Part shown: piece by piece, positions 1-64,000 of the stretch
How the letters are laid out: each line of letters begins with the position of its first letter
Position numbering within the stretch: position 1 is the stretch's first letter
Origin: an uncultured delta proteobacterium
GTDB lineage: Bacteria > Myxococcota > Myxococcia > Myxococcales > Myxococcaceae
Assembly (NCBI GenBank): GCA_963776345.1
Contig: CAVZMH010000014.1
Span: 98,973-162,972, forward strand
Length of the DNA: 64,000 bases
Direction: 5' to 3'
Notes under the pieces: model-generated
Told to the model about the DNA's origin: nothing
Seen by the model: the letters and a program-made list of their open reading frames with translations, nothing else
The model's database searches: none
Translations under genes and position numbers: made by a program

Positions 1-1007
1 GACTCGAGCAGCTCCCGGCGCTCCTCGAGCGGTCTCCGGCGCAGGTCCTCCCCGTCGAGCCAGAGCAGGTCGAACACCACGTACCGGTGCTCGGCCCCGG
101 GGTCGCCGAGCTTCTGGAAGCGCGACACCCCGGCCTCGTCCCGCGCCACCAGCTCGCCGTCCAGCACCGCCTCGCCCACCACCAGTTGCGAGAGCGCGGG
201 CAGCACCCAGGGGAAGCGCGCGCCGAAGTCGAGGTCGTTCCGCGAGCGCACCGCGACCTTGCCCCCCGAGATGGCCGCGAGCGCCCGATACCCGTCGTAC
301 TTCACCTCGTACACGAAGCGGCTCGCGGGCGCCGGCGTGCCCTTGGAGAGCACGGCGAGCATCGGCGGCCAGACGCGCGCGAGCAGCGTCTCCGGGTCGG
401 GGTGGCTCCCGCGGAGCTGGCGCTGTCGCTCGGGGCCGCGGGTGAGGCGGCGGCCGCTGACCACCGACTCGGGGCGCTCGGCCACCACGTCGTAGTCCGG
501 CCGCTCCGTGCCGTCCTTGGCCTTGAACAGGAGCCACTGGGCCTTGCCTCCCTGCGGCCGGGTTCGCACCAGGTGCCACCCGCCCTGCAGCTTCTGCCCG
601 TCGAAGACCAGGTGGAGGTGGCCCTTCTTGCGCTGGGCCTGCATCTGCCCTGGGGGCTCGGTGTCGTAGGTGCCGCGGTCCCAGATGATGCTGTCCCCCG
701 CGCCGTACTCGCCGTCGGGGATGCGGCCCTCGAAGTCGCCGTAGGCGAGCGGGTGGTCCTCGGTCTCCACTGCCAGCCGTTTCTGCGCGGGGTCGTAGCT
801 CGGGCCCTTGGGGCAGGCCCAGCTGGCGAGCACGCCTTCCACCTCGAGCCGCAGGTCGTAGTGGAGCCGGGTCGCGTCGTGCTTGTGCACCATGAACCGC
901 AGCGCCCCCGCAGGGGCCGGGGCGGGCTGCCCGGGCGCGGGCTCCGGCGTGACCGCGAAGTCGCGCTTCTGCCGGTAGGTCTCGAGCGGGTCGTTGCGGC
1001 GAGGCAT
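1..1007 (-). CDS. ligD: DNA ligase D (NHEJ), phosphoesterase domain plus start of ligase domain; runs off window edge
   Basis: Own translation from ATG 1007: MPRRNDPLETYRQKRDFAVTPEP...HKHDATRLHYDLRLE...SWACPKGPS...RLAVETEDHPLAYGDFEGRIPDGEYGAG; ligase motif YEVKYDGYR near 285-312. Not in the ORF track because it has no stop in the window. Confidence 0.93.
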   Translation of the reverse strand, partial: MPRRNDPLETYRQKRDFAVTPEPAPGQPAPAPAGALRFMVHKHDATRLHYDLRLEVEGVLASWACPKGPSYDPAQKRLAVETEDHPLAYGDFEGRIPDGEYGAGDSIIWDRGTYDTEPPGQMQAQRKKGHLHLVFDGQKLQGGWHLVRTRPQGGKAQWLLFKAKDGTERPDYDVVAERPESVVSGRRLTRGPERQRQLRGSHPDPETLLARVWPPMLAVLSKGTPAPASRFVYEVKYDGYRALAAISGGKVAVRSRNDLDFGARFPWVLPALSQLVVGEAVLDGELVARDEAGVSRFQKLGDPGAEHRYVVFDLLWLDGEDLRRRPLEERRELLE

Positions 1008-1104
1008 GGGTGGGTCTGCCGGAGCGGGAAAGTGAGCACGCCGCCCTGCCGCCGCGCAAAGACCCGCCCGGACGGGGTCCCGCCGGAAGGGGGTGCCCCC
1101 GTCG

Positions 1105-1414
1105 ACGAGGTGTCTCGACGAAGTGCCAAACACCTCGTTACCGGACGCCTCGTCACCGCCCGGACGAGGTGCCGCCCGGATAGGGGTCTCTGCCCTCGGA
1201 CAGGAGTCTCCCTCCGAGGTGCCAAACACCTCGTTACCGGGTCTCCCCCTCGCCGAGGTGCCAAGCACCTCGTTACCGCACCTCGTTACCGACCTCGTGA
1301 CCGGCCGCACGAGCGGCTGGACGGGGTCTCCCCCTCAACGCGGTGCCTCAACGCGGTGCCAAACACCTCGTTACCACCTCGTTACCGACATCTCGTGACC
1401 CACACCTCGTGACC
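1105..1414 (+). repeat. Cluster of hairpin repeat CGAGGTGCCAAACACCTCGTTACC (4 near-full copies plus partial CACCTCGT(T/G)ACC copies)
   Basis: Copies at about 1123, 1215, 1254 and 1355; partials at about 1279, 1292, 1375, 1389 and 1403; interleaved with GGGGTCTCCCCCTC-like motifs. Confidence 0.9.
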
Positions 1415-1478
1415 GCCGCCTCCGGACCTTCTCCACGCCGCGCCCATCGCTCGCTCCGGCGACGAGCACGTTGCTAGG

Positions 1479-2867
1479 GTGCCCGCGCGGCCCATGGTTT
1501 CCCGCTGGCTCCAGCCCGAGGCCCTCGTCTGGGGGGGCCGCCTCATGCGCCAGGTGGCGCTGGCCATCGCCGCGGACGGCACCTGCGACACCGCGGGCGC
1601 GCCCCCACCGGACGCCGAGGTCGAGCGCCTCCCCGGCAAGCTTCTGCTCCCCGGCCTGGTGAACGCGCACAGCCACGCGTTCCAGCGACTCCTCCGGGGG
1701 CGCACCCAGGCCCCGGCCCCCGGCGGCCCCCTGGACGACTTCTGGACCTGGCGCGAGATGATGTACCGCGCCGCCTCCGCGCTCGACCCGGACGGCGTCG
1801 CCATCGCCTCGCGCCAGTGCTTCCTGGAGATGGCGCGCGCCGGCATCACCACGGTGGGCGAGTTCCACTACCTCCACCACGCCCCCGACGGCCGGCCGTA
1901 CGCCGATCCGCTCGAGCTCGCGCTCCGCGTGGTCTCCGCCGCGCGCGAGGTCGGCCTCCGCATCCACCTCCTCCGCGTCGGCTACGCCCGGCCCGGCTTC
2001 AACGCCCCGCCCGAGCCACGCCAGCGGCGCTTCTACGACCCCGACCCCGACGCCTTCCTCGGCGCGGTCGCGGCCCTCGAGCAGCGCCTCCGCCCCGACC
2101 CGCTGGTCACGGTGGGCGCCGCCCCGCACAGCGTCCGCGCCGTGCCCCGACCCTGGCTCGAGGCCGTGGCCCGCGCGCGCCCCGCCACCGTGCACATGCA
2201 CGTCGCCGAGCAGCCGCGCGAGGTCGAGGCCTGCCTCGCCGAGCACCACCGCCGCCCCGTCGAGCTGCTCCAGGACCTCGGCCTCCTCGACACGCGCTTC
2301 ACCGCCGTCCATGCGGTGCACCTCGTCCCGCACGAGATCCCGCTCCTCGCCCGCAGCAGCGTCTGCGCCTGCCCTCTCACCGAGCGCGATCTCGGCGACG
2401 GCATCCTCCCCGCCGACACGCTCGCCGCGGCCGGAGCCACGCTCTGCATCGGCACCGACGGCCAGAGCGAGATCGACCCGCTCGGCGAGCTCCGCGCGCT
2501 CGAGGGCAACCTCCGCCTCCAGCGCGGCCGCCGCCTGGTCCTCCCCCCGACCGGCGAGGGCCCCGACGCGCTCGCCCGCACCCTGCTCGACGTCGCGACC
2601 CACGGCGGCGCCCGCAGCCTCGGCCTCGACGTGGGCCGGCTCGCCCCGGGCCTGGCCGCGGATCTGTGCGCGGTGGACCTCGGGCATCCCGCCCTGCTCG
2701 GGGCGCCGGAGGACGGGCTGCTCGCGGCGGTGGTGTTCTCCGCCCCGCCCTCCGCGGTGACCGACACCTGGGTCCAGGGCCGTCGGGTGGTGCAGGACGG
2801 CCGTCACCCGCTCGAGCACACCGCGGGCCGTGACTTCACAGCGCTGTGCCGGAGGACGTTCGCGTGA
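1479..2867 (+). CDS. hutF: Formimidoylglutamate deiminase
   Basis: PGLVNAHSHAFQR, DDFWTWREMMY, VGEFHYLHH, APHSVRAV, HMHVAEQ, CPLTERDLGDG motifs. Confidence 0.9.
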   Translation: MPARPMVSRWLQPEALVWGGRLMRQVALAIAADGTCDTAGAPPPDAEVERLPGKLLLPGLVNAHSHAFQRLLRGRTQAPAPGGPLDDFWTWREMMYRAASALDPDGVAIASRQCFLEMARAGITTVGEFHYLHHAPDGRPYADPLELALRVVSAAREVGLRIHLLRVGYARPGFNAPPEPRQRRFYDPDPDAFLGAVAALEQRLRPDPLVTVGAAPHSVRAVPRPWLEAVARARPATVHMHVAEQPREVEACLAEHHRRPVELLQDLGLLDTRFTAVHAVHLVPHEIPLLARSSVCACPLTERDLGDGILPADTLAAAGATLCIGTDGQSEIDPLGELRALEGNLRLQRGRRLVLPPTGEGPDALARTLLDVATHGGARSLGLDVGRLAPGLAADLCAVDLGHPALLGAPEDGLLAAVVFSAPPSAVTDTWVQGRRVVQDGRHPLEHTAGRDFTALCRRTFA

Positions 2868-4000
2868 GCGAGGTGGAGGCAAGGCTGGAGGAGACGCTCC
2901 GCGCGCTGGTGGGGTTCGACACGACCAGCCGGCTCCCCAACCGCCCGCTGGTCGACTGGCTCGAGCCCCGCCTGACCGCGCTGGGCTTCCGCTGCGAGCG
3001 CCAGCACTACCCGGACGACGCGGGGGTGGAGAAGGTGAACCTCCTCGCCTTCAGCCACGGCCCGGACCAGGTGCCCGAGCTCGCGCTGGTGGGCCACACC
3101 GACTGCGTGCCCTACGACCCGGACTGGGCCGACGCCCTCCGCCTCACCCGCGACGGCGATCGGCTCGTCGGTCGCGGCGCCTGCGACACCAAGGCCTTCA
3201 TCGCCTGCGCGCTGCTCGCCGCCGAGCGGACCCGAGGCTCGGTCAAGAAGCCGCTGGGCCTCATCTTCACCGCCGACGAGGAGGTGGGCTGCCTGGGAGC
3301 CAAGATGCTGCTCGAGGCCCGCCGCGGCGCCGCCCGGAACGCCATCGTCGGCGAGCCGACCTCGCTCCGCCCCATCCGCGCCAACAAGGGCTACTGCCTC
3401 GCGGAGATCGAGGTCTCCGGCAAGGAGGGCCACAGCGCCTACCCGGACAGCGGCGCCTCGGCCATCTTCCGCGCCGCGCGCCTGCTCAGCCGCATCGAGG
3501 CCTACGCCAAGGGCCCGCTGCACGGCGAGACCGACCCGTCCTTCGAGCCGCCGTACACCACGCTCAACGTGGGCGTGATCCAGGGCGGCCGGGCGAAGAA
3601 CGTCATCCCCGGCAGCTGCACCTTCACCCTCGAGTGGCGGCCCATCCCCGCGCAGCCGGTGGACTCGGTGCCCTACGCCATCGAGCAGCTCATGTTCCAG
3701 CTCCGCCGCGAGGAGCCGGGCTGCGAGGTCCGGATGCGCATCCTCCGGACCGACCGCGGCGTGGAGACGCCGGCCTCGGCCGAGGTGGTGGCGTTCCTCG
3801 AGGCCCAGAGCGGCCAGCGCTCGGCCACGGTAACCTTCGGCACCGAGGCGCCGCAGATGACCGCCCTCGGGGCCCGCTCGGTCGTCTTCGGCCCGGGGAA
3901 CATCCAGGTGGCCCACCAGACCGGCGAGTACGTCCCGGTCGCCGAGCTCGTCCGCTGCGAGGAGATCCTCGAGGCAGCGGTCCGGCACTTCTGCGGATGA
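2864..4000 (+). CDS. argE: Acetylornithine deacetylase-like M20 peptidase
   Basis: GHTDCVP, GRGACDTK, TADEEVGC, VGEPT, GKEGHS, FGTEA, AHQTGEY; GTG start overlaps hutF stop (GTGA). Confidence 0.85.
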   Translation: MSEVEARLEETLRALVGFDTTSRLPNRPLVDWLEPRLTALGFRCERQHYPDDAGVEKVNLLAFSHGPDQVPELALVGHTDCVPYDPDWADALRLTRDGDRLVGRGACDTKAFIACALLAAERTRGSVKKPLGLIFTADEEVGCLGAKMLLEARRGAARNAIVGEPTSLRPIRANKGYCLAEIEVSGKEGHSAYPDSGASAIFRAARLLSRIEAYAKGPLHGETDPSFEPPYTTLNVGVIQGGRAKNVIPGSCTFTLEWRPIPAQPVDSVPYAIEQLMFQLRREEPGCEVRMRILRTDRGVETPASAEVVAFLEAQSGQRSATVTFGTEAPQMTALGARSVVFGPGNIQVAHQTGEYVPVAELVRCEEILEAAVRHFCG

Positions 4001-4674
4001 GCGAGCTCGTCCAGCACGCGGACGGGCTGTGGAGCGCGTCCGCGCCGCACAGCTTCTTCGGGCTTCACCTTGGCACGCGGATGACGGTCCTCCGCCTGCC
4101 CGGGGGAGAGCTCTGGCTCCACTCGGTGGTGGCGATCGACGACCTGCTCGAGTACGCGATCGACGCGCTCGGGTCGGTGGCCCACATCGTGGTGCCGAAC
4201 CTCTACCACCACCTCTACGTGACCGAGGCCATCCAGCGCTGGCCCCAGGCCCGGGTCCACGCGCCCGCGGCGATGCGGCGGAAGCGGCCCGATCTGCGCA
4301 TCGACGCCGAGCTCGGCGAGAGGCCGGACCCGGGCTGGGGCGGCGTGCTCGTCCCGGTGCACATCGACGGGTCGATGCTCGACGAGACGGTGTTCGTCCA
4401 CCGCCCGAGCCGCACCCTCATCACCTCGGACCTGGTGGAGAACTTCGACACCAGTCCGCACCTCGGCACGCGTCTCTATCTGAAAGCCGCGGGAGTCCAC
4501 GGGCGCGTGGGCTGGAGCCGGTTCCTGCGGTTCGTGTATCGAGATCGCCGGGCGACCCGGAGGAGCCTCGAGCGGCTGCTCGGGCTCGACTTCGATCGCA
4601 TCGTCCTCGCCCACGGGCGCGTCCTCGAGCACGGAGGACCGGCCGCGGTCCGCGAGGCGTTCGGCTGGCTCTAG
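3997..4674 (+). CDS. DUF4336-family (metallo-hydrolase-like) protein
   Basis: MSELVQHADGLWS...GTRMTVLRL..LWLHS..VPNLYHHLY..ETVFVHRPSRTLITSDL..FDRIVLAHG; ATGA overlap with argE. Confidence 0.8.
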   Translation: MSELVQHADGLWSASAPHSFFGLHLGTRMTVLRLPGGELWLHSVVAIDDLLEYAIDALGSVAHIVVPNLYHHLYVTEAIQRWPQARVHAPAAMRRKRPDLRIDAELGERPDPGWGGVLVPVHIDGSMLDETVFVHRPSRTLITSDLVENFDTSPHLGTRLYLKAAGVHGRVGWSRFLRFVYRDRRATRRSLERLLGLDFDRIVLAHGRVLEHGGPAAVREAFGWL

Positions 4675-4692
4675 GTCTCGGCGGGCTCCAGG

Positions 4693-4996
4693 CGAGGTGT
4701 CAAACACCTCGTTACCGGCTCCGTGACGCCCATCGAGCGTCTCGAGCGGTTCAGGATGTTCCTTGTCGGGTCCGAGAACCGCGACACCCGTCCGCGAGGC
4801 GAGACGTCCCGTGCGGCAGCTCGTTGCGCCGCCACGTGCGGTGTCCGGACACAGTGCCCGGACACAGTGCCAAACACCTCGTTACCGCGACCGAGGCGGT
4901 GCCCGGACACGGTGCCAAGCACCTCGTTACCACCTCGCTACCCCCGACCAGTCCGCCGAGGTGCCAAACACCTCGTTACCCGCACCTCGCGTGACC
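4693..4996 (+). repeat. Second cluster of the same hairpin repeat, between convergent genes
   Basis: Copies at about 4693, 4867, 4911 and 4957, plus GTG(T/C)CCGGACAC sub-repeats at 4841-4910. Confidence 0.9.
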
Positions 4997-5110
4997 CCCG
5001 ACCGGCCCACGGAACCCACGTCCGCCCGGGCCTGGATACACGACGACCCGCGGCACCGGTCGAGTGCGCCGCGGGTCGGCGGGTCCGCTCAGTCTTCCGG
5101 GGCGGCGAGG

Positions 5111-5938
5111 CTAGGTGCCGACCGCGACCTCGACGTTGCCGCAGCCGTTCCAGGTGAACTTCCAGCCAGCCTTGACCGAGACGTGCTGGCCGTTGCTCGC
5201 GGTCCCCTCGAGCGCCCGTGCAACCACGAGCGACCCGCCGCTGATGCAGTGGCTCCCCGAGTCGATCTGGAGGTCCGCGTTCCAGCCCGAGGTCGCCGCG
5301 ATCTCGACGTGCTCCCCGTTCCCGTCGGCCTTCACCGCGAGCTGGCTGAGCCCATTCCCGGTCACGGTGGTGGCGGTCCAGGCGAGCTGGCCGGTCCAGT
5401 GGAACTCACCGGTGCCCGAGACACCCTGAGAGTTCGCCGTGAACGTGGCCTTGACGTCCCAGCTGATCGAATTCGTGCCCACGGAGATGGAGCCGTTCAG
5501 CGTCCAGCTGAAGCCGTCCCCGGAATACGAGCAGTTGCTGTACGAATAGTTGTTCCCCGACTTGGTGACGCAGGCGCTGTCGCCGATGCTCAGCCCTGCC
5601 CCTCGGACCGCGCGAGCGGCAGCCTCCGAGCTGGGGACCGCGAGGCTCTTCAGCGCGGCGTCCGGGGAAGGAGCAGCGACCAGCGCACTGCTCGGGAGGT
5701 TTCCCGCGAGCGCGTCGGCCAAGGCCGGAGCCGCGGTCGGGTCCGCCGTCTGACCGTTCGCACCGGAGGCGCTGGTCAGTCCGCTCTCACCGGTGCTCGC
5801 CGCATTGCTCTGATCGGCGGTGAGGTTGGCGCTCGGCGCACCGTAGTTGAGGGTCGGGAGCGGCGGCGGCGTCGGCAGGCCGTTGCCGCCACAGGCAAAC
5901 AGGAAGCTGGCCAGTCCAGCCAGCAGGACGCGTTTCAT
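5111..5938 (-). CDS. Putative lipoprotein, Ser/Gly/Thr-rich
   Basis: MKRVLLAGLASFLFAC lipobox; GGAG upstream. Confidence 0.75.
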   Translation of the reverse strand: MKRVLLAGLASFLFACGGNGLPTPPPLPTLNYGAPSANLTADQSNAASTGESGLTSASGANGQTADPTAAPALADALAGNLPSSALVAAPSPDAALKSLAVPSSEAAARAVRGAGLSIGDSACVTKSGNNYSYSNCSYSGDGFSWTLNGSISVGTNSISWDVKATFTANSQGVSGTGEFHWTGQLAWTATTVTGNGLSQLAVKADGNGEHVEIAATSGWNADLQIDSGSHCISGGSLVVARALEGTASNGQHVSVKAGWKFTWNGCGNVEVAVGT

Positions 5939-6225
5939 GTGTCGAGGTCTCCTCCGCACCCGGAGTCGAGGGAGTGAAGCGGGCGCGGTCGACGGAAGAG
6001 CGTAGAAAAGGGGATCCCCTCGTTGAAGATGGAGCGGCCGCGACCCAGTGGGACGATGGATGCGACCGCAACTTTACACGCGCCCTCTCGGCGCGCCCGG
6101 AGTGCGCAGCTCTCGGGAGCACGAAGCGCGCGCACCACCCGCGCGCCCGCTCGACCACCCCCGTCGCCGCTGTGCGACCCGCGTCCCGCTCAGGCGCCAC
6201 AACCCCTGCGAGCGGCCGCCGAGAC

Positions 6226-6246
6226 GGTGCCAGACACCTCGTTACC
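6226..6246 (+). repeat. Single hairpin-repeat copy downstream of mfd
   Basis: GGTGCCAGACACCTCGTTACC. Confidence 0.85.
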
Positions 6247-6285
6247 TCCGCGCGCCCGCGAGGAGCTCGGGGGGCGCGTTGCCGC

Positions 6286-9200
6286 TCAGCTCACGGCGCA
6301 GCCGGCCAGATCGCGCAGCACCTTCTTCGCCTCGCCCAGCAGTGCCGCCGCCTGATCCGGCCCCTCCCGGCGCGCGACCAGCTTGAGGTCCGGAGTGAGC
6401 CGGTACACGCCCTTGCTCTTCTGCACCAGCGCCGCGAGCTTCGCCCCGTCGAGCAGCGCGTCCTGGCCGAGCGTCACCACCAGCCGCCCCGCGCCGCTCT
6501 CCAGCGCCCGGAGCCGCAGCTCCCGCATCTCCAGCTTGAGCAGCATCAGCTCGCTCAGCGCGTCCACCTCGTCCGGCAGCTCGCCGAACCGGTCCACCAG
6601 CTCGACCCGCAGATCGCTCACCTCGTCGGCCGACCCGGCGCTGCTGAAGCGCTTGTAGAGCACCAGCCGCTGGTGCACGTCCGGCACGTAGTCGTCCGGG
6701 ATCAGCGCCGGGATGGGCAAGGTCACCTCGGGCTCGATCTCCACCCGCGGCGGCTCGCCCCGCATCTCCGCCACCGCCTCCTCGAGCAGCTGGGTGTACA
6801 GGTCGAAGCCGATCTCCGCGATGGTGCCCGACTGGTCGTGCCCGAGCAGATTTCCCGCGCCACGGATCTCGAGGTCGTGGCTGGCGATGCTGAACCCCGC
6901 GCCGAGCTCGGTGAACGCCTGCAGCACCTCCAGCCGCCGCTGCGCGTCCCGGGTCACCGCCCGCCGCGCCGGCACGAGCAGGTACGCATACGCCCGCTCC
7001 TTGGCCCGGCCGACCCGCCCCCGCAGCTGGTAGAGCTGCGACAACCCGAACGTATCCGCCCGGTTCACCACCATGGTGTTCGCCGCGGCGATGTCGATGC
7101 CGCTCTCGATGATGGTCGTCGACAGAAGGACCTGGAACTTCCGGTCCACGAAGTCCGCCATCGCCTTCTCCAGCTGCCCCTCGCCCATCTGCCCGTGCGC
7201 CACGCCGATGGTCGCCTCCGGCACCAGCTCGCGCAGGAACCGCTCCATCGAGTGGATCGACTGCACCCGGTTGTGGACGAAGAACACCTGCCCGCCGCGC
7301 TGGAGCTCCCGGACGATGGCCTCGCGGATGGTGGGCGCATCGAACTTGGTGACGAAGGTCCGGATGGCCCGCCTGTCCTGAGGAGGCGTGGCGATGATGC
7401 TCATGTCCCTGAGCCCGGACATGCTCATGTGCAGGGTGCGGGGAATCGGCGTCGCGGTCAGGGTCAGCACGTCCACCTGGGTCCGCAGCTGCTTGATGCG
7501 CTCCTTGTGCTTCACCCCGAAGCGCTGCTCCTCGTCGACGACGAGCAACCCCAGCTCCTTGAACCCCACCTCGGTCCCCAGCAGCTTGTGGGTGCCGATC
7601 AGGATGTCGACCTTGCCCTCGCGGGCGCGCTGGAGCACCTCGCGCACCTCGGCCGGCTTCCGCATCGACGAGACCACCTCGATGCTCACCGGGTAGTCCG
7701 CGAACCGCTTCCGGAAGGTGTGGAAGTGCTGCTGGGCGAGCACCGTGGTCGGCACCAGCACCGCCACCTGCTTCCGGTCCAGCGTGGCCTTGAAGGCGGC
7801 CCGCATCGCCACCTCGGTCTTGCCGTAGCCCACGTCGCCGCAGACCAGCCGGTCCATCGGCTCGGGCTTCTGCATGTCGGCCAGCACGTCCTCGATGGCC
7901 TTGGCCTGGTCCGGCGTCTCGTCGAACTCGAAGTCGGCCTCGAACTGGCGGAAGTAGCGGTCGGGCGGATTGAACGAATGGCCCGGATGCGCGTGCCGCG
8001 CGGCATAGAGCCGGAGCAGCTCCGCGGCCATCTTCAGCAGGGTCTCCTTCACCCGCTGCTTGGTCCGCAGCCAGCCCGTGCCGCCGAGCTTGTCCAGCGC
8101 GACCTTCGACGGGTCGCCGCCGGTGAACTTCTGGATGAGCCGCATCCGGCTCACCGGCAGGTAGATCTTGTCCCGCCCGGCGTACTCGAGGACCAGGAAG
8201 TCGCCCGGGATTCCCTGGACCTGCATCTTGGTCAGCCCGGCGTAGCGGCCGATGCCGAAGTCGGTGTGGACGATGAGGTCGCCTTCCTTCAGCTCGCGGA
8301 ACGCCGCGCCGAAGGGCTGGTCCGTCCGCCGCGCCTTCACCCGCCGGTGCGCCCGGGCGCCGAAGATCTCCTCGTCGCTCAGGACCGCCAGGCCGCCGCC
8401 CGGGTCCACGAACCCGTGGCTCACCTCGCCGGTGAACAGGTGGGCCCAGATGCTGGGGTCGCGCAGCGCCGCCGGGTCGGCGAACGGCTCGGCGTGCGCC
8501 CGCACCATCACGTTCCGGTCGAGGAGCAGCCGCTTCACCCGGTCCACCTGGCCCGCGCTGCCGCAGGCGATGGCCGTGGACACCCGCATCTCCCGCCAGC
8601 GCTCGAGCCGCTGCACCAGCGGGGTCAGCGCCCCCTCCTCGCCGTGATGCGAGAGGATGGCCTGGCGCAGGTCCGAGGTCGTCCCGAACGTGAACGCCAC
8701 CGGCGCGCCGCTCGCCGAGAGCGACAGCCCGCCGCCCTCGAGCACCGGGTAGCGCCCGATCCCGGTGAGCAGCGTGTCGTCGTCGGCGAAGTGCTGCTCG
8801 GGCGGGAGCGCCAGGTCCTTCCGGGACACGGCCTCGGCCCAGACCTGGTCGATCTCGCTCCGCAGCTCCTCGGCCGCGCGCCCGACGCCGAGCGGGTCGT
8901 CGACGTACACCAGCGGCTCGCGCGCCCAGTGCGGCAGGTAGTCGAGCACCGTCGCCAGCCCGCCCGGGAAGAAGCCGGGGAGCAGCGCCTCCATCCCGTA
9001 GGCCGGGATGCCCTCGCGGATCTTGTCCAGCGTCTCGCGGAGCCGGCTGGTCGGGATGTCGATGCGCTCGGCGGCGGCCCGGGCGGCGGCCTCGGCGGCG
9101 ACGCGCGTCTCCTCGGTGAAGAGCACCTCGCGCGCGGGGATGAGCGTCGCTTCCTTCAGGAGCTCCGCCGTCCGCTGCGTCGCCGGGTCGAACAGCCGGA

Positions 9201-9855
9201 GCGACTCGACGGTGTCGCCGAACAGCTCGATGCGCAGCGGCCGGCTGTAGAGCGGGCAGAAGACGTCGATGATCCCGCCGCGGGCCGAGAAGGTGCCCAG
9301 GTCCTCGACCAGCGGCGACGACTGGTAGCCCATGTGGGCCAGCCGGCGGAGGAAGGCGTCGCGGTCGAGGTCCTGGCCCACGCCCACCATCTCGCTCAGC
9401 GTGTCCAGCACGTCCGGCGGGAGCACCCGCTTGTGGAGCGCGCGCCAGGAGAGCACCAGCGCCGGGAACCGGGTCCCCTGGCGCAGATGGAACAGCGCGC
9501 CGAGCCGCTCGGCGACCACGGTCGCGTCGGGCGTCAGCTCGTCCCAGGGCAGCACCTCGTCGCCGGGGAGCTGCAGCACGTTGGGCTCCACCAGCGAGCC
9601 CGTCCCGCCGAGGAAGAATGCGAGATCCGCGGCGAGCTGCTCGGCCGAGTCCTCGTCCGCGGTGATGCACAGGAGCGGCGTCCTCAGCTCGCGCGACAGC
9701 CGGGCCAGCACGTGCCCCCGCGCCGCGCCCTGCAGCCCGGTGGTCCGCACCCGCGTCCCCGGCCGGAGCTGCGCCCGCACCACTCCCAGCGGATCGGCCG
9801 CGGGGGGCGCCACCTCGGACGTGGGCTGGGACAGCGAGGCGTGAGGCTCGGACAT
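6286..9855 (-). CDS. mfd: Transcription-repair coupling factor
   Basis: UvrB-like N-terminus (FSARGGIIDVF), CarD/RID (GDLIVHTDFGIGRY), GDVGYGKTEVA, VVDEEQRFG, TATPIPRT, QLRGRVGR, DLEIRGAGNLLG, TRCF C-terminus; start may be 9855 or 9897. Confidence 0.97.
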   Translation of the reverse strand: MSEPHASLSQPTSEVAPPAADPLGVVRAQLRPGTRVRTTGLQGAARGHVLARLSRELRTPLLCITADEDSAEQLAADLAFFLGGTGSLVEPNVLQLPGDEVLPWDELTPDATVVAERLGALFHLRQGTRFPALVLSWRALHKRVLPPDVLDTLSEMVGVGQDLDRDAFLRRLAHMGYQSSPLVEDLGTFSARGGIIDVFCPLYSRPLRIELFGDTVESLRLFDPATQRTAELLKEATLIPAREVLFTEETRVAAEAAARAAAERIDIPTSRLRETLDKIREGIPAYGMEALLPGFFPGGLATVLDYLPHWAREPLVYVDDPLGVGRAAEELRSEIDQVWAEAVSRKDLALPPEQHFADDDTLLTGIGRYPVLEGGGLSLSASGAPVAFTFGTTSDLRQAILSHHGEEGALTPLVQRLERWREMRVSTAIACGSAGQVDRVKRLLLDRNVMVRAHAEPFADPAALRDPSIWAHLFTGEVSHGFVDPGGGLAVLSDEEIFGARAHRRVKARRTDQPFGAAFRELKEGDLIVHTDFGIGRYAGLTKMQVQGIPGDFLVLEYAGRDKIYLPVSRMRLIQKFTGGDPSKVALDKLGGTGWLRTKQRVKETLLKMAAELLRLYAARHAHPGHSFNPPDRYFRQFEADFEFDETPDQAKAIEDVLADMQKPEPMDRLVCGDVGYGKTEVAMRAAFKATLDRKQVAVLVPTTVLAQQHFHTFRKRFADYPVSIEVVSSMRKPAEVREVLQRAREGKVDILIGTHKLLGTEVGFKELGLLVVDEEQRFGVKHKERIKQLRTQVDVLTLTATPIPRTLHMSMSGLRDMSIIATPPQDRRAIRTFVTKFDAPTIREAIVRELQRGGQVFFVHNRVQSIHSMERFLRELVPEATIGVAHGQMGEGQLEKAMADFVDRKFQVLLSTTIIESGIDIAAANTMVVNRADTFGLSQLYQLRGRVGRAKERAYAYLLVPARRAVTRDAQRRLEVLQAFTELGAGFSIASHDLEIRGAGNLLGHDQSGTIAEIGFDLYTQLLEEAVAEMRGEPPRVEIEPEVTLPIPALIPDDYVPDVHQRLVLYKRFSSAGSADEVSDLRVELVDRFGELPDEVDALSELMLLKLEMRELRLRALESGAGRLVVTLGQDALLDGAKLAALVQKSKGVYRLTPDLKLVARREGPDQAAALLGEAKKVLRDLAGCAVS

Positions 9856-9910
9856 CGAGGGACGGGAGGCTTTAAGACCCTGAGCTTCCTCGGTCAACCG
9901 CTCCTCGGCG

Positions 9911-9958
9911 CGGTGCGAGACACCTCGATGCCCGAAGCGGTGCCAGACACCTCGTTAC
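9911..9958 (+). repeat. Two hairpin-repeat copies between mfd and doc
   Basis: CGGTGCGAGACACCTCG and CGGTGCCAGACACCTCGTTAC. Confidence 0.8.
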
Positions 9959-9984
9959 GGCCGGGCCTGGGTCGCAACCAGGCG

Positions 9985-10383
9985 TCACGCCTCGACCACC
10001 CGCTCCCGGATGAACTCCGCCAGCTCCGCTTTGCTTGCCTCTCCCCGGGCGGTGCGCAGCACCAGCTCCGCGAGCTCGTCGGGGTCCGCCTCCAGCCACA
10101 GCCCGTTGAGACCGAGAAAGGCGATCGCCGCCGCGAGGCCGACCCGCTTGTTGCCGTCGACGAACGGGTGGTTCCCGGCCAGGTGGAACAGGTAGGCAGC
10201 CGCCATCTCCGGAAGGCTCGGATGGAGGTACACGCGGCCGAACGTGGTGCGCGGCATGCCGAGCGCCGACTCGAGCAGCCCGAGGTCACGGAGGCCTGGC
10301 CGGCCGCCATAGCGCGCGATCTGATCGGCGTGGAGGGCCAGGACCTCGTCCAGGGTGAGGAAGACCGGCTTGAGTCGGCTCAC
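9985..10383 (-). CDS. doc: Doc/Fic-family toxin (death-on-curing)
   Basis: VFLTLDEVLALH..YGGRPGLRDLGLLESAL..HPFVDGNKRVG; GTG overlaps antitoxin stop. Confidence 0.9.
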   Translation of the reverse strand: MSRLKPVFLTLDEVLALHADQIARYGGRPGLRDLGLLESALGMPRTTFGRVYLHPSLPEMAAAYLFHLAGNHPFVDGNKRVGLAAAIAFLGLNGLWLEADPDELAELVLRTARGEASKAELAEFIRERVVEA

Positions 10384-10607
10384 TCGGCGAGGCGGCGGAA
10401 GGTTCCCCCGTACCTGGCATGGGCGCGTGCCATCACCTTGCGCAACCTCTCGGTCCGCCGGGCCGAGCGGACCGGTGAGATGACGATGACCTCGCCGTCG
10501 GTCGAGACCTCCAGCGGCGTGGTGGCGCGGATTCCGGTGGACTCGAGCAGGTCCCGGTCGAGGATCAGAGCGAGGCTGTTCCCGGTGCGAGTGAGCTTCT
10601 TCCTCAT
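10380..10607 (-). CDS. AbrB/MazE-type antitoxin
   Basis: MRKKLTRTGNSLALILDRDLLE..GI..LEVSTDGEVIVISP, directly upstream of doc. Confidence 0.88.
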   Translation of the reverse strand: MRKKLTRTGNSLALILDRDLLESTGIRATTPLEVSTDGEVIVISPVRSARRTERLRKVMARAHARYGGTFRRLAE

Positions 10608-10639
10608 GGTTCGTACAGGATAGCACTCTTGTACGGACC
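10608..10639 (-). promoter_or_regulatory. Inverted-repeat operator overlapping an extended -10 of the TA operon
   Basis: GGTTCGTACAGGA-N6-TCTTGTACGGACC (2 mismatches); minus strand TGcTATCCT 9 nt before ATG. Confidence 0.65.
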
Positions 10640-10686
10640 GCGGCCGGAGGTCGATTCGTGAGGGGTTGGCCCGGGGGGACGGGCTG

Positions 10687-11166
10687 TCAGCGCCGCGTAC
10701 GGTCGCGGATCACCTCGAGCTCAGCGATCGCCTCGAGATCCTTCGGCCTTCCTGCCGCGCGCTTGACGGCGATCAGCGTCTCGAGGTCGAGCAGACGGCA
10801 CCGGATCCCGAACAGCTCGATCTCGAACGAGTGCGGAAGCAGCTCGTCGTAGCCCCCGCCGCCGACGATCTCTCCCAGAAGGTCGAGGGCGCCGAGAGAG
10901 GTCTGCAGAGTGAAGTTGAGGCCGTTCCGGACCGTGCGCTCGTCCCAGATGAACGGGAGTCCCGGGGGCGCTCCGCGGAGGTACGGGTGCGTCGGCGAGA
11001 GCGCGGAGACGAGACGGCCGAGGTTCTCGGGATCTCGAGCGTAGACCACGTCGACGTCCTGCGTCAGACGCGCCGACCCGTGCGCGACCGCGGCGGCTCC
11101 GCCGACCAGGATGAAACGCACCCCTTCCGCGGCGAGCGCGCGCAGGAGAGCGCCGACGTCGGTCAT
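10687..11166 (-). CDS. Nucleotidyltransferase (pol-beta superfamily, AbiEii/DUF2204-like)
   Basis: FILVGGAAAVAHGSARLTQDVDVVY...LIAVKRAAGRPKDLE; ATGA coupling to upstream 61-aa ORF. Confidence 0.8.
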   Translation of the reverse strand: MTDVGALLRALAAEGVRFILVGGAAAVAHGSARLTQDVDVVYARDPENLGRLVSALSPTHPYLRGAPPGLPFIWDERTVRNGLNFTLQTSLGALDLLGEIVGGGGYDELLPHSFEIELFGIRCRLLDLETLIAVKRAAGRPKDLEAIAELEVIRDRTRR

Positions 11167-11348
11167 CGCCGACCGGCCTTCGCGGTCGCCTGGCGGAGCT
11201 CCTCGGCGAACTTCTGCTGCTCCATCCACTTCAGAAGCCGCTGCTCCACCGTGAGGCGCAGGTTCTCGTCGATCAGGGTGACGTCGATCCCGCTCCGGTA
11301 CGCCTCCACCACCGGGTCTGTGTCGCTGGTGCGGAGCGGGGCCTTCAT
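11163..11348 (-). CDS. Small hypothetical protein, putative partner of the nucleotidyltransferase
   Basis: 61 aa with GIDVTLIDENLRLTVEQRL; translationally coupled; TGcTAGATT extended -10 just upstream. Confidence 0.7.
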   Translation of the reverse strand: MKAPLRTSDTDPVVEAYRSGIDVTLIDENLRLTVEQRLLKWMEQQKFAEELRQATAKAGRR

Positions 11349-11619
11349 GGGCAGAAGAATCTAGCACCGAGCGGAACGCCGGCCCCGACCGGCCTTCCGC
11401 ACGGGGGGCGCCAGCCGCTCTCCGGGTGTCCGCTCTCGGGAAACGTCGTCTCGGGACCGCCCGGAGGAAGGCCTGGGCGGACCGGTCCGTGGGCCCCTCC
11501 TCCGCGAGGGCCCAGGCGGGGGACTTGCGCCCGTTCGCGTGTCCAGTCTTGCTCGGCCGGTGAGCGAGCCGGCCCCGTCCAGCGACACTGCCTCGCCGCG
11601 CGGCAAGGGGGCCGACTAC

Positions 11620-11670
11620 TCAGGAAATGCACCTGACTATTTCCGGGAAATAGACAAGAAGGTTTCCTGA
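11620..11670. promoter_or_regulatory. Symmetric AT-rich nested palindrome, candidate operator or recombination site
   Basis: TCAGGAAA-N9-CTATTTCC-G-GGAAATAG-N9-TTTCCTGA centred on 11645. Confidence 0.55.
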
Positions 11671-11908
11671 CCAGTCCGGACTTCTCGGGTTCGTGAGCGC
11701 CCGATGGATCCGTGCCCCTGACGCGGGCGGGTCCGGACCACGCCGGTACCCAGCGCGCGCAGGATGGTGCCGCGACGCCGGTCATCGCCGATTGGCCTTC
11801 GCAACACCGGGGCGGTCACCCAAGCCCTGGGGAGGGGGCCTGCCTCCCATTCGCTCGAGTGTCCACTCCCGGGACACGTTGTCCCGGGACCGGCAGACGG
11901 TGCCGGGG

Positions 11909-11931
11909 GAGGTGCCAAACACCTCGTTACC
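11909..11931 (+). repeat. Hairpin-repeat copy upstream of ABC permease
   Basis: GAGGTGCCAAACACCTCGTTACC; a separate 10-bp-stem hairpin TCCCGGGACA-CGT-TGTCCCGGGA lies at 11867-11889. Confidence 0.85.
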
Positions 11932-11969
11932 GACCCTCTACCCGGCCCTCCGCCCCCGCCCCCGGGCAC

Positions 11970-11985
11970 TGGCACGCCCGTTGAA
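11970..11985 (+). promoter_or_regulatory. Possible sigma54 -24/-12 promoter
   Basis: TGGCAC-N5-TTGAA (consensus TGGCAC-N5-TTGCW) 14 nt before ATG 12000. Confidence 0.35.
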
Positions 11986-11999
11986 CCGTGCCCCACCCC

Positions 12000-14429
12000 A
12001 TGAGCGCCCTGGCCCAGGACCTCCGCGACGCCGTCCGCCACCTCCGGAGCCGGCCCGGCTTCGCCGCCGTCGTGGTCCTCACCCTCTCCATGGGCATCGG
12101 CCTCAACGCCGCCGTCTTCACCGCGGTCGACGCCGCCCTGCTCCGGAGCCTCCCCTACGCCGAGCCCGACCGTCTGGTCCACGTCTGGCAGGTCCACGAC
12201 AGCCACGACCAGCCCTACTTCGAGCTCGCCTGGCCGACGCTCCGCGAGCTCCAGGCCGACCCCTCCATCTTCGCCGCCGTGGGCGGCTACAACGGCTCGC
12301 CGGTCACCTGGCACGACGGCGCCGAGCGCTCCCAGCTCCCCGCGCTCCAGGTCACCGCCAACTTCTTCGACGTCCTGGGCGTCCGCCCGCAGCTCGGCCG
12401 CACCTTCCTCCCCGGCGAGGACGTCAACGGCGGCCCGCGCGCGGTCGTCCTCACCGACGCGTTCTGGAGGACGCGGATGGGCGCCGACCCGGGCGTCCTC
12501 GGCCGCTCGCTGATGCTCGACGACCGGCCGTACACCGTGGTGGGCGTGCTCCCGCCGAGCTTCCCCTTCGCCCCGGGGGCCGGCGCCCGGGTGGTCCTCG
12601 CCGTCCAGCCGCAGGACGACCTCGAGACGCGCCGGAGCCTCAACTGGATCAACACCATCGCCCGCCTCCGCGACGGCAGCACCCTGAAGCAGACCCAGCA
12701 ACGCCTCTCGGCCTTCGCCGCCGCCGTGCACGAGCGCTTCCCCGAGGCACAGCAGGGCGTCTCGATGGAGCTGGTGCCGCTCCGGGACGTGCTGGTGGGG
12801 AAGGTGGAGCCGGTCCTGGTCCTCCTCTTCGCCTGCGTGAGCCTGGTGCTGCTCGTCGCCTGCGCCAACGTGGCCAACCTCCTCCTCGCCCGGGCGCGCT
12901 CCCGCGAGCAGGAGATGGCGGTCCGGGCGGCGCTGGGGGCCCCGAGAGGGCGCATCGTCCGCCAGCTCCTCACCGAGAGCCTGCTCCTCGCCACCGTGGG
13001 CGGTCTCCTCGGCCTGCTCGCCGCGCGCCTCACCCTCCCGCTGCTCCTCGCCGGCATCCCCAGCCGCGAGCAGGCCGGCATGCCGTTCCTCGAGCACCTC
13101 GACGTCGACGGCCGGGTGCTCCTCTACGGCGGGGGCCTCATCCTCCTCACCACCCTGCTCTTCGGCCTCCTGCCGGCGCTCCGCGCCTCCCGCCCCGACC
13201 TGCACGACGCGCTCAAGGATCCGGACGGGCTCGTGCGCACCGGCGAGCTCCGCCACGGGCTCCGCGGCGCGCTGGTCTCGGTCGAGGTGGCGCTGGCGGT
13301 GATGCTGCTCGGCTCGGCGGGCCTGATGGGGAAGAGCCTGCTCCGGGTGCTCTCCACCGACCCGGGCTTCCGTCCCGAGGGCGCGCTGGGGGTGACGGTG
13401 GTCGCGCCCGACGCGATGGTGGAGAAGGACGAGCTGGCCATCGCCCTGAACGCGCGGCTGCTCGAGGCGGTGTCCGCGGTCCCCGGGGTGACGGCCGTGA
13501 CCCGGGTGAACGCGATGCCCGGCGCCGGCAACGGCGGCACCCAGCGCTTCCTCCGGATGGACCGGCCACCGCCGACGGGCGCGCAGCCCGAGGCGACCGT
13601 CCGGACCGTCGAGCCGTCCTACTTCCGGGTGCTCGGCATCCCGCTGCTCGCGGGCCGCGCCTTCGGTCCCGAGGACACGCAGAAGTCGCTCCAGGTGGTG
13701 ATCGTCAACCGGGCCCTGCAGCGGCAGTTCTTCCCCGGCGAGGACGTGGTGGGCAAGCGCATCCACCCGACCTACGGGGCCGACGCCCCGGTCCTCACCA
13801 TCGTGGGCGTCGCGGCGGACCAGACCTTCGGCGCGCTCGACCAGCCGGCGCCGCCCATTCTCTACTACGCGGACACGCAGTCCACCGGGTATCCGGTCAC
13901 CTTCGTCCTGCGCTCGAGCCGGACCGGAGTGGGCACCGAGGTCCGCCAGGCGCTCCAGGGGGCCGTGCCGGAGGCCACGGTGCTCCCGGTGCGCGCGCTC
14001 ACCGAGGTGCTGGACCAGGCGCCGTCGATGTTCCTCCGGCGCTACCCGGTGTTCCTGCTCGGCGTCTTCGCCGCGTTCGCCCTGGTGCTCGCCGCGGTGG
14101 GCATCTTCGGCGTCGTCTCGTACGCGGTGGTGCAGCGCACCCGCGAGTTCGGCATCCGCATGGCGGTGGGCGCGGCGCGGAGAGACATCATCCGCCTGGT
14201 GCTCCGGCAGAACCTCCCGCCGGTGGTGGCCGGCGCCGCCGCGGGCGTCCTCGGCTCGGTGGTGCTGGCGGCGGTCTTCCGCGGGCTCCTCTTCGGGGTC
14301 ACCGCCTCCGACCCCGGGGTGCTGGGCGGGGTGGTGGCGGTCCTGGCGCTGGTGGCCGTCGCCAGCGCGCTGCTCCCGGCGCTCCGTGCCTCCCGGGTGG
14401 ACCCGGCCACGGCGCTGCGGTCGAGCTGA
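12000..14429 (+). CDS. ABC transporter permease, duplicated MacB/FtsX (ADOP-type)
   Basis: QDLRDAVRHLRSRPGF..., LLVACANVANLLLAR..REQEMAVRAALGA, QRTREFGIRMAVGA, RASRVDPATALR. Confidence 0.92.
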   Translation: MSALAQDLRDAVRHLRSRPGFAAVVVLTLSMGIGLNAAVFTAVDAALLRSLPYAEPDRLVHVWQVHDSHDQPYFELAWPTLRELQADPSIFAAVGGYNGSPVTWHDGAERSQLPALQVTANFFDVLGVRPQLGRTFLPGEDVNGGPRAVVLTDAFWRTRMGADPGVLGRSLMLDDRPYTVVGVLPPSFPFAPGAGARVVLAVQPQDDLETRRSLNWINTIARLRDGSTLKQTQQRLSAFAAAVHERFPEAQQGVSMELVPLRDVLVGKVEPVLVLLFACVSLVLLVACANVANLLLARARSREQEMAVRAALGAPRGRIVRQLLTESLLLATVGGLLGLLAARLTLPLLLAGIPSREQAGMPFLEHLDVDGRVLLYGGGLILLTTLLFGLLPALRASRPDLHDALKDPDGLVRTGELRHGLRGALVSVEVALAVMLLGSAGLMGKSLLRVLSTDPGFRPEGALGVTVVAPDAMVEKDELAIALNARLLEAVSAVPGVTAVTRVNAMPGAGNGGTQRFLRMDRPPPTGAQPEATVRTVEPSYFRVLGIPLLAGRAFGPEDTQKSLQVVIVNRALQRQFFPGEDVVGKRIHPTYGADAPVLTIVGVAADQTFGALDQPAPPILYYADTQSTGYPVTFVLRSSRTGVGTEVRQALQGAVPEATVLPVRALTEVLDQAPSMFLRRYPVFLLGVFAAFALVLAAVGIFGVVSYAVVQRTREFGIRMAVGAARRDIIRLVLRQNLPPVVAGAAAGVLGSVVLAAVFRGLLFGVTASDPGVLGGVVAVLALVAVASALLPALRASRVDPATALRSS

Positions 14430-14835
14430 GCTTCGGCCTCAGGAGAGAGGCGGTGGCCGATGAGCACCTGGGGGATGAGCCCGGGACTCCTGGGTGCCGC
14501 CTCGCTGCACCTGCGACTCGAGCTCCTGGATGCGCCGCGCGACGGCGTGGAGCCGCTACTCGACGTCGGCGGTGGCGCCTCCGTGCGGGTCCTCGCCCGG
14601 AGCGAGCAATGCGGCGAGGACGAGGGCCGCGATGACTGCGGACAGGATGCGCCGCGATCGGCGAAGCCAGGAGCGGTTCTGCACGGGGGTCCCCCTCTTC
14701 GAGTTCCGGGAAGGGCCCCTGTGCAGCGCCGGTGCCGCGGGTCAGAGGCGCGGAAGCACGGGAGATCCGAGCGCGGAAGGCCCCCGGAATCTGTGGGACG
14801 TTCGTTACAGTCGAGCGCGGCGCAACGCGCGCCGG

Positions 14836-15048
14836 TCAGCGCCCGTGCTTGATGCCGTGCTCCACGGTGACCGCGTCGAGGATGGAGTCGAGCGACCCGG
14901 CGTCGGTGGGCGGCGGCACCACGGCAGCGGTCTCCGGGGTCGAGCCGGCCGGAGCGGGCTCCACGCGGACGTGGTGGTTCATCCCCAGCGCCGTGACGAC
15001 CGCGAGGATCGCCAGCGCGAGCAGCGCGATCAGCCCGAACGAGCGCAT
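14836..15048 (-). CDS. Small exported or membrane hypothetical protein
   Basis: [22 protein letters not shown] hydrophobic N-terminus; overlaps amidohydrolase stop. Confidence 0.55.
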   Translation of the reverse strand: MRSFGLIALLALAILAVVTALGMNHHVRVEPAPAGSTPETAAVVPPPTDAGSLDSILDAVTVEHGIKHGR

Positions 15049-16652
15049 CACCGTGCCTGCTCCGCGGTGCGCGCGTCGTACACCACCCGGCCGGCGACGA
15101 CGGTCATCAAGATCTTGCGCTGCACGATGTGCTCGGGCGTGTCGAGCGGTCCATCGAAGACCGTGAGGTCTGCGGTCTGCCCCGGCCGGAGCTCGCCACG
15201 CCACTCCTCCTCGAACGCAGCGTAGGCGGCCCCGACGGTGAACGCGTGCAGCGCCTCCTCGACCGTGAGCCTCTGGTCGGGGAGCCAGCCGCCAGGCGGC
15301 CGCCCGTCGAGGTCGGTCCGGGTCACCGCGGCGAAGAGGCCGAGCCGTGGGTCGCTGAGCTCGACCGGGAAGTCGCTCCCGAAGGCGAGGTGCACTCCGG
15401 CGTCCAGGAACCGGCGCCAGGCATAGGCGCCCGCGAGCCGCTGTCGGCCGAGTCGCTTCTCGGCCCACGGCATGTCGCTGGTGGCGTGGGTCGGCTGCAT
15501 CGAGGCGATGACCCCGAGCTGGGCGAAGCGCGGGATGTCCGCGACGTCGACGATCTGCGCGTGCTCGATCCGGAACCGCGCCGCGGGCGTGACGCCGGCC
15601 CGGGCGTAGGCCTCGAGGACATCGTGGTTCGCGGCGTCGCCGATGGCGTGGGTCGAGACCTGGAATCCGGCGGCCAGCGCCCGCCGCGAGATGGCCTCGA
15701 CCTCCTGCATCGGCGTCACGACGATCCCGGTGTTGTGCGGGTCGTCGGAGTAGGGCGCCTTCAAGTGTGCGCCCCGCGAGCCCAGGGCCCCGTCCGCGTA
15801 GACCTTGATCGACCGGAGCGTGAACAGGTCATCGGCTCCGGCGCGGAGCGGACCGCGGCGAAACGCCTCCTCCAGGGTGGCCGGATCCGAGGTCCAGTGC
15901 GCGTAGACGCGGATCTTCAGCCGGCCGGACCGCGCGAGCCGCAGGTAGATGTCCGCCACCAGCGGCGAGATGCCCATCTCGTGGACCGAGGTGAGCCCCT
16001 GCGAGACCAGGAGGTCCTGGGCCCTCAGGATCGCCTGCTCGATCTCCACCTCCGAGGGAGGCGGGATGGCCTTCTCCATCAGGTCCTCGGCCCGGTCCAC
16101 CAGCACGCCGGTGGGCTCGCCAGCGGCGTCGCGGAGGATCCGGCCGCCCGGAGGATCGGGGGTCTCCCGGGTGACGTGGGCGCGCCGGAGCGCCTCGGAG
16201 TTGGCCCAGCCGGCGTGTCCGTCCACCCGGCGCACGAAGACCGGCGTGTCCGGGGCCACGGCGTCGAGCGCGGCGCGGGTGGGGAACTGCTGGTCCGGGT
16301 AGAGGTTCTGGTCCCAGCCGCGGCCCTGGAGCCAGGCGCCCGGAGCGAGCTTCGGGAGCGCGGCCTCGACGCGGGCCGCGCAGTCCGCGGGGGAGCGGCA
16401 GCCGCGAAGGTCGACCTTGACCAGCGACAGCCCGAGCCCGACGACGTGCCCGTGCGCGTCGGTCAGGCCGGGGACGACCACGGAGCTCGGCGCCGATCTG
16501 GCCGGCTCGACCCGCACGATGCGCGAGCCGGCGAGGGAGATGGCCACGGCGTCGCCCTGGGCGGTCCGGGCGACCAGCGGGGGAGGCGCGTCGGATGGAA
16601 CGGGGAGCACCGAGGCACAGCCTCCGAGAAGAAGGGCGGTCAGGAGACGCAA
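15048..16652 (-). CDS. Amidohydrolase-3 (YtcJ-like), lipoprotein
   Basis: TTG start [12 protein letters not shown] lipobox; [51 protein letters not shown]. Confidence 0.88.
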
Positions 16653-16769
16653 GGCGGGGCAGTGTGCGCGGAGTCGAGGCCGTGCCTCAAGCGCGCCGGT
16701 CCGGCAAACGCGAGGTGGCGGTCGTTCTTCCTGGACCCCGGGCCGGAATTGCCGGACGTTGCCGCCGCC

Positions 16770-17237
16770 ATGCGAGGGCGGGGCAGCGTGCAGGTGGCGG
16801 TGATCGCGGCGCTCGCCGTGGGTCTGGTGGGCGGCCTGGGCGCGTTCACCTTCCGCTACGCCGAGGGGCTCTCGTACTTCAGCGCCGACCCCCGGGCCTG
16901 CGTGAACTGCCACATCATGCGGGACGAGTACGCCTCCTGGCAGCACTCGCCCCACCACGCCGCGGCCACCTGCGTGCAGTGCCACCTGCCGCACGCCTTC
17001 GTGCCCAAGTGGTGGGCCAAGGCGGTGAACGGCTGGAACCACAGCAAGGCGTTCACGCTCCAGGATTTCCCGGAGCCGATCCACATCACCCCCCGGAACG
17101 CCCGCGTCCTCCAGGACAACTGTCTCGCCTGTCACGGAGCGATCGTGTCGGAGCTGGTGCACGGGAGCACCACGGACCAGGACGCGGTGCTCTGCGTCCA
17201 TTGCCACCGCGGCGTCGGGCACGGCGCGCGGAACTAG
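16770..17237 (+). CDS. nrfH: Cytochrome c nitrite reductase small subunit (tetraheme)
   Basis: N-terminal TM helix; CVNCH, CVQCH, CLACH, CVHCH; HRGVGH end. Confidence 0.93.
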
Positions 17238-17248
17238 AGGGACTCTCG

Positions 17249-18781
17249 ATGGAACCGACCGCTCCGAAGAAGCGCTGGCCGATGCTGGTGGTGGTGGCGC
17301 TGGTGGCGGCGGTGGCCGCGGCGGGCATCACCGCGCTGCTGGTGAGCATCATCCAGCGGAAGACCGAGGCCAAGCAGACGTTCGTCCGGCTGGTCGAGGT
17401 GGACGAGAACACCGTCGACCCCAAGGTCTGGGGAACGAACTGGCCGCGGGAGTACGACAGCTACTTGAAGACGGTGGACCCGAGCCACACCAACTTCGGC
17501 GGCGGGGACGCGAGTCCGGCCGAGAAGGCGGACCGGTTCCCCTGGCTGACGCGCGTCTTCGCCGGGTACGCCTTCAGCCTGGACTACCGGGACCGGCGCG
17601 GGCACGCGTACATGCTCCTGGACCAGGAGAAGACGCGGCGGGTGACGGAGAAGCCGCAGCCCGGGGCGTGCCTCCACTGCCACGCGAGCATCATCCCGGC
17701 GTACCGGTTCGTCGGGAAGGGCGACGTGATGAAGGGCTTCGAGGAGGTGGGCGCCATGAAGTACCAGGAGGCGCGCGCCTTGAAGGACGCCGCGGGGAAG
17801 CCGCTGGTGGACCACCCGGTGAGCTGCGTGGACTGCCACGACGCGAAGACGATGGCGCTGCGGGTGACGCGGCCGGGGTTCCTGGTGGGGATCAAGGTGC
17901 TGAAGGAGCACCAGGGGGTGAAGGACTACGACGTGAACCGGGACGCGAGCCGGCAGGAGATGCGGAGCTACGTCTGCGGCCAGTGCCACGTCGAGTACTA
18001 CTTCCGTGGGGACCGGAAGACGCTGACCTACCCGTGGAAGAACGGGCTGAAGGCGGACGAGATCGAGGCGTACTACGACGACGGGGCGAACTTCGCGGAC
18101 GGGAAGCCGTACAAGGACTGGGTGCACGCCGAGTCGGGCGCGCCGGTGCTGAAGGCGCAGCATCCGGAGTTCGAGCTGTGGAACCAGGGCATCCACGCGC
18201 GGAGCGGGGTGGCGTGCGCGGACTGCCACATGCCCTACATCCGCGAGGGGGCGCTCAAGGTGAGCGACCACTGGGTGCGGAGCCCGCTGTTGAACGTGAG
18301 CCGGGCGTGCCAGACGTGTCACCCGTATGCGGAGAGCGAGATCCAGGCCCGGGTGGCGCAGATCCAGTTGCGGAACTACGACCTGCTCCAGCGGGCGGGC
18401 GGGGCGATCTCCGAGATGCTGGACGCGCTGAAGGCGGCGAAGGCGGCGGGGGCGACGGATGCGCAGCTGGCCCAGGCGCGGGCGCTGCAGCGGAAGGCCC
18501 AGTGGCGGCTGGACTTCGTGGCCGCGGAGAACAGCATGGGGTTCCACGCCCCGCAGGAGGCCGCGCGGCTCCTGGGCGAGGCGGTGGATTACGGGCGGCA
18601 GGCGCAGATCTCGGTGGAGAAGCTGCGGCTCGGTGAGGCGAAGCCCGCGGCCGCGAAGAGCGGGCCGTGGCGCTCTTCATCATCGCCTTGGGTGAGCTGC
18701 AAGGGCTCGAGGTGCCGGCGAGCTTTAACCGTCCATTCTTCCAGCCGAACATCGCGGAGTTCTGGGCGCGGTGGAACATGA
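17249..18781 (+). CDS. nrfA: Ammonia-forming cytochrome c552 nitrite reductase (CXXCH-type), C-terminus fused to foreign sequence
   Basis: Five hemes [46 protein letters not shown]; homology ends at 18667, then reads 38 codons into the insert. Confidence 0.93.
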
Positions 18782-19083
18782 CTGCGACTGCGGTCTTCAG
18801 GGAGTACTTTTTTTATAATCGATGGGGTCGCCGCAGCTTCAACCCGTACCTGAACGCGGTCATCGTCTTCTTGGCCGTCGGGCTCTGGCACGGATCCAAT
18901 CTCTACTGGATCTCCTTTGGCCTCATTCACGGGATCTACTTCTGCTCGTACCTCTGGTTGCGCCCTCACCTCGGGCGATTCCGAAGTCGGGTCCTGAAGC
19001 CGGCTGGCGCCGCTTTGACCTATGTCTGCGTGTGCATGGCCTGGTATCTTCCTTCGAAGATTGTGGCGCTGCTGCGCCTCTAG
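18667..19083 (+). pseudogene. MBOAT (DltB/AlgI-like) acyltransferase, C-terminal fragment only
   Basis: [39 protein letters not shown]; only 138 aa, 5' part missing at the nrfA junction. Confidence 0.8.
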
Positions 19084-19098
19084 TCGGAGGGTGGACGC

Positions 19099-19341
19099 GT
19101 GGATGGACAGTCGACGCAGGACCGTGTGAGGGCGGCCATCGTGCGGGCACTCGGCCTGACGAGTGCTGCACCACACCTTCCGCTCCGGATGGGTTCGACT
19201 CCTGGATGGGATTCCCTTGGACACATGACGGTCGTGATGGAGCTCGAGCGCGAGTTCGGCGTTCGTGTCCCGGTGACGCGCATCTCGGACTTGGTCGACG
19301 TCGATGCAATCGTCCGTGCAATCGCTGCTGGGATGAAATGA
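19099..19341 (+). CDS. Acyl/aminoacyl carrier protein
   Basis: 80 aa, GWDSLGHM phosphopantetheine site, ELEREFGV. Confidence 0.88.
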   Translation: MDGQSTQDRVRAAIVRALGLTSAAPHLPLRMGSTPGWDSLGHMTVVMELEREFGVRVPVTRISDLVDVDAIVRAIAAGMK

Positions 19342-19348
19342 GGGAGCA

Positions 19349-20526
19349 GTGACGCTCCGGGGTGACGTTGCGGTCGAGGTGCCAGACGAGCTCTCGGAGG
19401 AGTTCGAGAAGAAGCTGGCTTACGTGGCCGAAGGCGTGACCTCTGCGAGTTACGACCCGGTGATGAAGCGGGTCACCTTTGCACTCGCGCACGGGGCGGC
19501 GAAACGGACCGATCAGGTGGCGGCCACGATTCGCGAAATCGCCGCGAAGCTCGTGACCTCGTACCGTCCTGGCCTGAGGCGGCGCGTTGCGAGCAGGGAA
19601 GCATCGAGCCCCGGCGCAGCGGACCCTCACCCGATCCTGAGTGACGAGGGGGAGCTCAAGGAGTTCGGGCGGGGGAGGTTCGGCCTGGGACCGAAGATGA
19701 CGGCTTTGGTCCGAGCTCTCGACGACCTCATCCTCGCGGAGTTCGCCGAGTTCGCGGCGTCAGTCCATCAGTTTCCGTCACTCATCTCGGGAGAGGTTCT
19801 CGACCGGTGCCGCTACCTCCGGAACTTCCCCGCGTCCCTGAGCCTGGTGACGCACCTGCGTGAGGACCTCACGGTCCTGCAGGGCTTCGCGGCGGCAGTG
19901 CGCTGGGACGCCGACCACTTGGAGTTCCCGAAAGAGGCCTTGAGCTCGTTCGACGTCCTCCTCGCGCCGTCGGTATGCTTCCACTGGTACGCCTGGCTCC
20001 AAGGTGAGCGACTCGTCCGCGAGCGGGTCATCACCGCCATCGGGAAATGCTTCAGATACGAGAGCACGTCCCTTTCCGGGCTCGAGAGGCTGTGGGACTT
20101 CACTATGCGTGAGGTCGTCTTCGTTGGCGACCCAGCTGACATCGCGCGTCGCCGGGACGCAGCACTCCGAGCCGGTGAGTCGCTGCTCGAGGCGCTGGAC
20201 CTCTCTTACGAGATCGTGACGGCAACCGACCCCTTCTTCATCGACTCGTATGCGGTCCAGGCCGCGTTTCAGCGCGGCTTCGAGCTGAAGTACGAGTTCC
20301 TTTGTCCCCTTGCTTATCGAGGCAAGCAGCTGGCGATCGGCTCGGTGAACTACCACCAGGACTTCTTCGGCCGCAGTTTCGACATCACGCTGGCCGGGGT
20401 TCCCTGCCATACCGGATGCATCGGCTTCGGGCTGAGCGGCTCGCCCTCGCGGTGCTCGCGCAACACGGGACGGATCCGAAGCACTGGCCCGGTGCGTTGC
20501 AGGAGGCTGTGAGTCGATGGATGTGA
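19349..20526 (+). CDS. Class II aaRS paralog (SerRS-like amino acid:[carrier protein] ligase); frameshift near 20432
   Basis: LAPSVCFHWY, motif 2 CFRYE..RLWDFTMREVVF, ATDPFF, KYE, GSVNYHQDFFG, HTGCIGFG(L)ERL motif 3 restored by one indel. Confidence 0.8.
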
Positions 20527-20993
20527 AGGCAACGGTGACGGTCCGCCAGGCCGTAGCCAGCGAGCTCGAACGGCTTCACGCGCTCTGGACCGCGCTCTAC
20601 GAGCACCAGGCGGCGCACGGCATGCGGATTCGCCTTCCACCGAGCGCCTTTGAGGCTTGGGTCGAGGGTATTCGCCCATTTCTGGGTCGCTTTGCGGTGG
20701 TAGTCGTCGCTCAGTCTGCCGACGCGCTTATCGGTTTCGTGGCGGGCCGGGTTCGAACGCTGCCGCCCTACTTCGGCTCGGAGCAGGTGGGAGCGATCAG
20801 CGAGGTCTTCGTCACCGAGCAACGAAGGTCCGAGCGGATCGGGGAGAAGATGCTCGACGCAGCGGTGGCCTGGTACCGTGGGAACGGGATCCGGCGGATC
20901 GAGCTCCAGGTGGTGGCGAGGAATCCGCACGCGCTGCGGTTCTATGAGCGGTTGGGTTGGCAGCGGGAACTCGTGCAGATGGTCTTGGACTGA
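20517..20993 (+). CDS. GNAT-family N-acetyltransferase
   Basis: ISEVFVTEQRRSERIGEKMLD..IELQV..NPHALRFYERLGW. Confidence 0.88.
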   Translation: MDVKATVTVRQAVASELERLHALWTALYEHQAAHGMRIRLPPSAFEAWVEGIRPFLGRFAVVVVAQSADALIGFVAGRVRTLPPYFGSEQVGAISEVFVTEQRRSERIGEKMLDAAVAWYRGNGIRRIELQVVARNPHALRFYERLGWQRELVQMVLD

Positions 20994-21127
20994 CACCGCG
21001 GAAGGCCCCGCAACGCTCGCCTTTCAAGGCCCCGGAAGAACACGGATGGTGATCGAATCGGGCTGCTGGCTCGGAGGCGACGCGTCCTACTCCCACCAAG
21101 AGCGAGCCCTGGTCGCGCCGCCAGCGA

Positions 21128-21883
21128 GTGAACGACTACGACGTGAACCGGGACGCGAGCCGGCAGGAGATGCGGAGCTACGTCTGCGGTCAGTGCCACG
21201 TCGAGTGCTACTTCCGTGGGGACTGGAAGACGCTGACCTACCCGTGGAAGAACGGGCTGAAGGCGGACGAGATCGAGGCGTACTACGACGACGGCGCGAA
21301 CTTCGCGGACGGGAAGCCGTTCAAGGACTGGGTGCACGCCGAGTCGGGCGCGCCGGTCCTGAAGGCGCAGCATCCGGAGTTCGAGCTGTGGAGCCAGGGC
21401 GTCCACGCGCGGAGCGGGGTGGCGTGCGCGGACTGCCACATGCCCTACGTGCGCGAGGGGGCGCTCAAGGTGAGCGACCACTGGGTGCGGAGCCCGCTCT
21501 TGAACGTGAGCCGGGCGTGCCAGACGTGTCACCCGTATGCGGAGAGCGAGATCCAGGCGCGGGTGGCGCAGATCCAGTTGCGGAACTACGACCTGCTCCA
21601 GCGGGCGGGCGGGGCGATCTCCGAGATGCTGGACGCGCTGAAGGCGGCGAAGGCGGCGGGGGCGACGGATGCGCAGCTGGCCCAGGCGCGGGCACTGCAG
21701 CGGAAGGCCCAGTGGCGGCTGGACTTCGTGGCCGCGGAGAACAGCATGGGGTTCCACGCCCCGCAGGAGGCCGCGCGGCTCCTGGGTGAGGCGGTGGATT
21801 ACGGCCGGCAGGCGCAGATTTCGGTGGAGAAGCTCCGGCTCGGTGACGTGAAGCCCGCCGCGGCAAAGAGCGGGCCGCAGTAG
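21128..21883 (+). pseudogene. nrfA: 5'-truncated second copy of nrfA (last three hemes), carrying the native-looking stop
   Basis: Direct repeat of 17918-18667 (offset 3210) with about 20 substitutions by eye; VEYY changed to VECY; ends KSGPQ-TAG. Confidence 0.9.
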
Positions 21884-21917
21884 AGCTCAGCGCTCGTGAT
21901 TCAGCGCGCACTGACTT

Positions 21918-22727
21918 CTAGAGTCTGAGCTGAAAGTGGCGGTCTCCAACTGGTCCCAGCAAGAGCGAAGCAAGCCACTGGCCAGGGCTCATGTCCCGGA
22001 AGCCGGCTCGGACGAGATCGGACGTGACCGCCGCGGGAGAACTCCGGGCTCTGCCCAACCAAAATTCATCCAACTCAATAATGATGTTCTTCACTATGCC
22101 TCTTTCGAGTGTTTCTTTCGCGCCATGAAGCACTCGTGTTTCAAATCCGTCGACATCGATCTTGAGCAGATCGATTTGATTCAAGCCCCACTCTCTTACG
22201 CAGCTGTCTAGTGTCCGAATGGGGACGGCGATTCCGGCCCCCGTCTCGTCTGCCATCGTGGCTGTTCTGTTGTTGAAGACGTTCTGGTCCGCTTGTGAAA
22301 CTCGCCCGGAACCTTCGAAGGAGCCGAGGCCAAAACCGAACACCGAGACCTGAGATAGAGAATTCGACTCCACAAAACGGCGGAGAAGAGCGAGGTTGGG
22401 AGGCCAAGGCTCGAACGCAAAGACTCTACCTGACACGCCGACCAGCGATGCAGCGAGCAGTGTGAAGTAGCCGATATTGGCTCCCACATCCACGGCAACC
22501 ATGCCCCGTTTCAAGATCGTTCTAAATCGGTAAGTATTTAAAGGTTCATAGCAGCCCATATAGATCATACGGTCTATAAAGTTGGACAAGTCGACTTCTA
22601 TTCGACTGCCAAACAATCGAGCAGGACGGATGCCGTGTCGTGGAGTGACGTGAGTAAATATCCGAACCTTGCCACGGAATGGCAGCGGACGCGCAAGTCC
22701 CAGAAGGAGTTCTTGTACATTCGCCAT
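21918..22727 (-). CDS. FkbM-family methyltransferase
   Basis: VDVGANIGYFT..FAFEP..LLKIDVDGFE; low GC. Confidence 0.9.
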   Translation of the reverse strand: MANVQELLLGLARPLPFRGKVRIFTHVTPRHGIRPARLFGSRIEVDLSNFIDRMIYMGCYEPLNTYRFRTILKRGMVAVDVGANIGYFTLLAASLVGVSGRVFAFEPWPPNLALLRRFVESNSLSQVSVFGFGLGSFEGSGRVSQADQNVFNNRTATMADETGAGIAVPIRTLDSCVREWGLNQIDLLKIDVDGFETRVLHGAKETLERGIVKNIIIELDEFWLGRARSSPAAVTSDLVRAGFRDMSPGQWLASLLLGPVGDRHFQLRL

Positions 22728-22895
22728 ATGCCAACTCTAGCGCGGTAACGGCTGGCAGAGCAGTAAGAGCCTGATCGGGCCGAACTCCTTGGTCGCGCTC
22801 TGTTGGGGTCCGGGTTGAGCGGGCAGGCGAGCGACAACGAGCTTGCTCTTGGCGATGAATCGTCTGTCTTTCGCTCCAGTCGGAGCTTTGAGAGG

Positions 22896-23636
22896 ATGCG
22901 CGAGTGGAGCAACGTCTTCATCCGGTCGTTCCGCGCAGCCGGTCGGCGTGCGCTCTTCCGGGCCCTCCCGCCAGGAAGCCGTTTGCCGTTCGAGTACTGG
23001 CTTGCCCGGGTCCGGGGTTCGATCGAGCCCGAACTGCGTTACCTCCATCTGTTCTGTCCACATCAAGGCTGCGCCGTTGATGTAGGTGCGCACCGCGGCC
23101 ACTACGCCTACCGCCTCTCGAAGCTTGCCCGGAGTGTTGTGGCCTTTGAGATAAACCCAGAACTTCTGGTTGACCTCGAAGCGTACAACCCGGGGAATTT
23201 GCGAATCATCCCAGTCGGCCTCTCTTCTACTACGGCTGAATTGCCGCTGTTCATACCAATCCGTGATGACAGACCTCTGACCGGCTGGGCAAGTCTCGAT
23301 CCGGCCAACCTCCCTGGCGCGTCGAGCTATCTCACTAGACTCTCGCGCGTAACTACCCTGGACAGCTTCGACCTCGATCATGTCACGTTCGTCAAGATCG
23401 ATGTCGAAGGACATGAGTTGGAGGTGCTTCGAGGAGCTGAAAAGACCCTCGCAAAGTGGCGACCGATGCTTCTGGTCGAAGTTAAGTCCCACAACTCAGC
23501 TGTTGTCGAGGAGTTCCTGACGAACAGGGGATATTTGAGGCGAAACCTTCAAGACTTGATCGGTGTCCCCGGTTCCCCGGAAAACGCCATCTTCGTCGCG
23601 GCCGGAATGGTCAACACTCACAATGAACCAGAGTAG
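22896..23636 (+). CDS. FkbM-family methyltransferase
   Basis: VDVGAHRGHY..VAFEINP..FVKIDVEGHELEVLRGA. Confidence 0.88.
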   Translation: MREWSNVFIRSFRAAGRRALFRALPPGSRLPFEYWLARVRGSIEPELRYLHLFCPHQGCAVDVGAHRGHYAYRLSKLARSVVAFEINPELLVDLEAYNPGNLRIIPVGLSSTTAELPLFIPIRDDRPLTGWASLDPANLPGASSYLTRLSRVTTLDSFDLDHVTFVKIDVEGHELEVLRGAEKTLAKWRPMLLVEVKSHNSAVVEEFLTNRGYLRRNLQDLIGVPGSPENAIFVAAGMVNTHNEPE

Positions 23637-23642
23637 CTCACT

Positions 23643-23800
23643 GGCGAGGTGCACCCCGGCCTCGAGGAACCGCCGCCAGGCGTAGGCGCCCGCGAGCCTT
23701 GCGCGTCCGAGTCGCTTCTCGGCCCACGGCATGTCGCTGGTCGCGGCCGGAGCGACGCCAGCCCGGGCGTACGCCTCGAGGACGTCGTGGTTCGCGGCGT
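23643..23800 (-). pseudogene. Internally deleted fragment duplicating the amidohydrolase gene
   Basis: [52 protein letters not shown] matches 15384-15486 joined to 15581-15637. Confidence 0.85.
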
Positions 23801-23920
23801 GACCATGGCCCGTAGGGCTCTCGAGCCCGCGAAGGAGATGGCCGACCGGTTGGGACCACGGGCGTTGAGGCACGCAGCCGAGCGAGACACCGCGAGACGC
23901 AGGGGCGGAACAAGCATGGA

Positions 23921-25432
23921 ATGGCGGCTGTGCTCAATTGGTTCGTTCCAGTACGATCGGCCACGGTGGCTCGCAGTCGACCTCCGCGCATCCGACTTGC
24001 ACCCGTGCCCAACGGGGGGTGGCTGCTGCTGGTCGTGAGCGCAGGGGGTTCTTATCCGCTGCAGCTCGGTCCTGGGACGACCCGGTTACCGTCAGGAGCC
24101 GAGATCCTCGTCGAGGGCGACCGGCTTCAGCTTCGTGCAGGGAGCATCGGGGCAACGGTAAACGACGTCGAGGTACAAGCTCCGACGTCCCTGCACGTCG
24201 GTGACTTGCTCAGCCAGGCCGAGCTTCAGTTCCTCGTACTGCCGGCGCCTGCCAGCGCCCCGCCGTGGGAGCCTGCGCTTCTTGAACACGGGGTCTGGCA
24301 GCGTAGGCTCGAGGAAGAAGTGGAAGCAGCAGACGAGCCCTTTGCAGTCCTGCTAGGGCGTTCGGGGGCCTTTGCACCGGCATTCCTGTCCTCGGCGCTC
24401 GCCGACTTCTCCCCGGTGCGAGGGGTTCGTCAGATCGCGGGGGTCTTCGGTCGGAATGCGCTCGAGGTCCTTGTCATCGGTGACCTCGAGGGCGTCGACC
24501 GTTTTCGGCAGTTTGTCTCCGAGCGTGCCGCCAGGGAGGAGGAGACGGTACGCTGGGGCGCGGCGTGGTTCCCCAGGCACGGGGCGACCGCAGAGGAACT
24601 CTGGTCCGTCGCGGTGGACCGACTTCTCGGTCTGCAGGCGCTGGAGCCGCCGGAGCTGGTCTGGAGCGACCCGTGCATGACCCGGCTCCGTGCGTTTGCC
24701 GATCGCTGGTCCCGGCGGCGTGCCCTTGCCCTGGTCGGGGCGGAGGGAGTCGGCCGCGAGAGCCTCGTGCGACTCATCCGCGCCTCGGCCGCACCTGGAG
24801 CTCCGTTCATCGTGCATCGAGGATCTCGGTTTGAGCCAGCGAGGTGGAGGGAGGACGTGGCCCGAGCGGCCGGCGGCTCCCTTCACGTGCGGCGTCCCGA
24901 AGTGCTTCCCGAGGGAGAGCGGCTCGCCTTTTGGAGCGCGACGAGTTTCCGGCCTTCCGGCGGCGTCGCGGTCGGCGTGCGGGCGTCGCAACTACCCGAG
25001 GACCGAATTGTCATCCCAGGGCTGGCGGACCGTCCAGCCGACGTCGCTCCTATTTCAGAGTTGGTACTCCATGCCGTCGACGCGCAGCTCGGACGCCGAA
25101 GATCGAGCCTGCGCTCAGAGACGCGCTCGCTACTCCAGGGAATCCGAGCGCGGGAAAATGTACGCACCCTCAGGAATATGGTCATCAGAGCAGCCCTGAC
25201 CGCGACAGGCACAGAGGTTCGTCCCGAGCACCTCGACCTGTCTTCGGAAATTACAGAGTTTTCCGGGGTACGCGCAAAGCTGCGCGAAACCGAGCGACGA
25301 GAAATCGAAGCAGCGCTCCACGGAAGCGGATGGAATGTGACGGAGGCAGCGCGCAGAATGAAACTACCGCGCAGGACCCTCGTGTACCGGATGGCGCGAC
25401 TGGGCGTGCGGCGCCCAGGAGGCACCATCTGA
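23921..25432 (+). CDS. Fis-HTH regulator with FHA-like N-terminus and degenerate sigma54-activator AAA+ domain
   Basis: GATVNDVEV..LHVGDLL (FHA-like); GAEGVGRE degenerate Walker A; IPGLADRPAD; ENVRTLRN; GWNVTEAARRMKLPRRTLVYRMARLG. Confidence 0.75.
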   Translation: MAAVLNWFVPVRSATVARSRPPRIRLAPVPNGGWLLLVVSAGGSYPLQLGPGTTRLPSGAEILVEGDRLQLRAGSIGATVNDVEVQAPTSLHVGDLLSQAELQFLVLPAPASAPPWEPALLEHGVWQRRLEEEVEAADEPFAVLLGRSGAFAPAFLSSALADFSPVRGVRQIAGVFGRNALEVLVIGDLEGVDRFRQFVSERAAREEETVRWGAAWFPRHGATAEELWSVAVDRLLGLQALEPPELVWSDPCMTRLRAFADRWSRRRALALVGAEGVGRESLVRLIRASAAPGAPFIVHRGSRFEPARWREDVARAAGGSLHVRRPEVLPEGERLAFWSATSFRPSGGVAVGVRASQLPEDRIVIPGLADRPADVAPISELVLHAVDAQLGRRRSSLRSETRSLLQGIRARENVRTLRNMVIRAALTATGTEVRPEHLDLSSEITEFSGVRAKLRETERREIEAALHGSGWNVTEAARRMKLPRRTLVYRMARLGVRRPGGTI

Positions 25433-25906
25433 TCGCCACCGGGTCGGAAGGCCACGACTGTGCGCAAAGAAGCGTGGCTCTCCGATGTGCCGAGTCTCCG
25501 ATCGCCGAACCCCACGGCGGAGGAAAGTGACCTGACCCGCGTCCAACAACGCGCGGATCTGATCTAGGGTTGCGGCGTGGATGCCCCTGTTGTCCGAGAG
25601 CGCCCGGAAATGACTGAAAAGCCCTTGCGCGGCATCACTCGCGAGCGCGATTGGACATACATGGTCGGAGCGTCCCGGGCACCGGCCCTTCACAGTGAGT
25701 CTACGTCTCCGGGCATCTATTGAACGAATGCGGAACATAGGTTGGGCAGTTCGACTTACGCCTCGTAGATGGCTCGTACGAGGACGCGTCCTCTCGTGAG
25801 ACCCGACTCGTGGTGGGTGCGCCCTGGCTCTAGCCGGGCGGATACCGCGTGGTGCTGGCGGATTACGAATGGCGCAGCTGATCCAGCCCGGTGGGGCGGC
25901 TAGCCT

Positions 25907-27013
25907 GTGAAGCGGTTTCGTTTCTTCTCATCGCGAGACTGGCTTCCGGCAGGGACGCCTCACGTTCCTTACTTGTCGCCGTTCTGGGGAGCACCGGCTA
26001 GAAGACCCACGCGATCCACAGCGGGCGCGCACGACCGGTGGCTCGCAGTCGGGCGAGAGGTAGCCGAGGAATCGGCGCTGGGGGTTGCGGAAGCGGCGAT
26101 GCTCCCGTTCGACTGGACGGAAGCAACGAAGTCGAGGCACCACCGCGAGGTTGCCATGCGGGCGCTATCGGAGAGCCGAAAAGCTGGAAAGCCGCTGTTG
26201 GTCTTCTTCTGGAACGACGATTCCCAGGACCTCGGTCTGGACGGAGCGATCATTCTCAGGACCTCCGCGAACCGGGGACCAAAGTACGGCGTCGTCGAGT
26301 TCGCATGCCCGAGCTGGCAAGAAGACCCCAGACGTTGGGTGACGGAGCGGGGTTCCGTTGAGGAGAAGTCCCACATGCCGCCATCCATATCCTTCTGCGG
26401 TTACGTGGGGCGGCCGTCAGGATGGCGAGCCACGGCAAAGGAACTGCTCCGGACTTCGCTCGGTCGCTTTCATCCCATCGTTCCCCAACTTCGTCAAACG
26501 CCCCTCGAGCTTCGCCGCGCCGCCCTCGCGGTTCTCGGCCGCGACCGCCGGTTACGAACCCAGTTTATCACTCGCCAGTCCTTCTATGGAGGGGCCCTTC
26601 GCCGACGAGCGAAACTGGGACTATGAACAGAAGGCGCTGGTAAGAGCCGAATACGTAGAAAACATATGTTCCGCAGATTACGTACTGTGCGTCCGTGGCA
26701 CAGGAAATTACTCGATGCGCTATTTTGATACTTTCGCACTCGGGCGGGTGCCTGTGGTCTGATCGACACTGGGGGGGGCTTCCCTTACGACTTTCGAAGT
26801 GAACTTGGCACTCGCGTGGACCGTGGATCTCGGTAGACGAGCTTGCTCGTCTTCCGGAGGTCATTGCTCGAGTTCCATCATCGCCACACAGCAGAAACGC
26901 TCCAGACGCTAAAGGATGAGAATCGCGGGCTTTGGGAACATTGGCTGTCTTCGGAGGGCTTCTTCCGTGAACTGCCTCGCCACCTCGAGCGCGCGAGAGG
27001 TCAGCGCGGATGA
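25907..27013 (+). pseudogene. Exostosin (GT47)-like glycosyltransferase, frameshifted
   Basis: ISFCGYVG..; then in a shifted frame EYVENICSADYVLCVRGTGNYSMRYFDTFALGRVPV. Confidence 0.7.
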
Positions 27014-28199
27014 GCGGGCTCAAACTTCGCATCGCAATCGACTTTACCGGATTCGAAGAGTTGAGTGTCGCCGTAGGACAGTTCCGGTATCTCTTGAGTT
27101 TGGTACATGGGCTCGCTCCGCGACTCTCTTCCGGGGAAGGATGGCTCTTGAGTCCGGCGTCCAATCTACCGGATGAACTGCAACCGTACTGCGCGCCGAA
27201 GGGACCGTTCCGATACCGTAAGGTTGCACGCCCGTGGCTTCGCGAGCCGCTTAGTCTCACGCACATCTCGCGCTATGCCATTGCCCAGGAACTCCGGCTT
27301 GACGTGCTGCACGCAGTTCACGCCTTCCTGCCAATCATCGCCCCCTGTGCGATGGTGTTGACGATTCATGATCTCATGCCAGAGATCTTTCCGGAGTACG
27401 ATACTTGGGCACGGGAGCCGAGCGTACCGGTATTATCGTTACCTTGCCCGCGAGCGGGCTGATGCCTTGGTGTGCGTGTCAGAAACGACCGCAGAGGACG
27501 TCCGGTCGCGATGGAGGGTTGCTGAAGAAAGAATCTTTACCGCGCCACTGGCTATTGCTGCTTTCCCTCGGGAGAATATCGCCCTTCCTCCAAGTGTTCC
27601 GACAGACCGGTCGCTGGATCTTGTCGCCCTACAATCTCGAACCGCGAAAGAATCTGCGTCGGTTGCTCGAGGCGTTTGCGCAGGTGCCGGATCCCCGGGA
27701 TGAAATGCGACTCGTGCTGTTCGGCCGTGCAGCGCATACTCCAGAGCGGGAGCGCGAGTTCGACGACCTCCTAGCGCGCTTGTCTATTGGACGAAAAGTG
27801 ATTCGGACTGGATTCGTTTCGGATGCGGCGCTCGCAACGATGTATCGCCGGTGCACAGTGTTTGTATTCCCCTCGCTCTACGAGGGCTTTGGTCTGCCGG
27901 TTCTAGAGGCAATGGCGAATGGCGCCTGCGTCGTCGTCGGGGATCGGAGCGCGATGAAGGAAGTCGTCGATCAAGCAGGCGTGTTGATGGACGTCGACTC
28001 TCCTTCGGCCATGGCGAGGGCGATCATCACAACCCTCGCGGATGAGCGCGGGCGCCAGAGGCTCTCCGAGAAGGCGCGCGCCCGGAGTACGGCGTTCACC
28101 CTCGAGCGCTTGGCTGACCAGACAATCGCCGCCTACCGCTTTGCCTCGCGCCAATTCGTGAGTCGTATGGGAAGTCGCCTTGATAAGGCGCCGAAGTAG
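27010..28199 (+). CDS. GT4 glycosyltransferase, frameshifted
   Basis: VLTIHDL; NLEPRKNL; FVFPSLYEGFGLPVLEAMANG; split over three frames. Confidence 0.85.
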
Positions 28200-28215
28200 A
28201 AAGAAGAGCGGCGCC

Positions 28216-28295
28216 GACCGAGGCAGGTTCCTGCCCCCGTGGCGCCGGAACCTGTCCGGCCCCGACGGCCCGGCCCCCCCCATCCCTGGGCCGAG
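28216..28295 (+). mobile_element. IS91/ISCR-like remnant (left part, interrupted by IS3; continues 29325-29364)
   Basis: Matches 33694-33772 and resumes GAGCTCC(C)TCAAGCGGAC after the IS3. Confidence 0.8.
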
Positions 28296-28313
28296 TGTAG
28301 TGCTCCCCTGAGA

Positions 28314-28928
28314 TCAAGCCACACGTGAGACTTCCGCTCGGTACTCCCTCGGGCTCCTGTAGCCGAGTGCTTGATGAGGCCTGCCGTCGTTGTACCAGTC
28401 GATCCAGCGCGCGATGGTAGCCCGCAAGGTCCCGAAGCGGGCGATGCACGCCTCCTCGATGGCTCGCTCCGCCTCCTTGGCGCGCCCACGAAGCGCAAAC
28501 TCGTAGCCGATGACTTCCCGGTCGTGGCAGTCAATCACCGCGGCCAGATGCGCCCAGCCGTCGCCGCCGCAGGGCACGTGCGTCATGTCCATCGCCCAGC
28601 GCTGGTTGCTCTGCTCAGCCTGGCTCCGCTTCCCATGCACGCGTGGCCGGGGCGTCCAGGTGCGCTGATGGACAAACCAACGCTTCTGCTCCAGCACTCG
28701 GTAAACGGCCTTCCGGTTGATGCGGACGCCTTGGCGAAAGCGCAGCATCGCCCAGATGCGCCGGTAGCCGAACGTCGGGTGCTCGTGGATGAGCGAGCCG
28801 ATTCGGGCAACCAGGAGCTCGTCGAGCACGGGCGCGGGCGCACGCACTAGCCGACGCGGTCGTGACCGCGCCACGTGGAGGATGCGGCACGCCTGACGTT
28901 CGGACAGGTCCGGCATCGCCGCCCTCAC
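28314..28928 (-). pseudogene. IS3 OrfB integrase, internally deleted
   Basis: HPTFGYRRI, WAMDMTHV, VIDCHDRE, then jumps to WIDWYN..RPHQALGYRSP; second D and E region missing. Confidence 0.85.
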
Positions 28929-29251
28929 TCGTCCGACGTCTTCGGCACAAAAGGGCGGTCCTTGGTCGCCTCCCGCAGAACGTCGTTCTCGAGCACCAGC
29001 TCGCCGACCTTCTGCTTCAGCTTCCGGATCTGCTCGTCCTTCAGCGCCTCGTCGTCCTTGGGCCGCGCTCGAAGCGCGTTCTCAGCCGCGAGGAGGAATC
29101 GGTCGCGCCAGTCCTCGATTTCAGCCACCGTCAGCCCGTGCTTGCGAGCGGCCTCCTGCACCGAGGTCTCGCCCTTCAGAATGCTCGTCACGAGCGCGAC
29201 GCGTCGCTTCGCCGTCCAGCGCTGCAGGTCCTCCGGAATCTCGCCTGCCAT
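28925..29251 (-). CDS. IS3 OrfA (DUF1153-like HTH)
   Basis: QRWTAKRRVALV..SVQEAARKHGLT..IRKLKQKVGELVLENDVL. Confidence 0.88.
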   Translation of the reverse strand: MAGEIPEDLQRWTAKRRVALVTSILKGETSVQEAARKHGLTVAEIEDWRDRFLLAAENALRARPKDDEALKDEQIRKLKQKVGELVLENDVLREATKDRPFVPKTSDE

Positions 29252-29364
29252 GCCTTCCCCACCTCTCCGCGGCCAACTCCACCGCGTCTTAAGGGTGGCT
29301 TCAACTCAGAGGGGAGCGGGATACGAGCTCCCTCAAGCGGACTTCCTAGACCGACGTCCTCGCG

Positions 29365-29934
29365 TGTGATGGACCGGCCTAAGAGATCGGTCCTGGTTCG
29401 GCGAAGGGGGTCGCAGCTGGTTCGGCCAAACTGATCGCCCCTGGTTCGGCCAACGAGATCGCCGGGTGCACCGCGTCGACGAGGTTTGCTCGGCAAGGTG
29501 ATCGGGGCTGGTTCGGCCAAACAGAGCGCCTGAACACCCGTGGAGTGTCCCTGCCCGACGAGACCGCCGGGGCGGGGACCTGCCCGTGCAGCCTCGTGCC
29601 TTCCCGCGAGGAGGCACGGATGCAGAGGAGGGTCGAGATGGATCGACTGCAGGAGCTGGTGCGGCTGCATCGGATGGGGAGTGGCGCCCGGGAAGTGGCG
29701 CGGCTGCTGGCCATGAGCCCGAACACCGAGCAGATGTACCGGCTGGCGCTGCAGCGGGCCGGGCTGCTCCTCGGTCCCGCCGCCGACCTCCCGCCGCTCG
29801 AGCTACTCAAGGCCTCCGTCGCGGAGCAGCTGCCCCGGAAACCGGCCCCGCAGCAGACGTCGCCACTGGAAGGCTGGCTGGAGAAGATTGAGCAGCTCTG
29901 GCACCGAGGCGTGGGGCAGAGGGGCATCTACGAC
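29365..29934 (+). mobile_element. istA: IS21-family left end with truncated istA
   Basis: TG-starting end with multiple GATCG-N4-TGGTTCGGCCAA repeats (29385-29520); MDRLQELVRLHRMGSGAREVARLLAMSPNT HTH from 29620; cut at 29935. Confidence 0.75.
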
Positions 29935-30452
29935 GGTCAAGTCGCAAATTTTGTGTAATTTGATTGAGGGGTTCCTCGGCGACTGAATCAAGCGGCCTTT
30001 GTCGCCTCCGTGGTGAGCAGTGACACGTCGGGGTACTGGGGATCGTCCCAGATGGACGTCGCGGCGAGGGTAACGGCGGTGACGAGGCGCAGAGCGCTCG
30101 TGCGATCCGGGAAAGCCCCGACGGCGCGGAGCCGCCGCTTCACCTCGCCGTGAAGGCGCTCGAGACCGTTGGTGGTGCGGATCCGGCGCCGGTGCTGCCG
30201 GGGAAAGTCGTAGAAGCTCCTGGCTGCGAGGAAGCCCTCATCGAGGCACGCCATGGCTTCGGGCACCTGGGCGCCGAGGCCGGACCGGAGGGCCTCCAGG
30301 CGCTTCCTGGCCTCGGCGCGGCTGGGGGCCTCGAAGAGCTGGGAGACTTCCTTCCCCGGTCGTCCTCGGAGCCGCCAGGGCGCCTTGGCGAGGATGTTCC
30401 GGGTGAGGTGCACGGTGCAGCGCTCGAGCTTCACCTCGGGGAGCACCAGGCG
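29935..30452 (-). mobile_element. IS256-family transposase 3' fragment and terminal IR
   Basis: ERCTVHLTRN, IRTTNGLERLHGEVKRR, GAFPDRTSALRL; end GGTCAAGTCGCAAATTTTGTGTAA. Confidence 0.82.
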
Positions 30453-30466
30453 GACCGCCGCCCCCA

Positions 30467-30600
30467 CCCGGACTGCTCTACCCTCGGCAGAGCTGAGCAC
30501 CCACGCCCCACGCCGAGCGCCTCCTGGTCCCGTCGCCGGCCCGACGACCCAGTCCGTACCCGGCTTCCCCCGCGAAGACCCAGGTTTTTCTTCCTTGGAC
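30467..30600 (+). mobile_element. IS91/ISCR-like 3' (ori-like) end remnant
   Basis: GGACTGCTCTACCCTCGGCAG..GAGCACCCACGCC..CCTCCTGGTCCCGTCGCC..GGTTTTTCTTCCTTGGAC, matching 33999-34135. Confidence 0.75.
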
Positions 30601-30834
30601 CTCGTGCTCGTCGACGATGGCTCGACCGACCTTGATTGGTGTGCGGTCAGGACACCCCGTTCCTCGAGTCTCAGGCCAGACTCAACCGCTTCACGATCTT
30701 GCTGGAGTGGGAATCGAGTGATGGTGGCTTCAAGGGAAGGCCGCGACCACACCCGAATGTTACGCGACTAGTTGAAACGGTGCCGTGGTACATTCCTGTG
30801 TCCACCGAATCTACCTTATGCAGGGGGCGCTCAG

Positions 30835-31636
30835 ATGTTGCGGCAAGCAAAGAAGCTGGTCAATAAGGGGCTTAAGAACTTTGGATTGGAAGTGGCCAGA
30901 GCTGGAACGACGGGACACAAGGATTCCATGTTGATTCGGGACACGCTAGAGACCGTGGCTCTGTATCGAGAAACTGTCCTGGCTGACTTACCTGAACTGG
31001 ACGAGCAACAAATTGCTCTACTGATAGTCCGTTGTGGTACCAGCATCGGCGAGGCTCTGTATATTCTTAACGCGGTACAGAAGACCAGGGCCATCCCTGG
31101 CGACGTCTGTGAGTTCGGTGTCGCCGAGGGTGCCACATCGGTGCAAATCGCCTACATGATTCGAGAAGGAACCAAACACCTTTATCTCCTGGATTCCTTT
31201 GAAGGCCTATCCAAGCCAACTGAGAAGGACAAATTGATCGATGACATTTTTGATTTGGGCTCGATGGCGGCCTACGCCGGCACCATGGCAACGCCTATGC
31301 AAATACCTGCGGCGAAAATCACACTCAATCGGCTTTCCTCCGGCTCGAGTGCATTTCATTAAGCAAATGATTGAAGGAGAGCTAAGAGACCTCGACAAAC
31401 TTCCGAGTACGGTTTCGTTCGCCTACTTTGATATGGATCTATATGAGCCGACGTTATTGTCGCTCGAGTGGTTCCACGCAGTTTCGCGGTCCGGCGCAAT
31501 CGCGATTGTGGACGACTATGGGTTCTTGTCATCCGGCGTTGAATCGGCGGTCAACGAGTTTTTGGTGGGCAAGGAATACGAAGTTAGCCTGCCGGTCAAG
31601 TCTGCCGGACACTTTTGTCAAATCACAAAGCGATGA
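30835..31636 (+). CDS. TylF/MycF (macrocin O-methyltransferase-like), frameshifted near 31300
   Basis: PGDVCEFGVAEG, LDSFEGL, DMDLYEPT, IVDDYG; low GC. Confidence 0.85.
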
Positions 31637-31654
31637 ACGGGTTTGTCGGTTAGC

Positions 31655-31840
31655 TCTGCTTCGTCGAGGGCTTCTCGCTCCACGCCGACACCTGGCTTCA
31701 CGAGAATGACGTCGTCGGCCTCGAGCGGCTGTGCAACTACGGCGCCCGGGGGGCCGCTGTCGCTCGAGTGGCTGTAGGCATTGCCCAACGGATGACTCGC
31801 CTACCGGATGAAGCGGGCCTCCCCCACCGGAGACTTGGAC
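31655..31840 (+). mobile_element. IS91-family Y2 transposase internal fragment (decayed)
   Basis: Own translation: GFSLHADTWLHENDVVGLERLCNYGARGPLSLE..LAYRMKRASPTG; ends at CTTGGAC. Confidence 0.8.
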
Positions 31841-32547
31841 GAACCCTGGCGACGGTGGCGTGCTCACCAGCGACGTGCCAAGTGTGATTCAGATTGGATA
31901 CCTTAGGTTCAACGACATCGTCTTCCAGGCTTGGAACACCGCGTGCGACCCGAACTACTCTGAACCGCTGTTTCAGGCAGTGACTCGCACCGAGACGACG
32001 TTCACTCTCGAAGCGGGATTGCGGTGCTCCACGGGAGGAGAAGGGTGCGCGGGGGCGGTCGTAATCTGGGAGGGCTCGGGAGCCAGGAACGGTGACGCCC
32101 TGAATGTTCACCTCAGTGGTTCCATCGATTTCCCTTACCAGGGTGGGTTCTGTGGGGATGCGGTGAGTGGGGGGGTACGTGGCCGTATTCGTACACGTTC
32201 TCCGGTACCCGCACGGGTCCCTGACAGCGTGAGCGAGCTGAGTCACTGGGACTGCTGGGGCTGGTCCGGCATGAAGACGGTGAGCCGGCCGGAGCCGAAC
32301 AGCACGCCGGAGGCCGCGATGGACCTCCTGCTGGACAAGGTTCGCCTCGTCTTCGGCGAGCAGGACTGGAGCACCTGGGAGTGGAACGCCCGGGAGTACG
32401 GCACGGCCGCACCGCGCGTGATTCCGTTCTTCCGGAGCGAGGGGCGTTGGACGCGGCTGAAGGCGCCACGCCACGCCACGCCACGCTCACGTTCATCCGT
32501 GAGACAATCCACCAGGCCCGGGCTCACCGGACCAGGGGGAAGCACCC

Positions 32548-33537
32548 ATGGAAAAAGCTCGCGCAGTAATCTGTGTCCTAGCCTTCATCTGCGCTGCAGT
32601 GCCGGGAACCGCCCATGCGACGCCCGACCAACCCACAATCATCCAGGCAGACGCCGACACCTCTACGCAGCCCGGCGTGCTCTTCATCAACGGCTCGGGC
32701 TTCGGCGCTCAGACGCCGACTGTGATCCTCGGGAGCCTGCAGCTCACGGTCATCTCGCACTCGCCCACCGACATCACCGCGGCGCTTCCGAGCAACACCG
32801 CGTCTGCGAGCTATTTACTTTCGGTGACCAATGCCTCCCCACCAAATCGTACTGACACCTTCGCAGTCGCGATTGGCGCCTCAGGTCCCCCGGGGCCACA
32901 AGGGCCCGCGGGTCCGGCCGGGGCTCAAGGCCCGCAAGGTCCAGCAGGCCCCACTGGCGCGATGGGGCCGCCCGGTCCGCAGGGTCCAATCGGATTCACG
33001 GGACCGGCCGGAGCGATCGGCCCACAAGGACCGATCGGTCTACCTGGAATCGACGGGAAGGATGGATTGCCTGGTCCGGCTGGCCCCGCGGGGCCGATTG
33101 GTCCCCAAGGGCCGACTGGGGCAACCGGACCCCAAGGCCCTCAAGGGCCGGCCGGGTTAGCAACTGCGGACGCGCTGTCTCTTGACAGATGGGCTTCAAT
33201 TGAGGCCTTCCTATCTACGTCAGATTACACTACAATCATGGCATTCGACGTCCCTGCCGGAACTTATCTAGTTCTTGGGCAAGCGATTATTACAAGTTAT
33301 GCTTTTACCAACAACCAAACTCCGACCGCTGTGGAGTGCCACATCAACACTATTGACAGTCTCTTAGCATACGGCCAAAGTTATTTTTCTTTTTATACAA
33401 CCATCAATATCTCTGGTGTCGCAGTGCTCCCCTTGCCTGCCACCATATCTTTGGAATGCCGTTCGTCATCACTCAATATGACCGGGAAATATCCGCAATT
33501 AACGGTGATTCCTTTGGCGTCGGTAACGTTCCATTAG
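32548..33537 (+). CDS. Secreted collagen-like protein (signal peptide, IPT-like domain, 32 Gly-X-Y triplets, C-terminal beta domain)
   Basis: AHA signal site; [18 protein letters not shown]...GLA; AT-rich 3' third. Confidence 0.85.
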
Positions 33538-33549
33538 CTCCGCGGGATA

Positions 33550-34135
33550 CTGCCTCCAGTGGCCTTCCTCCGCCGGGTGGCCGCGCTCGTCCCACACCCA
33601 GGGCCAACCCGCGTCCGCTACTTCGAGGTCTTCGTCCCCAACGCCCGGCTGCGTCCCCGCGTCGTGCCGGCGCATCCTCCCCTTGCGGCGCCCACCGAGG
33701 CAGCTTCCTGCCCCGTGGCGCCGGAGCCTGTCCGGCCCCCGACGGCCCCGCCACCCCATCCCCTGGGCCGAGCTCCTCAAGCGGACGTTCCAGACCGACG
33801 TCCTCGCCTGCCCTCGCTGCGGGGGCACCCGCCGCGTCGTGGCCGTCGTCCTCCGTTCCTCGACGGCCCAGGCCATCCTCGAGCACGTGCGGCTCCCCTC
33901 CAGGCCGCTTCCCCTCGCCCCGGCCACCTCCCCGCCCCAGCTCGGCCTCTGGTGAGTGCCGTCCGACGTTCGAGACTCGCCCCGGCCTGACCACGGCCCC
34001 GGGACTGCTCTACCCTCGGCAGCGGTGAGCACCCACGCCGAGCGCCTCCTGGTCCCGTCGCCCTCCCCCTCGCTGGCTGAAGCGAGACGCCCCACCTGGT
34101 CCGCGGCCCGAAAGCCCGGTTTGTTCTTCTTGGAC
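33550..34135 (+). mobile_element. IS91/ISCR-like remnant: Y2 transposase C-terminus plus 3' end (longest copy)
   Basis: PPVAFLRRVAALVP..RVRYF..NARLRPRVVP; WAELLKRTFQTDVLACPRCGGTRRVVAVV..AILEHV; ends GGTTTGTTCTTCTTGGAC. Confidence 0.85.
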
Positions 34136-34265
34136 TCCCGCTTGTATCCCTCGGCGCCTCCGACCAGGTGCCGATAACACCCAGCGATCACAATACGCAT
34201 AAGCTGTCCAAGACTTAAGTCCCCGTGTATAGGGCAGTCCCTCTCCTTCTGCATCGACGATTCTC

Positions 34266-35060
34266 ATGGACTTCGAACAAACTCTCGCTCCTTCCGATTC
34301 ATCTCCTGCATTCGAGGCGTGGCAGGCGCTGTCTTTTTATACCTCCGGGGCGCGCTCCGTGCTCGACGTAGGCTGCAACGTAGGGGATCTTCTAGAGGCG
34401 TTGCGCCATCTCGGGGCCTCACGCCTCTACGGGATCGACATCAATCCAGCGGCCACCGAAGCGGCGAAGGTTCGCTTCAGGGATCAGCCTCAGGTCGAGA
34501 TCCGCCAGGGTTCGGCAGATGAGCTATATCTCCAGGACGGTTCTGTAGACATCTCCTTCTGCCTCGAGGTGCTGGAGCATATACCTAGAGAAATGCGACC
34601 GAAGGTAATCCAAGAGGTCCACCGCGTCACAAAGCCGGGTGGACTCTTCGTCCTGAGCGTGCCCCATAACGGCGCGTTTTCCTTTCTCGACCCTGCCAAC
34701 GCACGCCTGCGCTTCCCCTGGGCCTTCGGCCACGCGTCCCGACTGATGGGCGGGCGAGGTCGAGAGCACGGCTACGAGGGTCAAAAGCATGGCCTTATTT
34801 GGCACCACCACTTTGAGCGCAAGGAACTGATCGGGCTTGTCGGTCCTTGGTTCGAGATTCGGGAGGTCCGATGGCGCGGCGCAGCAATAACACCACTCTG
34901 TCACTGGCTGCAGTGGCCGTTCTACAGAAAGGCCGCTCCAGACAACTTGATCATGCGAGCATTACGCCGAGTGGAAAGGATGGACATGTCCGTTCAGTGG
35001 GGTGAGCGACTTGCTTACGACGTCTGTATGGTCGGTGTGCGCCGAGAGGTTGGTCGCTGA
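34266..35060 (+). CDS. Class I SAM-dependent methyltransferase
   Basis: VLDVGCNVG..GIDIN..CLEVLEHI..KPGGLFVLSVP. Confidence 0.9.
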   Translation: MDFEQTLAPSDSSPAFEAWQALSFYTSGARSVLDVGCNVGDLLEALRHLGASRLYGIDINPAATEAAKVRFRDQPQVEIRQGSADELYLQDGSVDISFCLEVLEHIPREMRPKVIQEVHRVTKPGGLFVLSVPHNGAFSFLDPANARLRFPWAFGHASRLMGGRGREHGYEGQKHGLIWHHHFERKELIGLVGPWFEIREVRWRGAAITPLCHWLQWPFYRKAAPDNLIMRALRRVERMDMSVQWGERLAYDVCMVGVRREVGR

Positions 35061-35122
35061 TTGTGCGCGGGAACCAATGCATCACCCGTTCAAGGGAGGC
35101 CTCCCGGTCATACAGAGGCGCG

Positions 35123-35484
35123 CCCTTGGGCCGAGCTCCTCAAGCGGACCTTCCAGACCGACATCCTCGCCTGCCCGCCGCGTCGTGGCCGCCGTGCTCC
35201 GCTCCTCGACGGCCCAGGCCATCCTTGACCACGTGCGGCTCCCCTCCAGACCGCTTCCCCTTTGCCCCGGCCACCTCCCCGCCCCAGCTCGGCCTTTGGT
35301 GAGCGCCATCCGACGTTCGAGACTCGCCCCGGCCTGACCGCGGCGCCGGGACTGCTCTGCTCTCGGCAGCGGTGAGCAACCCACGCCGGGCGTCTCCTGG
35401 TCCCGCCGCCGTCCCCCTCCCTGGCTGAAGCGACAACCCCCATCTGGTCCGCGCCTCGAAAACCCGGGTTGTTCTTCCTTGGAC
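35123..35484 (+). mobile_element. IS91/ISCR-like 3' remnant
   Basis: TGGGCCGAGCTCCTCAAGCGGACC... to GGGTTGTTCTTCCTTGGAC, homologous to 33763-34135. Confidence 0.85.
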
Positions 35485-35760
35485 TTGGAGGGGCGCCACG
35501 GCCGGCGCGGCGACGACGAAAGGGCGATCGACGTCCGAACCATGCGTCGATGCTTGCGCGCGCCTGCCCGGCCCGCATGCCGCGTTCGTGCGACGCCCGC
35601 CAGCCGCAACGACTGCATCAATCATTCGCCATGTGCGCCTTCCTCTCGCCTCTTCCCGGGTCTTCATCACCGCCTGGTCATCGCCAGCAAGAAGCCCGCG
35701 ATGGGATCATCGAACGGCTTAGCGAAGAGTGAGCGCAGGAAGGCTCGCCGATTACTTGCG

Positions 35761-36534
35761 TCAAACCTTGATTGCGAGCCGCGCGTCCGCATCGATGCGC
35801 GAGAGAAACAACGGCAGGCGGTTCTCGCGGAGGAACTCGTCGGTCGCTTGCCGCGATCCCGGCCATGTCGGGCAACCGTAGTCGTCGATGATCAGGATCC
35901 CACCGGGAGCGAGGCGTGGAAAAAGATGCACGAGTTCGTGCTTCGTCGACTCGTAGTAATCCGTGTCGAGGCGCAGCAGCGCGATGTGCTCGGGGCACCG
36001 CGCCGGAATGGTGTCCTCGACCTTGCCCTCGACGAAGTGGAACCGCTCGCGCGGGTAGCCGCTCGAGTGCACCGTCTCCCGCACGCGCGGCAGCGACGTC
36101 AACTCCGCTACGGAACGCGACACGACGCGCTCGCCGCGCGTCTGCGCCGCGAACTGCTTCCGCGCGTGCTCGGAATCGTGCGCGCTCGGTTCCATGTAAC
36201 GGCATTCGAACGTGTCGTATAGGTACAGCTCGCGGTCATCGACGCCGAGGTGGCGCAGCATGTCGGCCATCGCGAGAACGCTCCCTCCCTGGAAGACGCC
36301 GCACTCGACGAGCGCCCCGGGGACGTTGCGACGCACGACATGCTCGACCGCGCGGAGCAGGGAGACCACGCGCTCGACAGGAGTGAGGGTGAAGGGGCGG
36401 ACCTTGAAGAAGATCTCGCGCTCGGCGGGCGTGAGATCGTACGGCACAAGCCCTTCGCCGCCGGTCCCGCGCAGGGCCACGACCTCGTAGCCGATGGCCC
36501 GAATCACGCGGCGGATCATGTTCTTGGCACTCAT
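35761..36534 (-). CDS. TylF/MycF/NovP-family O-methyltransferase
   Basis: VPGALVECGVFQGGS, LYDTF, GKVEDTIP, IALLRLDTDYYEST, IIDDYG. Confidence 0.92.
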   Translation of the reverse strand: MSAKNMIRRVIRAIGYEVVALRGTGGEGLVPYDLTPAEREIFFKVRPFTLTPVERVVSLLRAVEHVVRRNVPGALVECGVFQGGSVLAMADMLRHLGVDDRELYLYDTFECRYMEPSAHDSEHARKQFAAQTRGERVVSRSVAELTSLPRVRETVHSSGYPRERFHFVEGKVEDTIPARCPEHIALLRLDTDYYESTKHELVHLFPRLAPGGILIIDDYGCPTWPGSRQATDEFLRENRLPLFLSRIDADARLAIKV

Positions 36535-36865
36535 GGGGGGAGCATAGCCTCCGCCCCAGGCTTTACGATCATCGCGCGCGATCCCACTCTGGTGCCGTTG
36601 CCCGACGGCGTGGGTTGCTACGCCATTGGCGCCAGCCGGCGACGCAATAGCGGTGATGCCCTCGACGCGTCTTCTCGGCGACGGCCTCGTTCCGGTGACC
36701 AGCGCGCTGCGCATCCACTCCGAGCCGCGTTTCAGGCTCGCTTTTCCGCCCGCGCATCAGCGCGTGTCTTTCCGGGCGGACCAATTCGACCCTCCGAGAC
36801 TCGCTGGCGGTCTATGAGGAGTTCGCCCAGAGGCTGGCGTAGGGTCCGACTCTGCAGCGCCGGCG

Positions 36866-36965
36866 GCGAGAGACAGACCTCGTCCTCCCTCCAGTGGCCT
36901 TTCTCCGCCGGTGGCCGCGCTCGTCCAGCCCCCCAGGGCCAACCCGCGTCCGCTACACTTCGGGG
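36866..36965 (+). mobile_element. IS91-like transposase fragment fused to a glycosyltransferase tail
   Basis: CTCCAGTGGCCTT..GTGGCCGCGCTCGTCC..CAGGGCCAACCCGCGTCCGCTAC, homologous to 33555-33625. Confidence 0.75.
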
Positions 36966-37208
36966 ACGCGGGCCGCGGGGGCCTCGGAGCTCATCGCCCC
37001 ACGGCGAGAGCGGCTGGTTGCTGGACGACGCGGCCAACGCTTCATCGCTCGCCCGGGCCCTACAGCGATTCACCGAGGATGGGGCGCTCTGTGAGCGTGT
37101 GGGTGCCACTGCCCACGAACACGTATCGCGGTGGACGTGGGACGAGGTTGCGCGAAGGACGCTCGGGGTCTATGAGCACATTCCGACAGGGGGCCCGTGG
37201 AGCGCGTA
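36966..37208 (+). pseudogene. 3' tail of GT4, inverted duplicate of 54148-54390
   Basis: TRAAGASELIA.HGESGWLLDDAANA..WTWDEVARRTL.VYE..GGPWSA*. Confidence 0.85.
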
Positions 37209-38291
37209 ACCTTTCTGGTGAACGGATCGCAGGACGGGCTCCTCGGAGTGCGCGCCCGTGCCTTCGCCGAACGGTTGGCGGACAGATACCAGGTAGCGAT
37301 CGCCTACCGGCTGCCTCGGAAGGTCCGTGCCATCGCCGAGTTTCTCCGCGTGCTTCACCGCACCCAGCCGCACATCGTCTACGTGGCGGACCTGGGGTAC
37401 TCGGGAGTGATCGCCGCTGCGCTCCACGCCTGGAACGGGCGCCCGCGGCGCGTGGTGGACACCGGAGACGCCATCGCTGCCCTGGCAAAGTCTGTGGGCG
37501 GACGGGGCCGAGTCGGGGAACTGCTCACCATGGGCCTCGAGCAGTACGGCCTGCGCAGCGCGGACACGGTCGTGGTGCGCGGGACCTTCCACCGTGAGAT
37601 CCTCGCCCGCCAGGGGATTTGCGCGGAGGTCGTGCAGGACGGCGTGGACGTCGAGCAGTTTCGCCCCCAGCCGGCGGATCGGCTTCGCGCCGAGTTGGGC
37701 CTGGATGGGGTGATCTCCGTGGCCATCATGGGGTCTACCATCTGGAGCAAGCGGCTCAAGTCATGCGTCGGCTGGGAGCTGGTGGAGCTGGTCCGCCTGT
37801 TCAAGGACGCGCCCGTGAAGGGGGTCATGATCGGAGACGGGAGCGGCATCCCCTTCCTGCGCGAGCGGTGCCGCCAGTACGGCATCGAGGATCAGATCGT
37901 CTTCACCGGCAGGGTGGCCCACGAGTCGCTCCCCGAGTACCTCTGCGCGGTCGACGTCTGCCTATCGACGCAGAGCAACGACCTTGTGGGACAAGTGAGG
38001 ACTACCGCAAAGCTGCCACAGTACATGGCCACCGGCCGGTACGTGCTCGCCAGCCGCGTGGGTGAGGCCTCCCTGGTCCTCCCGGACGAGATGCTGGTGG
38101 ACTACGAAGGTGTGATCGACCGCTCGTACCCGGGCCGTCTTGCAGAGCGCCTGCGAGCATTGTTGGCTGACCCGAGCCGGTTGCGCGCGGGCTGCCGCGC
38201 TGGTGCCGGTGGCGCGCGAGCGCTTCGCCTACCCGGTCCTGGCAGACCGAGTCCGGGCGCTGCTGCAGGCGCAACCCAGGGCGCGGGGTAA
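37197..38291 (+). CDS. GT4-like glycosyltransferase (frameshift near 38195)
   Basis: QDGVDVEQF, IGDGSG, FTGRVAHE, KLPQYMATGRYVLASRVGE. Confidence 0.82.
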   Translation: MERVTFLVNGSQDGLLGVRARAFAERLADRYQVAIAYRLPRKVRAIAEFLRVLHRTQPHIVYVADLGYSGVIAAALHAWNGRPRRVVDTGDAIAALAKSVGGRGRVGELLTMGLEQYGLRSADTVVVRGTFHREILARQGICAEVVQDGVDVEQFRPQPADRLRAELGLDGVISVAIMGSTIWSKRLKSCVGWELVELVRLFKDAPVKGVMIGDGSGIPFLRERCRQYGIEDQIVFTGRVAHESLPEYLCAVDVCLSTQSNDLVGQVRTTAKLPQYMATGRYVLASRVGEASLVLPDEMLVDYEGVIDRSYPGRLAERLRALLADPSRLRAGCRAGAGGARALRLPGPGRPSPGAAAGATQGAG

Positions 38292-38331
38292 CGGGCGCGT
38301 TGCTGATGACGGCAGAGGCGCTCACTCGTTG

Positions 38332-39327
38332 TCATCCTAGCCACGATGGGGGCAAGTTCTTCCGAAGCTCGATGCTTTCAAAACGGACTGGCGGCCTAGG
38401 ACCCACTCTTCGCGCCCACTCGGCCATCCGCCTGATCCCGCTCCCTAGGTCAACGGTTGGGTTGGAACCAAAAACCTTTCGGACCCGGGAGTGATCGCTG
38501 AAGGCGTGCAAGACCTCATTGCGTGCCGGGAGGTGCGTCACCTTCACGGGCGCGTCGAAGGCGGCCGCGACTTCCTTCGCCAAGTCGTTGACGCTGTAGG
38601 GAGTGTCTGCGCCGACATTGAACACCTTGTTCATCGCTCCAGGCGTCTGAGCGGCGAGAGCGATGACTGGTGCAACGTCATCGATGTGGGAAAAGGCACG
38701 GGTCTGAGTGCCATCACCAAAGATCGTCATCGGAGCACCCTCCATCACTTGGTTCATGAAGATGCCGATGACGTTCCTGTACTTGTCGACGATATTTTGT
38801 CGCTCGCCGTAAACGTTGTGGGGCCGAAAAATGACATGGTTGAGACCGAACAGCCGATGTGCTGCCTCCAGATCCAGCTCCACAGCATACTTGGAAATTC
38901 CGTAGGGATCCTCCGGCCGCGGCGCTGCTTCCTCACGCAGAGGGAGCTGACCCGCTCCGTAGACTGCGATCGAGGAGGTAAAGACAAAGCAGGATGCTTC
39001 GTGCTTTACCGAGTTGTTGATCAGGTTGATGGACGCAACGAGGTTCGTTTCGTAATTGAACCGACGAACGAAGTGAGAGAGCCCTTCCGCGGCGTACGCC
39101 GCGAGATGGTAAACGTAGTCGAACCGTCCCGCTGCCCACAGGCTGTCGACGAACGCCGTGTCCCTCAGATCGCCTTGAACAAACGCCGCATGGCCTGGAA
39201 CGTTGGCTCGGAATCCACCGGACAGATCGTCTACGACGGTGACGTCGAAGCCCAGCCGGAGACAATGCTCCGCAACGTGCGATCCAATGAAACCAGCTCC
39301 GCCGGTCACAAGTGCGCGCTTCGCCAT
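38332..39327 (-). CDS. NAD-dependent sugar epimerase/dehydratase
   Basis: LVTGGAGFIGSH, YGISK, RPHNVYG, FGDGTQTRAF. Confidence 0.92.
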   Translation of the reverse strand: MAKRALVTGGAGFIGSHVAEHCLRLGFDVTVVDDLSGGFRANVPGHAAFVQGDLRDTAFVDSLWAAGRFDYVYHLAAYAAEGLSHFVRRFNYETNLVASINLINNSVKHEASCFVFTSSIAVYGAGQLPLREEAAPRPEDPYGISKYAVELDLEAAHRLFGLNHVIFRPHNVYGERQNIVDKYRNVIGIFMNQVMEGAPMTIFGDGTQTRAFSHIDDVAPVIALAAQTPGAMNKVFNVGADTPYSVNDLAKEVAAAFDAPVKVTHLPARNEVLHAFSDHSRVRKVFGSNPTVDLGSGIRRMAEWARRVGPRPPVRFESIELRKNLPPSWLG

Positions 39328-39423
39328 GCGAAGCCGTATAAGTCGGGCCTGTCTCTCTGTTCAACTGGCACGGCAGCCAGCCGTGTGATCGTGGGCCTGA
39401 AGAACGGCATCGGCGTACGTGCT

Positions 39424-39769
39424 GCCGAGCTCCTCCGGCGGACCTTCCAGACCGACGTCCCCCCCGCCCTCGCCGCGGGGGCACCCGCCGACTCGTGGCC
39501 GTCGTGCTCCGCCCCTCGACGGCCCAGGCCACCCTCGAGCCCGTCCGGTTCGCCTCCCCGCCGCTTCCCCTCGCCCCGGCCACCTCGCCTCCCTCGATCG
39601 GCCTCGGGTTGAGTACCGTCCGACGTTTCGAGCCTAGCCCCGGCCTGGAAACGGCCCGGGAACTCCTTTACCCAGCACCTCCTGGCCCCATCGCCCTCCC
39701 CCCGCTGGCTGAAGCGACACGCCCCACCTGTTCGGCGGACCGAAAACCCGGTTTGTTCTTCCACTGGAA
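39424..39769 (+). mobile_element. IS91/ISCR-like 3' remnant
   Basis: GCCGAGCTCCTCCGGCGGACCTTCCAGACCGACGTC... to GGTTTGTTCTTCCACTGGAA. Confidence 0.85.
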
Positions 39770-40068
39770 TTTGTCTTCTGGTTCGCCGAGCCGCCTGGCG
39801 TCGCGGCCCCTGGAGCGATACCGTGCATTCGAAAGTGGGAGAAACGCAATCCAGCCCGCATCTTGATGGTGGGTTGTCCACGTGAGCGAGTTGCCACAAT
39901 TAGCCCTTCCCACCCGCTCGGAACTCGGAGCCCCAAGCATGGCTCTCGCGCAGTCGCAACGCCAGGCCATTTGGCAGCGTTTTCCAGGCCCCTCTGCACT
40001 TCCGGCGCTGGACTTCCAATAAGTAGTTGTCCTTCCTCGATCCGCGCCAGCATGTCCCGCTAGCAACC

Positions 40069-41030
40069 ATGAAGCGTCCGTTATCTGATTTTCGGAGACA
40101 CAGCCAAGCGTTCGCTACGAGCGGTCGCTCGGCGCCTGCCACGAGGTGCGAAGCTGGTTATCCTTGACCAGATAGCCAACGATCTAGGCGAGTGGACGGC
40201 GCTGGCACGGATCGCTCCAAGCTGTCAGATTCACTCGCTGCGGGCAGTCGGCGAATACGGAATTGTAGAGGGTCCGGCGACTGACGCTGTTATTCTGGCT
40301 GAGTACGCTAGACGCGGCCACTGGGCCAAGCGCACAAATAATCTGATCAGAGAGTTCTTCGCAGGACGAGAAGGCTGTTACGTCGATGTTGGCGCAAACA
40401 TTGGCCTGACGACGCTTCCCATCGCCCAAAACAGAAATGTCCATTGCATTGCGATCGAAGCCGATCCGACAAATTACTCCCATCTCGAGGCCAACGTCGC
40501 AAGCCAATTGCCCCCATGGCAATGTAGCTCTTCACAAGATAGCTGTCTTCTCACACGCGACGCCCCTCCAGTTTGAGCTCTCGCCAAACAACTCAGGCGA
40601 TCATCGGCTGCGGACGCGAGCGAACCCGCGTCCGGGTCCCGATCGCGAGGAGCGCTGGAGAACCATCGAGGTTAGAGGCATGGCATTGGACGACATCGTC
40701 CCAGCGCATTCCATTACCCCCTTGGCGGTAAAGATAGACACGCAAGGAGCGGAGCCGTTTGTTGTTATGGGTGGTCCTCGCACGCTCGGCCAAGCCTCGC
40801 TCTTGGTAGTCGAATGGGCGCCCTACTGGCTCGCTCGACTCGGCGGAGATCCGGGGATCGTCACCACCTTTTTAGAGCGTTCGTTTACAGGGCTGGCGGT
40901 GGCGGAAGGCGAAAGCGGGTCCATCCCGCCTGCGGAGCCCGCTCGTCTTGTTACCGAACGCCTTCTGGAGATGGTTCGAAACTATATCGATGATCCCATG
41001 AAGTACGTCGACGTAATTGCCTATCGCTAA
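40069..41030 (+). CDS. FkbM-family methyltransferase, frameshifted; start uncertain
   Basis: YVDVGANIGLTT..IEADPTNY in one frame; VKIDTQGAEP in the next. Confidence 0.78.
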
Positions 41031-41089
41031 CGGCACTCTCGTCTATTTTCTTGGCGGCACCAACTTCTAGTTTATGTTTCTTCTGAGAA

Positions 41090-42346
41090 ATGATCGAAAG
41101 CACGCTCTTTTTTTGCCCAGTTTCCTTTCTTTCGCCATCGGCTGGCCTAGAGCGTCGAGCCGAGTTGATGTTCGACTACCTCCTTGATCGGTCCCGACAT
41201 CTCGCAGTCGTCTTGACTAACACTACACCACTAGCGGCACGCGGCATCGAGGAGAGACTCGGACCCAAGGGCTCGGTGACCGTTCTTGAAGCGAACCGAG
41301 GACGCCGCTCAAGGCTTCGCCGAAATGTCTTGCGAGCCTTTCATCATCTGGTCCGTGGCCGACTATCTCCGTTTGATTCAGAGGTCTTCTTGCCTCTCTC
41401 CCTTCGTCGCGGCTTCGGAAGCGTCGCCCGCTCCGTTTCTCCGACGTTGACAGTGATTACGCATATTTTGTATTCAGGGTTAATTTCAGAACTACCATCG
41501 CAGTCGGCATCGATCCTGGATCCAAATGACATTTACCAGCGCATTCATAGGGCATACGCCGACCGCACACCTCTCAAGGAAGCGTTTAGGGCATTGCGGT
41601 TTGGGTATCGAGAGGGCGAGGGGCTCGGTGACTCGGAGCGTAGGGTTCTCAGCCGTTACAATGGCGTCTTGGCGATTTCCCGCACCGACGAACGCATCTA
41701 CCGGTCGGCCGGCCTCAGTGCCGAGCAGGTCGGAGTTCTCGAGACGTGTGTCCGTGCCATTGCTCCCGCCCCATCGGCGAGCATCGGAAATAAGGATATA
41801 GATCTACTCTTCGTCGGCGCTAGATTTCCCGGCACCGAAATGGGCTTGGCATTTCTCATTCGCGACGTCATGTCCCGTCTCCACGGGCCACTGCGACTTG
41901 CCGTGGTGGGCGGAATTGGCGCGGCACTTGCTGACCATGCGGAATACGTTCCGGCATGGCACAAGATCGAAGCTCTAGGGATCGTGAAGGACGTTGAGCC
42001 CTTCTACTCTCGTAGCAAGATCGTGGTGATCCCTATTCCGGTCGGCACCGGAACCAGCGTAAAGACACAAGAGGCGTTTAGCCGCGGAGCGTGTGTCGTT
42101 GCGACGACTGCGGGCGCGCGCATCGATGGCGTCGTTAGTGAGGTGAATTGCTGCGTCCGAGATGAACCCGCTGACTTTGCGCGGGCTATCGAGGAGCTAC
42201 TTGAGAGCCCGAAGCGCCGCACGGAACTAGGGGCAGCCGCTCTCGCAACCGCTCGTCGACTTTATTCACAAGAATCTGTCTATTCCTACTTGGACAACTT
42301 CATTTCGAGGGTGACCGGCATCACGGTATGTTCGGTGACACCCTAA
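41090..42346 (+). CDS. Glycosyltransferase (GT4-like)
   Basis: LLFVG..VVIPIPVGTGTSVKTQEAFSRGACVVAT. Confidence 0.8.
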   Translation: MIESTLFFCPVSFLSPSAGLERRAELMFDYLLDRSRHLAVVLTNTTPLAARGIEERLGPKGSVTVLEANRGRRSRLRRNVLRAFHHLVRGRLSPFDSEVFLPLSLRRGFGSVARSVSPTLTVITHILYSGLISELPSQSASILDPNDIYQRIHRAYADRTPLKEAFRALRFGYREGEGLGDSERRVLSRYNGVLAISRTDERIYRSAGLSAEQVGVLETCVRAIAPAPSASIGNKDIDLLFVGARFPGTEMGLAFLIRDVMSRLHGPLRLAVVGGIGAALADHAEYVPAWHKIEALGIVKDVEPFYSRSKIVVIPIPVGTGTSVKTQEAFSRGACVVATTAGARIDGVVSEVNCCVRDEPADFARAIEELLESPKRRTELGAAALATARRLYSQESVYSYLDNFISRVTGITVCSVTP

Positions 42347-42628
42347 GAGCGGGTCGGGACGAGCAAGTGGGGAGTCGTGGGGCTCTCGGACCGTTCGAGG
42401 CGACCGACGCGCGTGCCCGCGGTGCAAACGGCTAGGCACTTCGCCTTGAGAGGTCCTGGCGGCAGTGCTACCCTCCGACGTAGGTGTTTGCTGTACAACC
42501 GGTATCGACGCACAAGGTCCGAGCAAAACAAAGAACGGAAGTCGCATAGTGAGCAACTTATTCCTGAAAGGATTAGCGTGAGCACCGCCAGTCTCCGGGG
42601 ATCGACTTCTTCGCTTGCAGTGACACGA

Positions 42629-43375
42629 ATGCTCGTGAATCCGCTAGTTCGTAGCATGAAGGAGTGGATCCGCCCGAAGCTGCGTTCGCTCGGCGTGGAT
42701 GTCATCGCTTTTGGCCCCAGCACAAGCGTGATAGCAAGGCGTATTCGCCTTTTGCGCCATCATAAGATTCAACTGGTGCTCGATATAGGCGCCAATGAGG
42801 GGCAGTATGGGGCGGCCCTGCGAGAGGCTGGCTTCGAGGGCCTGCTCATTTCCTTTGAGCCCTTGGCCGAAGCCTTTGCGCGTCTCCAAAAGCGAGCATC
42901 AGGTGATTCCCGCTGGAGTTGCGTTAACCTGGCAATTGCTGACACATCAGGAACGATGCGCTTCAATGTGGACGGGGCAGATGGGCAGTGCAGTTCGTTC
43001 CTCAGGATGGTCCGAGCGTTTGAACAGGACCTCGAGGTGCCTCACCGGCACCACTCGGTGAGAGACGTGAATACGCTCACTCTCGACGAGGCCATGGTGC
43101 GCTTCGTTCCGCCGGAGATTAGGCCGTTTGTAAAGATGGACGTACAGGGCTTTGAGGGCCGGATTATCGCTGCAGCCACTAGTTCGCTGGAACGCATCGC
43201 GGGCTTCCAATTGGAGCTCTCGCTATTGCCACTCTACGAAGACGAGATATTGCTCCCAGAGATGGCGAGCAGTTTGGCTGAGAAAGGATACGCGTTTGAA
43301 TCCATCGAGCCTGGAAACACGGATCTCGCTACGGGTCGACTTTTGCAGGCTGACTGTTTGTTCTTCAGACGGTAG
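42629..43375 (+). CDS. FkbM-family methyltransferase
   Basis: LDIGANEGQY..ISFEP..FVKMDVQGFE..QLELSLLPLYE..LLQADCLF. Confidence 0.9.
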   Translation: MLVNPLVRSMKEWIRPKLRSLGVDVIAFGPSTSVIARRIRLLRHHKIQLVLDIGANEGQYGAALREAGFEGLLISFEPLAEAFARLQKRASGDSRWSCVNLAIADTSGTMRFNVDGADGQCSSFLRMVRAFEQDLEVPHRHHSVRDVNTLTLDEAMVRFVPPEIRPFVKMDVQGFEGRIIAAATSSLERIAGFQLELSLLPLYEDEILLPEMASSLAEKGYAFESIEPGNTDLATGRLLQADCLFFRR

Positions 43376-43599
43376 AGACTGATGCCCAACGGCTGAGGGG
43401 CCTCCTGCATGTTGACACTTTGCCGGTGCCAACCGGAATCGGCAGAGGCACGACCTTCGTCCTCGTATCGGATGGCTCCACGTCTTCCACGAAGCCCGGC
43501 GCTTCGAGGGAAAGGCACGTTGCGAGGGACGCAGGGCCCCAACCAGGGCGATCTGAGCGGACCGCGAGGGATGCGGTATCACCTCGAGGCCTTCGCCCC

Positions 43600-43685
43600 C
43601 ACGTACAGGTGCGTCCTGGCGTCGTGCCGGCGCCTCCTCCCCTGGGGCGACGACCGAGGCGGCTTCCTGCCCCGTGGCGCCGGGG
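43600..43685 (+). mobile_element. Short decayed IS91-like remnant
   Basis: GTCGTGCCGGCGC.TCCTCCC..ACCGAGGCGGCTTCCTGCCCCGTGGCGCCGG matches 33661-33724. Confidence 0.65.
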
Positions 43686-43806
43686 CGTGTCGGCGAATGA
43701 GCGAGCGCCTCAGCACCCGCGGTAGAGTCGTTCCATCGGGTCAGCTCCAACCGCTGCTGGACGCGATGCACAGCGAGCGATCCCTTGTTCTCAACGGAGG
43801 AATCGG

Positions 43807-44448
43807 GTGACGGTCGAGCAAGCGCTCTGGGTTGCGGTGGCCACGCTGAGCGCCGTGAACATCTTGTTCGCCTTGCGTGGCCGAGGCGCAAAGACCTGGC
43901 TCCTTAGACGTCTGCGGCTAGTACCGGAAACTCCTCCGATCGAAGACGACTCGCAGCACCCGGAGCGCCTGGCGGTTCTTCCTTACTGCGTGGGCCGGGG
44001 GATCGACGTCGGTTGTGGTTACCGCAAGACCACGCCGGAATGCATCGGGGTGGACATCGTCCCCCGAGGCGAGCCTGGACGTGCCGGTTGCGTCGCTGGT
44101 CGCCCGAGCGCCGCAGATGTCTGCGCCTCGGGAGACGCTCTCACGATGTTCCGGGACGGGGAGCTGGATTTCGTGGTCGCCCGGCACAACCTCGAGCACT
44201 ACGTCGATCCCGTCAAAGCACTCCAGGAATGGAAGCGGGTACTTCGACCAGGAGGTTCACTCGCCGTGCTTGTGCCCGACGAACGCGCCCTGAACACGAT
44301 TGCACTGGACCCGACCCACAAACACGTCTTCACCCCCGAGAGCTTGACTCGCATGGTCAACCTCATCGGCGGACTTCGGATAGTCAAGGTCGAGACCGTC
44401 GTGTCCGATTGGTCATTCCTCTGTGTTTGCGAGCGAGAGGACGGGTAG
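43807..44448 (+). CDS. SAM-dependent methyltransferase (type 11) with N-terminal TM
   Basis: GIDVGCG, DFVVARHNLEH, EWKRVLRPGG. Confidence 0.87.
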   Translation: MTVEQALWVAVATLSAVNILFALRGRGAKTWLLRRLRLVPETPPIEDDSQHPERLAVLPYCVGRGIDVGCGYRKTTPECIGVDIVPRGEPGRAGCVAGRPSAADVCASGDALTMFRDGELDFVVARHNLEHYVDPVKALQEWKRVLRPGGSLAVLVPDERALNTIALDPTHKHVFTPESLTRMVNLIGGLRIVKVETVVSDWSFLCVCEREDG

Positions 44449-44454
44449 AGGGCG

Positions 44455-46005
44455 TTGCGCCTCGCGCTGTTCGTCCGGGCGACCTCCTGGAGCCTGGTCG
44501 GGGTGATCCTGAGCACGCTGCTCGGGCTCTTCGTCACCTCGCGGGTGATCCACACGCTCGGAAGTGAGAGCTGGGGAGCCTGGGCGATGTGCCTTCAGAT
44601 CGTTGCCTATCTGTCCTTGGCCGAGCTGGGAGTCCTTAGCCTCGTCCCCAGGGACCTGGCCGCAGCGAGGGGAATGGCGAGACCGCCCGAGGACCTGGCC
44701 GCGCTTCTGGCATCGGCGACCCGAAGTGCCATCCTCCAAGCGGCGCTAGCGGCCCTGGCGTTCGATGCGTGGCTGCTGTGGGCGCGCCCTGCCTGGATTC
44801 CCCCGGTTGCGGTGTTGCCTCTGGCCATCGCCGGCAACGCCTCGGCGCTGTCGATGCCGCTCCGGGTCCCGGCTCAGGCATTGGCGGCCCATTTCGACGT
44901 GGATTTCGTCGCCCTCCTCGGGTCGGGAACCACGCTGTTCAACGCCATGGCCTCGCTCCTGGTGGTCCTCGCGGGAGGTGGCCTGTCTGGCCTGGCAATC
45001 GTGTGGGGAGCAACGCAGCTCGGGGCCGGAGTCGCCGGTCTTGCACGGCTGCGGCGCCTCTCGCCGGTCCTGGTTCCCTCGTGGTCTGCCATCCGGAAGG
45101 CACGGAGTGCCGTGTCGAGTCGGAACGGGTGGCTGTTGATCGGGCAGATCTGCCACGTCGTCCTCAACGCGACCGACACCCTCTTGATCGGTCGAGCCCT
45201 GGGGGCTGCGCAGGTGGCCACTTACACCTGCACCGACCAGGCTCTCACCGTCGCCGCCTCGCTTCCCGGGTCCGCCTCGCAGGCGGCAGGGCCGTTCCTG
45301 GCCGAAGCCTCGTCCCGTGACCCCGCGCGCGGAGGGCGAGCCGCGGTTGGTCTTCTGGTCCTGGTTCTCTGCATTTCGGGCTGGATTGCCGCCTCCGTTG
45401 TTGCCGCCAACGCAGCTTTCGTGAAGCTATGGGTCGGCCCTGCCCAGTACGGTGGATTGGCGCTGACCGTCGCCCTCGCGGTTGCGTTTGTCGTCGCCCA
45501 GTTGAGTGGAGCTCTCGTCCAGATTGTCTTCTACCTTGGGGACGTCCGGACTGGCACCCTGACGGGGGTGGCAAGTAGCGCGTTATTCCTGGTGCTCTGC
45601 CAGCTGCTGCTTCCGCGAGTGGGAAGCGTGGCCGCTCCGGCTTCGCTGGCAGCGAGCGTCGCATTGACGGCGGTGCCCTTCCTGCTCGCGTCGACCTGGA
45701 CGCGCACCCGTGGCTTCGAAGGACGCGCGGCAGTCCTGCTGGGCTGGGCCGTACGCTTCCTCGTGCTTCTGGGCCTGTCTTCAGTCATCGGTGCGCACTG
45801 GTCAAGCCGCAGCCTCTGGGACTTTCTCGTTGCGGTCGCTCTCGCCACCCTCGCCAGCGCCGTGCTCTTTGGCGGTTACCTCTATCGTGAGCCCTTGCGA
45901 TCTTTGGTTCTCGCGAGGCTGGTGGAGAGAGGCTCGAGTCGCTGGCTGGGCCCGGCGCTTCTCAAGTTGGAGTGGCCTGCACTCCTTCTTCACCGGGTCC
46001 TTTGA
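44455..46005 (+). CDS. wzx: Polysaccharide flippase (Wzx/MATE-like)
   Basis: About 12-14 hydrophobic segments; LGSESWGAW; TDTLLIGRALGAAQVATY. Confidence 0.75.
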   Translation: MRLALFVRATSWSLVGVILSTLLGLFVTSRVIHTLGSESWGAWAMCLQIVAYLSLAELGVLSLVPRDLAAARGMARPPEDLAALLASATRSAILQAALAALAFDAWLLWARPAWIPPVAVLPLAIAGNASALSMPLRVPAQALAAHFDVDFVALLGSGTTLFNAMASLLVVLAGGGLSGLAIVWGATQLGAGVAGLARLRRLSPVLVPSWSAIRKARSAVSSRNGWLLIGQICHVVLNATDTLLIGRALGAAQVATYTCTDQALTVAASLPGSASQAAGPFLAEASSRDPARGGRAAVGLLVLVLCISGWIAASVVAANAAFVKLWVGPAQYGGLALTVALAVAFVVAQLSGALVQIVFYLGDVRTGTLTGVASSALFLVLCQLLLPRVGSVAAPASLAASVALTAVPFLLASTWTRTRGFEGRAAVLLGWAVRFLVLLGLSSVIGAHWSSRSLWDFLVAVALATLASAVLFGGYLYREPLRSLVLARLVERGSSRWLGPALLKLEWPALLLHRVL

Positions 46006-47679
46006 TCGCTCGACCCGAGATCTCCGCCATCGTCGACGGACCAAAGGCTCTCCGGTCGCTCGCCCGAGTGAGCGGCGTGCCACGAGAGCAGCCTCTTCGG
46101 ACGGCCAGAGGTGCACCAGAAGCAGGGTCGGACATCCGCCGGGGCAAGCCAGACCTCTGAGAGCAAGGCACGAGCGGCTTTGTCGCCATCCGTGTCGCGG
46201 TAGGTCACCTCGTGAATCGCCAGCATGCCGATCAGACAGGCTGCGCTCAAGGCCGCGGCAATGCCGCGTCCGTGGCTCAGGGAGGCGCCAGAAGCCGACG
46301 TACAGAGAAAGGCTCAACACCGCGAGCACGAAGAGCAGACCGGAGAAGGGGTTGACGAGACCCAGGAAGACCGGCCACGGACGGGACGAGATCGCCCGCC
46401 CTGGCGAGCGGAAGCACCAGCCCGAAGAGCGCTTCCGAGACGTTGTCCGGGACGTAGTTGACGAGGGTGATGAGCCCGGTGGTCAGGATCGAGCTCGCGA
46501 GAAGACCGCGGGAGAGACCGAGGACGACCGGACTCGACGCCGCGCTGCAAGAAGAGCGCGCTCGGGAAGGAGCATGAACGGGACGAGCCCGGTCATGTGC
46601 CGCGGTCCCGTCGTCCAACCCCAGGATTCGTAGCTGAAGCTCGCAGTGAAGTAGAGGTACCCCAGAATCAGCAAGACGGTGAAGACCGTGATCGCGGCCA
46701 GCTCGGGTGCTTCGCCGCGTGCACGCCACATCCGGCGAAGGCCCAGGACGCCGAGCAGCAAGCCTGGCGACAGCACGAAGAGCCCACGTAGCGGCGAGAA
46801 GAGCGACAGGAAGAAGGCGCGTGGGTCGGGCGTGCGGATTCCGAGGAATCCGCCGAGATGCCACGGCTGGTACGCAGCGTCCGCAAGGTGCCGGTAACCC
46901 GTTTCGAGCGGTCCGCCGAAGCACTCCGTGTGGTACGCAGCGAGAAGCGCCAGTGGCACCACCGAACCTGCCGCGAAGAGCGCCAGCGCCAGGGCACGGC
47001 GCCTCGTGTGTGTACTTCCGTGCCAGCAGGACGTAGACGCCAAGGAGCCCGGCCCCCATCGCTGTCGTGTACTCCGCGACCACGGCCAGCGCAGCGACGA
47101 AACCCGAGAGCACGAGCCAGCCGTCGCTTGGTCCTCTCGCGAGACCAACGCCAGACGAGGAAGAAGGCGACGAAGAGCAAAGTCGCAGACGTCTGATGGC
47201 TGAGGAACTGGAGCGAGTAGCTGAACGCCAGCGTGCCCAGCGCGTAGAACACCACGACGAGGTCGGCGACATCACGACTCGTGTACGTGACGAGTAGCCG
47301 GAAACAGCAGGAGCAGCGAGCCGAGTGTCGGAAGAACCGTGAGGAAAAACCGGGAGAAGAAGACCAGCGGGATCTCCGGAACGCTCCCGATGCGTCCGCC
47401 GGCGAGGGTGCGCAAGAACCCAGTACACCGGCGCCGCGGCGTACGAGAGGAGAGGCGCCTTCGAGGGGTAGTAACGGCCCGCACGGACCGAGAGGTCTCC
47501 GATTGGCCCATACACCCGCATTGCACGGTTGAGACTCGGTTCACCGAAGTCGATCAGCGCCCGTGCTTGCATGAGGCGGCTGAGCTCGTTCGGGCTCCGC
47601 AGCCCAGGGTGGTACGGGAACGCGAGCAGGTAGGTGGCCGCGACGGTGCCGTAGACGAGTCGACGGCGGGTACGGTCAG

Positions 47680-47680
<1 letters not shown>
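45990..47680 (-). CDS. Polytopic membrane protein, GT-C-like; multiple frameshifts, ends approximate
   Basis: PNELSRLMQARAL..YYPSKAPLLS..LGTLAFSYS..FSPLRGLF..WGWTTGPRHM across frames. Confidence 0.55.
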
Positions 47681-49349
<1,669 letters not shown>

Positions 49350-49480
49350 GGCTCCGCTGTACCACACGCGCCGGGCCGGCCCGGCGGGAAGCTCGGCCCG
49401 AATTGACCGATTTGCGGCGTCGAGGCACTCTCGGAGATCGGTCCGGAGCCTCGAAGTCGCGCCGCCCTCAAGGAGTTCGA

Positions 49481-51651
49481 GTGAATCTCAGTTCGGGTTC
49501 GTCCGGAATCGACCTGCAGGCGATCTGGCACGTCGCGGTGCGCCGCCGCTGGGTCATCCTCGCAACAGCCGTGACGCTGTTCAGTGCAGTCGCCCTCCAC
49601 ACGCTGCGGCAGCCGAAGGTCTACGGAGCAACGACGTCGATCGTGATCGACGCATCGGCCCCGAGGGTCCTCGACGCTCAAGTGGCCGATGTCTCCGAGT
49701 CGGGCGTCAGGCGGCTACTGGTACAGCAAGGAGTACACCGAGACGCAGACGAGGATCATCACCAGCCGGGCGGTCTCCGAGCGCGCGGTGGAGAAGCTCG
49801 GGCTTCAAAACGATGCAGCCTTCCTGGGCGTTGCCTCCATTCAGGACCCCAAGGCTCGCGAAGCCGCCATGCGCTCTGCCGATGCGGCGGGGCTTCTCCA
49901 GAGCAAGGTCACCGTCATTCCCGTCAAGGACACTCGGATCGTGAATGTCCGGGTCGAGGATCTCGACCCGAAGCGGGCAGCGCTGCTCGCGAACGAGGTC
50001 GCGGAAGCTTACATCGCCGAGAACCCTGGCGCTCCGGTTGCGAATCTCGGAATCAGCAAATCGATGGCTCGAAGACCGGCTCGCCGAGCTCGAGCAGCGA
50101 ACGAAGCACAGCGAGATCGCCGTCTACGACTTCAAGAAGGATGCTGACATGCTCACCACCTCTCTCGAGGACCGGGCGAGCATCGTGTCTCAGCGCCTGA
50201 CCAGCGTTCAACGGTGCGCTGACCGAGATCCAGACGAAGGTCGCTGGCCTCAAGGCGCGCGTGGAGGCGATTGACACCCTTCGTCGTTCAGCCGACCCCA
50301 CCAGGGACCCGGCGTGGGCGGACGTGCTTGCGGCCAGCGCAGGTCCCGGACCATTGACAGCGCTCAAGTCACGCTTCTTGCAGGAAAAGGCGGACTGCGC
50401 GGCGCTCGCGGAACGCTACCTTCCCGATCACCCCAAGCTCGCCGCCTGCCTCCAGAAGGTCGGTGAAGCACGCAGCGACCTCATTCACGAGCTCGAGAAC
50501 GTGGTGAAGGGGGCACAGCTCGAGCTCACCGAGGCTCTTGCCAGAGAGCGGAATCTGCAGAGTCTGCTCGACGCCACGAAGGCCGAGGCATTCGAGGTGA
50601 ACAAGCGACAGATCGAGTTCGAACGGCTGAAGCGGGAGGCCGACAACAACCAACGTCTCTACGACATGGTCCTCAAGCGATTGAAGGACACCGAGCTGTC
50701 AGGAATGCTTCGAACGAGCAACGCCCGTGTGCTCGACGCCGCGCGTCCGAACCCCAGCCCGCTGCGACCCAACGTCCGGAACAACCTCATGCTCGGCCTG
50801 CTGCTGGGTCTCCTTGGAGGGCTCGGCCTCGCCTTCGGGCTCGAGCAGCTCGATACCACGGTCAAGTCTCAGGCAGACCTCGAAGAGAAGGTCGGAGTCG
50901 CGTTCCTCGGTGTACTGCCTCACATCGCGCCGGAGAAGGATGCGCCCGCTGACGACCTCGATCTGTACGTCTTCCGTCATCCCAAGTCGACGGTTGCCGA
51001 GGCGTGCCGAGCCGTTCGAACGAATCTCCTCTTCATGTCGCCAGACAGGCCTCTGAGGACGATCCTCGTCACCTCGAGCGGACCGCGGGAAGGCAAGAGC
51101 ACCACAGCGATTGCGACCGCGCTCGCCATGGCCCAGAGCGGCGGTCGTGTCCTCCTCGTTGATACCGACATGCGACGGCCCCGGCTTCACCGGGCGCTCG
51201 GTGTGCCGAATGACAAGGGGGTCAGCTCCGTTCTCGTCGGAGATGCGAAGCTCGAGGATGTGATCAAGAGCACCGAAGTGCCGGGGTTGTTTCTGATCCC
51301 GAGCGGGCCAATCCCGCCCAACCCCGCCGAGCTCTTCCATACGAAAGCGTTCCGGGAGTTTGTCGAGACCGTTGAGAGTCGATTCGATCGCGTCATCTTC
51401 GACAGCCCGCCGGTCAATGCCGTGGCCGACTCCGCTGTTCTCGCGACCCAGGTCGATGGGACGCTCCTCGTGGTTCGCACGGATGCAACGCACAAGGCCA
51501 TGGCCCGTCGTGCGTCTGAGAGTCCTCACGCGACGTCAAAGCCAAGGTCCTTGGCGCTGTGCTCAACGACGTCGAGCTGCGAGACAAGAAGTACGGCTCG
51601 CTCTACGCGGCTTACGCGGCGGAGTACCTCGAGTCGCGCGAGGGCGCCTGA
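49481..51651 (+). CDS. wzc: Polysaccharide co-polymerase / BY-kinase, frameshifted
   Basis: N-terminal TM, YLPDHP coiled coil, second TM, EACRAVRTNL, TSSGPREGKST, DTDMRRP, FDSPP, Tyr-containing tail. Confidence 0.9.
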
Positions 51652-51659
51652 GCGCTGAC

Positions 51660-52797
51660 ATGCGCGTCCTGCAGCTCGGCAAGTACTACGAGCCCTATGT
51701 CGGCGGAATCGAGACTCATCTCGGTCTCCTCGCCGAGGGGCTCGTCTCGAGAGGAGTGGAGGTCGAGGTCCTGGTCCACAACCATGGGCGAAGGACGGTT
51801 CGCCATGCTGTCCGGGGCGTTCCCGTCACTCGGGTGGGCGCGCTGGCCCGCCTGATGTCCACCGAGCTTTCGCCTCGGCTGGTGACGGAGCTGTCGCGTT
51901 CCTACGACATCCTGCATCTGCACACGCCGCATCCGATGGGGATGCTCGCTTATCTCGGCGGCACGGAAACCTCGCCACACCCTGGTGGTCACCCACCATA
52001 GCGACATCGTGAGACAGGCACGGGTAGGTGCCATCCTCAGGCCACTCTTCAAGGAAGTGATGTCGCGAGCCGACGCTGTCATCGCCACGTCAACGGCCTA
52101 TCTCGAAAGCTCGCAGGAACTCGGGCCCGTCAGGGACAAGGTCCAGGTGATTCCTTACGGGATCGACCTGACGCGCTTTTCACCTGCGCTTCGCGAGTCC
52201 AGAGACGCTCGTACGCTTCGGGCGCAGTTCGGAGAGCGCCTGATCCTGGCTGCGGGGAGGCTCATCTATTACAAGGGGTTCGAAGTCCTGCTCGATGCGC
52301 TGCGTCGGATCAGAGGACACCTTCTCCTGGTTGGAGATGGACCGCTGCGTGCCGCGCTCGAGAACAAGGCCCAGCGACTGGGTGTGAAGGACCGCGTGAC
52401 ATTCCTCGGCTCGATCCCCAACGGGCAGATGGGTGCCTTCTACGGTGCAGCAAGCGTGTTCGCGCTCCCGTCGACAGCGAGGAGTGAGGCTTTCGGTATC
52501 GTCCAGATCGAAGCGCTTGCGTCCGGATTGCCAGTCGTCAACACCGCGCTCGCATCGGGCGTTCCGTACGTGAGCGTCAACGAGCAAACGGGCCTGACGG
52601 TGGAGCCGAATGATCCTGACCAGCTCGCTCGAGCCCTGAACCGTCTCCTCGACGATCCAGGCCTCGCATCGCGGCTCGGGGCGGCGGCGCGCGAGCGCGC
52701 CCTGGCCTTGTTCACGTCGGAGCGGATGGTGGAGGAGACCTGGCGCCTCTACCGCAACCTCCGAGAGCCGATGAGACGGACGCTCACATGGGCTTGA
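51660..52797 (+). CDS. GT4 glycosyltransferase (frameshift near 51960)
   Basis: MRVLQLGKYYEPYVGGIE; GRLIYYKG; SEAFGIVQIEALASGLPVV. Confidence 0.9.
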
Positions 52798-54122
52798 TCC
52801 TCTGTATTGCCGGCTGCATCTCGGTGGGGGTTCTGATCAGACGCAGCTTGGGCGACGGCCTTGGACTCCTGCTCGCGATCGGAAGCGTCTACGGCATCGC
52901 TCGTTGCGTGATCTTCGACGGATTCACGCATTTTCTCTTCGACGCCTCTCGTCCTTGGCGCGTACGCAGGCGGGGTCCGGCGGATTCGCGAGACGAGGAG
53001 CGACGAGCGCACAGGTTTGCGCTCGTGGTTGCTGACGCTCGGAGTGCTTCCGGTCCTTCTCATCTTGGTCAGCCCTTTCCTCGACGCGCAGCCAGTGCTG
53101 GTTCAGTTGCTGGGCCTGCGACCCGCTCTGTTCTTCCTTCCGCTCCTGTTGCTTGGCGCCTCTGCGACTGCGCGCGACTGGACCCGGCTCGCAACCTGGG
53201 CGGCGTTTGTCGCCATCGGTTCCGCCGTGATTGCAGGCGCAGAATACTACCTGGGAGTTGACCAGTTCTTTCCGAGGAACGACGCGTCAAGGATCATTTA
53301 TCTCTCCCAGGATGTCGGGGCCTCGGGGGATTTCCGGATCCCGGCAACGTTCAGCTCGGCGCACGCCTACGGGGGAACGATGGTCGGCCTTCTGCCGCTG
53401 CTGGTCCTGCTGGTCGAAACCGGGAGCTGGAGGCGCAAGCTAGGAATCGTCGCGCTCGCGGCCGCCGTGCTCGGAGTTTTTGCCTGCGCTGCTCGACTTC
53501 CAGTGATTGGACTCGGAGTCTTGGTGGTCGCCATCGGCCTGCGCGGGCTGAAGCGCCCCGGTGTTCGGGCCGCCGTGGTACTCGCTGGCCTTGTCGTGGG
53601 GGTCATCGTCCCACGCGAAAGCCGGTTCCAGAGGTTCGAGACGCTCTCGGATGCGGACTACGTAGAGACCAGAGCGGCAGGGAGCGTCAACGTCGGCCTC
53701 CTCGAGACCGTGGCCGAATATCCATTGGGTCGTGGGCTCGGGTCGGCATTCGGAACATCGATTCCGTACTTCTTGGCCGACGTGGCCAAGCCGCAGGTCG
53801 GAATGGAGAATGAATACGCACGGATCGCCGTCGAGCAAGGCCTTGTGGGGGTCTTGCTCTGGATGAGTTTTGCAGGCTGGTGTTCTCTTTAGAAACCCGC
53901 TTCGCTTACGGCGATTCGGCGGGACAGTGGATCTCGGCATGTGGAGTATCTGCGCATTCACATGGGCCACGGGCTTCATCGGTACGGGATTCCTCGCTTC
54001 CATCCCAGGCACGCTCGTGCTCTTCCTCTTCATGGGAGGACTCCTCGCGTCGGACGACCGCGGCAGGGTTCGAGAGCTCGAGCCGGTGCGGCGCACCGTT
54101 GCGCACCATGGCTCTCCAATGA
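52788..54122 (+). CDS. Wzy/O-antigen-ligase-like membrane protein, frameshifted
   Basis: Multi-TM; RIPATF; YPLGRGLG; ENEYARIAVEQGLVG. Confidence 0.7.
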
Positions 54123-54147
54123 GGCCCCGATCCGTTCACCAGAAAGG

Positions 54148-55276
54148 TCACGCGCTCCATGGGGCCCCCGCCTGAACTTGCTCGTAGACCCGGAGCGTCC
54201 TTCGCGCAACCTCGTCCCACGTCCACCGCGCAGCGTGTTCGCGGGCGGTGGCGCCCATTCGCTCGGAGAGCGCCGCATCGTCGGTGAATCGCTGCAGGGC
54301 CTCGGCGAGCGGTGCGGCGTTGGCCGCGTCGTCCAGCAGCCAGCCGCTCTCGCCGTGGGCGATGAGCTCCGAGGCGCCCGCGGCCCGCGTGGTGATCACC
54401 GGCAGCGCCGAGGCCATCGCTTCCGAGATCACCATCCCGAACGCATCGTACGGCGTGGGAAAGACGAACATGTCCGCCGCCGCGTAAGCGCGCTCCACCT
54501 GGTCCGTCGCCGGCCGGAAGCGGACGTGGGCGCCCACTCCCAGCTGATCTGCGAGCCGGCGAAGCGAGGACGGGTCGCTCCGGGACACCAGCACCAGCTT
54601 CAGCCCGCGCACGCGCGCCAGCGCCTCGAGCGCCAGCCGCGCTCCTTTGCGCAGGTCTCCCACGAAGAGCGCCACGCGGTCGGACTCGACCAGCGACCAC
54701 TCCCGGCGGACCGCGTCCCGGGCCTCGGCCCGGCGGGCTGGCGAGAAGCGCTCCGAGTCCACCCCGTGGTAGATCACCTCGGTTGGCCCGGTGCGGCTGG
54801 TAGAGGTGCTCCAGCTCGTCCTTGAGCTTCTGCGAGATGGCGATCACCGCGGCGCGGCTCGAGGCGCGGTAGAGGCGATGCTCGAGCGGGGTCACCGCGC
54901 TCTCGAAGATGCGCTGGCGCAGCTCGGGCGTACCGGCCACGGCGCGCTGCGCGCGAAACCAGGCGCGGTTGCAGATGTGCGCGGTGATCACGTTGGCGTG
55001 GGAGGTGACCAGGCCCTGCGCGTGGACGATGTCGAACTCTGCGCCGCGGCCGAGGCGCACGCTGCATGCGCCCAGGAAGCTCAGCACGGTGGTGAGCGCG
55101 GTGGTCCGGACCGCGGGGACATGGTGGAAGGTGATGCCCTCGGCCCCGTCGGCGTCGAACCGGTTGGTGAAGACGTGGACGTCGTGGCTGGCGCGAAACC
55201 GCTCGGCCAGCTCCACCACGTAGCGGCTATGCCCGAAGGTGCGGTTGTACTCGTGGACCACCAACGCGATTCGCAT
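54148..55276 (-). CDS. GT4 glycosyltransferase (frameshift near 54790)
   Basis: MRIALVVHEY..; IYHGVD; FVFPTPYDAFGMVISEAMASALPVI. Confidence 0.88.
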
Positions 55277-56414
55277 GGCTGTCTACGAAGGGCTGCCCGC
55301 CGCGGTCCGCAACAGGATGAGCGAGGTGGTTCATCCGGGTCTGTGGATCGCACAGCTCCCTGGCTCGTGCGGGCCCCGCCTGCCCGAGCGCCGCGCGCAG
55401 CCCGCCGTCCTGCACCAGGCGCTGCAGCGCGGCCGCCAGCGGGGCCGGCTCGGGAGGACAGAGCATCCCGCAGCGGTCGGTGACGATCTCCAGCGCGCCG
55501 CCCATGGCAGTGCTCACCACCGGCAGCCCCGCGGCCAGCCCCTCCACGAAGGTGATGCCGAACGGCTCTGGGCCGGTGTTGGGTTGGCAGTGAATGTCCG
55601 CCGCCGCGAGCAGCCGCGCCACGTCCTTGCGCTGGCCCACGAACTTCACCCGGTCTTGCAGGCCGAGGTCTTCGGCCTTGTGGCGCAGTTGCTGGGCGTA
55701 CACCTCCTCTGACGGCCGCTGCGCCCCGCCGATCATCCAGCACTTCCAGCCAGTGTCCGGCAGCCGCGCCAGGGCCTCCAGGTGCAACGCGTGCCCCTTG
55801 AAAGGCTCCATCCGGCTCGGTTGGGCGATGACCACCTCGTCGGCGGCCGTGTCCAGCTCGCGCCGCAACGCCGCGCGCTCCTCCCCGCCCAGGGAGGCGG
55901 GCCTGACGTCCACCGGGTAGTACGCCACCTCGCACCGCGTGTCGGGGCAGGTCGCCTGCAGCTCGCGGTGCACCGCTTGGCTATTGCTCAGCGCCAGCTG
56001 GGGGCGGACCCGCTGTGCCCACCGCTCCAGCCAGTGCCCCGGCTGTCCGAAGCCGTGCATGAAGAACACCAGCGGGACTCCTGCGCGCTGCGCGGCGGGA
56101 CCCAGCAGCGCCCGCGTCCATGTGCCGTGACAAACCACCACGTCGGCGCCAATGGTGGGCAGCAAGCGCCCCAGCGCGCGCCGTGCCCGGACGACGGTCC
56201 AGGGCCGCCGCACTCGCACCGCACCGAGGTTGTGCACCGCCGCGCCCGTGCGCCGGAGCTCCTCCTCGAGCCGCCCCGGGAAGCATACGGCGAAGCTGGG
56301 GATCATCGAGGGGCAGAGGTGTCGGAGGCGCGCCAGTGTCACCAGCACCGTCTCGATCCCGCCGAAGAGGTTGCCGCTGGCCACATGCAGAACTCTCAAG
56401 GGGGGAGCGCTCAC
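55273..56414 (-). CDS. GT4 glycosyltransferase
   Basis: NLFGGIETVL; SRMEPFKGH; PEPFGITFVEGLAAGLPVV. Confidence 0.88.
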
Positions 56415-56438
56415 CTTGGGTGTACCGTATCACCCAGG

Positions 56439-57591
56439 ATGCGAATCCTGGTCGCAAACGAGCACGCCGAGATCGTCGGGGGGATCGAGACATACCTGCG
56501 CTGGCTCGTGCCGGAGCTTGCAGCACGTGGTCATGAGGTCATCTGTCTGACCCGGTACCCTGGAGGAAGTGGAGAGGGTTGGGTGCCCAGGTGGGCGCCA
56601 GCCATGGTCACCGCCGACGCCCGCGAGCTGAGTGAGGTGGCTCGTGGGTGCGACGTCGCACTCATGAACCCGTTGGGGAGAGTCGATCTGGAAGAGGCGC
56701 TCGCGACCCATCTGCCAACGGTGTTGTTTGCCCATGGCTTCTACGGGACTTGTGTGAGCGCGGCCAAGATGCATGCCTTTCCAAGAAGGCAGCCATGTGA
56801 GCGGGTCTTGAGCTGGAAGTGCCTTGCCCTCTACGGACCGAGGCGTTGTGGAGGAGCGAACCCCATCACGGCTCTTCAGCTCTTTCAACGAGAGACCACG
56901 CGAGCGAGCCTGTTGTCGAGATTCAAGAGAATCGTCGTCGCGAGTCAATACATGGCGGAGGAGTTTGTCCGGAACGGGCTCGCTCGTGACCGTCTTGATT
57001 GCGTGCCCTTGCCGGTCCAGCGGCCATCCGTGGCGCCGGTGATTGGCTTTCGGAGGCGAGTTCTGTTTCTGGGGCGAATGACAGCGGTCAAGGGAATCGA
57101 TCTCCTGCTGGAGGCCGTCGCGTCCGTTTCTCACAGATGAGGAGCCCGTCGAGGTCGATCTCGCTGGCGACGGAGCTCTCAGGAAGGTTGCTGAGGCCAG
57201 AGCGAAGAGGCTGGGCGTGCCGGCACGATTCCACGGTTGGGTGGACGAGGCGCAGAGAGCGGTTCTGTTCGGTGGGTCGGGAGTCGTCGCTCTCCCGAGT
57301 ACCTGGCCGGAGCCGTTTGGCCTGGTCGGTCTCGAGGCGGCTGCGCACGGTGTGCCGGCGGTCGCGTTTGACGTGGGAGGGGTCCGCGAGTGGCTGGTGC
57401 CCGGAGTGACGGGTGAGCTCGCCCCTTCGCACCCGCCCACGGCCGCCGGCTTCCGTGCGGCACTCGAGCGCTCGCTGAGGCCAGCGCACTGGAGCGAGCT
57501 CAGCAAGGGGGCCTACGCGAACTCCGCCCGCTTCTCACCCGCTGCGCACGTGGAGGCGATCGAGAGCTGCCTCAACGCAAGTCGGATGTGA
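56439..57591 (+). CDS. GT4 glycosyltransferase (frameshift near 57135)
   Basis: MRILVANEHAEIVGGIETY; GRMTAVKG; WPEPFGLVGLEAAAHGVP. Confidence 0.87.
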
Positions 57592-58789
57592 GAAGGCCGC
57601 TTGTCAGCGCTCGGTAGATGGGAAGAAGCGTCTCGCCGAGGCGGCGACTGTCCAGCCTCGCCCCGGCGAATCGAAGAGCCTCGCTCCGAAGTCGATCTCG
57701 CCTGGAAGGGGAATTGACCAGCTCCTCGACTCCGTGGGCGAGCGCTCGTGCGTCCAGAGGAGGCACGAGAACTCCAGTCGTGCTGTTCACTTGCTCGAGG
57801 ACTCCCCCTGAGGCAAATGCGACGACGACGCAACCCGAAGCCATCGCCTCGGCCACTGTTCGGCCGAACGGCTCGGGTCTTGTGCTCGCCTGGATGACGA
57901 TGTCCAGCGCTGCATAGACCCGCGCGACGTCAGCCTGAAACGGCACCAGACCGCACCGACTCGTCAGGTCCAGACGGACGATGGCATCCCGGAGCTCTGC
58001 CTCGGTGACCTGGCTTCCACGCGTGGAATAGACAGGACCGCCGACGATGTAGAAGCGAACGCCGGGGGAACGGACCTGGTGAGCCGCCTCGAGGAAGAGG
58101 TGATGCCCCTTCCATGAGGCATAGGTGGCGATCAGGCCAACCCGGACGGTTCCGCTTGGCGCCGGATCGAGCCCGGCAAGGCCATCCAGGTCCGCCGCGG
58201 CTGCCGTTCCAGGCGCGAAGAGTTCGGTTCTGATCCCGTTCAGGAGCGTCTCGATGCGAAGCCGTCGTAAGACCCTGCGCGCGTCCTCTGCCACTGCCTG
58301 CGATACGGCGACTCCGAGCGCGGCGCGCGATGCCAGGGCTGGGAGGATTCGCGCGGTCAGCCGCCGCTCGGAAAGGAAGTCGTGTACGTGCCAGACGAGC
58401 GGGACGCCCCTCGGCTTTCCCAGTGCCGACAGGAGGTGCGTCTTCAGCCCGTTGCTATGCAAGACGTCCGCCCGCTTCCGGCGGAGCAGGGCGGCGAAGC
58501 CCGGCAGCCACCAGCCGAGCGCAAGGGCAGCATGAGCACCTCGCAGCCAGGGCCGATCGACGCTCCGCTCGGTCGTGCTCTCCCCGAGCGTCGTGAGCGG
58601 CTGGGGCAGGTGAAAGACATCGGTGCTCGCACCGAGGGCCGAGGCCTCGGAGAGCAGTGGCCCATCCTCGAGCGCGACGACCTCCATCTGAAGCTCCGGC
58701 GACGCACGCCGCAGCGAGGCGATGAGATCCAGAAGACACTGTTCGGCGCCCCCGAGCGTCCCGATCGGATTGAGGAACAGCACCTTCAC
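57572..58789 (-). CDS. GT4 glycosyltransferase
   Basis: LGGAEQ; WKGHH; PEPFGRTVAEAMASG. Confidence 0.9.
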   Translation of the reverse strand: MKVLFLNPIGTLGGAEQCLLDLIASLRRASPELQMEVVALEDGPLLSEASALGASTDVFHLPQPLTTLGESTTERSVDRPWLRGAHAALALGWWLPGFAALLRRKRADVLHSNGLKTHLLSALGKPRGVPLVWHVHDFLSERRLTARILPALASRAALGVAVSQAVAEDARRVLRRLRIETLLNGIRTELFAPGTAAAADLDGLAGLDPAPSGTVRVGLIATYASWKGHHLFLEAAHQVRSPGVRFYIVGGPVYSTRGSQVTEAELRDAIVRLDLTSRCGLVPFQADVARVYAALDIVIQASTRPEPFGRTVAEAMASGCVVVAFASGGVLEQVNSTTGVLVPPLDARALAHGVEELVNSPSRRDRLRSEALRFAGARLDSRRLGETLLPIYRALTSGLLTSDLR

Positions 58790-59910
58790 GCAGCACTCCC
58801 GATCCGAGCGTAGGCGCTGGCGATGGCGTCGGCGTGCGCCGTCCAGCTGAAGCCGCGTGCCCCCTGTGCGCGCAGCGAGGCTGATGGAGGGATGAGGGTG
58901 CCCTCTAGCAGCGCGCGAACCACCCTCGCCCAGCAGGCGATGTCCCCCGGTGGGCAGAAGACCCCAGCGTCTCCGGCGGCCTCCCGGAACCCTCCGATGT
59001 CGCTCAGCACCACCACTGCTCCTGCGGCGAGCCCCTCGACGGCCGGAAGGCCGAAACCCTCCCTCTCGCTCGTGAGTAGGACCAGCCGAGCATGTCGGTA
59101 CAAGGCAGCCAGTGCGGATCGGGTCAGCTCTGGCGTTTGAAGCACTTTGTTGGAGATCCGAAGATCCTGAAGCAACGCTCGCTGTCCGTCGTCGAGCATG
59201 GCCCCGTGCTGGACGAGTCGAAGGTCGGGCCAGTCGCTCTGGAGCTGTGCAAAGACTCGGAAGAGAACATCAAGCCTCTTTCGCGGGAAGTTCCCCGCGA
59301 CGTTGAGCACGTACGTCAGGCCGCGAACGAGGTCGGGGAGATCCTCGTCCTTTGGACTGAAGAACTCATCGGAAATGCCATACGGAGCATGAACCAGGCG
59401 CCCTCCGGTCAGGAGGCCGCGACGCAGAATCTGGTCGTGGATCTGCTCCGTGCTGAAGAACACCACCGCCGCGCGACGCAGGCCGGCGAGCTGGAGGCGA
59501 GCCATGCCGACCCGCCACGCTGTCTGCCCGCGTGGCTCCAGTGCCGGCTCGAATGCGTCCAGATCGTGGCAGTAGATGCCGGTCCGCCCAGAGGGTAGTG
59601 CGAGCGCGAGTTGTGCGTACGTGTGATCTGCGATGTGGAAGAGCGCGAAATCGGCGCGCCTCCGCTGCAGCTCCAAAGGGTACGTCACGAACCGGGTCAC
59701 CAGCCTGTTCGCGTTCCACGTGACCCGCTCGTTCAGAAAGGGCGCGCGGTCGAAACCCCGGAAGAAGCGCGGCCGAACAGCGACACCTGCGAACCGATCG
59801 GAGTGCTCGGTCTGGAGATGCTTCAGCAGCATCTCCGCGGCGTACTCCATGCTCGGCCAGCGCTCCTCGACCGCGTCGAAGATCACTGCGAGACGCTGCG
59901 GGGGGGTCAC
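58786..59910 (-). CDS. GT4 glycosyltransferase
   Basis: WPSMEY; FPRKRLD; EREGFGLPAVEGLAAG. Confidence 0.87.
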   Translation of the reverse strand: MTPPQRLAVIFDAVEERWPSMEYAAEMLLKHLQTEHSDRFAGVAVRPRFFRGFDRAPFLNERVTWNANRLVTRFVTYPLELQRRRADFALFHIADHTYAQLALALPSGRTGIYCHDLDAFEPALEPRGQTAWRVGMARLQLAGLRRAAVVFFSTEQIHDQILRRGLLTGGRLVHAPYGISDEFFSPKDEDLPDLVRGLTYVLNVAGNFPRKRLDVLFRVFAQLQSDWPDLRLVQHGAMLDDGQRALLQDLRISNKVLQTPELTRSALAALYRHARLVLLTSEREGFGLPAVEGLAAGAVVVLSDIGGFREAAGDAGVFCPPGDIACWARVVRALLEGTLIPPSASLRAQGARGFSWTAHADAIASAYARIGSAA

Positions 59911-60807
59911 GCCTGCGCTTCCTCCAGAACCTCCCTGAGCGCCTGACGCACGGGACGCTGACGCCGCCACCCCAGCTGCTCGAGCTTGCCCGGATCGCCG
60001 ACCAGCCATGGGATCTCCGAGGGGCGGAGTCGTTCGGGATCGACCCGGATCTCGGCGCGAGTCCCGGCGAGCTCCATCAGGAGCTCCAGCGCCTGCCGGA
60101 TGCTCAGGCCCTCTCCGGAGCAGACGTTGTAGACCTCGCCCGGAATGCCTCGCTCGAGCAGGAGCAGGTACGCATCCACGACGTCCGACACGTGGCTGAA
60201 GTCTCGCACGGGCGTGAGATCGCCGACCTGGACGACCGGAGTCGCCTGCCCCCGTGCGATCGCGAGCAACTGACGCGCGAACGACGGAATCACGAACTGC
60301 GGCGCCTGGCCGGGTCCCAGGTGGTTGAAGGGCCGGAGCAGCACGACATGCAGCCCGTAAGAGATGGCAGCCTGCCGCCCCAGCATCTCGGCTGCAGCCT
60401 TGCTCGACGCGTACGGGCTGACCGGAGCCAGCGGAGATGTCTCGACTGCACGCGTACCGTGTTCGAGCTTTCCGTACTCTTCTCCGGACCCGACGAGCAG
60501 AACTCGCGCTCGGGACGCCTTCCGTCGAACCGCCTCGAGAACGTTGGCCGTTCCGAGCACGTTCACCCGCACGGTCTCCACCGGGTTCTGATGGCTCCAG
60601 GCTACGGAGCTGACTCCGGCGAGGTGGACGACCCCCTCCGGTCCGAACCGCTCGAAGCGTTCGAGCACGGCAGATGAATCGGTGATCTCGAGCCCGCCCG
60701 GCGCCTCCCGGCCCGCCGCACGGCTCGACCGCATCGCCGCGCGCCCGCAGCGCCCGGACCAGGTGCGTGCCGACGAAGCCGTCGGCGCCGGTCACCAGGA
60801 CCTTCAC
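59907..60807 (-). CDS. rmd: GDP-4-keto-6-deoxy-D-mannose reductase-like SDR (frameshift near 60710)
   Basis: VTGADGFVG; PYASSK; RPFNHLGPGQ; GDLTPVRDF; directly downstream of gmd. Confidence 0.72.
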
Positions 60808-60808
60808 C

Positions 60809-62916
<2,108 letters not shown>

Positions 62917-63002
62917 GGACGTCTGAAATTTTCGACTCGGATCGTTCGATCAGCCCGGCTTCCGGTCGCACGACGCATCATGCCAGACTCCGCGCCCCCT
63001 GC

Positions 63003-64000
63003 ATGGTCACGTACGCCGTCGCGTTTCTCGTCTCGTTGATGGTCGGTGCCGTGCTCACGCCTCTGGTCCGCAACCAGGCGATCGAGCTCGGCTGGTTCGA
63101 CCAGGCGAAGTCCACGCGCAAGGTCCACGTTCGACCCGTCCCGCGCCTCGGCGGCATCGCGATCGTCGTCGCGTTCTTCACTCCGCTGACCGCGCTGCTG
63201 ATCGTCGACTCGGGCGTCGGGCGGCAGTTCCTGGCGAACCGAGATCTCGTGGTCGCGCTGTTCCTTGGCGGGAGCGCCATCGCCCTGCTCGGGATCTACG
63301 ATGACTTTCGCGGCTCGGGCGCAAGACTCAAGTTCACCGTGCAGTTCGCCGTGGCGCTGGCCCTCTGGAGCGTCGGGCTGCGGATCGAGAGCATCACCTG
63401 GCCATTCGGGCCGCCCCTTCAGCTCGGCATCGCATCGCTGCCGTTCACGATGCTCTGGATCGTCGGCGTGGTGAACGCCGTCAATCTCATCGATGGCCTC
63501 GACGGACTCGCCGGCGGCGTCGCCTTCTTCGCAGCCGGGACAAACCTGGTCCTCGCGCTCGCCCGCGGCGACGTGCTCATGGCGCTCTGCATGGCCGCCC
63601 TCGCAGGCGCCGTGCTCGGTTTCCTCATCTTCAACTTCAACCCGGCGACCATCTTCATGGGCGACACCGGGAGCATGTTTCTCGGCTACGTCCTGGCCAC
63701 GGTCAGCATCAAGACCTCGACCAAGTCGGGGACCGCCGTGGCGATGATCGTCCCGGTGATCGCCCTGGGCCTGCCGATCATGGACACGCTCCTGGCCATG
63801 TTCCGACGGGCGTTCCTCGGCAGGAGGATGTTCGACGCCGACCGGGACCACATCCACCACCGCCTGATGTCCCGGCTCAATCTGAGCCACCGGGACGCAG
63901 TGCTGGTGCTCTACGGGCTGAGCGTCCTCTTCGGGGCCACCGCGCTCGGGCTCGCCACCGCCAACAGCGTGCAGAGTGCGCTGCTGCTGGCTTCCATCAG
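63003..64000 (+). CDS. wecA: MraY/WecA-family undecaprenyl-phosphate sugar-1-phosphate transferase; runs off window
   Basis: Own translation: RKVHVRPVPRLGGIA..GIYDD..NAVNLIDGLDGLAGG..FNFNPATIFMGDTGS..DRDHIHHRL. Confidence 0.9.
   Translation, partial: MVTYAVAFLVSLMVGAVLTPLVRNQAIELGWFDQAKSTRKVHVRPVPRLGGIAIVVAFFTPLTALLIVDSGVGRQFLANRDLVVALFLGGSAIALLGIYDDFRGSGARLKFTVQFAVALALWSVGLRIESITWPFGPPLQLGIASLPFTMLWIVGVVNAVNLIDGLDGLAGGVAFFAAGTNLVLALARGDVLMALCMAALAGAVLGFLIFNFNPATIFMGDTGSMFLGYVLATVSIKTSTKSGTAVAMIVPVIALGLPIMDTLLAMFRRAFLGRRMFDADRDHIHHRLMSRLNLSHRDAVLVLYGLSVLFGATALGLATANSVQSALLLASI

What the first reader, a model, noticed from the sequence alone, without database searches (positions are those of the whole stretch)
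18667..20993. Dlt-like aminoacylation cassette using a SerRS paralog instead of an adenylation enzyme: MBOAT, ACP, aa:carrier-protein ligase, GNAT
Seen: four co-oriented, tightly packed lower-GC genes. They encode an MBOAT C-terminus with the conserved His (GLWHG), an ACP (WDSL), a class II aaRS catalytic domain (FRYE, GFGLER, and Cys/Glu/Cys at PSVC..MRE..GC) and a GNAT. Known: SerRS-like amino acid:[carrier protein] ligases load amino acids onto the phosphopantetheine arm of a neighbouring carrier protein, and their end products are largely unresolved. DltA/DltC/DltB uses adenylation enzyme, carrier and MBOAT to decorate envelope polymers. Inference: this is a non-homologous Dlt analogue that aminoacylates, and perhaps N-acetylates, the polysaccharide made by the adjacent locus. 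The MBOAT is 5'-truncated in this copy, so an intact version would have to be found elsewhere.
Basis: partly seen in the sequence, partly recalled or inferred. Interest (0 to 1): 0.8.

Follow-up and report, generated by a model that had tools for sequence, protein, structure and literature searches.

The report
Capped amino-acid envelope tagging cassette
This is a broken copy of a four-gene cassette, intact in many uncultured soil and wetland bacteria, in which a tRNA-synthetase-like enzyme likely loads a small amino acid on a carrier protein, a partner likely caps it with an acetyl or formyl group, and a membrane enzyme likely attaches it to a surface sugar polymer, which would give this enzyme family a biological job.

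Summary
The four genes are real, but this copy is damaged. The MBOAT lacks its first ~245 residues, the ligase has a 1-base frameshift in motif 3, and the cassette lies between two 757-bp copies of the nrfA 3' half. Contigs of 95-98% identical relatives show both breaks intact. The module is conserved elsewhere: 18 of 21 well-flanked genome loci and 23 of 23 well-flanked metagenome loci with this ACP carry a full ~385-aa MBOAT, in several gene orders, mostly inside glycan loci. New here: the GNAT is swapped for a formyltransferase in four separate branches and never co-occurs with it, which points to N-capping of the amino acid. It is only half a Dlt pathway: no DltX shuttle motif and no DltD were found, so the acceptor is unproven. 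Best reading: aminoacyl-ACP, then N-acetyl/formyl-aminoacyl-ACP, then MBOAT transfer to an envelope glycan (about 0.5); a lipid acceptor is the main rival. This scan reported the same kind of cassette before on other DNA (e1-9711418). My paper searches found no description of it.

The parts
17249..18667 (+). nrfA (cytochrome c552 nitrite reductase), complete except that its stop codon is lost at the junction; it reads on 38 codons to 18781
   Evidence: PF02335 E 1e-125; translation and junction
17911..18667 (+). Direct repeat, copy 1 (3' half of nrfA)
   Evidence: 757 bp, 96.7% identical to copy 2; 25 mismatches, 13 synonymous
18667..19083 (+). C-terminal 138 codons of a ~385-aa DltB-fold MBOAT (family profile positions 246-385); keeps the catalytic His (GLWHG); 5' two thirds missing from the assembly
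   Evidence: a 95%-identical contig continues upstream in frame with the family's PWGFYL motif
19099..19341 (+). Dedicated carrier protein, 80 aa, family motif MGxxPxWDS[ML]GH with invariant Ser
   Evidence: PF00550; alignment A5 of 36
19349..20526 (+). Amino acid:carrier-protein ligase-type SerRS paralog (~392 aa): ~70-aa N-terminal alpha/beta domain plus Zn-type class II core; 1-base frameshift near 20433 in motif 3 (assembled ORF ends at 20512)
   Evidence: a 98%-identical contig has one more base there
20517..20993 (+). GNAT N-acetyltransferase of a cassette-specific family; a formyltransferase takes its place in some loci
21121..21883 (+). Direct repeat, copy 2: headless 3' half of nrfA with the native stop
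   Evidence: relative L040 matches through the stop
21918..64000 (.). Adjacent glycan island: FkbM/TylF methyltransferases, many GT4s, epimerases, Wzc, GDP-mannose dehydratase, GT family 4 initiator, IS elements; several genes split across frames
   Evidence: in relative L040 the intact-order cassette lies just ahead of the syntenic Wzc block

Best explanation
The window holds a damaged copy of a conserved four-gene module in which a SerRS-derived ligase likely loads a small amino acid (Ser, Ala or Gly) onto its own carrier protein, a GNAT (or, in some lineages, a formyltransferase) likely caps the alpha-amine, and a DltB-fold MBOAT likely passes the N-acetyl/N-formyl-aminoacyl group across the membrane onto an envelope glycan. 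Shown: gene content, co-occurrence, conserved active-site residues, folds, the GNAT/formyltransferase swaps, absence of DltX/DltD, and the two breaks in this copy. Inferred: step 1, ATP/Zn-dependent aminoacyl-AMP formation and transfer to the phosphopantetheine (about 0.9, by homology to Bll0957). Step 2, N-capping in the cytoplasm, probably on the carrier (about 0.7). Step 3, the MBOAT uses the loaded carrier as donor through its conserved His (about 0.75). Step 4, the acceptor is a hydroxyl of the capsular/exopolysaccharide, probably the lipid-linked repeat unit in the membrane, since no shuttle or SGNH relay was found (about 0.6). The result would be a neutral amino-acid ester, unlike the cationic D-Ala of Dlt.
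For: Ligase: Zn ligands align with Bll0957; C210 and E255 are invariant in 43 of 43, C357 in at least 90%. The genome has its own canonical SerRS, as do 5 of 5 cassette genomes tested. ACP-ligase and ligase-ACP fusions exist in the wider family (P0344, P0333). Sister-clade ligases sit with 3-hydroxyacyl-CoA dehydrogenase, ACP and acyl-CoA dehydrogenase beside PKS/NRPS, the layout in which ZmaJ loads L-serine (PMC6395733, passages). Co-occurrence: all 57 loci with the MBOAT also have the ACP; 18 of 21 genome and 23 of 23 metagenome loci with the ACP and both flanks have the MBOAT, against 0 of 21 genome loci outside the ACP family. MBOAT-linked ligases fall in one clade of 53 rows (SH-aLRT 95, quick tree). 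Gene order varies. MBOAT model pLDDT 92, best match DltB, TM 0.69, His invariant in 28 of 28. GNAT in 73 loci, formyltransferase in 5, both in 0; four of the five lie in separate branches of the MBOAT clade. L011 and L013 are 90% identical on both sides of an exact formyltransferase/GNAT swap, and L054 keeps a 3' GNAT remnant behind its formyltransferase. 15 of 23 clade genome loci hold glycosyltransferase, Wzx/Wzy/Wzc or nucleotide-sugar genes.
Against: No biochemistry. Characterised bacterial MBOATs that acylate polymers use an FxYxxF shuttle and an SGNH enzyme (PMC12148441, passages); neither was found here (0 of 58 MBOAT C-termini, no such ORF end in 127 loci or the window; no DltD in 6 of 6 genomes; no conserved fifth gene in 60 loci). 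L009, L011, L013 and L016 have full 10-kb flanks without glycan genes. L012, L020 and L045 have ligase and ACP but no family MBOAT in the fetched DNA; L010 and L068 have neither GNAT nor formyltransferase nearby. The neighbouring glycan loci differ from case to case, so no common acceptor sugar can be named. The profiles were trained on genome loci, so those counts are partly circular; the metagenome counts are not, but include duplicates of L010.
Confidence: 0.5

Rival explanations
1. Same first three steps, but the MBOAT acylates a membrane lipid (glycolipid, lysolipid, hopanoid or lipid A) directly, giving an N-acyl-aminoacyl lipid; the glycan neighbourhood only reflects where envelope islands integrate.
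For: No shuttle and no SGNH partner. After DltB, the next structural matches are MBOATs that act directly on membrane-bound acceptors (PORCN, HHAT, LPCAT3). Four fully flanked loci lack glycan genes, two of them near lnt.
Against: 15 of 23 clade loci are in glycan clusters, whereas none of 85 sister-clade ORFs scanned was a glycosyltransferase (shorter flanks, so an imperfect control). No lipid-synthesis gene recurs as a neighbour.
Confidence: 0.22
2. The GNAT is the aminoacyl transferase: it takes aminoacyl-ACP as donor and amidates a nucleotide-linked amino sugar in the cytoplasm, while the MBOAT does an unrelated O-acetylation.
For: Some GNAT folds use carrier- or tRNA-bound acyl donors (recalled). 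L045 has ligase, ACP and formyltransferase in a nucleotide-sugar cluster without MBOAT.
Against: A formyltransferase cannot transfer an amino acid yet replaces the GNAT in four branches. Most members keep the RxxGxG acetyl-CoA loop. The MBOAT stays linked when the GNAT is absent (L010, L068).
Confidence: 0.1
3. The MBOAT transfers the capped amino acid to a secreted or surface protein (for example exosortase/PEP-CTERM targets), as HHAT and PORCN do in animals.
For: Exosortase EpsH and DUF3485 lie next to 3 loci (L003, L004, L006). PORCN and HHAT rank just after DltB.
Against: Exosortase is a usual part of such EPS loci and was seen in only 3 of 23 loci; no substrate protein recurs.
Confidence: 0.07
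4. On the local architecture only: the truncation, the nrfA repeat and the frameshift are assembly errors (a chimera of two strains and a consensus indel), and the living organism has an intact cassette.
For: The two nrfA copies differ at 25 sites, 13 synonymous, like two alleles. Close relatives are intact at both breaks. Several neighbouring island genes are also split across frames, and relative L040 has many frameshifts in its own cassette.
Against: The missing MBOAT part is nowhere else in a 98%-complete, 0.01%-contaminated assembly. Copy 2 carries non-conservative changes (Y to C, R to W) and a second gene remnant lies at 23643-23809, as in a region rearranged in vivo. Long host genes left of the junction are intact.
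Confidence: 0.35

Closest known systems
Amino acid:[carrier protein] ligases Bll0957 (B. japonicum; PDB 3MEY, 4H2S) and relatives, NCBIfam NF005479/PRK07080
   Same: Methanogen-SerRS-type class II core, Zn triad Cys/Glu/Cys, adjacent dedicated carrier protein, canonical SerRS elsewhere in the genome.
   Different: About 28% identity; below the family cut-off (145-169 against 357 bits). Extra ~70-aa N-terminal domain. Partners are MBOAT plus GNAT/formyltransferase. The residue two places after the third Zn ligand is Gly in 68 and Ala in 19 of 87 close-clade members scored; Bll0957 has Ala, and Gly there is recalled to allow Ala/Ser.
Dlt pathway (DltA, DltC, DltB, DltX, DltD)
   Same: Carrier-bound amino-acid thioester and a DltB-sized, DltB-fold MBOAT with the catalytic His.
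   Different: Class II aaRS fold instead of the ANL enzyme DltA; no DltX motif, no DltD; an N-capping enzyme is added; DltB's first His (289) is Asn; hosts are diderm soil bacteria (Acidobacteriota, Binatota, Verrucomicrobiota, deltaproteobacterial MAGs).
MBOAT-SGNH O-acetylation systems (PatA/PatB, AlgI/AlgJ/AlgX)
   Same: MBOAT genes inside Gram-negative polysaccharide loci.
   Different: Those use acyl-CoA without a carrier and end in FxYxxF on two extra helices (PMC12148441, passages). This MBOAT is about 385 aa, lacks the motif and has no conserved SGNH neighbour. The window's genome has a separate AlgI/AlgX-type pair on C19.
Methanogen-type SerRS (TIGR00415, PRK00960; PDB 2CIM, 3W3S)
   Same: Top structural match of the catalytic core (Z 27.6, residues 71-394).
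   Different: About 120 residues shorter; far below cut-off (94-141 against 490-611 bits); most of the tRNA-binding domain is absent.
Vibrio cholerae AlmEFG lipid A glycylation (recalled, not tested)
   Same: Gram-negative envelope aminoacylation through a dedicated carrier protein.
   Different: Uses an ANL adenylation enzyme and a non-MBOAT acyltransferase, with no N-cap.

Membership tests
aa:carrier-protein ligase (Bll0957 type) | Methanogen-SerRS-like class II catalytic core with motifs 2 and 3 | tested here: met
   motif 3 is frameshifted in this copy and intact in relatives
aa:carrier-protein ligase (Bll0957 type) | Zn-binding Cys/Glu/Cys triad | tested here: met
   aligned to Bll0957; C210 and E255 invariant, C357 at least 90% in 43 sequences
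aa:carrier-protein ligase (Bll0957 type) | Loss of the tRNA-binding domain | tested here: inconclusive
   396 aa against about 520; a ~70-aa N-terminal domain remains. No match to PDB or Pfam; a weak atlas lead to PF18490, score 0.77
aa:carrier-protein ligase (Bll0957 type) | Cognate carrier protein gene adjacent | tested here: met
   fusions
aa:carrier-protein ligase (Bll0957 type) | NCBIfam NF005479 equivalog cut-off (357 bits) | tested here: not met
   145 bits for the window protein, 169 for intact P0002: a distinct subfamily
aa:carrier-protein ligase (Bll0957 type) | Aminoacylates phosphopantetheine, not tRNA | not testable with these tools
   needs an in vitro assay
Methanogen-type SerRS | Full-length match over the curated cut-off, including the N-terminal tRNA-binding domain | tested here: not met
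   structural match starts at residue 162-169 of the SerRS; canonical serS present
Dlt pathway | ANL-fold D-alanine ligase DltA | tested here: not met
   the loader is a class II aaRS fold; no recurring AMP-binding neighbour
Dlt pathway | DltB-fold MBOAT with catalytic His | tested here: met
   below the TIGR04091 cut-off (58 against 375 bits)
Dlt pathway | DltX microprotein with C-terminal FxYxxF | tested here: not met
   no frame ends in F.Y..F in 127 loci or the window; strict pattern, so degenerate forms or distant genes could be missed
Dlt pathway | DltD (SGNH) transferase | tested here: not met
   PF04914 found in 0 of 6 cassette genomes; control rings in B. subtilis and L. lactis
MBOAT-SGNH O-acyltransferases (PatA/AlgI type) | C-terminal FxYxxF shuttle fused to the MBOAT | tested here: not met
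   0 of 58 C-termini
MBOAT-SGNH O-acyltransferases (PatA/AlgI type) | Neighbouring SGNH transferase | tested here: not met
   no recurring SGNH cluster in 60 loci; one AlgX-type gene in L012 and GDSL genes about 9 kb away in L011

The most novel reading that the evidence does not exclude
A self-contained, shuttle-free envelope acylation pathway: a tRNA-synthetase paralog builds N-acetyl- or N-formyl-seryl/alanyl-ACP, and a new MBOAT subfamily esterifies it directly onto lipid-linked polysaccharide units without DltX or an SGNH relay. It would give aa:carrier-protein ligases a defined end product, show a bacterial polymer-acylating MBOAT outside the acyl-tyrosine shuttle rule, and let lineages switch the cap (acetyl or formyl) by swapping one gene.
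Probability: 0.35. Interest if true: 0.85.

Novelty: new variant of a known kind. Interest (0 to 1): 0.63.

Why it matters
[quoted passage not shown] This module supplies a four-protein system that can be rebuilt in vitro, with a clear predicted product. It also tests whether a bacterial MBOAT can acylate an envelope polymer without the tyrosine shuttle and SGNH enzyme thought to be general (PMC12148441). It is rare and patchy across phyla, so it probably travels with envelope islands in soil bacteria. The copy in this window is itself not useful for experiments; intact copies are L001, L003, L014, L018 (GNAT) and L011, L054 (formyltransferase).

Tried and rejected
True tRNA-charging SerRS: rejected (below cut-offs, most of the N-terminal domain missing, canonical serS present). 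DUF1839/acyl-CoA-dehydrogenase-type secondary-metabolite context for this copy: rejected; PKS/NRPS context belongs to the sister clade. Rest of the MBOAT elsewhere in the genome: not found; the only other MBOAT is an AlgI-type gene on C19. Reverse search from the MBOAT: no new member in 300 genomes of the host's phylum, 400 of L001's phylum or 300 of L014's phylum (only 4-6 candidates scored per genome, so 'not found', not 'absent'); none in plasmids. A rough reverse check gave 46 of 86 MBOAT hits on contigs of 3 kb or more sharing an exact contig length with a listed ligase hit or locus. Of 150 family relatives, 21 have a more distant ligase and none the close type. Reads: no RNA holder listed, and no run holds more than 12% of the words, so the source assembly could not be checked. 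A codon-model frameshift scan was too insensitive in the low-GC island to separate decay from assembly error. Complex prediction of MBOAT with ACP was not available. Literature: searches found no paper on this module; the primary papers (Mocibob 2010, Schultz 2023) are not held, so a mention there or in their supplements cannot be excluded.
Full report
Observation. The four ORFs are at the stated places and are lower in GC than the host: 0.59-0.65 against 0.70-0.73. The first matches only the last 140 positions of the DltB profile, the second is a phosphopantetheine carrier, the third is closest to amino acid:carrier-protein ligases and methanogen-type SerRS, and the fourth is a GNAT. The ligase's motif 3 is broken: the assembled frame reads GFGLS, and ERLALAVL follows in another frame.

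This copy is damaged. The cassette lies between two 757-bp, 96.7% identical copies of the nrfA 3' half. The first nrfA loses its stop codon exactly where the MBOAT fragment begins, so the GTG at 18667 is a junction. A public contig 95% identical to the fragment leaves the window at 18667 and continues in frame with PWGFYL, the family motif expected just upstream. A 98% identical contig has one more base at 20433-20434, which gives GFGLERL. Each is a single short low-depth contig. The missing MBOAT part is not elsewhere in the 98% complete assembly. A related MAG (L040, nrfA 92% identical) carries a full-length though frameshifted MBOAT, ACP, ligase and GNAT between a sigma-54 regulator and the block with Wzc that matches window 46377-52601. 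So the cassette belongs to the glycan island that fills the window from 21.9 kb on. Whether the damage is biological or an assembly error could not be decided: 13 of 25 differences between the nrfA copies are synonymous, and other island genes are split too.

The family. The ligase has 389 relatives among the candidates scored, the best 120 at 49-75% identity. A scan with their alignment gave 47 genome loci and 80 of 114 metagenome loci. With profiles built from the genome loci: of 42 genome loci with both flanks, 21 carry this ACP family, and of those 18 have the MBOAT, 17 the GNAT, 3 a formyltransferase and 1 neither; the other 21 have no such MBOAT. Of 24 metagenome loci with both flanks, 23 have ACP and MBOAT and 19 the GNAT; three of them duplicate L010. 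All 57 loci with the MBOAT have the ACP, and the MBOAT can be upstream, downstream or inverted. In a quick 90-row tree the MBOAT-linked ligases fall in one clade of 53 rows (SH-aLRT 95; duplicates, two frameshifted loci and metagenome loci without MBOAT or formyltransferase were left out). Hosts by record title are Acidobacteriota, Binatota, Verrucomicrobiota and deltaproteobacterial MAGs. The module is rare: no further member in samples of 300, 400 and 300 genomes.

Ligase. The Zn triad aligns with Bll0957 and is conserved. The model's core matches methanogen SerRS from about residue 165 on and Bll0957 from residue 18; a ~70-residue N-terminal alpha/beta domain of unknown origin precedes it. 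The host and 5 of 5 other carriers have a canonical SerRS. Fusions to an ACP at either end occur in the wider family. In the sister clade, L027, L028, L029, L032, L035 and L041 have 3-hydroxyacyl-CoA and acyl-CoA dehydrogenases beside the ligase and a PKS/NRPS (85 of 115 listed ORFs scanned). In zwittermicin synthesis that layout depends on ZmaJ loading L-serine (PMC6395733, passages), so serine is a good first guess. The pocket residue after the third Zn ligand is Gly in 68 and Ala in 19 close members; its link to specificity is recalled, not checked.

The cap. Across 127 loci the GNAT occurs in 73, a formyltransferase (PF00551) in 5, and both in none. L009, L011, L054 and L084 sit in four separate branches among GNAT carriers; L045 lies outside the MBOAT clade. 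L011 and L013 are 90% identical on both sides of a clean exchange of the two genes, and L054 keeps the GNAT's 3' end behind its formyltransferase. L084 is only 1.9 kb, so a GNAT further off is not excluded there. Two unrelated cytoplasmic enzymes whose common chemistry is N-acylation fill one slot; the simplest reading is that both cap the amino acid's amine before export. This is inference.

MBOAT. The intact protein (about 385 aa) folds with pLDDT 92; DltB is the best match by profile (E 3e-23) and by structure (TM 0.69), and the catalytic His is invariant. Known polymer-acylating MBOATs need an FxYxxF tyrosine shuttle and an SGNH enzyme (PMC12148441, passages). None of 58 C-termini has the motif, no reading frame in the loci or the window ends in it, DltD was found in 0 of 6 genomes, and no fifth gene recurs in 60 loci. 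The recurring neighbours are GT4s, Wzc, epimerases and methyltransferases. Of 23 clade genome loci, 15 hold glycan genes, 4 with full flanks hold none, and 4 are short.

Verdict. The module works like the first half of Dlt (load, carry, hand to an MBOAT) with a non-homologous loader and an added cap, but it is not a Dlt system and not a PatA/AlgI system. I put a glycan acceptor at about 0.5 overall and a lipid acceptor at about 0.2. A review states that the role of these ligases is unknown (PMC9437257, passages). Ten searches of the open-access library found no account of this module; the primary papers of 2010 and 2023 are not held, and one earlier scan note says a surface-decoration role was proposed in 2010, which I could not check. 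The scan has met the same four-gene kind, and SGNH-containing variants, on other DNA; a look-up for the formyltransferase swap returned nothing.

Noticed in passing
L027, L028, L029, L032, L035, L041 (also L031, L039, L044, L046 in part), around 8500-12300: Sister-clade ligases sit with 3-hydroxyacyl-CoA dehydrogenase, ACP and acyl-CoA dehydrogenase next to PKS/NRPS genes: a likely aminomalonyl-ACP extender cassette with the SerRS paralog in place of the ZmaJ adenylation enzyme.
   Followed up: partly
window 17911-18667 and 21121-21877: Duplicated nrfA 3' half brackets the cassette; the full nrfA loses its stop and gains a 38-residue tail.
   Followed up: yes
window 23643-23809: Short remnant (85-88% identical) of the amidohydrolase gene at 15048-16662, just before the sigma-54 regulator; L040 has the whole gene in that position.
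   Followed up: partly
window 27010-57588: Several glycan-island genes (GT4s, TylF, Wzc) are split across frames, and IS fragments lie at 28314-30752; decay or low-accuracy consensus.
   Followed up: partly
P0344, P0333, P0324, P0339: Fusions in the wider ligase family: ACP-ligase, ligase-ACP, a 350-aa unknown N-terminal domain plus ligase, and ligase plus a GNAT-like C-terminal half (domain names by eye).
   Followed up: no
L087:2416-5404: A close-clade ligase followed by an unknown 276-aa ORF, a different ACP and the start of what looks like a DltB/AlgI-type MBOAT of another family: a second, independent ligase-MBOAT pairing.
   Followed up: partly
L045:9971-13084: Ligase, ACP and formyltransferase inside a nucleotide-sugar (heptose/ulosonate-like) cluster without MBOAT in 10 kb flanks.
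   Followed up: no
   Followed up: no
ligase residues 1-90 (window 19349-19620): Conserved small alpha/beta domain absent from Bll0957; weak atlas lead to the methanogen SerRS tRNA-binding domain PF18490 (score 0.77), not confirmed by HMM.
   Followed up: partly
L001:6838-8415, L003:6786-8369, L022:3632-5224: A ~525-aa protein without Pfam or NCBIfam match lies upstream of the MBOAT in three related acidobacterial loci.
   Followed up: no
G000:C19:62573-65268: Separate AlgI-type MBOAT next to an AlgX-type SGNH gene in the same genome.
   Followed up: no
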